Origin: Syntrophaceae bacterium UBA2192
GTDB taxonomy: Bacteria; Desulfobacterota; Syntrophia; Syntrophales; UBA2192
Assembly: GCA_002327315.1 (NCBI GenBank)
Contig: DCVI01000197.1
Span: 30,468 to 84,716, forward strand
DNA length: 54,249 nt
Direction: 5' to 3'
The notes under the pieces are model-generated. The model saw nothing but the letters and a program-made list of their open reading frames with translations. It ran no database searches and was not told the origin of the DNA. A program made the position numbers and the translations under genes. Shown one piece after another: positions 1 to 54,249 of this stretch (within the stretch, counting starts at the first letter, position 1; the number at the start of each line of letters is the position of its first letter).

Positions 1-1
1 G

Positions 2-862
2 CGGGATCTGCGGGAAGGCAGGGACCGCGCGGCCGTCCTGCGCGAGATCGGGGGGTTTCTCCGCACGCTCCGCGACCGGCCCTACGAGATCGTCATCGAC
101 TTTCACGGCCTCTTCAAGAGCGCCGTCCTCGTTTTGTTGAGCCGGGGGAAACGCAGGCTCGGCTACGACAGCCTGCAGGAGGGAAGCGGCCTCGTCCTCA
201 GCGAGAAGATCCCCGAGGACATGGGCAAGCACGCCGTGGATCGATACCTCGATTTTGCGCGCCACCTGGGCTGCGCCATCTCGAAGCCCGAATTCCCCAT
301 CGCCTTGCAGGAAGCTCATTTCAAGCGCGTCAGGGAGCTCCTGGCCGCAAAGGCAGTTGACACGACAAGGGGTTTTGTGGCAGTAAGCCCCGTTGCCTAC
401 TGGGAGACGAAGCTCTGGGACGAGGCAAGATTCGCCGCGGTCTGCGACCGCATCGTGAACGAGCTCGGCATGCCCGTCGTCTTCACGGGTGAAAGCCCCG
501 AAGGGCCCATCTCGCGCATCCGGTCGCTCATGCAGGCTCCTTCCGCCTCGGCGGCAGGCGAGACGTCGCTGCGGGAGCTGGCCGCCCTCTACAGGCAGGC
601 TGCGGTACTTCTCACGACCGATTCGGGCCCCATGCACCTGGCAGCGGCCGTGGGAACGCCCGTTGTGGCCCTCTTCGGCCCCACCTCGCCGGAGCGCACG
701 GGCCCCTACGGCGAGGGGCACGTGGTCCTCCGCGAGAAGTTGGAATGCAGCCCCTGCTTCCGGAAGGCCTGCGACACCCTGGAGTGCATGAAGGCAATCC
801 GCATCGAGGAAGTATTTGAGGCCGTGATGGACAGGATTGAAAGCCGCCGGAGACCCCGTTGA
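2..862 (+). CDS. GT9 (ADP-heptose:LPS heptosyltransferase-like) glycosyltransferase, 5' end cut by the window edge
   Basis: The frame of ORF 134..862 stays open back to nt 2 (RDLREGRDRAAVLREIGGFLRTLRDRPYEIVIDFHGLFKSAVL...). It has the GT9-type C-terminal signature TDSGPMHLAAAVGTPVVALFGPTSPERTGPYG followed by a Cys-rich tail. Confidence 0.8.
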   Translation, partial: RDLREGRDRAAVLREIGGFLRTLRDRPYEIVIDFHGLFKSAVLVLLSRGKRRLGYDSLQEGSGLVLSEKIPEDMGKHAVDRYLDFARHLGCAISKPEFPIALQEAHFKRVRELLAAKAVDTTRGFVAVSPVAYWETKLWDEARFAAVCDRIVNELGMPVVFTGESPEGPISRIRSLMQAPSASAAGETSLRELAALYRQAAVLLTTDSGPMHLAAAVGTPVVALFGPTSPERTGPYGEGHVVLREKLECSPCFRKACDTLECMKAIRIEEVFEAVMDRIESRRRPR

Positions 863-886
863 GGTTGCCGGGAAACAGCAAAAAGA

Positions 887-1317
887 GTCATTACGAGCCG
901 AGCCTTGCGAGGCGTGGTAATCGACGAATTAGAATGAAATACGAATATTAAAATTCCTCGCACCAAGGTGCCAGGAATTTAGAAACTTTAGGAAATGTGT
1001 TAGTTGTTATTATGCTCGCTTACCCCGCAGCAAGCTGCGGGGAATGCGCGTGCAATCGTTTTCGCGCCGCTCCTAAGAAACAGCGGTCACGGAGGGGAAA
1101 ATCCCCCTCAATCCCCCTTTTGGAAGCCTCCTTCCGCTTCGCGGGGCTTCCCGGCAAGGAATGAACCATACATGGTTGTGCCCCCTGGCGGGATGCACCC
1201 CCGGTCAAAGGGGGAGGTCTTGCTCCCTCCTTTCATAAAGGAGGGTTGGGGAGGATTTGAATGAGTTGTTTCTTCCATCGATAACCCCGGACAGATCATT
1301 CCCGCGAATGCGGGAAT
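887..1317. repeat. Composite block of GC-rich intergenic hairpin repeats
   Basis: GTCATTACGAGCCGAGCCT (887-905) recurs at 3887-3905. The hairpin CCCCGCAG-caag-CTGCGGGG is at 1023-1042. AAAATCCCCCTCAATCCCCCTTTTGGAA (1098-1125) recurs at 54187-54213. The hairpin ATTCCCGC-gaat-GCGGGAAT is at 1298-1317. Confidence 0.7.
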
Positions 1318-1344
1318 CCAGCGTTGAAACTGAAAGGAAAAAAT

Positions 1345-1515
1345 ATGGCGATCAGCAAGGAGCTCCTCGAGATATTGGCCTGCCCGAAGTGCAAGGGGGA
1401 CCTGCGCCTGACGGAAAAGGAAGACGGCCTGATCTGCGATGCCTGCCGGCTTCTCTACGAGATCCGCGACGAGATCCCCATCATGCTCATCGACGAGGCA
1501 AAAAAGCTGGACTGA
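1345..1515 (+). CDS. Trm112/YcaR-family small zinc-ribbon protein
   Basis: The protein MAISKELLEILACPKCKGDLRLTEKEDGLICDACRLLYEIRDEIPIMLIDEAKKL matches the Trm112 family pattern (LLxILxCPxCKG...PIML). AAAGGA lies 6 nt upstream of the ATG at 1345. The ORF track starts at an upstream TTG (1324). Confidence 0.8.
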   Translation: MAISKELLEILACPKCKGDLRLTEKEDGLICDACRLLYEIRDEIPIMLIDEAKKLD

Positions 1516-1534
1516 ACGTCCTGCGGCTGCTTCT

Positions 1535-2641
1535 CTATTGAGGCGTGCGGCCCGGTTCGATCCCTTTTGCCATCTGCTCGACGGCGTCGGTGACCCGCTC
1601 GACGCTCATCTCCTCGAGACACCGGCTCCAGCCCTTCCCTTCACAGCCCTTGAGAAAACAGGGTGCGCATTCGTCCGGCGGGGCCACCACCAGGTGGCGC
1701 TCCCCCGGCGGGGACCAGTAGCGCCAGTCCGAGGGCCCGTACAGGGTGATCGTGGGGACCCCCACGGCGGCGGCGATGTGGGGGGCGGCGCTGTCCACGC
1801 CGGCGTGGAAGGCGGCCAGGCTGAGAACTCCGGCCAGCTCGGCCAGCGTCGTCTTCCCGGCCAGGTTGAAGGCGGGGCCAGAAAGCCGGGATGCCAGCAG
1901 GGCTGACTTCTGTCGCTCATCGGGCGATCCGACCAGGACGGCCGGAAGCCGGTGCCGCTCCCAGAGCCCGTTGAGCACCGGGACCCAACGCTCGTGGGGC
2001 CACTCCTTGTAGGACCAGCGCGAGAAGGGGTTGACGGAAACCCATCGCGTGGCGCCTTCCAAGCCCACTTCCTGAAGAATGACCGACACGCGCCTTTTCA
2101 CCTCCTCGGACACCCGGAGCCTGGGGGCGCGGTCCGCCGTGTCGATGCCGAATTCCCGGGCGATGCGGAGGGTCTGCTCCACCGCACCCTGGACGAGGGT
2201 CTCCAGGGGGGGCGGGTTAACGATGTGCGTGAAGAGGGGATTTCTCCAGACAGGAATGCCCTGCGCGTAATAGTGGGATACCCGCACGGGGGCGCCCGTA
2301 AGCCAGGCCATGACGGCGCCGCGATCGCCCGCCCTCAGATCGAAGACGATGTCGAAACGCTCGCGTCGCAACTTGCCGACGAGCGCAGACTGTGCGGCGA
2401 TCTCCGCGAGGATTCCCCCTTTGACGGGGGCAACGTTGAACAGCCGGTGAACATCCGGGTGCGCCACGAGCAGATCCCCGAAGCCGCTCCGCGCCAGGAC
2501 GGATACCTCCACCGACGGGAAGGACTCGCGGAAGGCGCGGATGGTGGGTTCCGTCCAGACCACATCCCCGATGTCCCCGAGCTGGATCAGGAGCACCTTG
2601 CGGACTTTGCTGAAATCGATCTTTGAGCCTTTGATGAACAT
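1535..2641 (-). CDS. GT9 heptosyltransferase-like glycosyltransferase
   Basis: 368 aa. The N-terminus VRKVLLIQLGDIGDVVWTEPTIRAFRESFP and the C-terminus AGVDSAAPHIAAAVGVPTITLYGPSD are typical of the RfaF/RfaC family. Confidence 0.85.
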   Translation of the reverse strand: MFIKGSKIDFSKVRKVLLIQLGDIGDVVWTEPTIRAFRESFPSVEVSVLARSGFGDLLVAHPDVHRLFNVAPVKGGILAEIAAQSALVGKLRRERFDIVFDLRAGDRGAVMAWLTGAPVRVSHYYAQGIPVWRNPLFTHIVNPPPLETLVQGAVEQTLRIAREFGIDTADRAPRLRVSEEVKRRVSVILQEVGLEGATRWVSVNPFSRWSYKEWPHERWVPVLNGLWERHRLPAVLVGSPDERQKSALLASRLSGPAFNLAGKTTLAELAGVLSLAAFHAGVDSAAPHIAAAVGVPTITLYGPSDWRYWSPPGERHLVVAPPDECAPCFLKGCEGKGWSRCLEEMSVERVTDAVEQMAKGIEPGRTPQ

Positions 2642-2653
2642 CTTCCAGTCTAT

Positions 2654-2686
2654 CCGGTCTGTCCCGTCTGTCCCGTCTGTCCTGTC
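2654..2686. repeat. 9-bp tandem repeat (CCCGTCTGT, about 3.6 copies) directly upstream of the minus-strand GT9 start codon
   Basis: The copies read ccggtctgt cccgtctgt cccgtctgt cctgtc. The GT9 ATG is at 2641-2639 on the minus strand. Confidence 0.85.
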
Positions 2687-2803
2687 AAATCCCCCCCTGC
2701 CCCCCTTTACAAAAGGGGGGATGATTGGAGATGCCCCTTTATGAAGAGGGGGGTCTCCTTCTTACCTCCCCCTTTGGCAAAGGGGGAAAGAGGGGGATTT
2801 TCT
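2687..2803. repeat. GC-rich hairpin repeats (variants of the AAATCCCCC...CCCCCTTT family)
   Basis: AAATCCCCCCCTGCCCCCCCTTTACAAAAGGGGGG (2687-2720) contains a 9-bp stem. CCCCCTTTGGCAAAGGGGG is at 2768-2786. GAGGGGGATTTT (2790-2801) is the reverse complement of 1098-1109. Confidence 0.7.
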
Positions 2804-2892
2804 GCCTTGTAACTCGACGTAGTTGTCCGTCGGCTGTCTTCTGCTGCCTGAAGCCTGTAGCCCGATTCCTGAAGCCGGCGCGGATGTCCGCG

Positions 2893-3807
2893 TCACGGAC
2901 ATCCGCGCAAGTGCCAGCCGATGAGCTGCGAATAGATTTTCCATTTCTCCCGCAGACCCCGGTGCAGTCCGAGTGACAGCGCGACGCCCGCTCCCGTGAG
3001 AACCCAGTTCACGATCAGCCGCAGCACGATGATGACCGCCGCGAGGGCGGACCAGGCCGTGCTTTTCCACTTCACGAAATAGAGATAGCGCGAGCGGTAG
3101 AAGTGGGTGCGCGAGAGGATGCCGGCCCCGACGCTTTTCCCCTGGAGGTGATAGATCCTGGCCGTCGGGACATGGTAGATCTTCCAGCCGGCCTCCTTCA
3201 TCGTCCTGGCCCAGTCCGTCTCCTCGAAAAAGAAGAAGTAGCGCTCGTCAAGGCCCCCCACGCCGTCGATTGCGCTTTTCCGTACGATCAGAAACGCCCC
3301 GATCCCCGAGTCCACCTCGATGGGATGCGGGTAGTCCTGACGCTTGCTGGGGTATCGCGCCGGAAACAGAATTTCCAGCAGCGGCACATTCACGAGAAGC
3401 GAAAGCAGCGTAGGGAATGCGGCGATGGAGTTCTGCTTGCTGCCGTCGGCATTGAGCAGCTGCCCGCAGGCCATGACCGCCTCGGGATGCTCCTCCATGA
3501 AGGCATACAACTCGTGGACGGCCCCCTCGGTGAGAACCGTATCCGAGTTGAGCAGCAGCGCGTAGCGGCCCGTCATGATCCGGAAGGCCTGGTTGTTGGC
3601 GGCTGCAAAGCCCCGGTTCTCGTAGTTTTCGACTCGACGGACCTGCGGAAATTCGACCTTCAGCATGGCCACGCTGCCGTCGCTCGATGCGTTGTCGACG
3701 ACAATGACCTCGAAGGCGATGCCCTCAATCATTCCGAAGACGGACTTGAGGCAGTCGCGAAGAAGCTCTGCAGTGTTCCAGTTGACGATGACAACGGAAA
3801 GATCCAT
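2893..3807 (-). CDS. GT2 family glycosyltransferase (rhamnosyltransferase-like)
   Basis: 304 aa. MDLSVVIVNWNTAELLRDCLKSV...VVDNASSDGSV...ENRGFAAANNQA is the classic GT2_2 pattern. Confidence 0.85.
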   Translation of the reverse strand: MDLSVVIVNWNTAELLRDCLKSVFGMIEGIAFEVIVVDNASSDGSVAMLKVEFPQVRRVENYENRGFAAANNQAFRIMTGRYALLLNSDTVLTEGAVHELYAFMEEHPEAVMACGQLLNADGSKQNSIAAFPTLLSLLVNVPLLEILFPARYPSKRQDYPHPIEVDSGIGAFLIVRKSAIDGVGGLDERYFFFFEETDWARTMKEAGWKIYHVPTARIYHLQGKSVGAGILSRTHFYRSRYLYFVKWKSTAWSALAAVIIVLRLIVNWVLTGAGVALSLGLHRGLREKWKIYSQLIGWHLRGCP

Positions 3808-3886
3808 GTTGAACGGCGATAAATTCTCTTTTAAAAGATTATCGCTCCAGCTCCTCCTAAAAACAGCGTATACGATCGATCAATCT

Positions 3887-3966
3887 GTCATTGCGAGCCG
3901 AGCCTCTCGCAACTCACTTTCACGATCTCCCTCTCCCTTGAGGGGAGAGGGTTGGGGTGAGGGTGG
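3887..3966. repeat. GC-rich intergenic repeats
   Basis: GTCATTGCGAGCCGAGCCT (3887-3905) matches 887-905 at 18/19. TCCCTCTCCCTTGAGGGGAGA (3928-3948) is identical to 54229-54249, forms a hairpin, and continues GGGTTGGGGTGAGGGTGG. Confidence 0.8.
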
Positions 3967-4021
3967 ATATTCTCAGGCGTGGCAATCTACCGTACTTGAT
4001 CCTCTTCGTCTTTTTTCTACC

Positions 4022-4852
4022 TCACTTCCGCTCTTCCTCACTTCCATCCTTTTGCCGGTTCAGCTCACTGAGCTTGGCGTACTTGAAAAACTTGTTCACG
4101 GCATCGGTGACGGAGAGGACGAGGCCCTGCCGGCCGTCGAGAAACCCGAGGCGAAGGACGTAGTCCTGTACGAAGGTGAGCTCCGCCCGGGCGAGAGCCC
4201 CCCAGGCCGAAGAACGCCGTCCTTGCCGGAAGGCCTCCTCGGCAGCCAGGGTGGAGTAACGGTCGATTTTTTTCAGGATCTCGTCGAGCCGGCTCTCCGT
4301 GTAGTGCTCGATGGGAGACTCCAGGGGCGCAACCTTCCCGGAGACATCCACGGCCTCGTGTACGGCAGCCTCCGTCATCCGTCCCTTGCCGTTGCGGAAG
4401 AGCCGCGTGATCCGGTCGGGCCACCAGCCCATGTGGCGGATCCAGCGGCCCTGGAAGAAATTCTTGCGGGGAAAGCTGTATCCCGCCGTACTCCCCTCGC
4501 CGCCCGGGACGACGGCCCGGATGGCTGTTTCCGTTTCCGGCGGGATCCGTTCGTCGGCATCGAGAACAAGGACCCAGGGCTCGCGGCACCGGTCGACGGC
4601 CATCTGTTTCTGGGGGCCGAAGCCCTTCCAGGGCTCAACGAAGACGTCACAGCCGAAGTCGCGGGCGATCTCGAGGGTCCCGTCGGTGCTCCCCGAGTCG
4701 ACGACGACAATTTGATTTGCGAAGGTAACGCTCTTCAGGCAGTCGGGAAGGTTTGCCGCCTCGTCTTTTGTGATGATCGCAACGGAAAGCGATATTTTTT
4801 CAGCCATGGTCATCTCTCGGACCGGCCCGTTCATGCCGGTTGCGGCCACCAT
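4022..4852 (-). CDS. GT2 family glycosyltransferase (LPS-core KdtX/WaaE-like)
   Basis: ISLSVAIITKDEAANLPDCLKSVTFANQIVVVDSGSTDGTLEIARDFGCDVF...WKGFGPQKQ is the diagnostic pattern. The start is uncertain, with in-frame ATGs at 4852, 4834, 4813 and 4807. The 3' end runs into a repeat (GSEEERK tail). Confidence 0.8.
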   Translation of the reverse strand: MVAATGMNGPVREMTMAEKISLSVAIITKDEAANLPDCLKSVTFANQIVVVDSGSTDGTLEIARDFGCDVFVEPWKGFGPQKQMAVDRCREPWVLVLDADERIPPETETAIRAVVPGGEGSTAGYSFPRKNFFQGRWIRHMGWWPDRITRLFRNGKGRMTEAAVHEAVDVSGKVAPLESPIEHYTESRLDEILKKIDRYSTLAAEEAFRQGRRSSAWGALARAELTFVQDYVLRLGFLDGRQGLVLSVTDAVNKFFKYAKLSELNRQKDGSEEERK

Positions 4853-5036
4853 ACCACAGAAGGCAGCCGGATTAAAACGATGAAATGATTCCGGGTTTGT
4901 GCCGGAAAGGCTGACGCCTTTCGGGCTTCGGGCATAGGGCTTCAGGCTTCAGGAAAGGGAAAAGACCATGGGGGAAAAAAGAGGCCTGTGCCTTTCAGGT
5001 GTCACGCACGCGGAAAAAAAACACATCAATTCATCG

Positions 5037-5064
5037 TTGACTATTCCAGGAAAAGTTCTATAGT
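5037..5064 (+). promoter_or_regulatory. Sigma70-like promoter for the vapBC pair
   Basis: TTGACT (5037-5042), a 16-nt spacer, then TATAGT (5059-5064). It sits about 30 nt upstream of GAGGTG (5085-5090) and the ATG at 5097. Confidence 0.45.
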
Positions 5065-5096
5065 GGAGCCATATTGGAACCAGCGAGGTGTCCCTT

Positions 5097-5342
5097 ATGC
5101 CCGTCAATCTTTCCATCAAGAACGTGCCCGATCAGATTGCAGACAGACTCCGGGAGAGGGCGGCTAAACATCGCCGGTCCCTGCAGGGCGAACTCCTGGT
5201 CATCCTGGAGGAGAGCGTCGCGAAAGAGTCGTTCATGACGGCAGGAGAATTTTTAGCCGAAGTGAAGAAAATGAGACTTAAGACCCCTGCCGAATCGGCC
5301 CGTTTCGTCCGGGAGGACCGGGATGACCGTGCGCGTCGTTGA
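5097..5342 (+). CDS. vapB: Ribbon-helix-helix (Arc/MetJ-type) antitoxin
   Basis: MPVNLSIKNVPDQIADRLRERAAKHRRSLQGELLVILEE is an RHH antitoxin pattern. A GAGGTG SD lies 6 nt upstream. The gene overlaps the downstream PIN gene by 20 nt. Confidence 0.75.
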   Translation: MPVNLSIKNVPDQIADRLRERAAKHRRSLQGELLVILEESVAKESFMTAGEFLAEVKKMRLKTPAESARFVREDRDDRARR

Positions 5343-5718
5343 TGCCTCGGCCCTGGGAGCGCTCGTATTCGGGGAACCGGAGGCCGATGCGATTGCGGGA
5401 CGTCTGGGCAGCGGGCCTCTGGCAGCTCCAGTTCTTATCCGGTTCGAGCTGGCCAACATCTGCCTGAAGAAGATAAAAGCCCACCCTTCCCTCGAAAGGA
5501 AACTGCTCGAGGCGCATGATCTCGGCACCCGGATTGCGATACAGCTCACCGACGTGGATCACAACGAAGTCATTCAACTGGCGAGAAAAAGCGGTCTGTC
5601 GGCCTATGACGCGAGCTACCTGTGGCTTGCCCTCAGGCTGAAAGCTGAATTGATCACCCTGGACATCAAGCTGAAAGCGGCAGCGGCTCGCCTCGGAATC
5701 CTCTCCCGGGAAGAATAA
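5323..5718 (+). CDS. vapC: PIN-domain toxin (VapC family)
   Basis: 131 aa. It begins MTVRVVDASALGALVF (the conserved PIN N-terminal Asp) and has later acidic residues (E...D) and LSAYDASYLWLA. Its size and its overlap with the antitoxin are typical. Confidence 0.85.
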   Translation: MTVRVVDASALGALVFGEPEADAIAGRLGSGPLAAPVLIRFELANICLKKIKAHPSLERKLLEAHDLGTRIAIQLTDVDHNEVIQLARKSGLSAYDASYLWLALRLKAELITLDIKLKAAAARLGILSREE

Positions 5719-5791
5719 GCGACAGGGATTGGGCTCAACATGAATCGCGGAACCGGTAGGACGTCCGTCCCGGCCGTCTGGTGAAAGGTCG

Positions 5792-6934
5792 ATGGGAAAG
5801 AGAAAAAAAATAGCCGTCGTCATCCCCAAGTTCGGCCTCGTGGGTGGCGCCGAAAATTTCGCCGGCGAGCTGACGACGCGGATCGCCGCCGACCCCCGCT
5901 ACGATGTCCATGTGTACGCCAACCGCTGGCGCGAGGCCACCGCGGGAATTACCTTTCACCGTGTCCCCATCGTCCGCTTTCCCCGGTCGCTCACCACACC
6001 AAGCTTTGCCTGGTTCGCCAACCGTGCCATCGCACGGCAAAACTTCGATCTTATCCACACCCACGAGCGCATCTTCGAGGCCGACCTCTTTACCATGCAC
6101 GGCATCCCCCACCGGCTCTGGGTGCGCGACGTGAGGAAAAAGCGGATGAGCCTCTTCGACCGGGCCACGAGCCGGGTGGAAGAACGCCTGGCCCGGAATC
6201 CCCGGTGCCGCCGCTTTCTTGCCGTCTCGACGATCACAAAAGAAAAATTCCTGTCTGAGTACCCCGAAAATGCAGGGAAGGTCCTCATCGTGCCTCCCGG
6301 AACGGACGTGGGACGCTTTGAGCGGCTCAACCGGGAGAGGTGCAGGCAGGAAGTGAGGAGATCGCTGGGCCTGGAGCCTTCGGCCCTTCTCCTGCTATTC
6401 GTTTCCATGAACTTCGAGGTGAAGGGTCTCGACTTCGTCATGCAGGGGCTTGCGGCCCTGAAGCGCAGAGGCGGCCCGGAGATCCCGGTCCTCCTGGTCG
6501 TGGGACGGGGCGACGAGGGGCAATACCGCAGGCTGGCGGGGGAGCTCGGCATCGGAGAGAACGTGCGCTTCTCGGGGGTCACGGGCAGGGAGAACCTCGA
6601 TGCCCTCTACCTGGGAAGCGATCTTTTCGCCATGCTCTCGCGCTTCGACACCTTCGGCATGGCGGCCCTCGATGCCATGGCCGCCTCGCTTCCGGTTGTG
6701 TTGAGCGGCAACGTGGGGGCAAAGGATCTGGTACGCGACGGGGTCAACGGCTTTGTCATCGGCGATCCCGCCGATGGGACGGCCGTAGCGGAAAGGTTTG
6801 CCCGACTTCTCGAAGGGGAGGTCCGAAAACGGATGGGGCAGGAGGCCTTTCTCACGGCCTCCGGACAAAGCTGGGACAATGTGGCCCGAAGGCAGATGGA
6901 GATCTACGAGGAGCTTCTGGACACCGGTCCCTGA
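5792..6934 (+). CDS. GT4 (GT-B fold, WaaG/RfaG-like) glycosyltransferase
   Basis: 380 aa. KKIAVVIPKFGLVGGAENFAGEL at the N-terminus, and C-terminal ...SRFDTFGMAALDAMAASLPVVLS...DGVNGFV. Confidence 0.85.
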   Translation: MGKRKKIAVVIPKFGLVGGAENFAGELTTRIAADPRYDVHVYANRWREATAGITFHRVPIVRFPRSLTTPSFAWFANRAIARQNFDLIHTHERIFEADLFTMHGIPHRLWVRDVRKKRMSLFDRATSRVEERLARNPRCRRFLAVSTITKEKFLSEYPENAGKVLIVPPGTDVGRFERLNRERCRQEVRRSLGLEPSALLLLFVSMNFEVKGLDFVMQGLAALKRRGGPEIPVLLVVGRGDEGQYRRLAGELGIGENVRFSGVTGRENLDALYLGSDLFAMLSRFDTFGMAALDAMAASLPVVLSGNVGAKDLVRDGVNGFVIGDPADGTAVAERFARLLEGEVRKRMGQEAFLTASGQSWDNVARRQMEIYEELLDTGP

Positions 6935-7086
6935 GCGTGACCACGCTTCGTCAAAACATCATCTTCCCGACCTGCAGGACATCCGCTACATGCTCGCGAA
7001 CTGAGGAAGTGAGGAAGAGCAGAAGAGCGGAGTGGAGGGTCTAATCCATTTTCTCTTGTCCGCGCTTCCTCGCTTCCGCTCTTCCG

Positions 7087-7113
7087 ATCTTCGCAGGCTT
7101 AGAACGCGAAGAT
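7087..7113. terminator. Hairpin between convergent genes (possible bidirectional terminator)
   Basis: ATCTTCGC (7087-7094) pairs with GCGAAGAT (7106-7113) across an 11-nt loop. It lies between the GT4 stop (6934) and the ugd stop (7155). There is no clear U-tract. Confidence 0.3.
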
Positions 7114-7154
7114 GCACGTGTGAGCAGAGCTAGACGCTGCACCTCCAAGCACTC

Positions 7155-8531
7155 TCAGAAGTGGCTCATCGGCCTCTTCCCGATCGGGTAGACGTTGAAT
7201 CCGATCTCGAAGAGGGCCTGGTGATCCAGGATGTTTCGGCCGTCGAAAACGAAGGCCGGCTTGACCATGAGATCGTGGATTTTCCTGTAGTCGAGCTCCC
7301 GGTAGAGGCTCCACTCCGTCATCACGGCAATGGCGTGGCAGCCGCGGATGGCCTCGTAGGGATCCGCCACGTAGGAAACGCCCCGCTCCAAGTCTGCGAG
7401 ATCCTCCCGGGCGCTCACGAGCGCCTGCGGGTCCGTGACGACGATCTCGGCGTGCTCCTCCAGGAGCCTGCGGGTTACGTCGATGGCCGGGCTCTCCCGC
7501 GTGTCGCCCGTGTCGGCCTTGAAGGCAAAGCCGAAGAGACAGATCTTTTTGCCCGCCAGCGTGTTGAACATGGCCGTAAGCATGTTCAGCACGAAACGTT
7601 CCTTCTGGTACTCGTTGATCCGCACGACCCTCTCGACGTAGTCCGCCACCTCCTCCAGCCCCTCGACGCGGCACAGGTAGACGAGGTTCAGGATGTCCTT
7701 CTTGAAGCAGGAGCCGCCGAAGCCGATGCTCGCATTGAGGAACTTGCTGCCGATGCGGCTGTCCATCCCCACGATCTTCGCCACTTCCGTAACATCGGCG
7801 CCCGTCTTCTCGCAGACAGCCGAGATGGCGTTGATCGTCGAGATGCGCTGGGCAAGGAAGAAATTGGAGGCAAGCTTCGAGAGCTCGCTGCTCCAGATGT
7901 TCGACGTGAGGATCCGCTCGCGGGAAACCCAGTTGGCATAGATCTGCACCAGCTCATCGCGGGCCTTCAGGCCCCTCTCCGTGGACCGCGAGCCGATGAG
8001 CACGCGGTCGGGGTTCATGAGATCCCGGATTGCCGTCCCCTCGGCGAGAAACTCGGGGTTCGAAAGGACATCGAAGTGGATCCCGTCGTTTCGCGACATG
8101 AGGATCCGCTCCATGGCCTGGGCCGTCTTGACGGGAAAGGTGCTCTTCTCGATGACGATCTTGGAGGACTCGGCGTGCTCGAGGATCTGCCGGGCCGCAA
8201 GCTCCCAGTACTGCAGATCCGCCGCAAGCCCCGCGCCGGCCCCGAAGGTCTTCGTGGGCGTGTTGACGGATACGAAGATGATGTCGTTCTCCCTGATGCC
8301 CCGGGCGATGTCGGTGGTGAAAAACAGGTTCCGTCCCAGGCCCTGGCGGACGACCTCATCGAGACCGGGCTCGTAGATAGGCGGCTTGCCGGAATTCCAT
8401 GCATCGACCCGGCCCTGGTCCACGTCGACGACGGTGACGCTGTAGCGGGGGCACTTCGAGGCGATCACGGCCATCGTCGGCCCGCCCACGTAGCCTGCCC
8501 CGATGCAGAGGATGCGCTTGTCGAAACTCAT
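7155..8531 (-). CDS. ugd: UDP-glucose 6-dehydrogenase (long, eukaryote-like type)
   Basis: MSFDKRILCIGAGYVGGPTMAVIASKCP (Rossmann fold), GFGGSCFKKDILNLVYLC (catalytic Cys region) and AFKADTGDTRESPA. The ORF extends to 8582, but the homologous N-terminus starts at the ATG at 8531. Confidence 0.85.
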   Translation of the reverse strand: MSFDKRILCIGAGYVGGPTMAVIASKCPRYSVTVVDVDQGRVDAWNSGKPPIYEPGLDEVVRQGLGRNLFFTTDIARGIRENDIIFVSVNTPTKTFGAGAGLAADLQYWELAARQILEHAESSKIVIEKSTFPVKTAQAMERILMSRNDGIHFDVLSNPEFLAEGTAIRDLMNPDRVLIGSRSTERGLKARDELVQIYANWVSRERILTSNIWSSELSKLASNFFLAQRISTINAISAVCEKTGADVTEVAKIVGMDSRIGSKFLNASIGFGGSCFKKDILNLVYLCRVEGLEEVADYVERVVRINEYQKERFVLNMLTAMFNTLAGKKICLFGFAFKADTGDTRESPAIDVTRRLLEEHAEIVVTDPQALVSAREDLADLERGVSYVADPYEAIRGCHAIAVMTEWSLYRELDYRKIHDLMVKPAFVFDGRNILDHQALFEIGFNVYPIGKRPMSHF

Positions 8532-8785
8532 AGGGTACCTGTCTTGTTTCATAAGGGGTTTTTCGACAGTCCTTCTTAGCATTAATCGGGCCAGATGATA
8601 AAGATTTTTGTCGGATGCCCCCGACAGACTGCGAAGTCAGGAAGTTGAGAAGTTTAAGAAATTGGGATAATTTGCCATTGGACGAAGTTTTCTTGACAGT
8701 AGGTGTAAAGGCGACCATCGAGTCATTGCTTCCTGAAGTCGAGATAATGTATGTGGGCGAGATATAGAAGATTACAATCACCAAT

Positions 8786-8828
8786 AGTAAAAATGAAAAA
8801 AGGCAGAGCCAAATGACTCTGCCTTTCA
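8786..8828 (-). terminator. Rho-independent terminator downstream of the PEP-CTERM gene
   Basis: The stem AAAGGCAGAG (8799-8808) pairs with CTCTGCCTTT (8817-8826) across an 8-nt loop. On the minus strand it is followed by a U-rich run (the complement of aaaaatgaaaaaa, 8788-8800). Confidence 0.55.
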
Positions 8829-8852
8829 TTGTTTCTGTATTGTCGATGGATC

Positions 8853-9431
8853 TTACTTCCTAAATTTCCGAACCCCAGCAACACCCATAAGACCGAGGCC
8901 AAGAAGAAGCAGGGTATAAGGTTCGGGAACCGGAGTACCCTCCCCCTGACCACCCTCACCGACATGGCTGACTGCGCCAACGTTTCTGATGAAGTAAAGT
9001 TGGACGTCCTCTTCACTGTAATAAGAAAGATAGAAGGCGGCCCAATGCATGTCAACTACATTTGCGAACATGATGTGATCAGGCGCAGCCGATTCACCAG
9101 GGGTGCCTTCATTAATCACGTCATTGCCGGTCCCGATTTTGAGGAAGTAATAAAGCGGAGCGTTTTGCAACTCGAATGCCCCAATACCATTTTCGGAGTA
9201 CATAACGTACTCAGATTTATCAAACACTGTGTAATCATCCAGGGTGGCACTCGGGAAAAACGTCTTAACCCACGCAAGTTCGGTAGCCTCACCGCTATTC
9301 CCAAGTACTGCAGCACCTACAAAAGTGTCTACTGACCCTACTTCATTACCCTCGACGAGCAAGGCCGAAACCGTGCCGGAGGTAAAAAGAAGGATGCTCA
9401 TCACAGATAAGAGCACAATTAGCTTTTTCAT
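8853..9431 (-). CDS. PEP-CTERM sorting-domain protein (secreted, exosortase substrate type)
   Basis: N-terminal signal peptide MKKLIVLLSVMSILLFTSGTVSA. The C-terminus is VPEPYTLLLLGLGLMGVAGVRKFRK, that is a PEP motif, a TM helix and a basic tail. AGAGGTG lies 4 nt upstream of the ATG. Confidence 0.8.
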   Translation of the reverse strand: MKKLIVLLSVMSILLFTSGTVSALLVEGNEVGSVDTFVGAAVLGNSGEATELAWVKTFFPSATLDDYTVFDKSEYVMYSENGIGAFELQNAPLYYFLKIGTGNDVINEGTPGESAAPDHIMFANVVDMHWAAFYLSYYSEEDVQLYFIRNVGAVSHVGEGGQGEGTPVPEPYTLLLLGLGLMGVAGVRKFRK

Positions 9432-9834
9432 TTTACACCTCTGCTCTTTATTATTTTGTCTTAGTTAACAGCAAGATCGATGCCGATAAAATATAATATT
9501 CCCAGGTAGTTGATAATAAAGGACAATATTTACAAGTAGGACTTTATGCTTACTTTTTTTTACTGCGAAAACTGTAACATATTCCGACGGTCATCGCCCT
9601 CTGTCTTGCCTCCTTTTTATGTAACCAACTGTAATAATGAGCTAATTAGCGATATGCCAATTTGTAAAGAAAACCAACAAATTATTTAGTCTTTGCCTAT
9701 TAATGAATTGTTGTAAGTACGTGCTTATCTTAACTAAGGTATTTTGAACTGAAAAATCAGGTTTTCGCTCTAAAAAGGAGGTGCATGATGAAATATTCAG
9801 ACCGCTGATTCATTCAACGGCCATTTTTAGTGAA

Positions 9835-9943
9835 TTACCCCGCCTACGAGGCGGGGCATCTTGAAAGGCAATGAGGGGGATTGCATCCCCCATGCCCCCG
9901 CACCGCATTCATCCCCGTCCACAGGACGGGGTATTCTGCGGGG
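9835..9943. repeat. GC-rich nested-hairpin element inserted in an AT-rich intergenic region
   Basis: Stems: CCCCGCC/GGCGGGG (9838-9856), GGGGGA/TCCCCC (9875-9891), CCCCGTCC/GGACGGGG (9913-9931) and an enclosing CCCCGCA/TGCGGGG (9896-9943). It opens with TTACCCCGC, like the hairpin at 1020-1042. Confidence 0.7.
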
Positions 9944-10106
9944 CATTCATAAAAATCCCCTTACAGAAGCGAAATTTTATTGTAAAAAATCTTTATATTT
10001 GTGAGATAGGTTCAAAAGACGGTTTTTTTTAGTATACGGAGGTGATCAGTTAAAGAAAAGAGGGGTTAGGCACGATGGCAATATAAAAACGAAAGGAGAG
10101 ACCGGT

Positions 10107-11210
10107 ATGAAAACGAAGTGGTTTGTAATTGTGGCGATCCTTGTTTTATGTGGTTTAGGGGGTAACGGGGCATGGGCTGATACTGCATATTACTCCGATA
10201 GTGCGTTTATCTACCCCGGATACGGTGTTCTCGGTGTTACATATAGTGGCGCAGATGTCGGACCCGCTATTTTTGGACAAGCTACGGCAGGCTCTGGCAA
10301 TGTCTTCGGAGGTCAGTTTGAGAGCAACAGCCCATCTGGCAGAGGGGTATTTGGCAATGCTAAAGCGATAACGGGGCTGACCTATGGGGGGTATTTCTAC
10401 AACATCAGCACCTCAGGGATAGGCGTATTTGGCTGGTCTGCGGCGTCCTCCGGGGTTAACTATGGTGGTCTTTTCCAAAACTCAAGCACCGCGGGATATG
10501 GGGTATATGGCTATGCTTCGTCACCCACCGGCTACAACTACGGCGGTTACTTCCGAACAGACAGCCCTGACGGCAAGGCGTTACTGGGCTGGGCTTCGGC
10601 AACCTCCGGCCCTGCGACAGGTGGATTCTTTCAGAGCGCTAGCGCAACCGGTGGCATTGGGATCTGGGGCTATGTTTCATCGGAAACGGGGCTGAACTAT
10701 GGCGTCTACGGGCAAACGAGAAGTCCAAACGGCTACGGCATCTATTCACAGGGGAATATGAGGGTTGATGGCACATTAACCGTAACGGGGGCAAAGTCTG
10801 CGGTGGTGCCGATCAAGAATGGAAAGAAAGTTGCCCTGTACGCCGTGGAGTCCTCCGAGAACTGGTTTGAGGACTTCGGCGACTCCAAACTCAAAGGGGG
10901 AAAGACGCAAGTTACCATTGATCCCACCTTCGCAGAGACGGTCAATACCGGGATGAGGTATCATGTGTTTTTGACCCCCAGAGCTGACTGCAAGGGACTC
11001 TATGTGACCAATGAGACAGGCACCTCCTTTGAGGTCAGGGAACTCAACGGCGGCAACTCCGACATTGAGTTCAGCTATCGCATTGTGGCCAAGAGGAAGG
11101 GGTTTGAGGGTCAGAGACTCGCTGAGGTAAAGGACGATACACCTGTGGCAGTAAAAGTGGAACACCCACAACCGGAGGCTTCCCTGGAGATGGCTTCTCA
11201 TGAGAAATGA
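10107..11210 (+). CDS. Secreted Gly/Tyr-rich repeat protein (probable beta-helix/fibre-like) with a globular C-terminal domain
   Basis: Strong SD AAGGAGAG 6 nt upstream. Signal peptide ending GAWA|DT. About 5.5 copies of a 26-aa unit (SxxGxGVxGxAxxxxGxNYGGxFxxx) span residues 75-216. The C-terminal domain begins GNMRVDGTLTVTGAKSAVVP. Confidence 0.75.
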   Translation: MKTKWFVIVAILVLCGLGGNGAWADTAYYSDSAFIYPGYGVLGVTYSGADVGPAIFGQATAGSGNVFGGQFESNSPSGRGVFGNAKAITGLTYGGYFYNISTSGIGVFGWSAASSGVNYGGLFQNSSTAGYGVYGYASSPTGYNYGGYFRTDSPDGKALLGWASATSGPATGGFFQSASATGGIGIWGYVSSETGLNYGVYGQTRSPNGYGIYSQGNMRVDGTLTVTGAKSAVVPIKNGKKVALYAVESSENWFEDFGDSKLKGGKTQVTIDPTFAETVNTGMRYHVFLTPRADCKGLYVTNETGTSFEVRELNGGNSDIEFSYRIVAKRKGFEGQRLAEVKDDTPVAVKVEHPQPEASLEMASHEK

Positions 11211-11713
11211 TAGACGCACGAAGGCCTGGGAAACTCATGAAAAACTTTAAGCTTATTGCAATTGCTGTAGTAGTCGTTCTCTGCGTTATGTCTCTTGTGA
11301 TGTGGAGGATGATCGATAAGCCCACAGTCCAACGGGGACAAGACATAGCCCAAACGAGACACGGGGGAAATTCATCGTTTCCGATGACGGAGACGAAACA
11401 GGAGCCTCGTGACCAGGCCTCTTTTTTCATCCCTCTAGCACCTCGAGAGGAGAAGGAGAAGTATCCTGAAAAAGTAACGGAGGCGGTTCTGGTTGGCAAA
11501 GACAAGACGGCCTCTCGAGAGCAGCTAGAAGGCGGCATGACCACGCTGAGGGATGAAGCAAGAAAGTATCGTGAGAACGGAAGAGTGCAAGAGGCGATGG
11601 ACTTGGAGACAAGGGCGATGGAGTTAGAGGCCAAGAGGATGACCTTGGAGGCCAGGGAGATGGATTCGCGAATGCGGGCTATGGACAAGGAACGCACACC
11701 TCAGAAGCCGTAG
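11207..11713 (+). CDS. Membrane-anchored coiled-coil protein, function unknown
   Basis: Its ATG overlaps the upstream stop codon (ATGA at 11207-11210). It has one TM helix (FKLIAIAVVVVLCVMSLVMW) and a charged heptad-like tail (EAMDLETRAMELEAKRMTLEAREMDSRMRAMDKE). An alternative start is the ATG at 11237. Confidence 0.55.
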   Translation: MIDARRPGKLMKNFKLIAIAVVVVLCVMSLVMWRMIDKPTVQRGQDIAQTRHGGNSSFPMTETKQEPRDQASFFIPLAPREEKEKYPEKVTEAVLVGKDKTASREQLEGGMTTLRDEARKYRENGRVQEAMDLETRAMELEAKRMTLEAREMDSRMRAMDKERTPQKP

Positions 11714-11734
11714 AGTCACAAGAATCACCAACAA

Positions 11735-11773
11735 GGGGCAGGGTCAGAAAACGACTCTGCCCTTATTCATTTC
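11735..11773 (+). terminator. Rho-independent terminator ending the AT-rich module
   Basis: GGCAGGGTC (11737-11745) pairs with GACTCTGCC (11753-11761), including one G-U pair, across a 7-nt loop. The tail is TTATTCATTT. Confidence 0.5.
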
Positions 11774-12270
11774 AACTGCAAATCTTCAATCAGCATCATC
11801 CCGATGGGACAAGGACTTGTAGGTGAAGTCAATAATCAAGGCAGGACTTGTTTTGACAGTGTCTGTAAAGTTAAGTATGGGTCGGGACAGATAATTTCCC
11901 AGGCACTCGCATGTTGTCTGTTTCTCCAATCTTCTCAACTTCAAAGCTTCTCAACTTCTTCTTTCAGTGGGCCGTCCCGGGCTGCGGGTACGCCACGGCT
12001 CCCGCACCGGCATTGAACAGGGGTCTCCGGAGCAGTAATCATCGATAAAATCCGACACGTTACAAATTTTTCAACGTGTTCATCCAATGCACCTCTGGAG
12101 ACGTTTTCTCTTGACTTATACCCCCTCGGTGGGCTACCGTTCAACATAGTCAAATCCAGTATTTACAGCCCCTTCGGACACCCGTAGGGGCTGAATCCAA
12201 TATGGCGAACGGTTTATTATCATCGATCATGTAATCGACAGAGCGGAGCTTTGTAAAAAATTCACATAGG

Positions 12271-13452
12271 ATGCCATTCATGGAATTTATCGACCTTGCA
12301 TTCCAGCAAAAACGTATCCGGGGTAAAATCGGCGAGCACATCGAAGCCGTATTGAATCACGGGCAATATATCATGGGCCCCGAGGTAGCTGCCCTCGAGA
12401 AGGAACTCGGCCAGTACGTCGGTACCAAACATGCCATTTCCTGCGCTTCCGGTACGGATGCTCTGCTCATTGCACTGATGGCCCGTGGCATCGGTCCGGG
12501 GGATGCCGTCTTGACCACTCCGTTCACGTTCATTGCCACAGCGGAGGTCATCAGCCTCCTTGGCGCTACTCCCGTCTATGTCGACATCGAGAGGAAGACA
12601 TACAACATTGACCCGGTTCAACTCGACCGATGCCTCTCCGCACTCCGAAGCGGGGATACCAGCATGTACCCATTGCCGCGCCTTGCAGAGCAAAGGGAAG
12701 TCACGCCGAAGGCGATTATCGCTGTTGACCTCTTCGGTTTGCCTGCGGACTACTCCCGTCTCGATGAGATTGCACAGCGGAACGGGCTTTTCCTTATCGA
12801 GGATGCCGCTCAGTCCTTCGGGGCTGAGTTGAACGGCAGAAAGGCCTGCACATTCGGGGATGTCGCCTGCACATCCTTTTTCCCCGCAAAGCCCCTTGGC
12901 TGCTACGGTGACGGGGGAATGTGCTTCAGTTCGGACGACAGCCTGGCGGAGATCATGCGCTCTATCCGTCTTCATGGAAAGGGCTCTCACAAGTATGAAA
13001 ACATCCGGATCGGCATCAACGGGCGGCTGGATACTCTCCAAGCGGCCATTCTCCTGGCGAAATTCAGCCTCTTCGAAGAGGAGGTCAGGCTGCGTCAGGC
13101 AGTGGCAGGCCGTTATACAGAGTTTCTGCGCTCCTGCCCTAGCCTCGTTACACCCGATGTCCCGACCGGCTACCAGAGCGTGTGGGCCCAGTATTCGCTC
13201 TTGGCACGAGGCGAAGCGCATCGGGACAGCATCATGAAAATTATGCAGGGAAAGGGAATCCCGACGGTCATTTACTACCCCAGGCCGCTTCATCTCCAGA
13301 GTGCCTTCTCTTCTCTGGGCTATCGAGAAGGGGATTTCCCTGTGAGCGAGGATTGCGCAAGGCGCATCTTCAGCCTTCCCATGCATCCCTATCTCACGGA
13401 GGGTGATCAGGACCGGATCGTGTCGGCGTTGCTCGAAGCCGCGGTGGCCTGA
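12271..13452 (+). CDS. DegT/DnrJ/EryC1 aminotransferase, WbpE/WlbC-like (UDP-2-acetamido-3-keto-uronate aminotransferase type)
   Basis: MEFIDLAFQQKRIRGKIGEHIEAVLNHGQYIMGPEVAALEKELGQYVGTKHAISCASGTDALLIAL closely follows the WbpE N-terminal pattern as I remember it. An alternative start is the ATG at 12280, with AGGA 9 nt upstream. Confidence 0.85.
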   Translation: MPFMEFIDLAFQQKRIRGKIGEHIEAVLNHGQYIMGPEVAALEKELGQYVGTKHAISCASGTDALLIALMARGIGPGDAVLTTPFTFIATAEVISLLGATPVYVDIERKTYNIDPVQLDRCLSALRSGDTSMYPLPRLAEQREVTPKAIIAVDLFGLPADYSRLDEIAQRNGLFLIEDAAQSFGAELNGRKACTFGDVACTSFFPAKPLGCYGDGGMCFSSDDSLAEIMRSIRLHGKGSHKYENIRIGINGRLDTLQAAILLAKFSLFEEEVRLRQAVAGRYTEFLRSCPSLVTPDVPTGYQSVWAQYSLLARGEAHRDSIMKIMQGKGIPTVIYYPRPLHLQSAFSSLGYREGDFPVSEDCARRIFSLPMHPYLTEGDQDRIVSALLEAAVA

Positions 13453-13502
13453 CATTTAAGCGAGCCCGCAAAGTGACTGTCAATAATTCATAAGAGGATG
13501 AT

Positions 13503-14354
13503 ATGGCGAATCAAGAAGAAAAATACGTGGCTGATTCCAAGGTTGGTAATTTCGATACCATCCGGGATGATGAAATAAATCTTTCCGACATGTCGAAAGT
13601 TCTTGCAAAAAGAAAAAAAGGCATCATTGCAATATTCCTGATATCTATTCTAGCTGCTGCGATTTATTGCTTCACTGCTTCTCCAATTTACCGACTGGAA
13701 ACACATGTCAAAATATATATGCCAAAAGATCTTATAACGATCAAAGAATTGCCGAGTGCGAAAGATATCGTTTCCATGATCGGAAGAATTAATCATGAAA
13801 AAAAGGTAATCATATTCTCGAAAACAGCAGATGGGGTAACCGAAGCGAAAATTGAGGATATGAGAGGAACAACAGACAAATTTAAAATAATCATCGAATC
13901 GTACAATCGTGAAGATCTGCCTGCATCTCTGCAGGAGTTGCTCGAATATATAGAAAATATGCGGGAAATAAAGAATGATTATAGAAAAATCATATCAGAA
14001 ATCGATGAAAAAATTAAAATTGTAAATGAAGCAGTCAAAAAAAACGATTTCCAAATCAAGGAAATAGAAAAAAGATTGAATAGCTCAAAATTGCTCCCTG
14101 TAGGTTTCAATCCGGTTGAGATTAATAATAAAATTGTAGATTTGAAAATGGAGAAACATCGTCTCGAACAGGAGCGTCAAAATTTTAAGCTGATTCAACT
14201 TTTGCAAGATCCTTTTGTTTCAAAAGATCCAGTAAAGCCGCAAAAAGCAATTATTATGATCATTGCAGGAATATTGAGTTTCATGTTTGGAGTAGTCACT
14301 GTATTCATCGCGGAATATTTAGTAGGAGTGAAAACAAATAAACATCATGAATGA
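13503..14354 (+). CDS. Wzz-like polysaccharide co-polymerase (chain-length determinant)
   Basis: DDEINLSDMSKVLAKRKKGIIAIFLISILAAAIYCF (Wzz N-terminal motif plus TM1), a long charged coiled-coil middle section, the proline motif DPFVSKDPVKPQK, and TM2 (AIIMIIAGILSFMFGVVTVFIA). The gene is very AT-rich. Confidence 0.7.
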   Translation: MANQEEKYVADSKVGNFDTIRDDEINLSDMSKVLAKRKKGIIAIFLISILAAAIYCFTASPIYRLETHVKIYMPKDLITIKELPSAKDIVSMIGRINHEKKVIIFSKTADGVTEAKIEDMRGTTDKFKIIIESYNREDLPASLQELLEYIENMREIKNDYRKIISEIDEKIKIVNEAVKKNDFQIKEIEKRLNSSKLLPVGFNPVEINNKIVDLKMEKHRLEQERQNFKLIQLLQDPFVSKDPVKPQKAIIMIIAGILSFMFGVVTVFIAEYLVGVKTNKHHE

Positions 14355-14449
14355 CTTAAGGTTCTGCACTTACATCATGCTGCTTAGCGTACTCTTCTAA
14401 TACGCTTCCAACCAAGCCTTGGCTCAAGACTTTTCCAAAGGATACTCGC

Positions 14450-16042
14450 ATGTCGCAAAAAAGGATCGCGGTTGTCGGCGCCGGATACTGGGGCAAGAAT
14501 CTGGTCCGGAATTTTTATCAACTGGGAGCCCTCAAAACAATCTGTGACGGCGCTCAAGCGATTCGGGACGAAATGAGCAAGGCCTATCCAGAGTTGTTGG
14601 TCACGGATAAGCTCGATGCTGTTCTGAACGATCCCAATATTCAAGGAGTCGTCGTATCCGTTCCCGCTGCCCTCCATTATGAAATTGCGGAAAAGGCCCT
14701 TCAGGCTGGAAAGCACGTATTCGTGGAAAAGCCCCTTTCGCTGACCTATAGCGATGGCGAAAAACTTGTTCGCCTGGCTGAAGAGCGGAAAAAGGTCCTG
14801 TTCGTCGGCCACATTCTTCAATATCACGCCGCCGTTATTACATTGAAGGCAATGATCAAAGAAGGCAAAATCGGCCGACTCCAGTACATTTACTCCCGTC
14901 GACTCAGCCTTGGTAAAATCCGCCGTGAAGAGAATATCCTCTGGTCCTTCGCCCCTCACGACATATCCGTGATTCTCAGTATCACGGGGGAAGAACCTTC
15001 CTACGTCGACACTGTGGGCGGTAACTTCCTCCATGCGCGCATTCCCGATGTCACCATGACCAATCTCAAGTTCCCCTCAGGCATCGGCGGGCACATCTTT
15101 GTCAGCTGGTTGAATCCCTACAAGGAACAAAAGCTGGTCATCGTGGGCAGCAACGGCATGCTCGTCTTCGATGACACAGAACCGGTAGAGACTAAACTCG
15201 TTCTTTATCCTCATACGATTAATTGGCAAGACGGCATCCCGATCCCGCAGAAGGCAGAGCATGTACTCATCGATCTGAAGCCGATCTGGAAGGAACCGCT
15301 GAGGGCAGAATGCGAGGCCTATCTTTCGGCCATGCAGACGGGGACATTACCCTATACTTGCGGAGAAGAAGGCCTGCGCGTCCTGAAGGTCCTTGAGGCC
15401 AGCCAGAAATCTCTTGAGCAAAAAGAAAGCTCTCTCCCTAAAGTGCGAAAAACAGAAAGCGTGGAACAGAACACTGATTTTTTCATTCACGAAACAGCTA
15501 TCGTCGACGCAGGTGTTGAAATTGGCAAAGGCACAAAGATCTGGCATTTCTCCCATGTTCTTTCGGGATCGAAGATAGGCGTGAACTGCAACATCGGCCA
15601 GAACGTTGTCGTTGGAGCCGACGTTACGATTGGGAATCAATGTAAAATACAAAACAATGTGAGCGTATACAAAGGGGTCACCCTCGAAGACGGCGTTTTT
15701 TGCGGTCCCTCGATGGTCTTCACAAACATATATAACCCCCGGGCAGAAATATCCAAGATGGACCATGTCCGTCCCACCCTCGTAAAGAAAGGCGCCACCC
15801 TGGGAGCCAACTGCACCATTGTCTGTGGTCTTACGATCGGCAGTTATGCCTTCGTTGGTGCGGGAGCCGTCGCGACCAAAAACGTCCCCAACCATGCCCT
15901 GGTGGTGGGCAACCCAGCCAGACAGATCGGTTGGGGCTGTATATGCGGTGAAAGGCTCACAAACGATATGCATTGCACAGCCTGCGGCAAAGAGTACGAG
16001 AAAACCGATGATGGGTTATCTCTGAAAGTTCAAGGTGTTTAG
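14450..16042 (+). CDS. Fusion protein: N-terminal Gfo/Idh/MocA oxidoreductase (WbpB-like) plus C-terminal left-handed beta-helix N-acetyltransferase (WbpD-like)
   Basis: The N-terminus is [19 protein letters not shown]...[10 protein letters not shown]. From about residue 345 there are hexapeptide repeats: [25 protein letters not shown]...[26 protein letters not shown]...[10 protein letters not shown]. Confidence 0.85.
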
Positions 16043-16155
16043 GGTCAATCAACCAATTCGGAGGCGAACCATGATTAACAGGGTGACACGTCAACATAAG
16101 CGTTTCTGCATTTTATGGACAGTTTCGCTTTACGGTTGATATCAAGTTATCTGTA

Positions 16156-17442
16156 ATGCTTGTATCCTGGCTGAGATCACAACTGAAAGAAGCAAAATCA
16201 TCTTCTTACTTTCAAGATATCGCTTTATTATCCAGTGGCGGATTAATCGCAAACATAATCGTTGTGGCTGTCATGCCGCTGGCTTCACGCATCTACACCC
16301 CAGAATCCTTTGCTATTGCTAATTTGGTTGTTCTTTGGGCTGGATTTTTTATCGTGCTGGTGACCTATCGACTCGAACTCTTTGTGCAGTTGCCCAAACA
16401 AGACGAGGATGCATGGAACCTAGTGCGATTAGTGGTTTTCTTAGGTATACTATGGACAGTTATCCTCACGCCGGCACTGTGGTTCTGGCGGGAGACCATA
16501 GCAAACCTGGCCGGTCAACAAAAACTTGGACCGTGGCTGACCGCCGTACCGATCACAGCTGCCGCACTGGCGCTGTCAACTGCTCTGCAAGGGTGGAACC
16601 AGCGTCGAGGCAACTATCGGCGCTCTGCAGGGGCGGAAATCGTATCCAAGACAGGTTATGCAGGCACTGTCATCGGCGGGCGCTGGTTGCTGCCTGACGC
16701 CGCTGGTCTTGTGCTGGCCACTCTTAGTTCCCATGCGGTAAAGATTGCGGCGCTCTCCGTGCGTAACCGTCCGGCATCGTATCCTTGGGATAGCCGCAAT
16801 CTGTGGGCGATCGGCCGAACCCACGAGAAATTGGCCGGAGGCATGATTTTCGCTCAACTGTGCCTTTCCTGCACTCTATTGATTCCGGCCATGTACATTT
16901 CTCGCAAGTATGGCGCTGATGCACTTGGGCAGTATTCATTAGCATTCCAGACCGTATGCTTGCCAGAGGCCCTGATTGGAAATGCAATCGGAAATGTTTA
17001 TTACCAACGCATTGCAGAGGAGTGGGTGCGAGGAGGTTCAATCCAAGGTCTCTTTCGTGCAACTGCAATTCGCCTGCTCTTTATCTGCCTGCCCCTGTTT
17101 GCTGTCGGAGCACTGATTTCGCCATGGATAGTGCCTGTAATTTTTGGTGATCAATGGCATGATGCTGGTATATTTGCGGCATTATTGGCAATCAGTTCCT
17201 TCGGCTCTTTCATCAGTACCGCGCTGGGCAGGACATGCATCGTTGTTACGGCATGGTGGTATCCTCCATTATGGCATCTAATGCGTGTAACGACCACGAT
17301 ATCGGTTGTCTGGATTGCAGATTCCATGTCACTGGGGGCAGTTGAATTCATAACGTTGCTCGTGTTCCAGCAACTGGCAGTGTTTGCTCTTGATTTCTTA
17401 TCGCAGCTGTATTTCTCCCAAAGGCGTCTCAAGACGACGTAG
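16156..17442 (+). CDS. Wzx-like oligosaccharide flippase (MOP/polysaccharide biosynthesis protein family)
   Basis: 428 aa and polytopic (about 12 TM). It starts with the pattern typical of Polysacc_synt proteins (...SSGGLIANIIVVAVMPLASRIYTPESFAIANL). Confidence 0.7.
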   Translation: MLVSWLRSQLKEAKSSSYFQDIALLSSGGLIANIIVVAVMPLASRIYTPESFAIANLVVLWAGFFIVLVTYRLELFVQLPKQDEDAWNLVRLVVFLGILWTVILTPALWFWRETIANLAGQQKLGPWLTAVPITAAALALSTALQGWNQRRGNYRRSAGAEIVSKTGYAGTVIGGRWLLPDAAGLVLATLSSHAVKIAALSVRNRPASYPWDSRNLWAIGRTHEKLAGGMIFAQLCLSCTLLIPAMYISRKYGADALGQYSLAFQTVCLPEALIGNAIGNVYYQRIAEEWVRGGSIQGLFRATAIRLLFICLPLFAVGALISPWIVPVIFGDQWHDAGIFAALLAISSFGSFISTALGRTCIVVTAWWYPPLWHLMRVTTTISVVWIADSMSLGAVEFITLLVFQQLAVFALDFLSQLYFSQRRLKTT

Positions 17443-17509
17443 CAACGACAATCTAATGGACGATTTTCACAGGACTGGCTTTTTTCTTTCATAGAATTAT
17501 AGCGTTCCG

Positions 17510-19348
17510 ATGCCAGATATAACAAACTGCAGAACCCAAGCAGCGGCCTTTACAGAATGGGTCATTTTAGTCATTTCGGCAGGCAGTACAGCGGCTGCAC
17601 TTGGTTGGGTGCTTTGGTATTGCCGGTACGGCTTCGATTTTACTGATGAAAGTTATTACCTTGTCTGGCTGTCTAATCCATTCAATTACAGTGTATCGGT
17701 TACGCAGTTCGGGTTTTTTTACCATCCCCTGTATCAGTTTCTCGAGGGGAACATACCCGCATTAAGACAGGTCAATATTCTGACAACTTTTTCCCTGGCG
17801 TGGGTGCTGAGCAGCATTTTTCTGAAAACAGTTTACGGCGACAAGTGTCTTCAGAATGCACCGCGACTCATCATTGCAGGGGCCATTGCCACGGGATCAC
17901 TTATCTTCCTGTCTCTCTGGATACCAACACCGAGCTATAACAGTTTGGCCTTACAGGCATTATTGGTTACATTCATTGGATTGCTTCTGGCAGATTACAA
18001 GATCTGTCGCTCAAGTATTGCAGGTTGGATCTTGATTGGGGTTGGCGGGTGGTTGGCTTTCATGGCAAAGCCCACGACTGCTTCAGCACTCGGGCCGATT
18101 TCAGGATTCTATCTGCTGGCAGCAGGGAAGATGAGACTTCGCCTGCTGGCTATTTCACTGGCCACTGCACTAAGCCTCGTTGCAATCACCGCGTTATCCA
18201 TAGATGGGTCAATCATTGCGTTCTTTAATCGGCTGAAAGAGGGAGTCGATACTGCCAAGACATTGGTTGGCGGCAACTGGGCCGCTCCATTGGTGAGGCT
18301 GGATGATTTTCAGCTTGACGGAGGAGCAAAACACATTTTAACTGCCGGCACAGCAATCTTTGCTTCCGCCGCATATTTAACTCAGTCAAAGAGTAAACCG
18401 ATGTCGTATGCGGGTACCATACTGTCAATCGCATTTGCCCTGGCAAGCATGGCAATCGTGTTTGGAGTTATTCAGGGAAACATGAATGCCGGTTACTTTC
18501 AGGTACTTTTGCTTTGGTCTGTCCCCTTTGCCACACTCGCGGTTGGATTTGCCTTATACCGGTTCAAGGGCCTGCTTCACATTTCGCGCCAGCAATGGGC
18601 CTTGGTGCTAAGTTTCCTTGCATTCCCCTATGTCTATGCATTTGGGACAGGCAATAACTACTGGCTGATGAGTGGACATGCCGGAATCTTTTGGGTGCTG
18701 GCCGGCCTTGTTCTGCTGAGTCCCATCGCTTCGAACAGGAAGTTTCCGGCCATGCTGTTGTCTCTCGGCCTTGCGGTTCAAATGGTGACGGTGTCACTCG
18801 TTCATGCAGGCATCGAAGCGCCCTATCGGCAACCTCAACCCTTGCGAGAACATCGTTACACGCTCGACATTGGAAAGCCTGGATCTACATTGATTCTCCC
18901 TGAAGGGTTCGGTCAATACATCACAGAAGCAATAAGTGCCGCGAAGGCAGCGGGTTTCAAGGAAGGAACGCCGATGGTTGATTTAACGGGACAATCTCCC
19001 GGTATCCTCTATGCGATGGGAGCCAGCAATATTGGGCAACCCTGGACAGTCGGCGGCTACCCGGGGAGCGATACCGTTGCCGCAGCCATGTTGCGCAGGA
19101 GCTCTTGTGAAGATCTTGCTACGGCCTGGCTGCTGACGGAATCCAAGGGGACACAAACACTTTCCCCTGAGATACTCTCGAGCTTTGGTGCGGACATCGA
19201 TACCGATTATCAAGTCGTTGGCATATTCAAGACCGCAGAATGGGCGGGTGCCTATAAAGAGGCCCGTGTGCAGCGGATTTCAAAGCCAGTTCGCTCCATA
19301 GATATTGCTATCTCCGCATGTGCGGCAGCCAGGGCGGCAAAGAAATGA
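17510..19348 (+). CDS. Large polytopic membrane protein with a C-terminal soluble domain; GT-C-fold (ArnT/GtrC-like) glycosyltransferase candidate
   Basis: 612 aa. More than 10 predicted TM helices lie in the first ~440 aa, and an acidic motif [10 protein letters not shown] follows TM1, where GT-C enzymes carry their DE/DD motif. The last ~170 aa are hydrophilic. The CDS is secure; the function is inferred. Confidence 0.55.
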
Positions 19349-20040
19349 AGAAGATCGCGATTGTGCAATCCAACTACATCCCCTGGAAAGGTTATTTCGA
19401 TCTGATAGCCTCAGTGGATGAGTTCGTTCTCTACGATGATATGCAGTATACCCGACGCGACTGGCGAAACCGAAACCAGATCAAGACACCACGGGGACTG
19501 CAGTGGCTGACCGTGCCTGTCAAGGTGAAGGGAAAATACCACCAGACCATTCGAGAAACGGAGATTGAGGGGACCGGGTGGTCAACGTTGCATTGGAAGT
19601 CTCTCTGCCAACACTATCGCCGCGCAAAATGTTTCAATGCGATGGCACAGGAACTCGAATCAATTTACCTTCTGACAGAATATACACATCTGTCACAGCT
19701 CAACCGCACGCTGATCGAATGGGTGTGCTCGAAACTGGGCATAACGACCCGAATCAGCAACTCTTGGGATTACCAACTGAGTGATGGCAAGACTGAGCGA
19801 TTGGTTGATCTGTGTTGTCAGGCAGGCGGCCGTGAATACATCTCAGGCCCTGCCGCGCGCGGGTATATCGATGAAACCATCTTCGAAGAAAAGGACGTCA
19901 AGCTCACATGGTTCGACTATGGGGGTTATCCCGAATACCCTCAACTATGGGGAGACTTTACCCATGCGGTTTCCATTCTTGACCTGCTGTTCAACTGCGG
20001 CAGCGAAGCGCCACGCTATATGAGGTATGTTCGCGCATGA
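19345..20040 (+). CDS. WbqC-family protein
   Basis: [21 protein letters not shown]... is the characteristic WbqC N-terminus. ATGA overlaps the upstream stop codon. Confidence 0.8.
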
Positions 20041-20963
20041 AGCTATCAATCGTTTCCACGCTTTATCAGTCAGCACCATATATTGATGAGTTTTATCGGC
20101 GAGCCACTGAAGCCGCGAAACGCCTGACCGACGAATACGAAATTGTGATCGTTAATGACGGTTCACCAGACGACTCTCTTGCGCGTGTTATTCGTCTTGC
20201 AGAGTTAGATAGTCACGTTATCGTTATCGATTTATCTCGAAACTTCGGCCATCACAAGGCCATGATGACAGGACTGTCGCACGCGCATGCCGAGAATGTA
20301 TTTCTGATCGACAGCGATTTGGAAGAAGAACCCGAGTGGTTGCTGAGCTTTTCTCAGCAAATGGAGCAGGACAGATGCGATGTTGTTTATGGCGTGCAGG
20401 AACGACGGAAAGGGGGGCTGTTCGAGCGATGGAGTGGAGAATGGTTCTACCGATTCTTTCGTGTGCTCACCGGGTTGACCCTGCCGGAAAACATTGTCAC
20501 CGCCCGGTTGATGACGCGTCGTTATGTTGACGCCCTCGTTCGCCACAATGAGCGTGAGGTTTTTATTGCCGGGCTATGGCATATTACTGGATTTGACCAA
20601 CGGCCGCAAACAGTAACAAAACGTAACTCGAGTGAGACGACCTACACCTTTCGGCGGAAAATGTCGATTTTTGTAAACTCAGTCACATCCTTCAGCAACG
20701 CACCACTGAAGGCAATCTTCTATTTTGGAGTTGCAGTCTTTATCCTCGCGGGCGGCTATACGAGCTATCTCATCATCAATTGGTCATTCTTTGCAACACC
20801 CTTGAGTGGATGGACTTCAGTAATGGCATCCATCTGGCTTCTGGGGGGGGCGATCATTTCATTCATCGGTATAATTGGCATTTATCTGTCCAAGATCTTC
20901 ATGGAGACCAAAAATCGCCCATATACCATTGTTCGGCAGATATATGAAAAAAAGCAAGAGTGA
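20037..20963 (+). CDS. GT2 polyprenyl-phosphate glycosyltransferase (ArnC/GtrB/DPM1-like) with C-terminal TM helices
   Basis: [19 protein letters not shown]...[15 protein letters not shown]...[18 protein letters not shown]...IDSDLEE, with two TM helices at the C-terminus. ATGA overlaps the upstream stop codon. Confidence 0.85.
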
Positions 20964-21579
20964 CCTACTGGCCGAGGTGGCTGACTACTACTCGGCCAAA
21001 CTGGCGGCACACGGCGCAACCCCTCGCGGTGTAGACTGGAACAGTGAGGAAAGCCAAAGACTGCGCTTCGAACAATTGACCAAAATCATTCGGCAACCAC
21101 GGGGCTTCTCGCTGAATGACTTGGGATGTGGCTATGGCGCCCTATCCGATTACTTGCTGTCGAAGTATCAAGACTTTACATACACCGGCTGCGATGTATC
21201 CAGCGATATGATTCTTGCCGCACGGTCCTGTCATTCACCCAGTCCCAATGTTCAATTTGTCGTGGCCGCGGAACCGCCTGCGATGACCGATTATGGAATC
21301 GCCAGCGGCATATTCAATGTAAGGATTGGCCGAAGTGACGCCAAATGGCTCAACTATATTAAAGAAACGCTCGATGTGCTTGATCGGACGAGTCAGCATG
21401 GTTTCGCCTTTAATTGCCTGACCTCCTACTCCGATGCAGACCAGATGCGTGATTATCTTTACTACGCCGACCCTTGCGCGCTGTTTGATCACTGTAAAAG
21501 ACGATACTCGCGTCATATCGCTTTGCTGCACGATTACGGCCTTTATGAATTCACAATCCTAGTGAGAAAGGAACCATGA
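20944..21579 (+). CDS. Class I SAM-dependent methyltransferase
   Basis: SLNDLGCGYGALSDYL (motif I). It overlaps the upstream GT2 by 20 nt. The ORF track begins at an upstream TTG (20875). Confidence 0.75.
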   Translation: MKKSKSDLLAEVADYYSAKLAAHGATPRGVDWNSEESQRLRFEQLTKIIRQPRGFSLNDLGCGYGALSDYLLSKYQDFTYTGCDVSSDMILAARSCHSPSPNVQFVVAAEPPAMTDYGIASGIFNVRIGRSDAKWLNYIKETLDVLDRTSQHGFAFNCLTSYSDADQMRDYLYYADPCALFDHCKRRYSRHIALLHDYGLYEFTILVRKEP

Positions 21580-22238
21580 AAGAGCTGATCATTTTCGGGA
21601 CAGCAGATATTGCCCAACTGGCTTATTTCTATTTTTCAAATGATTCGGACTACAAAGTTGCAGCATTCACGGTAGATGCCGAATATGTTAAAGTTGATGA
21701 ATTCTGTGGCCTTCCTGTTGTGCCCTTTGAAGAAGTAATAGAACAATACCCGCCAGAAAGATATGATATGTTTGTGGCTCTTAGCTATTCAAAACTGAAC
21801 CAGATTAGAAAGGAAAAATACATTGCCGCTCATTCCCTGGGTTATCAACTTGCTAGCTATATCAGTTCACGAGCGACGATTCTCAATGACTTCCGGATAG
21901 GAGATAATTGCTTTATCCTGGAAGATAACACCATTCAGCCCTTTGTCACCATTGGAAACAACGTCACCCTCTGGAGCGGCAACCATATTGGCCATCACTC
22001 TACAATCCACGATCACTGTTTCCTTGCATCACATATTGTGGTTTCCGGCGGTGTAGAAATCGGCGATGCGTGTTTTATAGGCGTCAACGCCACGCTACGG
22101 GATCACATAAAGATAGGAGAAAGGTGTGTGATTGGCGCAGGGACCCTGATCGTGGCTGATGCCGATCCAGAAGGCGTTTACATTGGCAATGCCACCGTGC
22201 GCGCCAATGTTGCAAGCCCGCGATTGACGAAGATATGA
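21576..22238 (+). CDS. NeuD/PglD-family sugar N/O-acyltransferase (left-handed beta-helix)
   Basis: MKELIIFGTADIAQLAYFYF (Rossmann-like N-domain) followed by hexapeptide repeats: IGDNCFILEDNTIQPFVTIGNNVTLWSGNHIGHHSTIHDHCFLASHIVVSGGVEIGDACFIGVNATL. Confidence 0.8.
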   Translation: MKELIIFGTADIAQLAYFYFSNDSDYKVAAFTVDAEYVKVDEFCGLPVVPFEEVIEQYPPERYDMFVALSYSKLNQIRKEKYIAAHSLGYQLASYISSRATILNDFRIGDNCFILEDNTIQPFVTIGNNVTLWSGNHIGHHSTIHDHCFLASHIVVSGGVEIGDACFIGVNATLRDHIKIGERCVIGAGTLIVADADPEGVYIGNATVRANVASPRLTKI

Positions 22239-22246
22239 GGTAAGCG

Positions 22247-23152
22247 ATGAAGTGGAAAAAGTTAGGGCGAGTATTTTGCACGGATGATAATTACGAGTGG
22301 ATGAAAAGTCACGCGGCAGTCGCGATAGCGGAGAATATTGAGAATAATATATTTAGAATTTATTTCGGCACTAGGGACCATTTGAACAGATCCTACACCG
22401 GATACGTGGTAATAGATATATTCTCTCCAAACAATATCCTTGAGCAGTCATCCACCCCTGTCTTGGCCCCAGGGGAGTTGGGGACATTCGACGACAGCGG
22501 TGCATTACCAACATGGCTTGCGGTGAGGGGTAATATTCGATATCTTTATTACATTGGTTGGAATTTGGGGGTCACCGTCCCCTTTCGAAATTCTATTGGT
22601 CTGGCTGTAAGTATCGATGGATCGAATTTTAAGCGTTACGCAGCAGGCCCGATCGTTGATCGCTCATTGCATGAACCGCATTTTTGTGCAAGTTGTTGCG
22701 TTCTGCCAGGAAATGATTTCTGGAGAATGTGGTATCTGTCCTGCGTAGAATGGTCACTCGTAAATGGAGCACCGCAGCATCGTTACCACATAAAGTATGC
22801 CGAGTCGGACGATGGTATTTATTGGCGTCGGAATGGGTTGGTGGCAATTGAATTTAAGAATGATAATGAGTACGCTATATCCAGACCATCAGTTGTGCGC
22901 GATGATGACTGCTGGAGGATGTGGTACTCCTATCGAGGAGCAACTTATCGAATAGGCTATGCAGAATCGGAAGATGGTCGTACTTGGATTCGCCGCGACG
23001 ATTTTGTAGGAATCGATGTGTCGTCGTCTGGATGGGACTCAGAAATGATCGAATACCCTTTTGTCTTCGAACATAATGGGGAGCGGTATATGCTATACAA
23101 TGGAAACGACTATGGACGGACCGGTTTTGGGTTAGCGATAATGGAGAAATAA
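22247..23152 (+). CDS. Beta-propeller protein of the GH32/43/68/130-like fold, function unknown
   Basis: MKWKKLGRVF..., recurring WRMWY / DGxxW blade motifs (FWRMWYLS, CWRMWYSY, SDDGIYWRR, SEDGRTWIR), and no signal peptide. A GAGGT SD lies upstream. Confidence 0.55.
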   Translation: MKWKKLGRVFCTDDNYEWMKSHAAVAIAENIENNIFRIYFGTRDHLNRSYTGYVVIDIFSPNNILEQSSTPVLAPGELGTFDDSGALPTWLAVRGNIRYLYYIGWNLGVTVPFRNSIGLAVSIDGSNFKRYAAGPIVDRSLHEPHFCASCCVLPGNDFWRMWYLSCVEWSLVNGAPQHRYHIKYAESDDGIYWRRNGLVAIEFKNDNEYAISRPSVVRDDDCWRMWYSYRGATYRIGYAESEDGRTWIRRDDFVGIDVSSSGWDSEMIEYPFVFEHNGERYMLYNGNDYGRTGFGLAIMEK

Positions 23153-23529
23153 TGATTCATCGAATCCTTGATCATGGTTACATTTTTTCTACTATTTTCT
23201 TTACTGTATATAGCCAGCTCATTATGCGCTGGCAAGTTACAAAGGCCGGTGCATTACCCCCAGACTGTTCGGGAAAAATTCAGTTTGTCTTATCGTTGCT
23301 CCTCAATCCCTGGGTGATGACCGGTATTGTTGCCACGTTTCTCGCTGGCGTATCCTGGATGCTAGCCATGACGCGCTTCGAAGTCAGTTATGCATTCCCA
23401 TTCGTGAGCCTCATATACATCTTGGTACTTGTCTCAAGCATTTTTTTGTTCCATGAATCTTTAACATTAGCCAAGTTTGCCGGAACGCTTATCGTTATTC
23501 TCGGCATAATAGTAATTGCTCGAGGGTGA
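23152..23529 (+). CDS. Small 4-TM EamA/SMR-like protein (ArnE/ArnF-like lipid-linked sugar flippase candidate)
   Basis: 125 aa with four hydrophobic helices. The C-terminal half, SYAFPFVSLIYILVLVSSIFLFHESLTLAKFAGTLIVILGIIVI, matches the EamA/ArnE pattern. TAATG overlaps the upstream stop codon. Confidence 0.65.
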   Translation: MIHRILDHGYIFSTIFFTVYSQLIMRWQVTKAGALPPDCSGKIQFVLSLLLNPWVMTGIVATFLAGVSWMLAMTRFEVSYAFPFVSLIYILVLVSSIFLFHESLTLAKFAGTLIVILGIIVIARG

Positions 23530-24149
23530 CTATGGGCCAGGTAACAACCGGTTTCCGGACCATTCTTTCTCACCCATATCTTTATAGCATGTTTCAATAT
23601 CTGATGGGAGCGCACCAGGGGCGAATCCGGTTCATTTCTGATTTTGTTCGTCCTGTGCCGGGAAGTGCTATCCTGGATATCGGTTGCGGTACGGCAGACA
23701 TTCTTGATTATTTACCCTGCGTTGATTATTGGGGTTTTGATATCAATCTAGCCTATATCGATCAGGCCAAGGCACGATTCGGCGTGAGGGGAAAGTTCCA
23801 GTGCCAGGAGCTTAAGGCTGCAGACCTCGACAATCTGATGAAGTTCGACATTGTCTTGGCAATTGGATTGCTGCACCACCTCGATGACACCACAGCGGTA
23901 AATACTCTGGTGCTTGCTCATCGAGCGTTGAAACGGGAAGGTCATTTGCTTACGATTGATCCTTGTATAGAGCCCGGGCAAAACCCGATTGCGCGTTTCC
24001 TAGTCACACATGACCGTGGGCAGCATGTCCGCACCTCTGAGGGGTATGCTGCTCTGGTATCCAGCATATTTATGCAGCCTCGCGTAGAGGTCATACACAG
24101 GTCGTGGATTCCCTATACGCACTGCATCATGCAGTGTACTCGCCAATGA
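23526..24149 (+). CDS. Class I SAM-dependent methyltransferase
   Basis: AILDIGCGTADILDYL (motif I) and IVLAIGLLHHL. The start is GTG 23526 (GTGA overlap) or ATG 23532. Confidence 0.8.
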   Translation: MTMGQVTTGFRTILSHPYLYSMFQYLMGAHQGRIRFISDFVRPVPGSAILDIGCGTADILDYLPCVDYWGFDINLAYIDQAKARFGVRGKFQCQELKAADLDNLMKFDIVLAIGLLHHLDDTTAVNTLVLAHRALKREGHLLTIDPCIEPGQNPIARFLVTHDRGQHVRTSEGYAALVSSIFMQPRVEVIHRSWIPYTHCIMQCTRQ

Positions 24150-25276
24150 TTCCCTTCAATAAGCCATACATGACCGGTCGTGAGCTATGGTATATCGCCC
24201 AGGCCCACACCAACAGCCATCTTTCCGGGGACGGAAGTTTCACCAGGAAATGCAATGGGTGGTTGGAAGCGATTACGGGCGCGCACAAGGCGCTTCTCAC
24301 TCATTCATGCACGGCAGCATTAGAGATGGCTGCGCTACTGGCTAATATCCAACCCGGCGACGAAATCATCATGCCATCATACACTTTTGTTTCGACAGCC
24401 AATGCTTTTGTACTGCGAGGGGGTGTGCCGGTTTTTGTCGACGTACGGCCGGATACGCTCAATATCGACGAGACCCTGATTAATGCGGCCATCACGCCGC
24501 GCACCAAGGCAATTGTCCCTGTTCACTACGCAGGAGTGGCCTGCGATATGGATGCCATCATGATCATCGCGAGGCAGCATAATCTCATTGTTATTGAAGA
24601 TGCCGCGCAGGGGATCATGTCAACTTACAAAGGACGGCCGTTGGGGTCGATTGGACAGCTAGGCGCGTATTCATTCCATGAGACCAAGAACATCATTGCG
24701 GGCGAGGGCGGGGCACTCCTGGTCAACGATGCATGCTTTGCAGAACGGGCCGAAGTTATCCGAGAAAAGGGCACCAACCGCAACCTCTTTTTCCGCGGCC
24801 ATGTGGACAAGTATACATGGGTCGATATCGGCTCTTCCTACCTGACCGGCGAAGTCGTTGCAGCGTTCTTGTGGGCACAAATGGAGGAAGCCGAGGCGAT
24901 CACGGAAAAGCGGTTGGCAATCTGGGAATTTTACCATGCGGCGCTCGCGCCGCTGGAGACTGCCGGTGTGCTGCGCCGGCCCATCATTCCCGACAGCTGC
25001 CAGCATAACGCGCATATGTACTACATCTTGCTCGAATCCTTGGAGAAGCGGTCCGAGTTGATCGCACGATTGAAAGAACAGGGCATTAATGCGGTTTTTC
25101 ACTATGTACCGTTACACAGTTCGCCGGCCGGAAGGCGACATGGCCGAGCATTTGGAACGATGATTCATACCGAATCTGTATCGGATCGGTTACTGAGACT
25201 GCCCTTCTGGGTGGGGTTGAGTGAGACGGATATCATGCAGACGGTTGGTGCAATAGAACGCTTGCTATGCCCATAG
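24146..25276 (+). CDS. DegT-family aminotransferase, WecE/RffA-like (dTDP-4-keto-6-deoxyhexose 4-aminotransferase type)
   Basis: MIPFNKPYMTGRELWYIAQAHTNSHLSGDGSFTRKCNGWLE...LLTHSCTAALEMAALL...IIMPSYTFVSTANAF. ATGA overlaps the upstream stop codon. Confidence 0.85.
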   Translation: MIPFNKPYMTGRELWYIAQAHTNSHLSGDGSFTRKCNGWLEAITGAHKALLTHSCTAALEMAALLANIQPGDEIIMPSYTFVSTANAFVLRGGVPVFVDVRPDTLNIDETLINAAITPRTKAIVPVHYAGVACDMDAIMIIARQHNLIVIEDAAQGIMSTYKGRPLGSIGQLGAYSFHETKNIIAGEGGALLVNDACFAERAEVIREKGTNRNLFFRGHVDKYTWVDIGSSYLTGEVVAAFLWAQMEEAEAITEKRLAIWEFYHAALAPLETAGVLRRPIIPDSCQHNAHMYYILLESLEKRSELIARLKEQGINAVFHYVPLHSSPAGRRHGRAFGTMIHTESVSDRLLRLPFWVGLSETDIMQTVGAIERLLCP

Positions 25277-25464
25277 ATTAGAAATATTTTGTGTCGGGAA
25301 TTTTTACAGCCGGATTGAAAAGAGGTACTTCTCGGCTTCGTTTCAGAAAACGCAAAACCAATCCAAAACGCCATCTTAATTACAATTGGGCATAGTCCGA
25401 GCAAGAGCCCGCTATTCATCCGTCTAATCAGCGCGGGTAACATTCAATGAGGAACTGACCGACA

Positions 25465-27324
25465 ATGTGCGGCATAGCGGGATATTTTGGGTCAAGGGGC
25501 CTTTCCCAGTCCCAGATTCGGAGAGCATTGAACTGCCTTCGTCCACGTGGGCCCGACATGGAGGGCGCGGTGGGCTGGGATTCCCTCGGCCATTTCGTTG
25601 ACACGGAAAAGGGTCTGTCAGATAGCCCGATGCCCTTCACGCGTGTATTGATTCACACACGCCTTTCAATCTTTGATTTATCGATGGCCGGCCGCCAACC
25701 GATGTCGGATCGCAATGGCAATTGGATCACCTACAACGGTGAAATATATAATTATAGAGAATTACGCACCGAACTTGAGTCGCTCGGATGCCATTTCCGC
25801 TCTGCAACGGATACAGAGGTCATCCTGGCCGCTTTCGAGAAGTGGGGGTCCAGTTGCGTGAATCGATTCAATGGCATGTGGGCGTTTGTGATTTACAGCC
25901 ACTCATCGAGACTGGCCTTCTGCAGCCGGGACCGGCTTGGGGTCAAACCATTCTATTACACAAGAACCGACGATGGCGGTTTTTCCTTCTCTTCAGAGAT
26001 CCCTTCCTTGTTAGAGCTTTTGCAACGCCCTGCCCGTATCGATCCCGTCAAGCTGGCCGATTATTTCATTTACGGCAGGACCGACGATACAAGGGAGACG
26101 ATGTATTCAGGCGTTCGAGAACTGCGCGGCGGACACAACGGATTCTTGAATATCGACACAATGGAGTGGCAGGAAGAGCGATATTGGGATCTGCCTGAAG
26201 AACCTGATCTAAACTTAAGCGACGGGGCTGCCTTGGATCGGTTCTCGGCTATTTTCGAAGACGCTGTAAAATTGCGGCTCCATGCCGATGTACCGTTGGC
26301 GCTCACGGTTTCGGGAGGCATCGATTCGTCCGTGGTGGCGGTGGCAGCCGCTCAGTCAGGCCTTCGCCCAACATTGTTTACCTCTCATTTTCCAGCATTC
26401 CCCGCCATCGATGAATCCGACTATGCCAAGCGTGTAGCAAGGCACCTGGACCTCCCACATATCCTGGTTGCACCTGACCTGTCGAATCTGCTTGAAGACG
26501 CGGGCGAATTGTCGAGAGCGCAAGCCGTTCCGTACGGATCACTGTCCCTTTATGTGCATTGGGCGATCCTGAAAGAGATCCGAAAGCAATCCATACCCAT
26601 CGTCTTGAGTGGCCAGGGCGGCGATGAGGTCTTCTTCGGATATGAGAGATATTACGTGGCACACTGGCGATCACTCTTCCCGCGTATCCCGGCGATGCTC
26701 GCTGCATGGAAAGGGATGGCACAACGATCCCGCCTTGGATCGCTGGAATCCATATTGTTTCTTGTGTATTTCGGGCTGCCCGGCTTGCAATGGCTGCGAC
26801 GGCGTTATCAGGTTTCGAAAGCGGTGTCAAAGGATCTTCTCTCTCGTGCCTCTTCCATGCCTGATCGATTGCCCTCGGGGAGGCGGGACTTGCAGCGACA
26901 GGAATTGCAATTTGTCAACCTGCCTCGCCTCCTGCGATACGATGATCGCACTGCCGGCGCTCAAGGCATGGAAACCCGACTGCCATTTCTGGATTACCGA
27001 CTGGTCGAATTCGCCCATAGACTGCCATGGCACATGTTCTTCCGCGACGGATGGACGAAGTACCTGTTGCGCGGCTATCTAGCTCGGCACGGATTGAACG
27101 AAATTGCGTGGCGGACTCATAAACTGGGCTTTGATGCTCCGACCGAGAAGTGGACCGAGGGGCTACTAGCGAATAACTGGAAGGAGTATGGACAGACTGA
27201 TTTTGCACGGGATATTCTTAAACCTGGGAAAAACCCTGTTCAGTGGCCTGCCCAGGTGAGATGGGATGTCTATAATGGTTGTGAAATGGCTTGGCTTTAT
27301 AATTGGCAACTTACAGGATCCTGA
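25465..27324 (+). CDS. Asparagine synthase (glutamine-hydrolysing)-family amidotransferase
   Basis: It begins MCGIAGYFG (Ntn Cys2) and contains SGGIDSSVVA (PP-loop). It is 619 aa. Confidence 0.9.
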   Translation: MCGIAGYFGSRGLSQSQIRRALNCLRPRGPDMEGAVGWDSLGHFVDTEKGLSDSPMPFTRVLIHTRLSIFDLSMAGRQPMSDRNGNWITYNGEIYNYRELRTELESLGCHFRSATDTEVILAAFEKWGSSCVNRFNGMWAFVIYSHSSRLAFCSRDRLGVKPFYYTRTDDGGFSFSSEIPSLLELLQRPARIDPVKLADYFIYGRTDDTRETMYSGVRELRGGHNGFLNIDTMEWQEERYWDLPEEPDLNLSDGAALDRFSAIFEDAVKLRLHADVPLALTVSGGIDSSVVAVAAAQSGLRPTLFTSHFPAFPAIDESDYAKRVARHLDLPHILVAPDLSNLLEDAGELSRAQAVPYGSLSLYVHWAILKEIRKQSIPIVLSGQGGDEVFFGYERYYVAHWRSLFPRIPAMLAAWKGMAQRSRLGSLESILFLVYFGLPGLQWLRRRYQVSKAVSKDLLSRASSMPDRLPSGRRDLQRQELQFVNLPRLLRYDDRTAGAQGMETRLPFLDYRLVEFAHRLPWHMFFRDGWTKYLLRGYLARHGLNEIAWRTHKLGFDAPTEKWTEGLLANNWKEYGQTDFARDILKPGKNPVQWPAQVRWDVYNGCEMAWLYNWQLTGS

Positions 27325-27363
27325 TCCTAGGCAGGACCCCTACCATTTGTTGAACTTTGCACG

Positions 27364-28797
27364 ATGTCTAATGAGATGATGAGTTTGCTTATTATTGTGT
27401 ATTTCTTGTGGGCAATAACAGTTGTCCTTTTATTGGTTCGCTCACCTTGGCTATTTCTGCGTCCATCCGTATGGATTTCAATCTCTTTTGGAATCATAAT
27501 ATCAGCAGCGGCCGTATTTCTTCCCGATCAATACAACCATCCCGGTTGTCCAACACTTAGTGCACTTAGAGACATCGACTTTGTGCGTCTAACAACCGTA
27601 GCATTTCCTCTCATCCTTTTAATCTTCACAGTATTAACTCCTGCAATTTCTCAACAATACAAAGTACTTTTTCTCAGAATATACCCGTACAACAATGCGA
27701 TCTCCAATCCCCCAAAGGCGCAGCCACTTGATTTCCGCATTGCTCTTATCATGGCCGTAACGTGCGCTATTATTATTTTTGCATATCTAGTAACTGTGCC
27801 ATACACACAAACCGGATTGTATGCTGTATTCTTCAATCCGTCAGACATAGAATTAGCACGGGAAGAATCATTAAAACTTCTCGACAATATTGTGATAAAG
27901 TATAGTTTCTCTTATATGATATCTATCTTTGGCCCACTAACTTGCGCTCTCATGGTCCAAGTCATTCAGTGGAATAAATTAGCACTCAAGCAATTCGCGG
28001 CTGGTATCGCAATACTTATTGTTGTAATCGGCGTAATGCTTCCGGGAGAGCGCTCAGCTGCAGCACTATGTATATTATCCGCAGGAATTTCGTATCTCTT
28101 TAAGGTTGGCCTAAGAAAAGGTTGGCGTACAATAACGATTGCTACACTGGGAGGGACCGCCCTTGTATTCATACTAACCTACTTGAGATTCGATGATGGG
28201 GAAATCTCCATCAATACAGCAATGGCCGTACTTGAAATTGTGGCCATTCGGATTTTTACCGTTCCATTTGCGACTGGCATATATTCACTACAATATGCAC
28301 AAGATTTTGGTCTTACGGGAATGTCCACCATTCGACCACTTGCTTTTGTAACTGGCGTCGATTTCTTGAATCTGCCAAATGAGGTTATGCTGAGCACGAT
28401 GAGCGGCATAACAGAAGCAGGAAAATCAGGATATATGAATACGTCGTTCTTTTTTGATTTCCAAGCGGCTTTTGGATTTCTTGCAGGACTAATGATTGCC
28501 GCTATTTGTACATTTCTGCTAGATTTTGCGATTGTTTTTTGGGCCAAGCTGCGAGGACGTATCCTAAAGGCGTTATATGCCGTGTACTTAATTCAAATGC
28601 TGTCGTTGTTATCATCTGCCTATTTATCCTCCATGAATACTCACGGTATTATATGGTCATCCTTTATCGCTGCAGGCATAGGTTCTTTCACTACCCATCA
28701 GCTGCGCAAGGAAAAGCTAATTTACTTACTAGAGAAGCGTGGACCCAATCATAATGATGCTCACCCCACTGTACCTTCATTAGCTAATGGCAAATGA
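27364..28797 (+). CDS. Polytopic membrane protein; Wzy-type O-unit polymerase candidate
   Basis: 477 aa, more than 10 TM helices, AT-rich, with no recognisable catalytic soluble domain. It sits in a wzx/wzz-containing cluster. The function is inferred from context only. Confidence 0.45.
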   Translation: MSNEMMSLLIIVYFLWAITVVLLLVRSPWLFLRPSVWISISFGIIISAAAVFLPDQYNHPGCPTLSALRDIDFVRLTTVAFPLILLIFTVLTPAISQQYKVLFLRIYPYNNAISNPPKAQPLDFRIALIMAVTCAIIIFAYLVTVPYTQTGLYAVFFNPSDIELAREESLKLLDNIVIKYSFSYMISIFGPLTCALMVQVIQWNKLALKQFAAGIAILIVVIGVMLPGERSAAALCILSAGISYLFKVGLRKGWRTITIATLGGTALVFILTYLRFDDGEISINTAMAVLEIVAIRIFTVPFATGIYSLQYAQDFGLTGMSTIRPLAFVTGVDFLNLPNEVMLSTMSGITEAGKSGYMNTSFFFDFQAAFGFLAGLMIAAICTFLLDFAIVFWAKLRGRILKALYAVYLIQMLSLLSSAYLSSMNTHGIIWSSFIAAGIGSFTTHQLRKEKLIYLLEKRGPNHNDAHPTVPSLANGK

Positions 28798-28857
28798 GGC
28801 AAATCTTGATGTTTTTGAGCAAGGTTCTCGGTCTTTGTTGACAGAATTGGTTTCTTG

Positions 28858-28876
28858 ATATTGTTAGCAACAATAT
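28858..28876. promoter_or_regulatory. Perfect 19-bp palindrome upstream of the acetyltransferase gene (possible operator)
   Basis: ATATTGTT-agc-AACAATAT at 28858-28876. It lies 27 nt upstream of the ATG at 28904 and just downstream of a TTGACA at 28840-28845. Confidence 0.3.
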
Positions 28877-28903
28877 GAGCACGGGCCCTCTAACAATAAT
28901 TGA

Positions 28904-29518
28904 ATGATGAACCCTCTATACCTTTGGGCAAAGCTTATAAAAAAAATCCGCGGCAGTGCAATCATCGATAGCCGCATTGACAAGTCATCCAAGATAGAAG
29001 CCGGTTCTACAATTGTCAATTCCACCTTCGATCGGCATTCATTCTGCGGGTACGATTGCATGATCATTAATTGCACTGTCGGCGCCTTTTGCTCCATTGC
29101 AAACGGAGTGGTCATTGGCGGCGCAAGACATCCGATGGAATATGCCTCGACATCACCTGTGTTTCTTTCACACAAAGACAGCGTGAAAATGAAATATGCA
29201 CGCCATGACTATTCATTGAAGCTCAGGACTGTAGTCGACAGCGATGTGTGGATAGGGGAGGTGGCACTGATCAAAGCCGGTGTGCATATTGGGGTTGGCG
29301 CTGTCATCGGCATGGGCAGCGTTGTCACGAGGGACGTGGAGCCCTACTCCGTTGTCGCCGGCAACCCCGCGCGCACCATACGGAAGCGGTTCGATGACAA
29401 AACCATCAAGGCATTGCTCGAGCTTAAGTGGTGGACGCTGCCGGATTCCAAACTTAAGGAAATCGCTGTCTATTTCAATGATGTGCCGAAGCTTCTGGAG
29501 CGAGTAAGGCCGAAATGA
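28904..29518 (+). CDS. Hexapeptide-repeat acetyltransferase (CatB/xenobiotic acetyltransferase-like)
   Basis: [27 protein letters not shown]...[49 protein letters not shown]. Confidence 0.85.
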
Positions 29519-30660
29519 AAATATCTCATCTATGTCTCTCATGTTTTTATATAGACAATTTCTCCTACCAGGAGAACATCCTGCCTCGGCAAAACAAACA
29601 GGATGGTCACGAGGTGCAAATCATCGCATCGACGGAAACATACACGAGCGACAGCAGGCTTGGTTACCTTTCTCCGGGGCGATACAACAACGAGGATGGG
29701 ATACCGGTCGTTCGATTGGGATACAGGAAATTCCTTCCCCACGGCATTATGAAAAAACTGAGGATGCATCACGGGGTCCTTGAACTGCTGGAGGAGTTCG
29801 GCCCCGACGTGATACTTTTTCATGGTCTGTGCGGGTGGGAGCTGTTATCCGTCGCCGACTATAAAAAGAGGCACCCCCAGGTCAGGGTCTATGCCGACAG
29901 CCATGAGGACGCTAACAACAGCGCAAGGAATGTCCTCTCGAGAACAGTACTCCATAAGATTTATTATCGCACCATACTGAATCTCGCCCTGCCCTACATC
30001 CGCAAAATCTTGTGTGTTTCACTCGATACGATGGATTTCGTAAAAAACACCTATGGCATCCCTGAATCCGTCATGGATTTTTTTCCACTCGGAGGCATCA
30101 TTGATTCTGACGAGGAATACAATAAAAAACGTACCGACATCCGGAATTCGCTTGGACTGTCAGATCAACACATCCTAATAGTGCAGGCCGGCAAAATGGG
30201 GACGAAAAAGAAAATCCTCGAAAGTCTTCGTGCATTCCAGACGAATAAGCGTGACAATCTGCGCCTGCTGCTAATCGGAAGTTTTGATGACAGGATCCGA
30301 GACGAGGCTCAGTCACTCGTGGCTGCAAGCGAGAACGCATCCTATCTGGGATGGAAGGAATCCCGTGAACTTATGGACTACCTCTGTGCCGCAGATGTCT
30401 ACTTGCAGCCGGGTTCTCAGTCAGCGATCATGCAAAACGCGATCTGCCACCGATGCGCTGTAATACTGGATGATGTTCCAAGTCACAAGCCCTTTGTACA
30501 AGGCAATGGATGGCTTCTTAATTCCAATATGATCTTAAGCCACGTAATGGACAGTATTTCGCGCAATCCGCTTCAACTGAAACAGATGTCTGAAACGTCA
30601 CTGGCGATTGCAAGGAAGCTGCTTGATTACAAAAAGCTGGCCGCAAGGCTATACGAGTGA
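29515..30660 (+). CDS. GT4 (GT-B fold) glycosyltransferase
   Basis: 381 aa. [24 protein letters not shown]... is a GT4 N-domain, and the C-terminal half has the GT-B pattern. ATGA overlaps the upstream stop codon. Confidence 0.75.
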
Positions 30661-30740
30661 TTATTACGGGAGTCTCGGATCAGTTGCTTGCCACGCGATG
30701 CGGCAATGACACCTATAAAATCGCATCAGGAGCCTATTGA

Positions 30741-31874
30741 ATGAGACCGTACCAGATCTGTACCAACTGTGTCATGGATACAACCGACTCAAAAATTTCA
30801 TTCGATGAAAAAGGGGTTTGCGATCATTGCAATGATTTTTATAAAAATGTGAAGCCGAAGTGGCACACGGATGAGCGCGGAAAGGCTGAGCTCAAAGCCA
30901 TTGTCACGAAGATAAAAGAGAGTGGAAAAGGAAAGGATTTCGACTGTCTTTTAGGAATCAGCGGAGGCGTCGACAGCTCCTACATGTTACATGTTACCGT
31001 TAAAGATTTCGGATTGCGTCCGTTGGTTTTTCACGTGGACGGTGGATGGAATTCAGAACTCGCAGTCAACAACATCGAGGTCATGATTGATAAACTTGGC
31101 CTTGATCTCTACACGGAAGTTATTGACTGGGAAGAAATGCGAGATTTTCAACTTGCCTTCATCAAGTCCGGCGTACCGCATATTGACATACCCCAGGATC
31201 ATGCTTTCATTGCAACGCTTTACAATTTTGCCGACAAATACAATATCAAATATATCTTAAACGGCGGCAATATCTCAACCGAGTGCGTGCGAAATCCGAT
31301 GGAATGGCTTTATTATGGGACGGACATGGCGCAGATAAGAGATATTCACCGCAGATTCGGTACCATCCCTTTAAAAAACTATCCTTTAAGCCCAATTCTT
31401 AAGCACAAGTTTTATCTGCGATACATAAAAGGGATAAAAGTAGTAAAACCATTGAATTATTTTCCCTATGTAAAAAAGGAAGCCGTTAAATTGCTGTCGG
31501 AAACATATGGATGGAAAGAGTACCCCCAGAAGCACTTTGAATCGAGGTTCACGAAATTCTATGAAGGATACTGGTTGCCGGTAAAGTTCGGGTACGACAC
31601 GAGAAAAGTGCAGTACTCGAGCCTCATTCTCACTGGCCAAATGTCCCGGGACGAAGCCCTTGAAAAGCTGAAGGTGCCGGCTTATGACACTGACACCATT
31701 GCCGACGAGTTCAAATACATCGCAACCAAGCTGAACATCACGGAAGACGAGCTTCGTTCCTATATGGAAGCGCCAAACAAGACATACAAAGATTATAGAA
31801 ATCAGGAAAGTCTGTTTGTTTTGGGAGCGAATATATTGAAGGCGATTGGCGCCGAAAACGCGATTAAGAGATGA
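30741..31874 (+). CDS. N-acetyl sugar amidotransferase (WbuX/WbpG/PseA family)
   Basis: An N-terminal zinc ribbon (CTNCVMDTTD...FDEKGVCDHCNDF) is followed by a PP-loop (LLGISGGVDSSY). An AGGAGC SD lies upstream. Confidence 0.85.
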   Translation: MRPYQICTNCVMDTTDSKISFDEKGVCDHCNDFYKNVKPKWHTDERGKAELKAIVTKIKESGKGKDFDCLLGISGGVDSSYMLHVTVKDFGLRPLVFHVDGGWNSELAVNNIEVMIDKLGLDLYTEVIDWEEMRDFQLAFIKSGVPHIDIPQDHAFIATLYNFADKYNIKYILNGGNISTECVRNPMEWLYYGTDMAQIRDIHRRFGTIPLKNYPLSPILKHKFYLRYIKGIKVVKPLNYFPYVKKEAVKLLSETYGWKEYPQKHFESRFTKFYEGYWLPVKFGYDTRKVQYSSLILTGQMSRDEALEKLKVPAYDTDTIADEFKYIATKLNITEDELRSYMEAPNKTYKDYRNQESLFVLGANILKAIGAENAIKR

Positions 31875-32485
31875 TTACTATCATTGATTACGGTCTTGGC
31901 AATATCCGGGCATTTGCCAATGTTTACGAAAGACTCAATATCCCTGTATCCATTGCTACAACGGCTGATGGCCTGAAAAACGCAAAAAAAATTATCTTAC
32001 CCGGGGTCGGTGCGTTTGATCATGCAATGAGGAAGTTACATGACTCGGGCATGCGCGAGACCCTTGATCAGTTGGTGCTGGATCGAAAAGTGCCTGTTCT
32101 CGGAATATGCGTGGGTATGCAAATGCTGGCCCGATCAAGCGAGGAGGGCATTCTGCCCGGTCTGGGATGGATTGATAGCATTGTAAAAAAGTTTGACGTC
32201 TCTCATTTGCAGTCGAAAACACAGCTGCCCCACATGGGGTGGAATACAATTCATCCAAACAATCATGATCCCCTACTGGTAAATTTTGACAGCGATTCCC
32301 GTTTCTATTTTCTACACTCCTACTATTTTCATTGCATCAATCAAAGCGACACAATTGCCACGACTGAATATGGCATTAAATTCACCAGTGCCGTAGGGAA
32401 TAAGAATATCTACGGGGTTCAGTTCCATCCTGAAAAAAGCCACCACTGGGGCATTCAACTACTGAAAAACTTCGCGGATCTCTAA
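31871..32485 (+). CDS. hisH: Imidazole glycerol phosphate synthase glutaminase subunit paralogue (HisH/WbuY-like)
   Basis: MITIIDYGLGNIRAFANVYERL..., ILPGVGAFD, GICVGMQML (catalytic Cys) and FHPEKS. ATGA overlaps the upstream stop codon. Confidence 0.9.
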   Translation: MITIIDYGLGNIRAFANVYERLNIPVSIATTADGLKNAKKIILPGVGAFDHAMRKLHDSGMRETLDQLVLDRKVPVLGICVGMQMLARSSEEGILPGLGWIDSIVKKFDVSHLQSKTQLPHMGWNTIHPNNHDPLLVNFDSDSRFYFLHSYYFHCINQSDTIATTEYGIKFTSAVGNKNIYGVQFHPEKSHHWGIQLLKNFADL

Positions 32486-32487
32486 GT

Positions 32488-33255
32488 ATGCTGCGACCAA
32501 GGATTATTCCCTGTCTGCTGGTTAAAAACGGCGGTCTGGTCAAGACCGTCAATTTCGGCCACCCGAAATACGTGGGCGACCCCATCAATGCTGTCAAAAT
32601 ATTCAACGAAAAGGAAGTCGATGAGCTGATTGTGGTGGACATCGATGCTTCCGTTCAGAACAGGGAGCCGGATTACGTCATGATCAAAAACCTGGCCACC
32701 GAATGCAGGATGCCGCTTTGTTATGGCGGCGGTGTAAAGTCTGTGGATCAGGTGGAGAGGATCATAAGCCTGGGTGTCGAGAAGGTCGCCATGAGCTCGG
32801 CCGCCGTCAGCAACCCCGTACTCATATCAATGGCGGCGGAACTTGTTGGGTCGCAGAGTATTGTCGTGGTAATGGATGTGAAAAAGAGAGGCCGCGGTTA
32901 TGAGATCTGGACCCATAACGCAAGCAAGCCAACGGGGCTGGCTCCTGTCGATTTCGCAAAGCAAGTGGAGGCACTCGGCGCAGGAGAGGTGGTAATGAAC
33001 TCCGTCGACCATGATGGAGGCATGAAGGGCTATGATCTCGAACTCGTCAGTGAAGTCCGCGAGGCGATAAGATTGCCGATGACCGTATTGGGCGGCGCCG
33101 GATCACTGAAAGACATAGCGAAGTTAATTCATACTTTCGGCATCATCGGTGCTGCAGCCGGAAGTTTGTTCGTGTTCAAGGGAGTATACAGGGCCGTATT
33201 GATCAATTACCCAAGCCGTGCCGAAAAGGATGCTCTCATCAACAAAGGGCCATAG
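32488..33255 (+). CDS. hisF: Imidazole glycerol phosphate synthase cyclase subunit paralogue (HisF/WbuZ-like)
   Basis: RIIPCLLVKNGGLVKTVNF...YVGDPINAVKIFNEKEVDELIVVDIDAS...GGGV... Confidence 0.9.
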   Translation: MLRPRIIPCLLVKNGGLVKTVNFGHPKYVGDPINAVKIFNEKEVDELIVVDIDASVQNREPDYVMIKNLATECRMPLCYGGGVKSVDQVERIISLGVEKVAMSSAAVSNPVLISMAAELVGSQSIVVVMDVKKRGRGYEIWTHNASKPTGLAPVDFAKQVEALGAGEVVMNSVDHDGGMKGYDLELVSEVREAIRLPMTVLGGAGSLKDIAKLIHTFGIIGAAAGSLFVFKGVYRAVLINYPSRAEKDALINKGP

Positions 33256-33260
33256 GGTCA

Positions 33261-35444
33261 ATGGATAACCGTATGAAGCAAATCCTACAAAACCTGAAAA
33301 ACGGAGTAACGGAGATTGTGGATGTACCGGTACCTGCTCCCGGGCGGGGACAGGCCCTGATTCGTACATCACGCACGCTGGTGTCTGCAGGCACGGAACG
33401 CATGATGGTGGATTTCGGTAAGGCTGGCTGGCTGGAGAAGGCCCGGCAGCAACCGGAGAAGGTCCAGCAGGTGCTGGACAAAATCCGGACGGATGGGTTG
33501 ATACCAACGATGGAGGCCGTATTCAGCAAACTCGATGAGCCGATTCCGCTGGGGTATTGCAATGCGGGAACAGTCCTGGAGGTTGGCGCAGGGATAACCG
33601 ATTTACGGCCTGGGGATCGGGTAGCGAGCAATGGGCCTCATGCAGAAATGGTCTGTGTGCCCAGGAACCTGTGTGCAAAGATACCGGACGGGGTGACAGA
33701 TGAAGAGGCAGCCTTTACGGTCTTAGGAAGTATTGCCCTCCAGGGAGTACGACTGGCAGTACCGACTCTTGGAGAACGATTCATCGTCTTTGGCCTGGGG
33801 CTGGTCGGTCTATTAACCGTTCAGCTGCTCCGTGCCAGCGGTTGCCCCGTTTTAGCCGTGGATGTAAGCGAAACAAGGCTGAAGCTGGCAGAGAACTTCG
33901 GGGCTGAGACTGTGAACTTAACTCTGGGTGGCGACCCCGTAGCAACAGCGCTGGCCTGGACAGGTGGCAGGGGAGTGGATGGGGCCATCCTCGCTGCCTC
34001 GGCCAAGGGAGATGAAATTGTCCATCAGGCGGCACAAGCCTGCCGGAAAAGGGGTCGGATCATTCTCGTTGGAGTGGTGGATCTGAACCTTCGGCGGAGC
34101 GATTTCTATGAAAAAGAGTTGACGTTTCAGGTGTCCTGCTCTTACGGGCCCGGTCGATACGATGAAAACTATGAACAGGCGGGGCAGGACTATCCCATTG
34201 GTTTCGTTCGCTGGACCGAGCAGCGGAACTTCGAGGCGGTTCTCGAGGCGATGCGTGCCGGGCAGATGTGCGTGAAGGAACTGATCACGCATCGGATGGC
34301 ATTGGTAGAGGCCGCAGGACGGTACGACAAGGCGCTGCATGACCCGACGGCGATGGGAGTTTTGATAGAGTACCCGCTTTCGGATCAAACGAAAATTCAA
34401 CAGGTTCTTCCCTCACCTTCATCCCGGCCCTCCCCCCTCAAGGTCAGGGGGGATCAAGGGCTGGCAGTCGGTATAATCGGGGCGGGGAATTATGCGCGGT
34501 CGACACTGCTGCCGGCACTGATACGCACAAAGGCGGATATTGTTGCAATCGCAGATATCAATGGCGTGGCTGCCACCCATGCCGCACGAAAGTTTGGGGC
34601 AGGAAAGGCCATTTCCGATTATCGGCTGATCCTGGATGATCCAGACATCCGGGCGGTTTTTGTGCTTGTTGGCCATCATCTCCATGCCCGGTTCGTCCGT
34701 GAGGTCCTGGAGGCGGGCAAGCATGTCTTTGTCGAGAAGCCGTTGGCTCTGAATGAGGCAGAATTAAGTCAAATAATATCCTTTTATTTGGCTCTTGGCG
34801 CACAATGCCCAGCCATGCCGTTGTTGACGGTCGGGTTCAACCGTCGGTTCAGTCCCCATATTATCAAGGTCAGGGAGCTGTTAGCAGGCCGGTCGGAGCC
34901 GCTTTGCATGAGCATGTCGGTCAACGCGGGCTTTATCCCCCTGGAGCACTGGACGCAGGATCCGGTGCGCGGCGGCGGTCGGATTATCGGTGAAGCATGT
35001 CATTTTATTGATTTATTGTCATACTTGTCGGGGAGTTCAGTGGCAACTGTCTCCTCAGCGATGGTGGGGGGCAGTGGTCCAATACGCGAAGACAGGATGT
35101 CCATTCTTCTGAGTTTCGCTGATGGCTCTGTGGGAACGGTGCACTATTTCGCTAACGGGGCGAAGAGCTATCCCAAGGAAACCCTTGAGGTCTTCGGAGA
35201 CGGGCGGGTGATCCGGATGGAGAACTTCCGAATCACGACCGGATATGGTTTCAAGGGATTCCGCTCTTTCCGGACATGGCGGCAGGACAAAGGACACAGG
35301 GCGGAAATCGCGGCATTTGTCGATCGCGTATCCACGGACAGCGCGCCCTTGATTCCTTTCAAAGAAATTGTGAATGTCACGCGGGCGAGCTTCGCTGCGG
35401 TGGAATCGGCAAAAACCGAAAAGGTCATCAGTATCGCTCCATAG
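33261..35444 (+). CDS. Bi-domain oxidoreductase: N-terminal MDR/zinc-type alcohol dehydrogenase plus C-terminal Gfo/Idh/MocA domain
   Basis: The N-terminal domain has MKQILQNLKNGVTEIVDVPVPAPGRGQALIRT... and GLGLVGLL (Rossmann). The C-terminal domain has LAVGIIGAGNYARSTLLPAL...[10 protein letters not shown]. An alternative start is the ATG at 33273. Confidence 0.85.
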   Translation: MDNRMKQILQNLKNGVTEIVDVPVPAPGRGQALIRTSRTLVSAGTERMMVDFGKAGWLEKARQQPEKVQQVLDKIRTDGLIPTMEAVFSKLDEPIPLGYCNAGTVLEVGAGITDLRPGDRVASNGPHAEMVCVPRNLCAKIPDGVTDEEAAFTVLGSIALQGVRLAVPTLGERFIVFGLGLVGLLTVQLLRASGCPVLAVDVSETRLKLAENFGAETVNLTLGGDPVATALAWTGGRGVDGAILAASAKGDEIVHQAAQACRKRGRIILVGVVDLNLRRSDFYEKELTFQVSCSYGPGRYDENYEQAGQDYPIGFVRWTEQRNFEAVLEAMRAGQMCVKELITHRMALVEAAGRYDKALHDPTAMGVLIEYPLSDQTKIQQVLPSPSSRPSPLKVRGDQGLAVGIIGAGNYARSTLLPALIRTKADIVAIADINGVAATHAARKFGAGKAISDYRLILDDPDIRAVFVLVGHHLHARFVREVLEAGKHVFVEKPLALNEAELSQIISFYLALGAQCPAMPLLTVGFNRRFSPHIIKVRELLAGRSEPLCMSMSVNAGFIPLEHWTQDPVRGGGRIIGEACHFIDLLSYLSGSSVATVSSAMVGGSGPIREDRMSILLSFADGSVGTVHYFANGAKSYPKETLEVFGDGRVIRMENFRITTGYGFKGFRSFRTWRQDKGHRAEIAAFVDRVSTDSAPLIPFKEIVNVTRASFAAVESAKTEKVISIAP

Positions 35445-35489
35445 ATTCCACGAGCTCGGGAATGACACAGAAAAGGTAACTCACACGAG

Positions 35490-36575
35490 ATGAAAATACT
35501 GCATGTCGTCGGTGCCAGGCCAAATTTCATGAAGGTCGCGCCGGTCATCAAGGCATTGGGGAAAAAAGACAACATCAGGCAGATGCTTGTCCACACCGGA
35601 CAGCACTATGATATCAATATGTCCGACATTTTTTTCAAACAGCTGGCGATTCCAGCGCCGGATGTCAATCTCGAGGTCGGATCGGGCACTCATGCCATGC
35701 AGACGGCGCAAATCATGACGCGCATCGAAACGGTCCTTTTGGAGAAAAAACCCGACATGGTTCTGGTTTATGGCGATGTCAATTCTACCGTCGCCTCGGC
35801 AATGGTATGCGCAAAATTGCTTATTCCCATCGGGCATGTGGAGGCAGGTCTTCGTTCTTTTGATCGCACCATGCCGGAAGAGATTAACCGGTTGCTTACA
35901 GATCAGGTTGCCGATCTGCTATTTACCCCGTCGCTTGATGGAAATGAAAATCTGATTCGTGAGGGTATCCAATCGGAGAAGATTCACTTTGTCGGCAATG
36001 TCATGATCGATACGTTGTCATACCTCCTGAAAGAAGCGGAATTGAAGTGGCCTATCTTAGGCTCAACATTAACTATTGAGGAAAATCGATATGCCTTGGT
36101 TACATTACACCGTCCGTCCAACGTGGATGAAACGGCGATGCTTGCTAAAATTATGGCAGCTCTCGAAAACCTCAGTAAAGAAATTCACATCGTCTTCCCT
36201 ATTCACCCTCGCACACGCGCGCGAATCGCATCGTCAGATTTGCTTGTTACTGAGAATCGCCGATTTCAACTGATCGATCCTGTCGGGTATCTGGATTTCT
36301 TGAGCCTGCAGCAGAAGGCCAGACTCGTGATAACTGATTCCGGCGGAATACAGGAAGAGACAACCTTCCTGGGCGTACCGTGCCTTACGGTACGAGACAA
36401 TACGGAACGTCCTGTTACGGTGTCCATAGGAACAAACATTCTCGTGGGACAGGACATGGAACGCCTTCGCTCGGAGGTCGATCGCATTTTAGCCGGCCAT
36501 GCGAAAAGAGGCGCTGTACCGCCGCTGTGGGATGGCAGGGCAAGCGAAAGAATTGCGGACGTCATTCAATCGTGA
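35490..36575 (+). CDS. wecB: UDP-N-acetylglucosamine 2-epimerase (non-hydrolysing; WecB/WbpI-like)
   Basis: MKILHVVGARPNFMKVAPVIKAL...VHTGQHYD...VYGDVNST...GHVEAGLRSFD...PEEINR...DSGGIQEE. Confidence 0.9.
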   Translation: MKILHVVGARPNFMKVAPVIKALGKKDNIRQMLVHTGQHYDINMSDIFFKQLAIPAPDVNLEVGSGTHAMQTAQIMTRIETVLLEKKPDMVLVYGDVNSTVASAMVCAKLLIPIGHVEAGLRSFDRTMPEEINRLLTDQVADLLFTPSLDGNENLIREGIQSEKIHFVGNVMIDTLSYLLKEAELKWPILGSTLTIEENRYALVTLHRPSNVDETAMLAKIMAALENLSKEIHIVFPIHPRTRARIASSDLLVTENRRFQLIDPVGYLDFLSLQQKARLVITDSGGIQEETTFLGVPCLTVRDNTERPVTVSIGTNILVGQDMERLRSEVDRILAGHAKRGAVPPLWDGRASERIADVIQS

Positions 36576-38749
36576 TGATGCAAATGCTACTTTATCTTCC
36601 GAAGCTTTTGCACCATTTAGGTCTCTCATGGTTAGGCTACCGTATATTCTATGCAGTGCGTCGACGCCTTGGCATACTGCGACGGCGGCTGCCCGCCAAA
36701 AAATGGGATGCATGTCCCTTACACCAGTATTTGAATGACAGCACGTTGGCTGATCCATCTGCCTATTTTCATTCTCGTCTTAACAGCGCCCCTCTTTTTT
36801 TCTTTGCTCCATCGGATATCCAAAACTACCAGACGTATTTTCCCCGCTGGGATCATGAAACCCTAACGCCGGCATCCTACGCTGATGGTATTCGAAGAGG
36901 AACGTTTAAGTATTTTGAGCACAATTTTCTGCAAAACACGTTCCCTCCCGACTGGCATTTGAATCCTTCTACCGGTTACAAATCACCTGCGCAAAAGCAT
37001 TGGAGCGACATAGGCGATTTTGATAACGGTGACATCAAGCTCATTTGGGAGTTGAGCCGATTCTCTTTCGTCTATGCGCTGGTGAGGGCGCACTGGCGTA
37101 CCGGCAACGAACAATACGCCGAGATATTTTGGACATTAGTGGAAGATTGGCGCGAAAAGAACCCCCCTAATTACGGTGTGAACTGGAAATGCGGACAGGA
37201 AACTGCCATTCGGGTTATGGCGTGGTGTTTCGGGCTTTACGGGTTTTACAATGCCCACGCAACCAGTGCTGCGCGTGTTTATGCCTTAATTCAGATGATC
37301 GCCGTTTCAGGTGAACGGATCGAGGGCAATATCGGCTATGCCCTCAGCCAGAGGAACAATCACGGCATCATCGAAGCCGTCGGGTTGTGGACAATCGGTC
37401 TGCTTTTCCCGGAGTTGCGGAAGGCAGAACAATGGCGTGAGAAGGGCCGCCGTTATCTGGAAGAACAGGGGAAATCTCTGATTTATGAAGATGGCTCTTT
37501 CAGCCAGCATTCCGTAAATTATCATCGCTTGATGCTGCATGGCTATCTGTGGTCTTTGCGCCTTGGGGATTTGAATGGACAGTCCTTCAGCGATGATTTA
37601 AAGGGACGCGTGAAGAGGTCCGGTGAATGGCTCGACCACATTCGCGATGACGTAACGGGACAAGTACCCTATTACGGTCAAAACGACGGCGCTTTGATAT
37701 TACCCCTGAACAATTGTGATTATCTTGATTTTCGGCCGGTGGCGCAGGCCGCGAATTACTACTTTGCCGGCGAGCGGCTTTTTGAAAGCGGATCCTGGGA
37801 CGAGGACCTTTTATGGCTATTTGGGCCGGATGCCTTATCGGCACCCATTGGTGAAATGGGATCATGGCGGGATCTGTCGGCAACGGACGGCGGTTATTAT
37901 ACTCTTCGCACCAAGGCGGGATTTGCTTTTATTCGCTGTGCCAGCTTTCGGGACCGTCCCGGTCAGGCCGACATGCTTCATGCCGATCTGTGGTGGCGGG
38001 GAAAGAATATTGCCTGCGATGCGGGCACATTCAGCTATAATAACCCCGCGCCCTGGAATAACCCCTTGGCTCATACGGCTTATCACAATACCGTTACAGT
38101 AGATGACAGGGATCAGATGGACCGGGTCGGGCGCTTTCTATGGCTGCCCTGGCTTCAGGGGAAGGTCCGCTGCATCAAGCGATCGTCCGCTGGTCATCTG
38201 GCCTACTGGGAAGGTTCGCACGATGGGTATGCAAGATTGACGTCGCCCGTGGATCAGAGGCGGGGGATTTTGCAGTTGGGCGACGAAAGCTGGCTGGTCG
38301 TAGATCATCTGGTGAGCTCCTCTTCCCATAGCTATCGCCTGCATTGGCTACTCCCGGATATGGAACATACATGGCTGGAAGCCCAAGGCATGCTTATACT
38401 GAAGACAGAGGCTGGTGTTTATCATGTTCAAGCTCTTGCCCAACCCCGAAAGGGTGTTTGTTCGCTCATTAGAGGCGATGAGAAGTCGCCCCGGGGCTGG
38501 CGGGCGCCATACTACTTTTACAAAGAGCCGGCACTATCTCTGGATCTAACAGTTGATGGCTCACAAGCATTTTTCTGCACGCTCTTCAGTCCTGAACCCT
38601 GCAGCATCTCGTGGATGGGAGACCATATGTCCATCAAAGCGCCGTTTTGGCGTGCCGACCTGTCGATGCTATCGGCAAGGAAAGATGTGACCATGATTTC
38701 GAGTGTTTCACTGAGAGGGACCACAGAAGACAGATTGGACTTTATCTGA
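36575..38749 (+). CDS. Heparinase II/III-family (alginate-lyase-fold) protein, apparently cytoplasmic
   Basis: The C-terminal signature is GQADMLHADLWWRGKNIACDAGTFSYN...AHTAYHNTVTVDDRDQ, and the N-terminal domain has NWKCGQETAIRVMAW. The likely start, ATG 36575, overlaps the wecB stop codon (TGATG). The ORF-track start at 36380 lies inside wecB. Confidence 0.75.
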   Translation: MMQMLLYLPKLLHHLGLSWLGYRIFYAVRRRLGILRRRLPAKKWDACPLHQYLNDSTLADPSAYFHSRLNSAPLFFFAPSDIQNYQTYFPRWDHETLTPASYADGIRRGTFKYFEHNFLQNTFPPDWHLNPSTGYKSPAQKHWSDIGDFDNGDIKLIWELSRFSFVYALVRAHWRTGNEQYAEIFWTLVEDWREKNPPNYGVNWKCGQETAIRVMAWCFGLYGFYNAHATSAARVYALIQMIAVSGERIEGNIGYALSQRNNHGIIEAVGLWTIGLLFPELRKAEQWREKGRRYLEEQGKSLIYEDGSFSQHSVNYHRLMLHGYLWSLRLGDLNGQSFSDDLKGRVKRSGEWLDHIRDDVTGQVPYYGQNDGALILPLNNCDYLDFRPVAQAANYYFAGERLFESGSWDEDLLWLFGPDALSAPIGEMGSWRDLSATDGGYYTLRTKAGFAFIRCASFRDRPGQADMLHADLWWRGKNIACDAGTFSYNNPAPWNNPLAHTAYHNTVTVDDRDQMDRVGRFLWLPWLQGKVRCIKRSSAGHLAYWEGSHDGYARLTSPVDQRRGILQLGDESWLVVDHLVSSSSHSYRLHWLLPDMEHTWLEAQGMLILKTEAGVYHVQALAQPRKGVCSLIRGDEKSPRGWRAPYYFYKEPALSLDLTVDGSQAFFCTLFSPEPCSISWMGDHMSIKAPFWRADLSMLSARKDVTMISSVSLRGTTEDRLDFI

Positions 38750-39978
38750 TGCATGTGCTTCTTATCCATCAGGCGTTCGTCTCACCTTCCGAGGCAGGGG
38801 GCACACGCCATTTCGAACTTGGCCAATATCTGTTGAAGGCAGGGCATCGATTTTCCATTGTGGCAAGTGATGTGAGCTATCTGACAGGGAAGGCCCTGTT
38901 CGATCGTCGGTCTTTGATAACCAAACAGGAGTTCCAGGGGATCCGAGTACTTCGGGCCTATACCTATCCTTCCGTTCATCGCGGCTTCGTCTGGCGGGTT
39001 GTCTCTTTTCTGAGTTTCATGGTTTCATCCGTATACACGGGCATGAAGGCCGGGCCAATCGATCTGGTTATGGGGACCTCTCCGCCGATTTTTCAGGCAG
39101 TATCAGCCTGGATCGTTGCCATGATGCGAAGACGCCCTTTTCTCCTGGAGATCCGCGATCTCTGGCCGGAATTCGCCATCGATATGGGGGTGCTCAAGAA
39201 TCCTGTCCTGATCGGCCTCTCCCGCTGGCTTGAAAATTTTCTGTATGCACGAGCGGATCATATACTGGTAAATTCGCCGGCATACCGAGATTATGTTCAT
39301 TCAAAGGGTGTTGCCTCAGAACGGATCAGCCTTATTGCCAACGGTGTCGATCCGACCCTCTTTGATCCCCAGTCGACCGGGGTCGAGATCAGGCAGGAGT
39401 TGGAGCTCGGCGATGACTGTTTTGTCGTCACGTATGCAGGTGCTCTGGGCATGGCCAATGACATCCCGACGGTCCTTCGAGCAGCCGAGCGATTGCAGGA
39501 CCATCGGAAAATCCGTTTTCTGTTCGTAGGCGACGGCAAGGAGCAGCCAAATTTAAAGAAAATGGCCGAGGAAATGAAGCTTTCGAATGTCATCTTCGCT
39601 GGTGCTAGACCAAAGGCTGACATGCCGAAAATATTAGCTGCCTCGGACGCTTGTCTGGCCATCCTGATGAACATCCCCATGTTCCGAACCACCTATCCCA
39701 ACAAGGTATTTGACTATATGGCGGCAGAAAGACCGACCATCCTGGCGATCGACGGCGTCATCCGGCAGGTGATCGAGTCAGCCGGCGGTGGTTTATATGT
39801 CCCACCAGGTGATGATGAGGTCCTGGCTGCCGCTGTGCTGAAATTGTCGTCGAATCCGGACCTAGCTCGCGAAATGGGAACGTCAGCTCGCAGTTATGTG
39901 GTTCGCAATTTTAATCGATCCGACCAGGCGAAGGAGTTTGTTGCCTTGGTCAGCCGCCTGGGAAGAGTGGGAAAATAG
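38749..39978 (+). CDS. GT4 glycosyltransferase (WbuB/WcaI-like)
   Basis: MHVLLIHQAFVSPSEAGGTRHFELGQYLLKAGHRFSIVAS... The start overlaps the upstream stop codon (TGATG). The ORF-track start at 38611 lies inside the upstream gene. Confidence 0.85.
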   Translation: MHVLLIHQAFVSPSEAGGTRHFELGQYLLKAGHRFSIVASDVSYLTGKALFDRRSLITKQEFQGIRVLRAYTYPSVHRGFVWRVVSFLSFMVSSVYTGMKAGPIDLVMGTSPPIFQAVSAWIVAMMRRRPFLLEIRDLWPEFAIDMGVLKNPVLIGLSRWLENFLYARADHILVNSPAYRDYVHSKGVASERISLIANGVDPTLFDPQSTGVEIRQELELGDDCFVVTYAGALGMANDIPTVLRAAERLQDHRKIRFLFVGDGKEQPNLKKMAEEMKLSNVIFAGARPKADMPKILAASDACLAILMNIPMFRTTYPNKVFDYMAAERPTILAIDGVIRQVIESAGGGLYVPPGDDEVLAAAVLKLSSNPDLAREMGTSARSYVVRNFNRSDQAKEFVALVSRLGRVGK

Positions 39979-39985
39979 AATCTTT

Positions 39986-40606
39986 ATGATTCGCCGGTTG
40001 CAGAAACGTATGCTCGACCTGGCTTTGGTCATGCCAGGCCTGACGATGTTATCTCCTTTTCTGCTCTGTATTGCCCTGGCAGTTCGTGTCAAACTCGGCT
40101 CTCCGGTTCTTTTCTGCCAGGACCGTCCCGGGCAAGGCGGCAGGCCTTTCAAACTTTATAAGTTCCGCACCATGACCAATGAGGCGGACACCGAGGGCCA
40201 GCCGCTGCCCGACGCGGAACGGCTGACCCGTTTCGGAAAATTCCTGCGCTCCACCAGCCTGGATGAGTTACCCGAGCTATGGAATGTCCTGAAGGGGGAC
40301 ATGAGCCTTGTCGGTCCGCGGCCGCTTCTCGAGGAGTATCTCCCCCTGTACAGTACCCGGCAGGCGAGGCGGCACGAGGTGAAACCCGGGCTCACTGGCT
40401 GGGCGCAGGTGAACGGGCGAAACGCCCTGACGTGGGAAGACCGTCTGGAGATGGATGTCTGGTACGTGGAAAACCTGACACTGTGTCTGGACCTTAAAAT
40501 CATTTGGATGACGCTTCGGATCGTGTTAAATCGAGAAGGAATCAGCCACCAGGGCAGCGCCACGATGGAGCGGTTCAAGGGAAGCACGCAAGCTGGGCAG
40601 CATTAA
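39986..40606 (+). CDS. Polyprenyl-phosphate sugar-phosphate transferase (small PglC/WbaP-C-terminal type initiating transferase)
   Basis: MIRRLQKRMLDLALVMPGLTMLSPFLLCIALAVRVKLGSPVLFCQDRPGQGGRPFKLYKFRTM...LDELPELWNVLKGDMSLVGPRP. Confidence 0.9.
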   Translation: MIRRLQKRMLDLALVMPGLTMLSPFLLCIALAVRVKLGSPVLFCQDRPGQGGRPFKLYKFRTMTNEADTEGQPLPDAERLTRFGKFLRSTSLDELPELWNVLKGDMSLVGPRPLLEEYLPLYSTRQARRHEVKPGLTGWAQVNGRNALTWEDRLEMDVWYVENLTLCLDLKIIWMTLRIVLNREGISHQGSATMERFKGSTQAGQH

Positions 40607-41248
40607 ATGAAAAAGGGAAGATTATTGATCCTGGGGGCGAGCGGTCACGGCAAGGTTGCCGGAGACTGCGCGCGGGCGGCGGACCTCTGGTCTGAGCTTG
40701 TTTTCTTCGATGACAGGTGGCCGACGCTGCAAGACTGCGGACCCTGGCGGGTGATGGGTACGGTCGAGGCCTTGTTAAACCAAGCCCAACCGGGGGATCA
40801 GGCCTTTGTGGCGATCGGCCAGGCCGAGACTCGTCTCAACCTGCTGCAGCAAATAGCATCGGCCGGAATCGAGATCGCGACGGTTATTCACCCCTCAGCC
40901 GTCGTGAGCATCGGGGCGTCCATGGGGACAGGTTGTCTTGTTGTGGCGGGGGCGGTCGTGAACATCCAGACTCTTGTCGGCCTGGGCTGTATCATCAACA
41001 CAGGCGCCACGGTGGACCACGATTGCATCCTTGGCGATGGGGTGCATGTCTGCCCCGGGGCGCACCTGGCGGGCGATGTCAAAATCGGCAGGGGCACCTG
41101 GGTCGGCGTCGGAAGCACCGTGTGCCAGGGCCTCACGATCGGCCGCGGGGCCATGATCGGCGCAGGTGCCGTCGTGGTGGAGGACGTGGCAGACAGGCAG
41201 ACCGTGGCGGGCGTGCCGGCACGACCACTGGATATAAAGAACCCTTGA
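40607..41248 (+). CDS. PglD/NeuD-family amino-sugar N-acetyltransferase
   Basis: MKKGRLLILGASGHGKVAGDCA..., then hexapeptide repeats IGASMGTGCLVVAGAVVNIQTLVGLGCIINTGATVDHDCILGDGVHVCPGAHLAGDVKIG. Confidence 0.85.
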   Translation: MKKGRLLILGASGHGKVAGDCARAADLWSELVFFDDRWPTLQDCGPWRVMGTVEALLNQAQPGDQAFVAIGQAETRLNLLQQIASAGIEIATVIHPSAVVSIGASMGTGCLVVAGAVVNIQTLVGLGCIINTGATVDHDCILGDGVHVCPGAHLAGDVKIGRGTWVGVGSTVCQGLTIGRGAMIGAGAVVVEDVADRQTVAGVPARPLDIKNP

Positions 41249-41260
41249 TTGAGTTTCCCT

Positions 41261-42439
41261 ATGATTGAAACCCCCTTCACGCCCTGGCCGGATTTCACAC
41301 AGGAGGAGGCAGATGCAGTCTCCAGGGTACTGCTCTCCAACAGGGTCAATTACTGGACAGGTCGTGAGTGCCGGGAATTCGAATGCGAGTTCGCCGCCTG
41401 GGCCGGAGTCGAACACGCAGTTGCGCTGGCAAACGGCACGGTTGCCCTGGATCTTGCGCTCAACGTGCTTGGTATCGGACCCGGGGATGAAGTGGTGGTG
41501 GCTCCACGGACATTTATTGCCTCCGTTTCCTGCGTGGTGAATGCCGGGGCAAGGCCTGTCTTCGCCGACGTGGATCGAGATTCCCAAAATATAACAGCGG
41601 AATCCATTCGAGCAGTTCTCACGCCACGCACGAAGGCTATTATTTGTGTTCATCTCGCCGGGATGCCGTGTGAGATGGATGAGATAATGTCCCTTGCCTC
41701 GAAAAAAAACCTTTACGTTATTGAAGATTGCGCTCAGGCTCATGGCGCTCTATATAAAGGCAAGTCGGTCGGCACCATAGGCGATCTCGGCGCGTGGTCG
41801 TTCTGCCAGGACAAGATCATCACCACGGGCGGTGAGGGGGGAATGCTGACTACAAACCGCCGGGAGTGGTGGGAAAAAGCCTGGTCGTACAAAGATCACG
41901 GCAAGTCCTGGGATGCAGTCTATCAGCGGCAACATTCTCCCGGCTTTCGCTGGCTGCATGAAACGTTCGGAACCAACTGGCGGCTGACGGAAATGCAGGC
42001 AGCCATCGGGCGTATCCAACTGGGCCGGATGCCGGAGTGGCACGCGGCGCGGACACGCCACGCCGAGGCAATCCGGGCAATGGCTCGAACACTTCCCGCG
42101 CTGAGGGTGCCGGAGCTGCCGGGAAATTTCATCCATGCCTGGTACAAGTGCTATCTGTTCGTGCGGCCGGAATGGCTGCGTTCAGGGTGGAGCCGGGATC
42201 GCATCCTGGAAGAAATCCAGCGAAGAGGCGTACCTTGTTATTCCGGAAGTTGCCCCGAGGTCTATCTTGAACAGGCATTCGAGAGCACGGATTTTCGTCC
42301 CATCACAAGACTCGCGACTGCGAAAGAGCTGGGTGAAACCAGTTTGATGTTTTTGGTCCATCCAACGTTGAAGCCGGAGGAAATCCGAAAAACCTGTGAT
42401 GCGCTTCAGGCGGTGATCAATTTAGCCATCGTCCAATAG
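41261..42439 (+). CDS. DegT-family aminotransferase (PglE-like, UDP-4-keto-6-deoxy-HexNAc aminotransferase type)
   Basis: ...EFECEFAAWAGVEHAVALANGTVALDLAL...GDEVVVAPRTFIASV...FCQDKIITTGGEGGML. An alternative TTG start is at 41249. Confidence 0.85.
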   Translation: MIETPFTPWPDFTQEEADAVSRVLLSNRVNYWTGRECREFECEFAAWAGVEHAVALANGTVALDLALNVLGIGPGDEVVVAPRTFIASVSCVVNAGARPVFADVDRDSQNITAESIRAVLTPRTKAIICVHLAGMPCEMDEIMSLASKKNLYVIEDCAQAHGALYKGKSVGTIGDLGAWSFCQDKIITTGGEGGMLTTNRREWWEKAWSYKDHGKSWDAVYQRQHSPGFRWLHETFGTNWRLTEMQAAIGRIQLGRMPEWHAARTRHAEAIRAMARTLPALRVPELPGNFIHAWYKCYLFVRPEWLRSGWSRDRILEEIQRRGVPCYSGSCPEVYLEQAFESTDFRPITRLATAKELGETSLMFLVHPTLKPEEIRKTCDALQAVINLAIVQ

Positions 42440-42548
42440 AAACCACAATACATGAAACATTTGATACGGATGTGCAATTTCATTTTTTGGACGCCATTTC
42501 CTGCGGCCGTAGTCCTGCAGGTCGCGAGGTTGGAACAGAAGAATCCAG

Positions 42549-44420
42549 ATGAAACACCTGATTCGAAATAAGAATTTCTGGACCATCCTAGTCATCGACG
42601 TCGCATTCGTCTGCGTCTCGTACTTGATGGCGTATGTCATTCGCTTCGAGGGCGACATCCCTCCGGAGCAAATGCAGCTGCTGCTTCAGACGCTGCCCTG
42701 GATCGTGCCTTTGAAAATCGCGGTCTTCTCGTGGGTCGGCCTCTACCGGGGCATGTGGCGCTACACAAGCATCGCGGATCTTATCAACATCATCACGTCA
42801 ACGGTGATCAGCGCGGGGGTCATCGCATTGTCCCTGGTTCTCGTCCGACGCTTTGAGGGGTTTTCCAGAAGTGTCCTCATCCTGGATGCTCTGCTCACCC
42901 TGGTACTCGTTGGCGGCATACGGCTGCTTATCCGGGTCTACATACAGAGGACCATCCCCGCCAGCTTCTTCAGCTCTGCCTATTTCCCCTTCTTCAAACC
43001 GGACCGTGAAAAGCGGAAGCGGCTGCTCATTGTGGGCGCAGGGGATGCCGCCGAGAAGATGCTGCGCGAGATCCTCGACAATCCACGGGTCAAGTATCGT
43101 CCCGTGGGGTTCCTTGACGACAACCCCCGCAAGCAAGGCCAGGCAATCCACGGCGTACCCGTCCTGGGTGCAATCGACGACATTGAGGAGATACCCATCC
43201 CGTTCGATGAGATCCTCATCGCCATCCCCTCGGCGCGGGGCGACGTGATGCGGCGCATCGTCGAACTCTGCGACCGGACGGGCAAGCGTTACTGTACCAT
43301 TCCCAAGATTGGCGAGCTGATTGAAGGGCGCATCTCCGTGAACGCCATACGGGAAGTGAGGCTGGAGGACCTCGTTGGCAGGCAGGAAGTCCAGCTCGAT
43401 ACAGAAAGTATCAGCCGCTGCCTCTGCGGCAAGCGGATTCTGGTGACCGGTGCCGGGGGCTCGATCGGCTCGGAGCTGGTGCGCCAGATCAGCCGTTTCC
43501 AGCCTGCAGTCGTGGGGCTGCTCGATTTCAGCGAATTCAACCTGTTCGAGATCGGACAGGAGTTCCAGCACCGTCTCCGGGAGCTGCCCACGGAGTGCTT
43601 CCTCACGGACATCCGGGACCGCGATGCTCTGCAGGGGGTCCTGGAGCGTTTCAGGCCCCACATCATCTTTCACGCCGCTGCCTACAAGCACGTACCGATG
43701 CAGGAGAGCCACCCCCGGGAAGCGGTTTTGAACAACGTCCTGGGAACGCGCAATCTCGTGGATCTGGCCCTGGAGATGGAGGTGGAGCGGTTTGTCCTCG
43801 TTTCAACGGACAAGGCCGTGCGGCCCACGAACGTCATGGGCGCCACCAAGAGAGTTGCGGAACTCTTCGTCGAGAGCATGCGCGAGAGGCAAGTCACCCG
43901 TTTTGTCGCGGTCCGCTTCGGGAATGTATTCAGCAGCTCCGGGTCGGTCATTCCTATATTCCAGAAGCAGATTTCGCAAGGGGGACCCGTAACGGTCACT
44001 CATCCCGAGGTCACGCGCTATTTCATGTCTATTCCCGAGGCAGCACAGCTGATCCTTCAAGCCGGGGCCATGGGTGAGGGTGGGGAAATCTTCATCCTCG
44101 ACATGGGCGAGCCCATCCGGATCGTCGGCATGGCCAGGGATCTCATCCGGCTCCACGGCCTGGAGCCGGACAAGGATATACTCATCGAGTTCACCGGCCT
44201 GAGGCCCGGAGAAAAACTGTACGAGGAGTTGATCACGTCCGGTGAGGGCATCGTCAGCACTTGTCACGAAAAGATCATGGTTCTGAGAGGAGAAAAGCAG
44301 GATGCGGCGGGGCTGCTGGCCCAGATCGAATCACTTCTCGCTATTGCCAGGCAGGGCGACAGCTCTGCGATACGAAAAAAGCTTCGGGAGATTGTGCCCG
44401 AGTACAACCCTGGAGCGTAA
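42549..44420 (+). CDS. Membrane-bound NDP-HexNAc 4,6-dehydratase (CapD/PglF/WbpM family)
   Basis: 623 aa. Four N-terminal TM helices, then two Rossmann regions (LLIVGAGDAAE and ILVTGAGGSIGSEL) and AAAYKHVP. Confidence 0.9.
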   Translation: MKHLIRNKNFWTILVIDVAFVCVSYLMAYVIRFEGDIPPEQMQLLLQTLPWIVPLKIAVFSWVGLYRGMWRYTSIADLINIITSTVISAGVIALSLVLVRRFEGFSRSVLILDALLTLVLVGGIRLLIRVYIQRTIPASFFSSAYFPFFKPDREKRKRLLIVGAGDAAEKMLREILDNPRVKYRPVGFLDDNPRKQGQAIHGVPVLGAIDDIEEIPIPFDEILIAIPSARGDVMRRIVELCDRTGKRYCTIPKIGELIEGRISVNAIREVRLEDLVGRQEVQLDTESISRCLCGKRILVTGAGGSIGSELVRQISRFQPAVVGLLDFSEFNLFEIGQEFQHRLRELPTECFLTDIRDRDALQGVLERFRPHIIFHAAAYKHVPMQESHPREAVLNNVLGTRNLVDLALEMEVERFVLVSTDKAVRPTNVMGATKRVAELFVESMRERQVTRFVAVRFGNVFSSSGSVIPIFQKQISQGGPVTVTHPEVTRYFMSIPEAAQLILQAGAMGEGGEIFILDMGEPIRIVGMARDLIRLHGLEPDKDILIEFTGLRPGEKLYEELITSGEGIVSTCHEKIMVLRGEKQDAAGLLAQIESLLAIARQGDSSAIRKKLREIVPEYNPGA

Positions 44421-44466
44421 GCGTTTTAACAGAATAGCCCTGCGGTCATCCTTCTCTACGCAAGCA

Positions 44467-45726
44467 ATGCAGAAGATATCAAACTTCATTACACGGTATG
44501 ATCTGTCATCATATATCGTCTTTCTGATCGCTGGATTTATTTTTCTCAATCCCTTTCCACATGTCACGGCCTTAAAAGAAATATTTTTTTACTCGACAAT
44601 TTTTTTCATCATTCTGGCTGTCGTGTCGAATAAGGGGGGCGTTAACTTCCGGTCGCCCCTGTCGAAACCTTTTTTGTTTATTTTTCTTTGGTCGGCCGTT
44701 GACCTTCTCTTTGCAATCAACAAAATGAATTCGTTGCACGATATCTATGCCCATTTAATCAAATATTTCGCTGTTTACTTCATGATTATAAATTATTTCG
44801 CTTCCAAGGAAAAACTGAACAGCTTCTCCTGGACGATCCTTCTCTCCTCGGCAAGCTTCTGCGTCTGGAGTGTGTCGTATTTCTATCTTTTTCTTGGACA
44901 CCCCATCACGCAACAATTGGGTATTGATGTCTTCCAGGAGATCCCAACCAATATCATCGGTATCATAACTGTGTTCAATATCATTTTGTCTCTGCAAATG
45001 CTTAGCCTTGAACGCCGCTCACGGCACAGGCTGGTGATCATCTTCATACTAGCCTTGCTGGTGCTGGCGACGCTATTGACACAGACGCGAAGTGCCTTTC
45101 TAGCCTTGTTTTTGGCCCTGGCAATCCTCTCTTTCCGGAACCGGTTCATTCTGGTTTTAATCATCACTATCTTCATCTTAGCATCTTTTCTACCCGTCAA
45201 GAACCGCCTGACGCCTTCGGCTATTCTTGATAAATTAAGAAGTGATTCCCGAATCAACATCTCGTATACGTACATCGAAGTCATTAAAGATTTCCCTCTC
45301 CAAGGCATTGGCTTTGGACTGCAATCGTACGCAGATGAGAAGTTCATGAAAATGTATCACGACCGGACCGACCCTGCGCAAAGGAATCCGATTTTTATAA
45401 AGGCTCCACATAACTTCGTGATCGATATCATGGTGCGATTAGGTATCGTCGGACTCGCGCTGTATCTTTATGCCTTGTACTGGGCTTTCAGGATGATCAC
45501 TGCGCTAATAAAAGACGCCCGGGATGATGAAGGCAGGAGGTGGGGCATTACATTTTTAGCTGCGCTCGTCGCCTTCCTGATCCAGGGTATGTTTGAGAAT
45601 GTTCACAGCGGCCCACCGGCAGTAGTGTTTTATACTCTTTTGGCTATGATCACCATCTTCTGGCGGATTCAGAGAGAAGACGATGCAAATGATGTTGCAG
45701 GACATGAAAAAGGTTGCACGACGTGA
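44467..45726 (+). CDS. O-antigen ligase/polymerase family (Wzy_C domain) membrane protein
   Basis: Polytopic. It has LLTQTRSAFLALFLALAILSF and APHNFVIDIMVRLGIVGLALYLYAL (the Wzy_C-type R and H-N motifs). The ORF-track start at 44302 lies inside the upstream gene. Confidence 0.8.
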   Translation: MQKISNFITRYDLSSYIVFLIAGFIFLNPFPHVTALKEIFFYSTIFFIILAVVSNKGGVNFRSPLSKPFLFIFLWSAVDLLFAINKMNSLHDIYAHLIKYFAVYFMIINYFASKEKLNSFSWTILLSSASFCVWSVSYFYLFLGHPITQQLGIDVFQEIPTNIIGIITVFNIILSLQMLSLERRSRHRLVIIFILALLVLATLLTQTRSAFLALFLALAILSFRNRFILVLIITIFILASFLPVKNRLTPSAILDKLRSDSRINISYTYIEVIKDFPLQGIGFGLQSYADEKFMKMYHDRTDPAQRNPIFIKAPHNFVIDIMVRLGIVGLALYLYALYWAFRMITALIKDARDDEGRRWGITFLAALVAFLIQGMFENVHSGPPAVVFYTLLAMITIFWRIQREDDANDVAGHEKGCTT

Positions 45727-46011
45727 GCCCATAAGCCAGTATCGCTGTTCTCGCACAAGTCCTTTGGGTTAATTCACCTGTCATCGTTTTCTATATAATC
45801 CGGACATCGTTATTCGCTTTAAACGCCCCCAAAGGGTATCGTAGGGGAACCAATGCTGGGCTGGAAGTGGATAACTACGAAACAGGCGGCGCTCATCAAT
45901 GATTTTTGGAGCGAAATAATGACCCTACCCGAGGTTGAGACAGATAACCGGCCCGTGGCTTCGTGAAGATGCCTTTTGCTTGCTGACACTTACTTCGGGG
46001 CGTCAGCCAAC

Positions 46012-46105
46012 GTGCTTTACATTCTTCTGGCCATGATTTCTTCTGGCCATGATCACAATGCTGTGGAGAAATACACAGGCAGAAGGACATGATGCGGCGG
46101 GTTTC
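46012..46105 (+). pseudogene. Relic of the 3' end of a second O-antigen-ligase-family gene
   Basis: After removing one copy of the 16-bp duplication, the region reads VLYILLAMITMLWRNTQAEGHDAAG. The C-terminus of the intact ligase (45625-45703) reads VFYTLLAMITIFWRIQREDDANDVAG. The DNA is also visibly similar (gtgYtttaYaYtcttYtggcYatgatcac). Confidence 0.55.
46022..46053. repeat. Perfect 16-bp tandem duplication (TTCTTCTGGCCATGAT x2)
   Basis: Read directly from the sequence: 46022-46037 is identical to 46038-46053. Confidence 0.95.
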
Positions 46106-46138
46106 CGGAATAATGAACAAACAAGTTGTGTAGGGAGT

Positions 46139-47782
46139 ATGCATAAATCCCTTATCGCCTTCATTGTTTTCTTGACTGTGGTTTTCCTAGGAGGTTCTTT
46201 TTATCATTACTCTGACATGATCCTGCACGGAAGACAGTACGATGATTCCTATATCACATATCGGTATGCCGTGAATCTTGCAGAAGGAAATGGTTTTGTT
46301 TTTAATTCATATGAAAAAGTAAATAGCGCAAGTTCGTTTCTTTACACCCTGTTTCTGGCAGGCTTCTACAAGCTTGGGTTCCAGAATCTCGAGCGGGTCG
46401 CAGCATTTATAGGACTGACCAGCGGATGCTTGCTGATCCTCTTTACCTCCCTGTTGGTCTTTCGCATTGTCGAAAATGCCCTGCTAATGGCACTTTTTCT
46501 ACTGCCGCTCTGTATCTCTGGATCGATAACCGGTTGGGCGGTCAGCGGAATGGAAACGATCTTTTTCTCGATGCTGATTATGGCATTTCTCTGGGCATAT
46601 TATTCCGATCGGTTTGCATTCAGCCTCGCGCTTCTTGCAGCCTGTTTGCTTACCCGATTCGAGGGTGTCATTCTGCTCGCATCCCTGTTGTTTTCCGAAT
46701 GGATCGATGGCGGGTTTCGTCTGAGAAACCGACGACTCGCAGTCTTTGCTATCACAGGCGCGATTTCCTTTGGCGGACTCGTTGCATTCTATTTATGCTA
46801 TTACGGGACTGCGATACCTCATCCTGTCCTTCTCAAGAAATATGCATTGTATTATTCTCATCCTTTTTTTACTTCTTTAGAAGAAACGTTGACCTTTTTG
46901 ATAAAATATTTCGGGCTGTACACCATACCCGGAATAGGGGTTGCTGTCTTTTTGCTATGGAGCAAGTGGTCGGAAGTCCAAACAAACAAAGATAAGGCAG
47001 GAATTCCGCGGTCATCCTTTTCCCCGACACTGGGCAAGTTGGATGCCCAAACACAGACACGTGATGTCCTGGTGGCCGTTTACATCCTGCTCAGCGTTTT
47101 GTCATACGTCGTGGGGCCGGCATCTGATCAGAACCGCTATATGATTCCTCTTGTACCCGTTCTAGCCGTAGCTACGGCTCTTGTCTGCCGCTATTGGGTC
47201 AAAAGCTGCGTAACACCCCACCGTGCCGTACTCATCTTCGGAGTCATCCTGTTCGCGCTGGCGACCTATCAAGCCACCCGAAACCAAATGCGAGTTGCCC
47301 AGTTCTTCAGCAAGACGGCCGAGCACCAAATAGCGAGAGAAGCAATAGGTCAATGGATCAAGGCCAATGTTCCCTCCGATGAAATAATCTTGTCATCGGA
47401 TATCGGAGCAATAGCCTATTTCGCAAAATCACATGATTTCATTGATGTCTACGGATTAACTTCCAAAGCTCCGGTAATTGCATTGGAGAAAAATAACTGG
47501 CTATTATTCATCAATGAGCTGAAAAAGAAGAAACCGTTATGGGTTGCAGATACAGGGTTCCCTAACGGAAAGATTTCGGCGATAGAAAAGATAACGCGCC
47601 CAAGTGAATATTATCATGGTCTCTCATCCCAAGGAGAACCCTATCTTAATCTATACAATGATTCTAATAAAACTGTTCTCTCCATCCCCGTTAGAGAAAG
47701 CTACACTTTCAGAATCGTAAAAATCGATCCACAGGTGTATGAAGACGATAGAATTTCTCATAATAAAAAGCCACCCATGTGA
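46139..47782 (+). CDS. Polytopic GT-C-fold-like membrane glycosyltransferase candidate (arabinosyl/ArnT-like)
   Basis: MHKSLIAFIVFLTVVFLGG (TM1) is followed by GRQYDDSYITYRYAVNLAEGNGFVFN, an acidic DD motif in the first loop as in GT-C enzymes. It has more than 10 TM helices and a C-terminal soluble domain of about 150 aa. The region upstream of 46139 in the same ORF is the ligase relic. Confidence 0.55.
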   Translation: MHKSLIAFIVFLTVVFLGGSFYHYSDMILHGRQYDDSYITYRYAVNLAEGNGFVFNSYEKVNSASSFLYTLFLAGFYKLGFQNLERVAAFIGLTSGCLLILFTSLLVFRIVENALLMALFLLPLCISGSITGWAVSGMETIFFSMLIMAFLWAYYSDRFAFSLALLAACLLTRFEGVILLASLLFSEWIDGGFRLRNRRLAVFAITGAISFGGLVAFYLCYYGTAIPHPVLLKKYALYYSHPFFTSLEETLTFLIKYFGLYTIPGIGVAVFLLWSKWSEVQTNKDKAGIPRSSFSPTLGKLDAQTQTRDVLVAVYILLSVLSYVVGPASDQNRYMIPLVPVLAVATALVCRYWVKSCVTPHRAVLIFGVILFALATYQATRNQMRVAQFFSKTAEHQIAREAIGQWIKANVPSDEIILSSDIGAIAYFAKSHDFIDVYGLTSKAPVIALEKNNWLLFINELKKKKPLWVADTGFPNGKISAIEKITRPSEYYHGLSSQGEPYLNLYNDSNKTVLSIPVRESYTFRIVKIDPQVYEDDRISHNKKPPM

Positions 47783-47925
47783 CCTCGTTGCATTGAATCA
47801 CTACAACAGAATTTGTAGCGTTTAGACATATTAACAAACGACACACAAAGAACGGACAAGTAAGTTTAAATAAAAAACTTTTTCAAGATGGCAACGATTT
47901 CTAAATCCGCTAATGGGCTAAAGGA

Positions 47926-48966
47926 ATGAATTTATTGATCACAGGGGGGGCAGGCTTTCTCGGCATCAACCTCGTCCGACACCTGATCCAGAAGGATGCG
48001 GGCCGAATCGTCGTGCTCGATCTCGCGGATTTTGACTATCCCGATGTGAGGGGCCGGGTCACCTTCATCCAAGGAGACATCCGGGACCGAAACGTCGTCG
48101 CAAGAGCGATGGAAGGGGTCGGCATCGTCATCCACACAGCAGCCGCCCTGCCGCTGTATAGCGAGAAGGACATCTACACAATCGATGTGGACGGGACGCG
48201 AAATCTGCTGGATGAGGCTCTACGGCAGAAGACGGAGCGCTTCATCCATGTCTCGTCCACGGCCGTCTACGGCATCCCCGATCATCACCCGATCTATGAG
48301 ACGGACCGGCTCGACGGGGTCGGCCCCTACGGCAAGGCAAAGATCCTGGCCGAGGAGGCCTGCCTGGAGTATCGCCGTAAGGGAATGTGTGTCCCCATCG
48401 TCCGGCCCAAGTCTTTCGTCGGGCCCGAGCGGCTCGGCGTATTCGCCCTGTTCTACGACTGGGCAAAGGATGGGAAGAGCTTCCCCATGCTCGGCAGCGG
48501 AAATAACCGCTATCAGCTTCTCGACGTGGAGGACCTCTGTGAGGCGATTCGTCTCTGCATGGTCAAAGACCCGCAGACCGTCAATGACACGTTCAACATC
48601 GGGGCAAAAGAATTTGCCACGATGAAGGAAGATTACCAGGCCGTTCTGGACCGTGCAGGGTTCGGGAAACGGATCGTCCCCATTCCGGCGGGGCCGGCCA
48701 TCACGGCGCTCAGGATCCTGGAATTCCTCCGACTCTCCCCGCTGTACAAGTGGGTTTACGAGACGGCCGCAAAGGACTCCTTCGTGTCGATCGAAAAGGC
48801 CGAAAGAGTCCTCGGCTTCAGCCCGAAATACTCCAACCGAGAGGCGTTGATCCGAAACTATGAGTGGTATCTCGGCCATCTCGATCAGTTCGAAGATCAA
48901 ACGGGCATTTCCCACAGGGTCCCCTGGAAGCAGGGGATATTGAAACTGGCGAAACTGTTTTTCTAG
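47926..48966 (+). CDS. NAD-dependent epimerase/dehydratase (extended SDR)
   Basis: [20 protein letters not shown] (GxxGxxG), SSTAVYG and YGKAK (YxxxK). Confidence 0.85.
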
Positions 48967-48983
48967 CAAGATACGGCTTACGG

Positions 48984-49856
48984 ATGAAGATGAAAGATTA
49001 TTTTCGACTGCTCCGGGTTCACCAGTATCTCAAGAATCTGTTCATCTTCCTGCCCCTGTTTTTCTCCTTGCGGATCGTCGAGGCTGACCTGCTCGTCAAC
49101 GCGTCCCTGGCCTTCGCGATCTTCTCGGCTATTGCAAGCGCCGTCTACATTTTCAACGACTTTCTCGATATCGAAGAGGACCGGGCGCATCCCGTCAAGA
49201 AGGACCGCCCCCTGGCCTCCGGCCGGATATACCCCCGGGTCGCCCTCATGCTCGCGGCGGCGTTGCTGGTTGCGGGCCTTGCGGCATCTTGGTGGCTTAG
49301 TCCGCAGATGTTCTCTCTCTTGCTCCTGTACCTGATCCTGAATGTCGCCTACTCGATCCGGCTGAAGCATATCCCAATCATTGACGTCTTCGTGATCGCC
49401 GTCAATTTCGTCATCCGGATCTTTGTGGGTGGGGCAGTGACCCACGTGAAGATCACCATGTGGATCATCATAATGACCTTTCTACTCGCTTTGTTCCTGG
49501 CCCTGGCCAAGCGAAGGGACGACGTTTTGATCTTCCTGGAAACGGATCAGAAGACCCGAAAATCCATTGACGGGTACAACCTGAACTTCATCGACTCGGC
49601 GATGATGGCCATGACGGCTATCACCATTGTGGCCTACATCATGTACACGGTTTCGCCCGACGTCATCGCCAAATTCGGGACGGACAGACTCTACCTCACC
49701 ACGGCCTTCGTCATTTTGGGCATCATGCGGTACATGCAAATCACCTTCGTGGAGGAGAAAAGCGGCTCGCCGACGGAAATTCTGTTGAAAGACCGGTTTA
49801 TCCAGTTCACCCTACTAGGTTGGATCTTCTCATTCGGGATTCTGATCTACCGGTGA
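48984..49856 (+). CDS. UbiA-family prenyl-phosphate transferase, decaprenyl-phosphate phosphoribosyltransferase (DPPR synthase)-like
   Basis: YIFNDFLDIEEDRAHPVKKDRPLASGRI (NDxxDxxxD plus HPxKKxRPxASG), LALAKRRDD, a C-terminal PTEILLKDR, and about 8 TM helices. Confidence 0.8.
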   Translation: MKMKDYFRLLRVHQYLKNLFIFLPLFFSLRIVEADLLVNASLAFAIFSAIASAVYIFNDFLDIEEDRAHPVKKDRPLASGRIYPRVALMLAAALLVAGLAASWWLSPQMFSLLLLYLILNVAYSIRLKHIPIIDVFVIAVNFVIRIFVGGAVTHVKITMWIIIMTFLLALFLALAKRRDDVLIFLETDQKTRKSIDGYNLNFIDSAMMAMTAITIVAYIMYTVSPDVIAKFGTDRLYLTTAFVILGIMRYMQITFVEEKSGSPTEILLKDRFIQFTLLGWIFSFGILIYR

Positions 49857-50260
49857 TATCCCTCACGCTCAAATATGCCCTTTTCGCCTGCATCGCGACC
49901 CTGGTCAACGTGGTGGTGCAATACGCAAGCCTCTCTCTTTATCGCGGGCCTTACGGCCTTTACGTCGCTATGGCGTTCGGTACGCTGGCGGGTCTTATCG
50001 TGAAATACATCCTGGACAAGAACTATATATTCAACTACGTCGTCGTGAACCGACGCGACGATACGAACAAATTTCTCCTCTATTCCCTGATGGGCGTTTT
50101 CACGACGCTCATCTTCTGGGGCTTTGAGATCGCCTTCGATGCGGTCTTCGCCTCCGAAGTGGCCAAGTACTGGGGTGCCGTCCTCGGGCTGGCCCTGGGA
50201 TATACGACGAAGTATCAACTCGACAAGCGCTATGTCTTCAACGGGCAAGCCCGAGAATAG
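49853..50260 (+). CDS. GtrA-family small membrane protein
   Basis: Four TM helices. It has LKYALFACIATLVNVVVQYASL and ...YILDKNYIFN... / YQLDKRYVFN (GtrA-type repeated motif). The probable GTG start overlaps the UbiA stop codon (GTGA). The ORF track begins at TTG 49820. Confidence 0.7.
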   Translation: MISLTLKYALFACIATLVNVVVQYASLSLYRGPYGLYVAMAFGTLAGLIVKYILDKNYIFNYVVVNRRDDTNKFLLYSLMGVFTTLIFWGFEIAFDAVFASEVAKYWGAVLGLALGYTTKYQLDKRYVFNGQARE

Positions 50261-50309
50261 ACGGCACAGGACCGGACGGGAACCCTGCACCGGGTGATCG
50301 GGAGGTAAT

Positions 50310-51221
50310 TTGCAGAGCGGCAATCCCTGGAATATGGATGTCTCCTTCGTCATCGTCACGTACCGCTCTGCCGACGTGATCGGCTCATGCCTGGATTCCA
50401 TTGGGGCAGGCGGCAATGTGAGCCGGGAGGTCTTTCTCGTCGACAACGCCTCGGGCGACGGGTCGGCGGAGATTGTCCGGGCCAAATATCCCTCCGTGCA
50501 GCTCATCTCCAATGACTCGAACCGGGGGTTTTCCGCGGCCAACAACCAGGCGATCCCCCAGTGCAGGGGGCGCTATCTCTTCTTTCTCAACCCCGACGCG
50601 GAGCTCACCGGGGGATGCCTAGAGACAGCCGTCCGGTATATGGATGAAAACCCGCGCATCGGGCTGGCCGGAACGAAAGTGGTCTACCCGGACGGAGCGA
50701 TGCAGGAGACGATCTCCCTGCGCTACCCGGGCGAAAGACACACGATGGGGGAGCTGGAGGGGCTCCAGGGCCCCATCGCCTGTGTGCTCGGGGCCAGCAT
50801 GATCGCGCGGGCGGAGCTGATCCGCGCAATCGGCGGCTTCGACGAGGACTACTTCCTCTATGGAGAGGACCAGGAGCTGTGCCTGCGGATCCGGCAGCAG
50901 GGTTTCGAGATCGGCTACATCGGTGAGGCGGTGGTTCGGCACATCGGGGGGCACAGCGAGAGGGCTTCGGCATCGGCTGACCGGTGGAGGCGAAAGACAC
51001 TCGCCGAGTACATATTCTACCGCAAACACTACAAACCGGAGACGATCAGGCGGATCTCCCGGGAAGACCGGCGCAAGGCCTGGTGGCGGACGCTGACAAT
51101 CCCCCTCACCCTCCCGTTTCTGCGTGACGGCGACGCGGCGCGGGACAAGCTTGTGAAGTACCGGACGATCCTCGAGACCCTCGACGATATCGAGCACCCC
51201 GGACGGCAGGGAGGCGCCTGA
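50310..51221 (+). CDS. GT2 family glycosyltransferase
   Basis: MDVSFVIVTYRSADVIGSCLDSI...VDNASGDGSAEIV...NRGFSAANNQA. The start is either TTG 50310 (GGAGG 4 nt upstream) or ATG 50334. Confidence 0.85.
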   Translation: MQSGNPWNMDVSFVIVTYRSADVIGSCLDSIGAGGNVSREVFLVDNASGDGSAEIVRAKYPSVQLISNDSNRGFSAANNQAIPQCRGRYLFFLNPDAELTGGCLETAVRYMDENPRIGLAGTKVVYPDGAMQETISLRYPGERHTMGELEGLQGPIACVLGASMIARAELIRAIGGFDEDYFLYGEDQELCLRIRQQGFEIGYIGEAVVRHIGGHSERASASADRWRRKTLAEYIFYRKHYKPETIRRISREDRRKAWWRTLTIPLTLPFLRDGDAARDKLVKYRTILETLDDIEHPGRQGGA

Positions 51222-52052
51222 GTGGAACGGGCACCTGTTGCATGCATACTCTGCGGCAGCCCAGCCCGGTCGGCCATGGTCGAACGGGACGGCTGGACCG
51301 TGTTCAAGTGCAGCGGCTGCGGCCTCGGGGTTCTGGACCCGCGCCCCGACCGCGAGGAACTGGGCCGGCTCTACGAAAAGGAATACTTCGACAGCCAGTA
51401 CCGCGAGGGGCTGCGTCCCGGCTCCCCGGAGATGCAGCGGCGAATCTCCCAGGAGGACCACCGGATCCGGTTTTTCCGGAAATTCAAGAGGCGGGGGCTG
51501 GTTGTAGACATCGGATGCGGCATGGGGTACTTTCTCTATGCCGCCCGGCAGGCGGGCTACGACGTCACGGGGGTCGACATTTCCGATCACGCCGCCTCCT
51601 ACGTGAGGGAGGTTTTGAACATCCCGATGAGGATCGGCCACATCGACGCCGTCGAGGTGCCGGAGCGCACCGTGGATGTGGCCACCATGTGGCACTTCCT
51701 GGAACACACGGACGACCCGCGGCGCTACATCGAGAAAGTCGCCCGATGGCTCAAGCCCGACGGCCTGCTGGTCATCGACGTGCCGAACTACGAGGGCACG
51801 GACGCGCAGAAGACCTGGCGCAACTGGGTGGGCTGGCAGCTCCCCTACCACTTCTACCATTTCACGCCGGCAACGCTCGCCCTGCTGCTCTCGCAGCACG
51901 GCTTCGAAGTCATCCACCACAAGGACTACCACTCGGAGATCGTCAAGGAGAGGCTCCGGAAGATCCCCGTAGTCGGCCTGTTTGCACGGCTTGTCGCGAA
52001 GGTCTTCTCGGGGACCAGCTACGCCGTGGTGGTCAGAAAGAAAACCACATGA
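51222..52052 (+). CDS. Class I SAM-dependent methyltransferase with an N-terminal Cys4 zinc ribbon
   Basis: CILCGS...FKCSGCG, VVDIGCGMGYFL (motif I) and LKPDGLLVIDVPN. The GTG start lies immediately after the upstream TGA. Confidence 0.8.
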   Translation: MERAPVACILCGSPARSAMVERDGWTVFKCSGCGLGVLDPRPDREELGRLYEKEYFDSQYREGLRPGSPEMQRRISQEDHRIRFFRKFKRRGLVVDIGCGMGYFLYAARQAGYDVTGVDISDHAASYVREVLNIPMRIGHIDAVEVPERTVDVATMWHFLEHTDDPRRYIEKVARWLKPDGLLVIDVPNYEGTDAQKTWRNWVGWQLPYHFYHFTPATLALLLSQHGFEVIHHKDYHSEIVKERLRKIPVVGLFARLVAKVFSGTSYAVVVRKKTT

Positions 52053-52055
52053 GCT

Positions 52056-53000
52056 TTGGTGAGACCCGTGAAGAATGAAACCTATCTCGATCAACTGATT
52101 GCGGGCGGGGCGTTCCGCTTCGACCGGCTGAATATCGACGGCATCGACAATGAGCCCGTCTTCAAGCTCAACGTACCCGAGATGGTGGAGCAGGAGACCT
52201 GCCTGTTCCACCGGGACGTCTCCTCGGGCAACCAGTACCTGGAGTTCCTGCACGCAACGGTGCAGAAGGCAATCGCTCAGAAGGCCGCCATGCCCATCGT
52301 GCGGTTTGCCGACGGCGAATACGCCTTCTACCGGAACTCCCTGGATTGCAACGGCCTGTACCGGCAGGCCGAAAACGTGGCGGCAATCCGCAAGGCCATG
52401 CCCTCTCACATCGAAGCCATGCGAACACTTGCCCGCCGCGGGAAGATCGCCACCCTCGTCTTCCCGGGCAACACGCGGGAAAAAGAGCGGGGCTTCTTTT
52501 CCTTCCTGCGCAAATCGAAAAACGACGACTCGGCCATCGGGTTCCTGGATTTTCTCGCCGCAAGCGGAATCGAGCTTTCCGGCGGCAACTACATCCCCTT
52601 CTACGCCGTCTACGCCTATCTCGTAACGGGGCGCTTCGCGCGCCTGCTCGACGGAAAGTCCGTCTGCATCATCAACTCGGACTTTGATGAAAAAGCCTGC
52701 GAGGCCTGGTTCCGACAGTTCTCGAGCACCCCCCGGATCTCGCACGCGCCAATTGCGGCCGAGTATGTGGCCACCCGCTGGAATTCGATGCGGGACGGCG
52801 TTTTGTCGAACATCCCTCCCGATGTCGATTTCTGCATCGTCGGGGCGGGCGTCGGGGCGCTGCAGGTCTGCGTCGATGCGGCTGAGGGGTTTTCGATCCC
52901 CGCAATCGACGCGGGGCATGTCATGAACATGATGAATGGCCGTGTGGACAAATCCGGCGGGCCCCGGCTCTACACCCTTTGGAAGGAAGGCAGGGCATGA
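52056..53000 (+). CDS. GT-D (DUF1792)-like glycosyltransferase candidate
   Basis: PIVRFADGEYAFY resembles the RFGDGE motif. The C-terminal FCIVGAGVGALQVCVDAAEGFSIPAIDAGHV resembles the GxGPxA...AIDIGH motif of DUF1792 proteins as I recall them. The start is non-ATG (TTG 52056 or GTG 52059). Confidence 0.45.
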   Translation: MVRPVKNETYLDQLIAGGAFRFDRLNIDGIDNEPVFKLNVPEMVEQETCLFHRDVSSGNQYLEFLHATVQKAIAQKAAMPIVRFADGEYAFYRNSLDCNGLYRQAENVAAIRKAMPSHIEAMRTLARRGKIATLVFPGNTREKERGFFSFLRKSKNDDSAIGFLDFLAASGIELSGGNYIPFYAVYAYLVTGRFARLLDGKSVCIINSDFDEKACEAWFRQFSSTPRISHAPIAAEYVATRWNSMRDGVLSNIPPDVDFCIVGAGVGALQVCVDAAEGFSIPAIDAGHVMNMMNGRVDKSGGPRLYTLWKEGRA

Positions 53001-54169
53001 GCGACCCCCTGCAAAGCACCCGCAGGCGCCTGAGGGCCTGGCGAAACCGGCGCAGGCTCGAGAAGGAGCGGGATTTCTACGAGGACGCTTTCCGGTCCCG
53101 CGGCCTGAAAATCCCCGGGGAGGCCGAGATCCGGGCGGCCATGCGGGAGCGCTTCCCCCAAATGAAACCCAGCCCCCGCGGGGCCTTGCGCACCCTGGCG
53201 ATCTGGCACAACTACAACTGGGTGACGGACGCCCTGAAGCCGTCCCTGGAACGGTTTGGGCCGGTCCGCCTCTACGACTGGTACGGGGAGTTCGACCACA
53301 GCCGCAAAGACTGGGACCGCGCCGTTAAACCCCGGATGAACCGGGCCCTCGTCGATCTCGTCGACACGTGGTGCCGGGCCGAGCGGCCCGACGTGATCTT
53401 CACGTACCTCTCGGGGGAGCTGGTCTGGCCCGAGACAGTGCAGGCAATGCGATCGCAGGGGATCCCGATCGTCAATCTCGCCCTCAACGACAAGGAGAAC
53501 TTCGTGGGAAAGATCCGCGGGGGGCGTGCCTTCGGGATGAGGGACATCTGCCGGCACTTCGACCTGTGCTGGACGAGCACCGAGGACGCCCTGAAGAAGT
53601 ACTGCGTCGAGGGAACCTTGCCCCTTTACCTTCCGGAAGGGGCCAACCCGGAGGTTCACCGGCCCCATGACGTCGAGCGCTCGATCGACGTGTCCTTCGT
53701 GGGACAGTGCTACGGCAACCGGCCCGAGGTCATCCGGAAGCTGCAGGAAAGGGGCATCCGCGCCGAGGCCTTCGGGTTCGGCTGGCCGAACGGGGCGCTC
53801 GCAACGGAGGAAATGGTGAAGATGTATTCCCGCAGCCGGATCAACCTGGGCTTCGGGGGCGTGGCGGGGCATGACGACACGTACTGCCTGAAAGGAAGGG
53901 ACTTCGAAATCCCCATGAGCGGCGGTCTCTACGTCACCGAATCCTGCACGGAGCTCGGGAAGTTCTTCCGGCCGGGTCAGGAAGTGGTCACCTACGGGGA
54001 TTTCGACGATCTCGTGGAGAAGATCCGCCGCCTTCTTTCCCACCCCGAAGAGGCCGAGAGAATCAGGAAGGCGGGATTCGAGCGGGCCCGCTCCGAGCAC
54101 ACCTGGGAGATGCGGTTCGAGAAGGTATTCAAGCTCCTCGGGGTGTTGGAAGCGAAGCCACAGCCATAA
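52997..54169 (+). CDS. CgeB-family / GT-B-type glycosyltransferase-like protein
   Basis: The C-terminal half is IDVSFVGQCYGNRPEVIRKL...SRINLGF...LKGRDFEIPMSGGLYVTE...GQEVVTYGDFDDLVEKIRRLLSHPEEAERIRKAGFERARSEHTW. ATGA overlaps the upstream stop codon. Confidence 0.6.
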   Translation: MSDPLQSTRRRLRAWRNRRRLEKERDFYEDAFRSRGLKIPGEAEIRAAMRERFPQMKPSPRGALRTLAIWHNYNWVTDALKPSLERFGPVRLYDWYGEFDHSRKDWDRAVKPRMNRALVDLVDTWCRAERPDVIFTYLSGELVWPETVQAMRSQGIPIVNLALNDKENFVGKIRGGRAFGMRDICRHFDLCWTSTEDALKKYCVEGTLPLYLPEGANPEVHRPHDVERSIDVSFVGQCYGNRPEVIRKLQERGIRAEAFGFGWPNGALATEEMVKMYSRSRINLGFGGVAGHDDTYCLKGRDFEIPMSGGLYVTESCTELGKFFRPGQEVVTYGDFDDLVEKIRRLLSHPEEAERIRKAGFERARSEHTWEMRFEKVFKLLGVLEAKPQP

Positions 54170-54186
54170 AGAGTTTTGAAAAATTC

Positions 54187-54249
54187 AAATCCCCCTTCAT
54201 CCCCCTTTGGAAACCATATACCTTAGTTTCCCTCTCCCTTGAGGGGAGA
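54187..54249. repeat. GC-rich intergenic repeats (same families as at 1098 and 3928), cut by the window end
   Basis: AAATCCCCCTTCATCCCCCTTTGGAAA is at 54187-54213. TCCCTCTCCCTTGAGGGGAGA at 54229-54249 is identical to 3928-3948. Confidence 0.8.

Follow-up and report, generated by a model that had tools for sequence, protein, structure and literature searches.

The nine genes at 17510-25276 of the window (the whole 54,249-nt stretch of DNA analysed here) are best read as a self-contained periplasmic glycosylation cassette that would combine three-component logic with its own nucleotide-sugar branch, a reading to which we give a probability of about 0.68. The cassette would appear to be a hitherto undescribed form, found in many genomes, of the known three-part lipid-carrier system, and the sugar it transfers is probably an N-acylated, methylated 4-amino-6-deoxyhexose. 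In the scheme that we propose, RmlA and RmlB, encoded outside the window, would supply dTDP-4-keto-6-deoxy-D-glucose, which g9 would turn into dTDP-4-amino-4,6-dideoxyhexose; the amino group would be N-acylated by g5, and the sugar methylated by g4, g8, or both. The glycosyltransferase g3 would load this sugar onto undecaprenyl phosphate (Und-P) at the cytoplasmic face, g7 would flip the lipid-linked sugar, and g1 would transfer it in the periplasm to a surface glycan, most likely the Und-PP-linked O-antigen/EPS unit or the LPS of the surrounding Wzx/Wzy locus, with g2 and g6 serving as accessory tailoring or helper proteins. We infer the sugar, the acceptor, and each enzymatic step, as well as the use of a dTDP-sugar by g3, the order of methylation, and the role of WbqC (g2).

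Gene structure and genomic setting

The module consists of nine open reading frames, all in frame and each with one terminal stop:

g1, 17510..19348, + strand: 612-aa polytopic protein with 13 TM helices, predicted GT-C-fold transferase (AF2 model, Foldseek)
g2, 19345..20040, + strand: WbqC-family protein, cytoplasmic (PF08889, 278 bits)
g3, 20037..20963, + strand: GtrB/ArnC/DPMS-type polyprenyl-phosphate glycosyltransferase (full-length GtrB/ArnC matches)
g4, 20944..21579, + strand: class I SAM-dependent methyltransferase, 211 aa (Methyltransf_25/12/11)
g5, 21576..22238, + strand: NeuD/PglB/VioB-type hexapeptide N-acyltransferase, for a 4-amino sugar (TIGR03570)
g6, 22247..23152, + strand: 301-aa cytoplasmic GH130/GH43-like beta-propeller protein (weak matches only)
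g7, 23152..23529, + strand: 125-aa EamA/ArnE-F-like protein with ~4 TM helices, predicted to flip the lipid-linked sugar (EamA)
g8, 23526..24149, + strand: second class I SAM-dependent methyltransferase, 207 aa (Methyltransf_12/25/11/23/31)
g9, 24146..25276, + strand: WecE-type dTDP-4-keto-6-deoxy-D-glucose 4-aminotransferase (TIGR02379, NF008687)

Profile and PDB sequence searches upheld the family assignments made for the module genes in a preliminary description of this DNA, and a re-check of reading frames and junctions gave the same positions for the head-to-tail run that it had reported. The overlapping junctions span 1-20 nt each: 4-nt ATGA overlaps at 19345, 20037, 21576, and 24146, a TAATG junction at 23152 (g6/g7), GTGA at 23526 (g7/g8), and 20 nt shared by g3 and g4 (20944-20963); g5 and g6 are separated by an 8-nt gap before 22247. 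A mechanical list of reading frames runs g2, g4, and g9 further upstream than the starts adopted here from the preliminary description, which agree better with the lengths of homologues, with how the family models cover the proteins, and with independent gene calls. For g8, an alternative ATG at 23532, two codons downstream, is the start that JGI gene calling adopts on a contig of matching gene content and order (L090), and the tight spacing is kept with either start. The gene set and order are seen again in unrelated genomes, and in Paraburkholderia hospita the 20-nt overlap of GT2 and methyltransferase is also present; on this comparative evidence, the nine-gene arrangement is more than chance. 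Around the module, the window encodes heptosyltransferases, Wzz, Wzx, a Wzy candidate, GT4s, an initiating transferase, and a ligase-like Wzy_C protein, and by this gene content the surroundings are an LPS/O-antigen locus, the main chain of which would not depend on the module. Also in the window are genes for a PEP-CTERM protein and for a ligase-like protein of the exosortase-associated kind and, at 46049-49856, a candidate three-component system of the pentofuranose type.

The predicted membrane components

A search of the g1 sequence against Pfam, NCBIfam, and the PDB returned zero matches, and no link to GT-C families was found by sequence or profile; its GT-C assignment comes from fold, and from neither of these. 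The AlphaFold (AF2) model is of high quality (pLDDT 88.6, pTM 0.91), and the best nine Foldseek matches in the PDB are all GT-C enzymes (STT3A/B, yeast Stt3, AftA, and EmbC), with probabilities of 0.85-1.00, query-normalised TM-scores of 0.38-0.44, and a best E-value of 4e-4. WaaL ranked 29th (TM 0.16), and transporters scored about 0.1. The GT-C-like fold and soluble C-domain claimed earlier are thus what the model gives: 13 TM helices, N-in/C-out, obeying the positive-inside rule, with an acidic first periplasmic loop and a periplasmic alpha/beta domain at about residues 437-612. The acidic motif FDFTDESYY, already singled out in the preliminary description, lies at residues 42-50, immediately past TM1, in the most conserved part of the family. 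Residues G41, D46, and Y50 do not vary, and conservation at D43 and E47, which share periplasmic loop 1 with D46, is 90% or higher; K187-P188 is likewise invariant, and of the 88 homologues encoded in the loci, 65 have D-x-[TS]-D-E. With 2,535 clusters at 50% identity, the family is large; g1 is a predicted GT-C-fold transferase and the founding member of this unannotated family of membrane enzymes.

The other two membrane components have recognizable relatives. The full-length alignments of g3 with GtrB (5EKP, 1.8e-42) and ArnC (9HWJ, ~1.1e-34) take in the DxD motif (D92-S-D94) of the GT-A domain, the juxtamembrane region, and both C-terminal TM helices (222-247 and 262-280), and so bear out the polyprenyl-phosphate-transferase features that had been claimed for this GT2. 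Its full-length NCBIfam matches, PgfS (169 bits) and ArnC (125 bits), are both under the equivalog cut-offs, and where the canonical motif is DxDLQ[DNH], the GT2 of the module reads DxDLEE. We know of no characterised GtrB-family enzyme that uses a dTDP-sugar. With 34.3 bits, g7 passes the Pfam EamA gathering score of 28.2, and the NCBIfam families that match it best are ArnF, over the full length at 46.6 bits, and ArnE, at 28.7 bits, again both under the equivalog cut-offs; in other genomes a GtrA-family protein fills the slot. The 4-TM protein sits in sugar loci and, by its family matches, is ArnE/F-like, as had been proposed. The preliminary description had named three outcomes that would count against it (no GT-C fold in g1, a 4-TM protein grouping with drug exporters, a GT2 without polyprenyl-phosphate-transferase features); all were checked, and the results favour its reading.

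A conserved core and its accessory genes

The neighbourhood survey covered 51 genomes from several phyla, in each of which the g1 homologue is flanked by 8 kb or more of sequence on either side, using a 10-kb search distance. A GtrB-type GT2 with C-terminal TM helices was present near g1 in 45 of the 51, a WecE-type aminotransferase (a homologue of g9 at 50% identity or more) within 10 kb in 42, and an EamA- or GtrA-type small protein in 35; in 16 of the 51 loci no small flippase was detected. WbqC is missing from ~40% of g1 loci. All nine genes are real, but the conserved unit comes to about six functions.

N-acylation is among these. The score of g5 against TIGR03570 is 179.6 bits (cut-off 160.8), and its place is taken by a formyltransferase in loci L002, L003, L008, L053, L056, and L080 and by a GNAT in L087. 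The Thiobacillus and Achromobacter loci have a formyltransferase and GtrA swapped in with the logic kept, and Hylemonella has a minimal six-gene version, without WbqC, that uses EamA and a GNAT weakly resembling WecD. Across these genomes, N-acylation is, by gene content, a conserved core step with an interchangeable enzyme (hexapeptide, formyl, or GNAT), and not one of the extras among which the preliminary description had counted it; the parallel with Arn is therefore closer than was stated there. That label does suit WbqC, the propeller protein, and the particular methyltransferases, which are accessory on the same evidence. WbqC is found in 36 of the 41 loci with a GT2 of the DxDLEE type and is, by this association, an accessory partner of that subtype; the top 120 g2 homologues show 72-87% identity, and a PDB fold search with its AF2 model (pLDDT 79.7) gave no significant match. 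The matches of g6 are weak (beta-1,2-mannobiose phosphorylase, 39 bits; PDB 9FJ8, E 4e-4), and the best annotation carried by its homologues, which form a large and conserved family, is "GH43/DUF377". In the loci surveyed, g6 and a formyltransferase never occur together, and g4, g5, and g6 travel as a group (18, 17, and 19 of 51 loci, respectively). In the g8 region, some type of methyltransferase is found in nearly all variants.

As to the donor, g9 scores above the cut-offs of both WecE models (TIGR02379, 632 bits against 435; NF008687, 623 against 375). RmlA and RmlB, looked for in the window, are absent from it; roughly a third of the loci have them no more than 10 kb away, and on a Methylococcaceae contig rmlCDBA adjoins the module. 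Most g1 loci examined sit in O-antigen/EPS clusters. In Pseudomonas koreensis, an unrelated 526-aa membrane protein fills the g1 slot. The donor genes there are not part of any O-antigen locus, so the acceptor need not be O-antigen.

Alternative interpretations

An unlikely alternative is an Arn-like charge modification, in which WbqC would remove the N-acyl or formyl group from the Und-P-linked sugar and g1 would decorate lipid A or core with a cationic 4-amino-4,6-dideoxyhexose, altering resistance to cationic peptides. By analogy with the Arn, Flm, and Lgm pathways, that group would be a transient protecting group, which we consider doubtful. The formyltransferase variants do mirror the formyltransferase domain of ArnA, ArnC and ArnF are among the best family matches of g3 and g7, translational coupling links WbqC to the GT2, with whose DxDLEE subtype it keeps company, and the P. 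koreensis module stands outside the O-antigen genes. Moreover, a deacylase is, to our knowledge, part of every amino-sugar three-component system characterised so far (Arn, Flm/NaxD of Francisella, and Lgm of Bordetella), which favours this reading. However, the WbqC model is unlike NodB, YdjC, and other deacylase folds, many g1 loci, the minimal Hylemonella variant included, do without WbqC, and O-antigen/EPS clusters house most loci. The cassette also keeps its methyltransferases, which suggests a decorated neutral sugar.

Two further readings change the fate of the sugar. That the same donor pathway serves periplasmic or surface O- or N-glycosylation of protein, not LPS/EPS, is quite improbable: the best fold matches of g1 are indeed STT3 protein glycosyltransferases, with PMT further down the list, the top NCBIfam match of g3 comes from a streptococcal protein-glycosylation system (PgfS), and the window has its PEP-CTERM and exosortase-associated proteins, but the glycan-acting AftA and EmbC match g1 about equally well, the sequence motifs of STT3 and PMT are absent from it, as is any profile match, and in most genomes examined the module falls within O-antigen/EPS gene sets. 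It is very improbable that these genes do no more than provide dTDP-Fuc4NAc or Qui4NAc to the main chain by ordinary cytoplasmic repeat-unit synthesis, and we give equally little credence to its corollary, that g3, as an ordinary GT2, works on the Und-PP-linked unit, with g1 serving as polymerase, ligase, or transporter. O-antigen clusters often do have WecE- or VioB-type genes for main-chain sugars, and g1 has no sequence-level family assignment. Against this stand the full-length GtrB/ArnC match of g3, which extends over the juxtamembrane and TM portions by which polyprenyl-phosphate glycosyltransferases are defined, the GT-C fold matches of g1, which leave WaaL and transporters well behind, the small flippase that the cassette conserves, and a locus that already holds Wzx, a Wzy candidate, and a ligase-like protein.

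Comparison with known systems

The Arn system (ArnB, the ArnA formyltransferase domain, ArnC, ArnD, ArnE/F, and ArnT) adds L-Ara4N to lipid A. The periplasmic cassette proposed here resembles it in the sequence of aminotransferase, N-acylation, Und-P transfer by a GtrB/ArnC-type enzyme, a small DMT-type flippase, and a 13-TM GT-C protein with a periplasmic C-domain, as well as in the full-length alignment of g3 with ArnC, the ArnF affinity of g7, and the formyltransferase of some variants. It differs in that its amino sugar would derive from dTDP-4-keto-6-deoxyhexose by a WecE-type enzyme and not from UDP-4-keto-pentose; it has neither a UDP-GlcA decarboxylase nor an ArnD-type deformylase, its flippase is a single gene instead of the ArnE/ArnF pair, g1 lacks sequence similarity to ArnT, methyltransferases, WbqC, and the propeller protein are added, and it is located in an O-antigen locus.

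With Gtr (GtrA, GtrB, and GtrC), and the related hexose systems grouped with it (Klebsiella gml; Gram-positive CsbB/GtcA/YfhO and GacI-L), the module shares the three-component logic and the character of a portable cassette in or near O-antigen loci. GtrB is the closest PDB entry to g3, GtrA-family flippases replace g7 in many loci, and the variable GT-C partner has its counterpart in the unrelated P. koreensis protein in the g1 slot. Gtr, however, draws on housekeeping UDP-hexose without dedicated sugar-synthesis genes, whereas the module has four to six cytoplasmic enzymes for a specialised donor, and a DxDLEE motif in its GT2 instead of DxDLQD.

Francisella Flm (FlmF2/NaxD/FlmX/FlmK) and Bordetella Lgm (LgmA-D) add amino sugars to lipid A; an ArnC-like enzyme puts the N-acylated amino sugar on Und-P, and flipping and GT-C transfer follow, steps that the module is predicted to share. 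Those systems start from UDP-GalNAc or UDP-GlcNAc and have a defined deacetylase; a search of the module genes in the window with Pfam and NCBIfam found none recognisable. The Fuc4NAc branch of ECA (RmlA/RmlB, WecE, and WecD) is matched by g9, above the WecE equivalog cut-off, and by the pairing of a WecE-type enzyme with the WecD-like GNAT in Hylemonella, but there the cytoplasmic WecF puts dTDP-Fuc4NAc directly on lipid II, while in the module a GtrB-type enzyme is predicted to hand the sugar to Und-P. Pentofuranose systems are a recent example of how the three-component scheme has spread to unusual sugars, with additional tailoring enzymes at work ahead of the transfer step (Kelly et al. 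2024, PMC11127046); they differ from the module in that a UbiA-type phosphoribosyltransferase, not a GT2, charges the lipid, and the sugar is a pentofuranose.

Gene content and start sites

The preliminary description read 17510-25276 as nine head-to-tail genes, and the string holds up when checked by script: nine plus-strand ORFs, numbered g1 to g9 from 5′ to 3′, are each in frame and end in a single terminal stop.

Genes of the module, with scores against Pfam and NCBIfam models
17510-19348, +: g1, 612 aa, no family and no scores in the Pfam and NCBIfam scans
19345-20040, +: g2, 231 aa, WbqC (PF08889, 278 bits)
20037-20963, +: g3, 308 aa, GT2 (Glycos_transf_2, 93 bits; full-length sub-threshold PgfS and ArnC matches)
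20944-21579, +: g4, 211 aa, SAM methyltransferase (Methyltransf_25/12/11)
21576-22238, +: g5, 220 aa, NeuD/PglB/VioB acyltransferase (TIGR03570, 179.6 bits versus 160.8)
22247-23152, +: g6, 301 aa, GH130/GH43-like propeller (weak matches only; homologues without names)
23152-23529, +: g7, 125 aa, EamA (34.3 bits versus the Pfam gathering score of 28.2)
23526-24149, +: g8, 207 aa, SAM methyltransferase (Methyltransf_12/25/11/23/31)
24146-25276, +: g9, 376 aa, WecE (TIGR02379, 632.3 bits versus 434.85; NF008687, 622.9 versus 375)

The junctions are also as claimed, with ATGA at 19345, 20037, 21576, and 24146, a 20-nt overlap at 20944-20963, TAATG at 23152, and GTGA at 23526, all found by script; between g5 and g6 there is an 8-nt gap before 22247. 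The starts first chosen for g2, g4, and g9 give shorter genes than the mechanical ORFs do, and they are the better fit to the lengths of homologues, to how the family models are covered, and to gene calls made independently. The only start left uncertain is that of g8, which could be GTG at 23526 (a 4-nt overlap with g7) or, two codons later, ATG at 23532 (a 2-nt gap); on a contig where these genes recur in this order (L090), the JGI gene call uses the equivalent of the ATG, which may be the true start. A promoter and terminator scan returned counts no higher than in shuffled sequence and thus does not inform the operon limits.

The predicted GT-C transferase

The 612-aa protein had been proposed to have a GT-C fold, and the structure prediction points the same way. 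The AlphaFold model of g1, built on a 32-sequence alignment, has a pLDDT of 88.6 and a pTM of 0.91, and its best nine PDB matches in Foldseek are all GT-C enzymes: STT3A/B in four mammalian OST structures, yeast Stt3, AftA (two chains), and EmbC, with probability 0.85-1.00, query-normalized TM-score 0.24-0.44, and a best E-value of 4e-4. Lower in the list are EmbB and PMT, with MFS and other transporters at about 0.1 and WaaL at 0.16. The predicted topology is 13 TM helices, N-in/C-out, with loop K+R counts that obey the positive-inside rule. It places in the periplasm both loop 1 (residues 40-81), which has no K or R and four D/E including the conserved D43, D46, and E47, and a soluble C-terminal alpha/beta domain (437-612). 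The acidic motif FDFTDESYY, singled out in the preliminary description, begins loop 1 and is the most conserved element of the g1 family: G41, D46, and Y50 never vary, and conservation of D43 and E47 is 90% or more. The pair K187-P188, at a periplasmic turn, is likewise invariant. A polytopic N-in build, an acidic loop 1, and an extracytoplasmic C-domain make up the architecture of ArnT-, PglB-, and STT3-type GT-C enzymes.

Membership of g1 in the described GT-C families (PMT/PMT_2/ArnT, STT3, YfhO, GtrC types, and others) was considered and set aside, as there was no sequence-level match. Pfam and NCBIfam scans of g1 and about 31-32 relatives gave no match, save one relative with DUF6541 at 1e-4; phmmer and profile searches of g1 against PDB sequences gave none; and hhalign found no link to a PMT_2 protein (probability 0.3) or to the 577-aa candidate GT-C encoded elsewhere in the window. 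The GT-C assignment therefore rests on fold and topology, and g1 is predicted to be a GT-C-fold glycosyltransferase whose similarity to known enzymes is distant and at the level of fold. That it would use a polyprenyl-phosphate-linked sugar donor is suggested by its co-occurrence with a GtrB-type GT2. Its relatives are numerous and all without names: a word-indexed search returned 971 matches, and an exhaustive profile search 2,535 clusters (50% identity) at E ≤ 1e-3, with 1,199 at E ≤ 1e-30, almost all of about 600-630 aa.

Lipid loading and flipping

For g3, the ArnC/GtrB-type assignment is borne out by end-to-end PDB alignments with GtrB 5EKP (1.8e-42; g3 residues 2-302 on GtrB 27-329) and ArnC 9HWJ (1.1e-34; g3 2-304 on ArnC 9-315), which cover the juxtamembrane region and both TM helices; the hydrophobic segments of g3 are 222-247 and 262-280. 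The DxD motif in the N-terminal GT-A domain of g3, D92-S-D94, aligns with D94/D96 of GtrB. However, the loop reads DSDLEE (residues 92-97, window 20310-20327) against the canonical DADLQ[D/N/H] of GtrB, ArnC, and DPMS, in which the Gln is a Mg ligand. DxDLEE occurs in 41 of the 73 GT2s examined from such modules, and we read it as a subfamily variant among polyprenyl-phosphate glycosyltransferases. Thr155 of g3, opposite D157 of GtrB, was considered as a disqualifier and dropped: ArnC has Met and DPMS has Gly there, and since D157 is not conserved across the family, Thr155 is given no weight. Against the NCBIfam equivalog cut-offs, g3 falls short for both ArnC (NF007986, 124.7 bits versus 529) and PgfS (NF047588, 169.3 versus 500); g3 is a member of the superfamily that holds ArnC and PgfS and an orthologue of neither.

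The small 4-TM protein g7, described at the outset as EamA/ArnE-F-like, keeps that description, with EamA above threshold and ArnF (46.6 bits; model positions 7-118 of 120 matched) and ArnE (28.7 bits) as its best NCBIfam matches, both below the equivalog cut-offs of 99 and 92 bits, respectively. ArnE and ArnF form a two-gene heterodimer, whereas the flippase candidate of the module is a single gene. As a separate observation, the related locus of Gammaproteobacteria bacterium GD-1 (L085) has no EamA or GtrA gene; there, a 316-aa LPG_synthase_TM protein (9058-10008), like the MprF flippase domain, is encoded directly upstream of, and overlapping, the g1 homologue, and it may be an alternative flippase.

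Donor-sugar genes and orphan families

The scores of g9 are well above the curated cut-offs of both WecE models; against the ArnB model it has 214 bits versus a cut-off of 631. A search of the window for RmlA and RmlB found neither; they lie at most 10 kb away in about a third of all loci. The WbqC protein g2 had no match among PDB sequences, and a Foldseek search with its AF2 model (pLDDT 79.7) gave nothing significant, the best E-value being 6e-3 at a TM-score of about 0.25, weakly Rossmann/HUP-like. Searches of the open literature turned up no function for WbqC, the family being called just “uncharacterised.” The propeller g6 bears a weak resemblance to GH130 phosphorylases. WbqC is encoded in 36 of the 41 loci with the DxDLEE GT2 subtype.

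Related loci

When one genome was scanned for each species, 80 loci came up; they belong to alpha-, beta-, and gamma-proteobacteria, Nitrospirales, Acidobacteria, Thermodesulfobacteriota, and Acidimicrobiales. Partners within 10 kb were counted wherever the g1 homologue had 8 kb or more of sequence on either side, which was so in 51 loci. A GtrB-type GT2 with C-terminal TM helices is present in 45, a WecE-type aminotransferase (50% or more identical to g9) in 42, an EamA- or GtrA-type small membrane protein in 35, and WbqC in 30; the propeller (19), the g4-type methyltransferase (18), and the g5-type acyltransferase (17) are less frequent, and these last three form a sub-block that moves together. 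The preliminary description had claimed a three-component logic, with a GT-C transferase, a polyprenyl-phosphate GT2, and a small flippase. As in three-component systems of the Mann & Whitfield type, the three are encoded together, here by genes of a single overlapping string, and the trio recurs in 34 of the 51 genomes.

Paraburkholderia hospita has all nine genes. Thiobacillus-type and Achromobacter loci read g1-WbqC-GT2-formyltransferase-GtrA-methyltransferase-WecE, and a Hylemonella MAG has a minimal g1-GT2-GNAT-EamA-methyltransferase-WecE set, with the GNAT weakly WecD-like; on a Methylococcaceae contig, rmlCDBA adjoins the module. The formyltransferase (12 loci) and the propeller (30 loci) have no locus in common among related loci L002 to L088. 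The conserved core is six functions: a 4-aminotransferase, an N-acyl or N-formyl transferase, a methyltransferase, a polyprenyl-phosphate GT2, a small flippase, and a GT-C-fold transferase. In Pseudomonas koreensis (L089, 8424-14634), the donor sub-module WbqC-GT2-methyltransferase-hexapeptide acyltransferase-EamA-WecE is outside any O-antigen locus, beside alpha-2-macroglobulin genes. In the position that g1 has elsewhere, ahead of the donor genes and overlapping them by 4 nt, is the gene of a membrane protein of 526 aa that is unrelated to g1 (hhalign probability 0.2) and lacks a Pfam match. This suggests interchangeable membrane transferases and recalls Gtr, in which the GtrC component is interchangeable.

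The surrounding locus

The module is inside a low-GC island (0.45-0.53, versus 0.62 in the flanks), and the whole polysaccharide locus spans about 8000-49000. The island is an LPS/O-antigen-type locus.

Features around the module in the window
134-2641: heptosyltransferases
8856-9431, −: PEP-CTERM protein gene, left edge of the polysaccharide locus
12271-13452: WbpE-like aminotransferase
between the WbpE-like gene and Wzx, in island order: Wzz
14450-16042, +: WbpB-WbpD-like fusion, 530 aa, GFO/IDH/MocA oxidoreductase and hexapeptide acetyltransferase in one protein
16156-17442: Wzx, just before the module
after the module, in order: AsnB-like amidotransferase, 477-aa polytopic Wzy candidate, acetyltransferases, GT4s
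further on: HisH/HisF-like genes (see the trio in the next line), 2-epimerase, PglC-type initiating transferase
30741-33255, +: weak PP-loop/PAPS-reductase-like gene, HisH-like glutamine amidotransferase, HisF-like cyclase
last in order: PglD/PglE-like genes, PglF-like dehydratase, Wzy_C ligase-like protein
44302-45726: the ligase-like Wzy_C protein of the line above, exosortase-associated

With the WbpE-like gene next to the WbpB-WbpD-like fusion, the backbone may well contain a 2,3-diacetamido uronic acid, and the trio at 30741-33255 shows the pattern usual for O-antigen loci that make acetamidino sugars (WbuX/Y/Z-like). No gene of the module is needed to complete the backbone pathway, which fits the expectation for an add-on decoration cassette.

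The same locus also holds, at 46049-49856 on the plus strand, a second candidate periplasmic glycosylation system. It comprises a polytopic protein of 577 aa that weakly matches AftB-type arabinofuranosyltransferase (E 1.4e-4), a protein resembling SDR epimerases (47926-48966), and a UbiA-family decaprenyl-phosphate phosphoribosyltransferase (259 bits versus a cut-off of 234). It is probably of the pentofuranose type and can be compared with the pentofuranose three-component systems of Kelly et al. 2024 (PMC11127046).

Proposed mechanism and alternatives

The most economical reading, to which we give a probability of about two in three, is that the module is a periplasmic glycosylation cassette. 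Its enzymes would make a dTDP-4-acylamido-4,6-dideoxyhexose, probably methylated; g3 would transfer the sugar to undecaprenyl phosphate (Und-P), g7 would flip the Und-P-linked sugar, and g1, acting in the periplasm, would join it to a surface glycan. What we observe is the gene structure, the families, the fold, and the co-occurrence; beyond that we infer the chemistry, including dTDP donor use by a GtrB-type enzyme (for which we know of no precedent), methylation timing, C4 configuration (galacto or gluco), the acyl group, and the acceptor.

If WbqC were a deacylase, the module could bring about an Arn-like change in the charge of lipid A or core, a reading that would accommodate the formyl variants and the coupling of WbqC to the GT2. 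But the WbqC fold gives it no support, about 40% of loci are without WbqC, and the methyltransferases are conserved, so this is unlikely; the deacylase role was considered and has a place solely in this low-confidence alternative. A protein acceptor is more improbable again: STT3 and PMT are among the fold matches of g1 and PgfS is the best family match of g3, yet g1 matches AftA and EmbC just as well and the genomic setting is one of polysaccharide genes. We regard ordinary repeat-unit synthesis in the cytoplasm as very improbable, since three things contradict it: g3 has the GtrB/ArnC architecture over its full length, the small flippase is conserved, and there are separate candidates for Wzx, Wzy, and the ligase.

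The periplasmic cassette can also be taken as part of a larger joint reading, doubtful as a whole. In it, g1 would found a new GT-C family (about 2,500 clusters at 50% identity, in Proteobacteria, Nitrospirota, Acidobacteriota, and Actinomycetota) dedicated to Und-P-delivered 4-amino-4,6-dideoxyhexoses. WbqC and the DxDLEE GT2 would be a new way to load dTDP-derived sugars on the lipid carrier, with WbqC a new enzyme whose substrate is the sugar while bound to the nucleotide or the lipid; it might, for example, do the work of ArnD without being related to it. Environmental Gram-negative bacteria would have in the cassette a widespread and portable element that converts the serotype or the charge of their envelopes, and the WbqC (PF08889) and GH130-like propeller orphan families would gain a first function.

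Comparison with known systems

Through periplasmic three-component glycosylation, bacteria convert their O-antigen serotype, mask phage receptors, and resist polymyxin. To our knowledge, the systems characterized so far move Glc, Gal, GlcNAc, Ara4N, GalN, GlcN, and pentofuranoses. If the cassette works as proposed, dTDP-derived, N-acylated, methylated 4-amino-4,6-dideoxyhexoses would be a new donor class, and the new GT-C family would have thousands of members now called “hypothetical” in annotation pipelines. The orphan WbqC family would acquire a genomic context for testing. The swaps of acyltransferase (formyl, hexapeptide, or GNAT), flippase (EamA or GtrA), and membrane transferase would be a natural glyco-engineering toolkit, and the cassette would be a marker with which to predict side-branch sugars from genomes.

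The view that no characterized system matches the module stands: the open literature has three-component systems for hexoses, UDP-HexNAc-derived amino sugars or Ara4N, and pentofuranoses, and our searches of it found none for WecE-derived 4-amino-4,6-dideoxyhexoses (Fuc4N, viosamine). New here are the donor branch and the predicted GT-C family, alongside a GT2 subtype that stands apart and two accessory families that are orphans; the class of mechanism itself is well known, and known to be diversified, so that for the specialist the result is useful more than startling. Arn, by comparison, takes a UDP-GlcA dehydrogenase/decarboxylase route to a 4-amino-pentose and has the ArnD deformylase, whereas Pfam and NCBIfam show neither an ArnA decarboxylase domain nor an ArnD-like (NodB) gene in the module. 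Because g3 and g7 are below the ArnC, PgfS, and ArnF equivalog cut-offs, a UDP-GlcA decarboxylase and ArnD are absent, and g1 is in no described GT-C family, the module falls outside the named systems: it works like Arn, Gtr, Flm, and Lgm, yet belongs to none of them.
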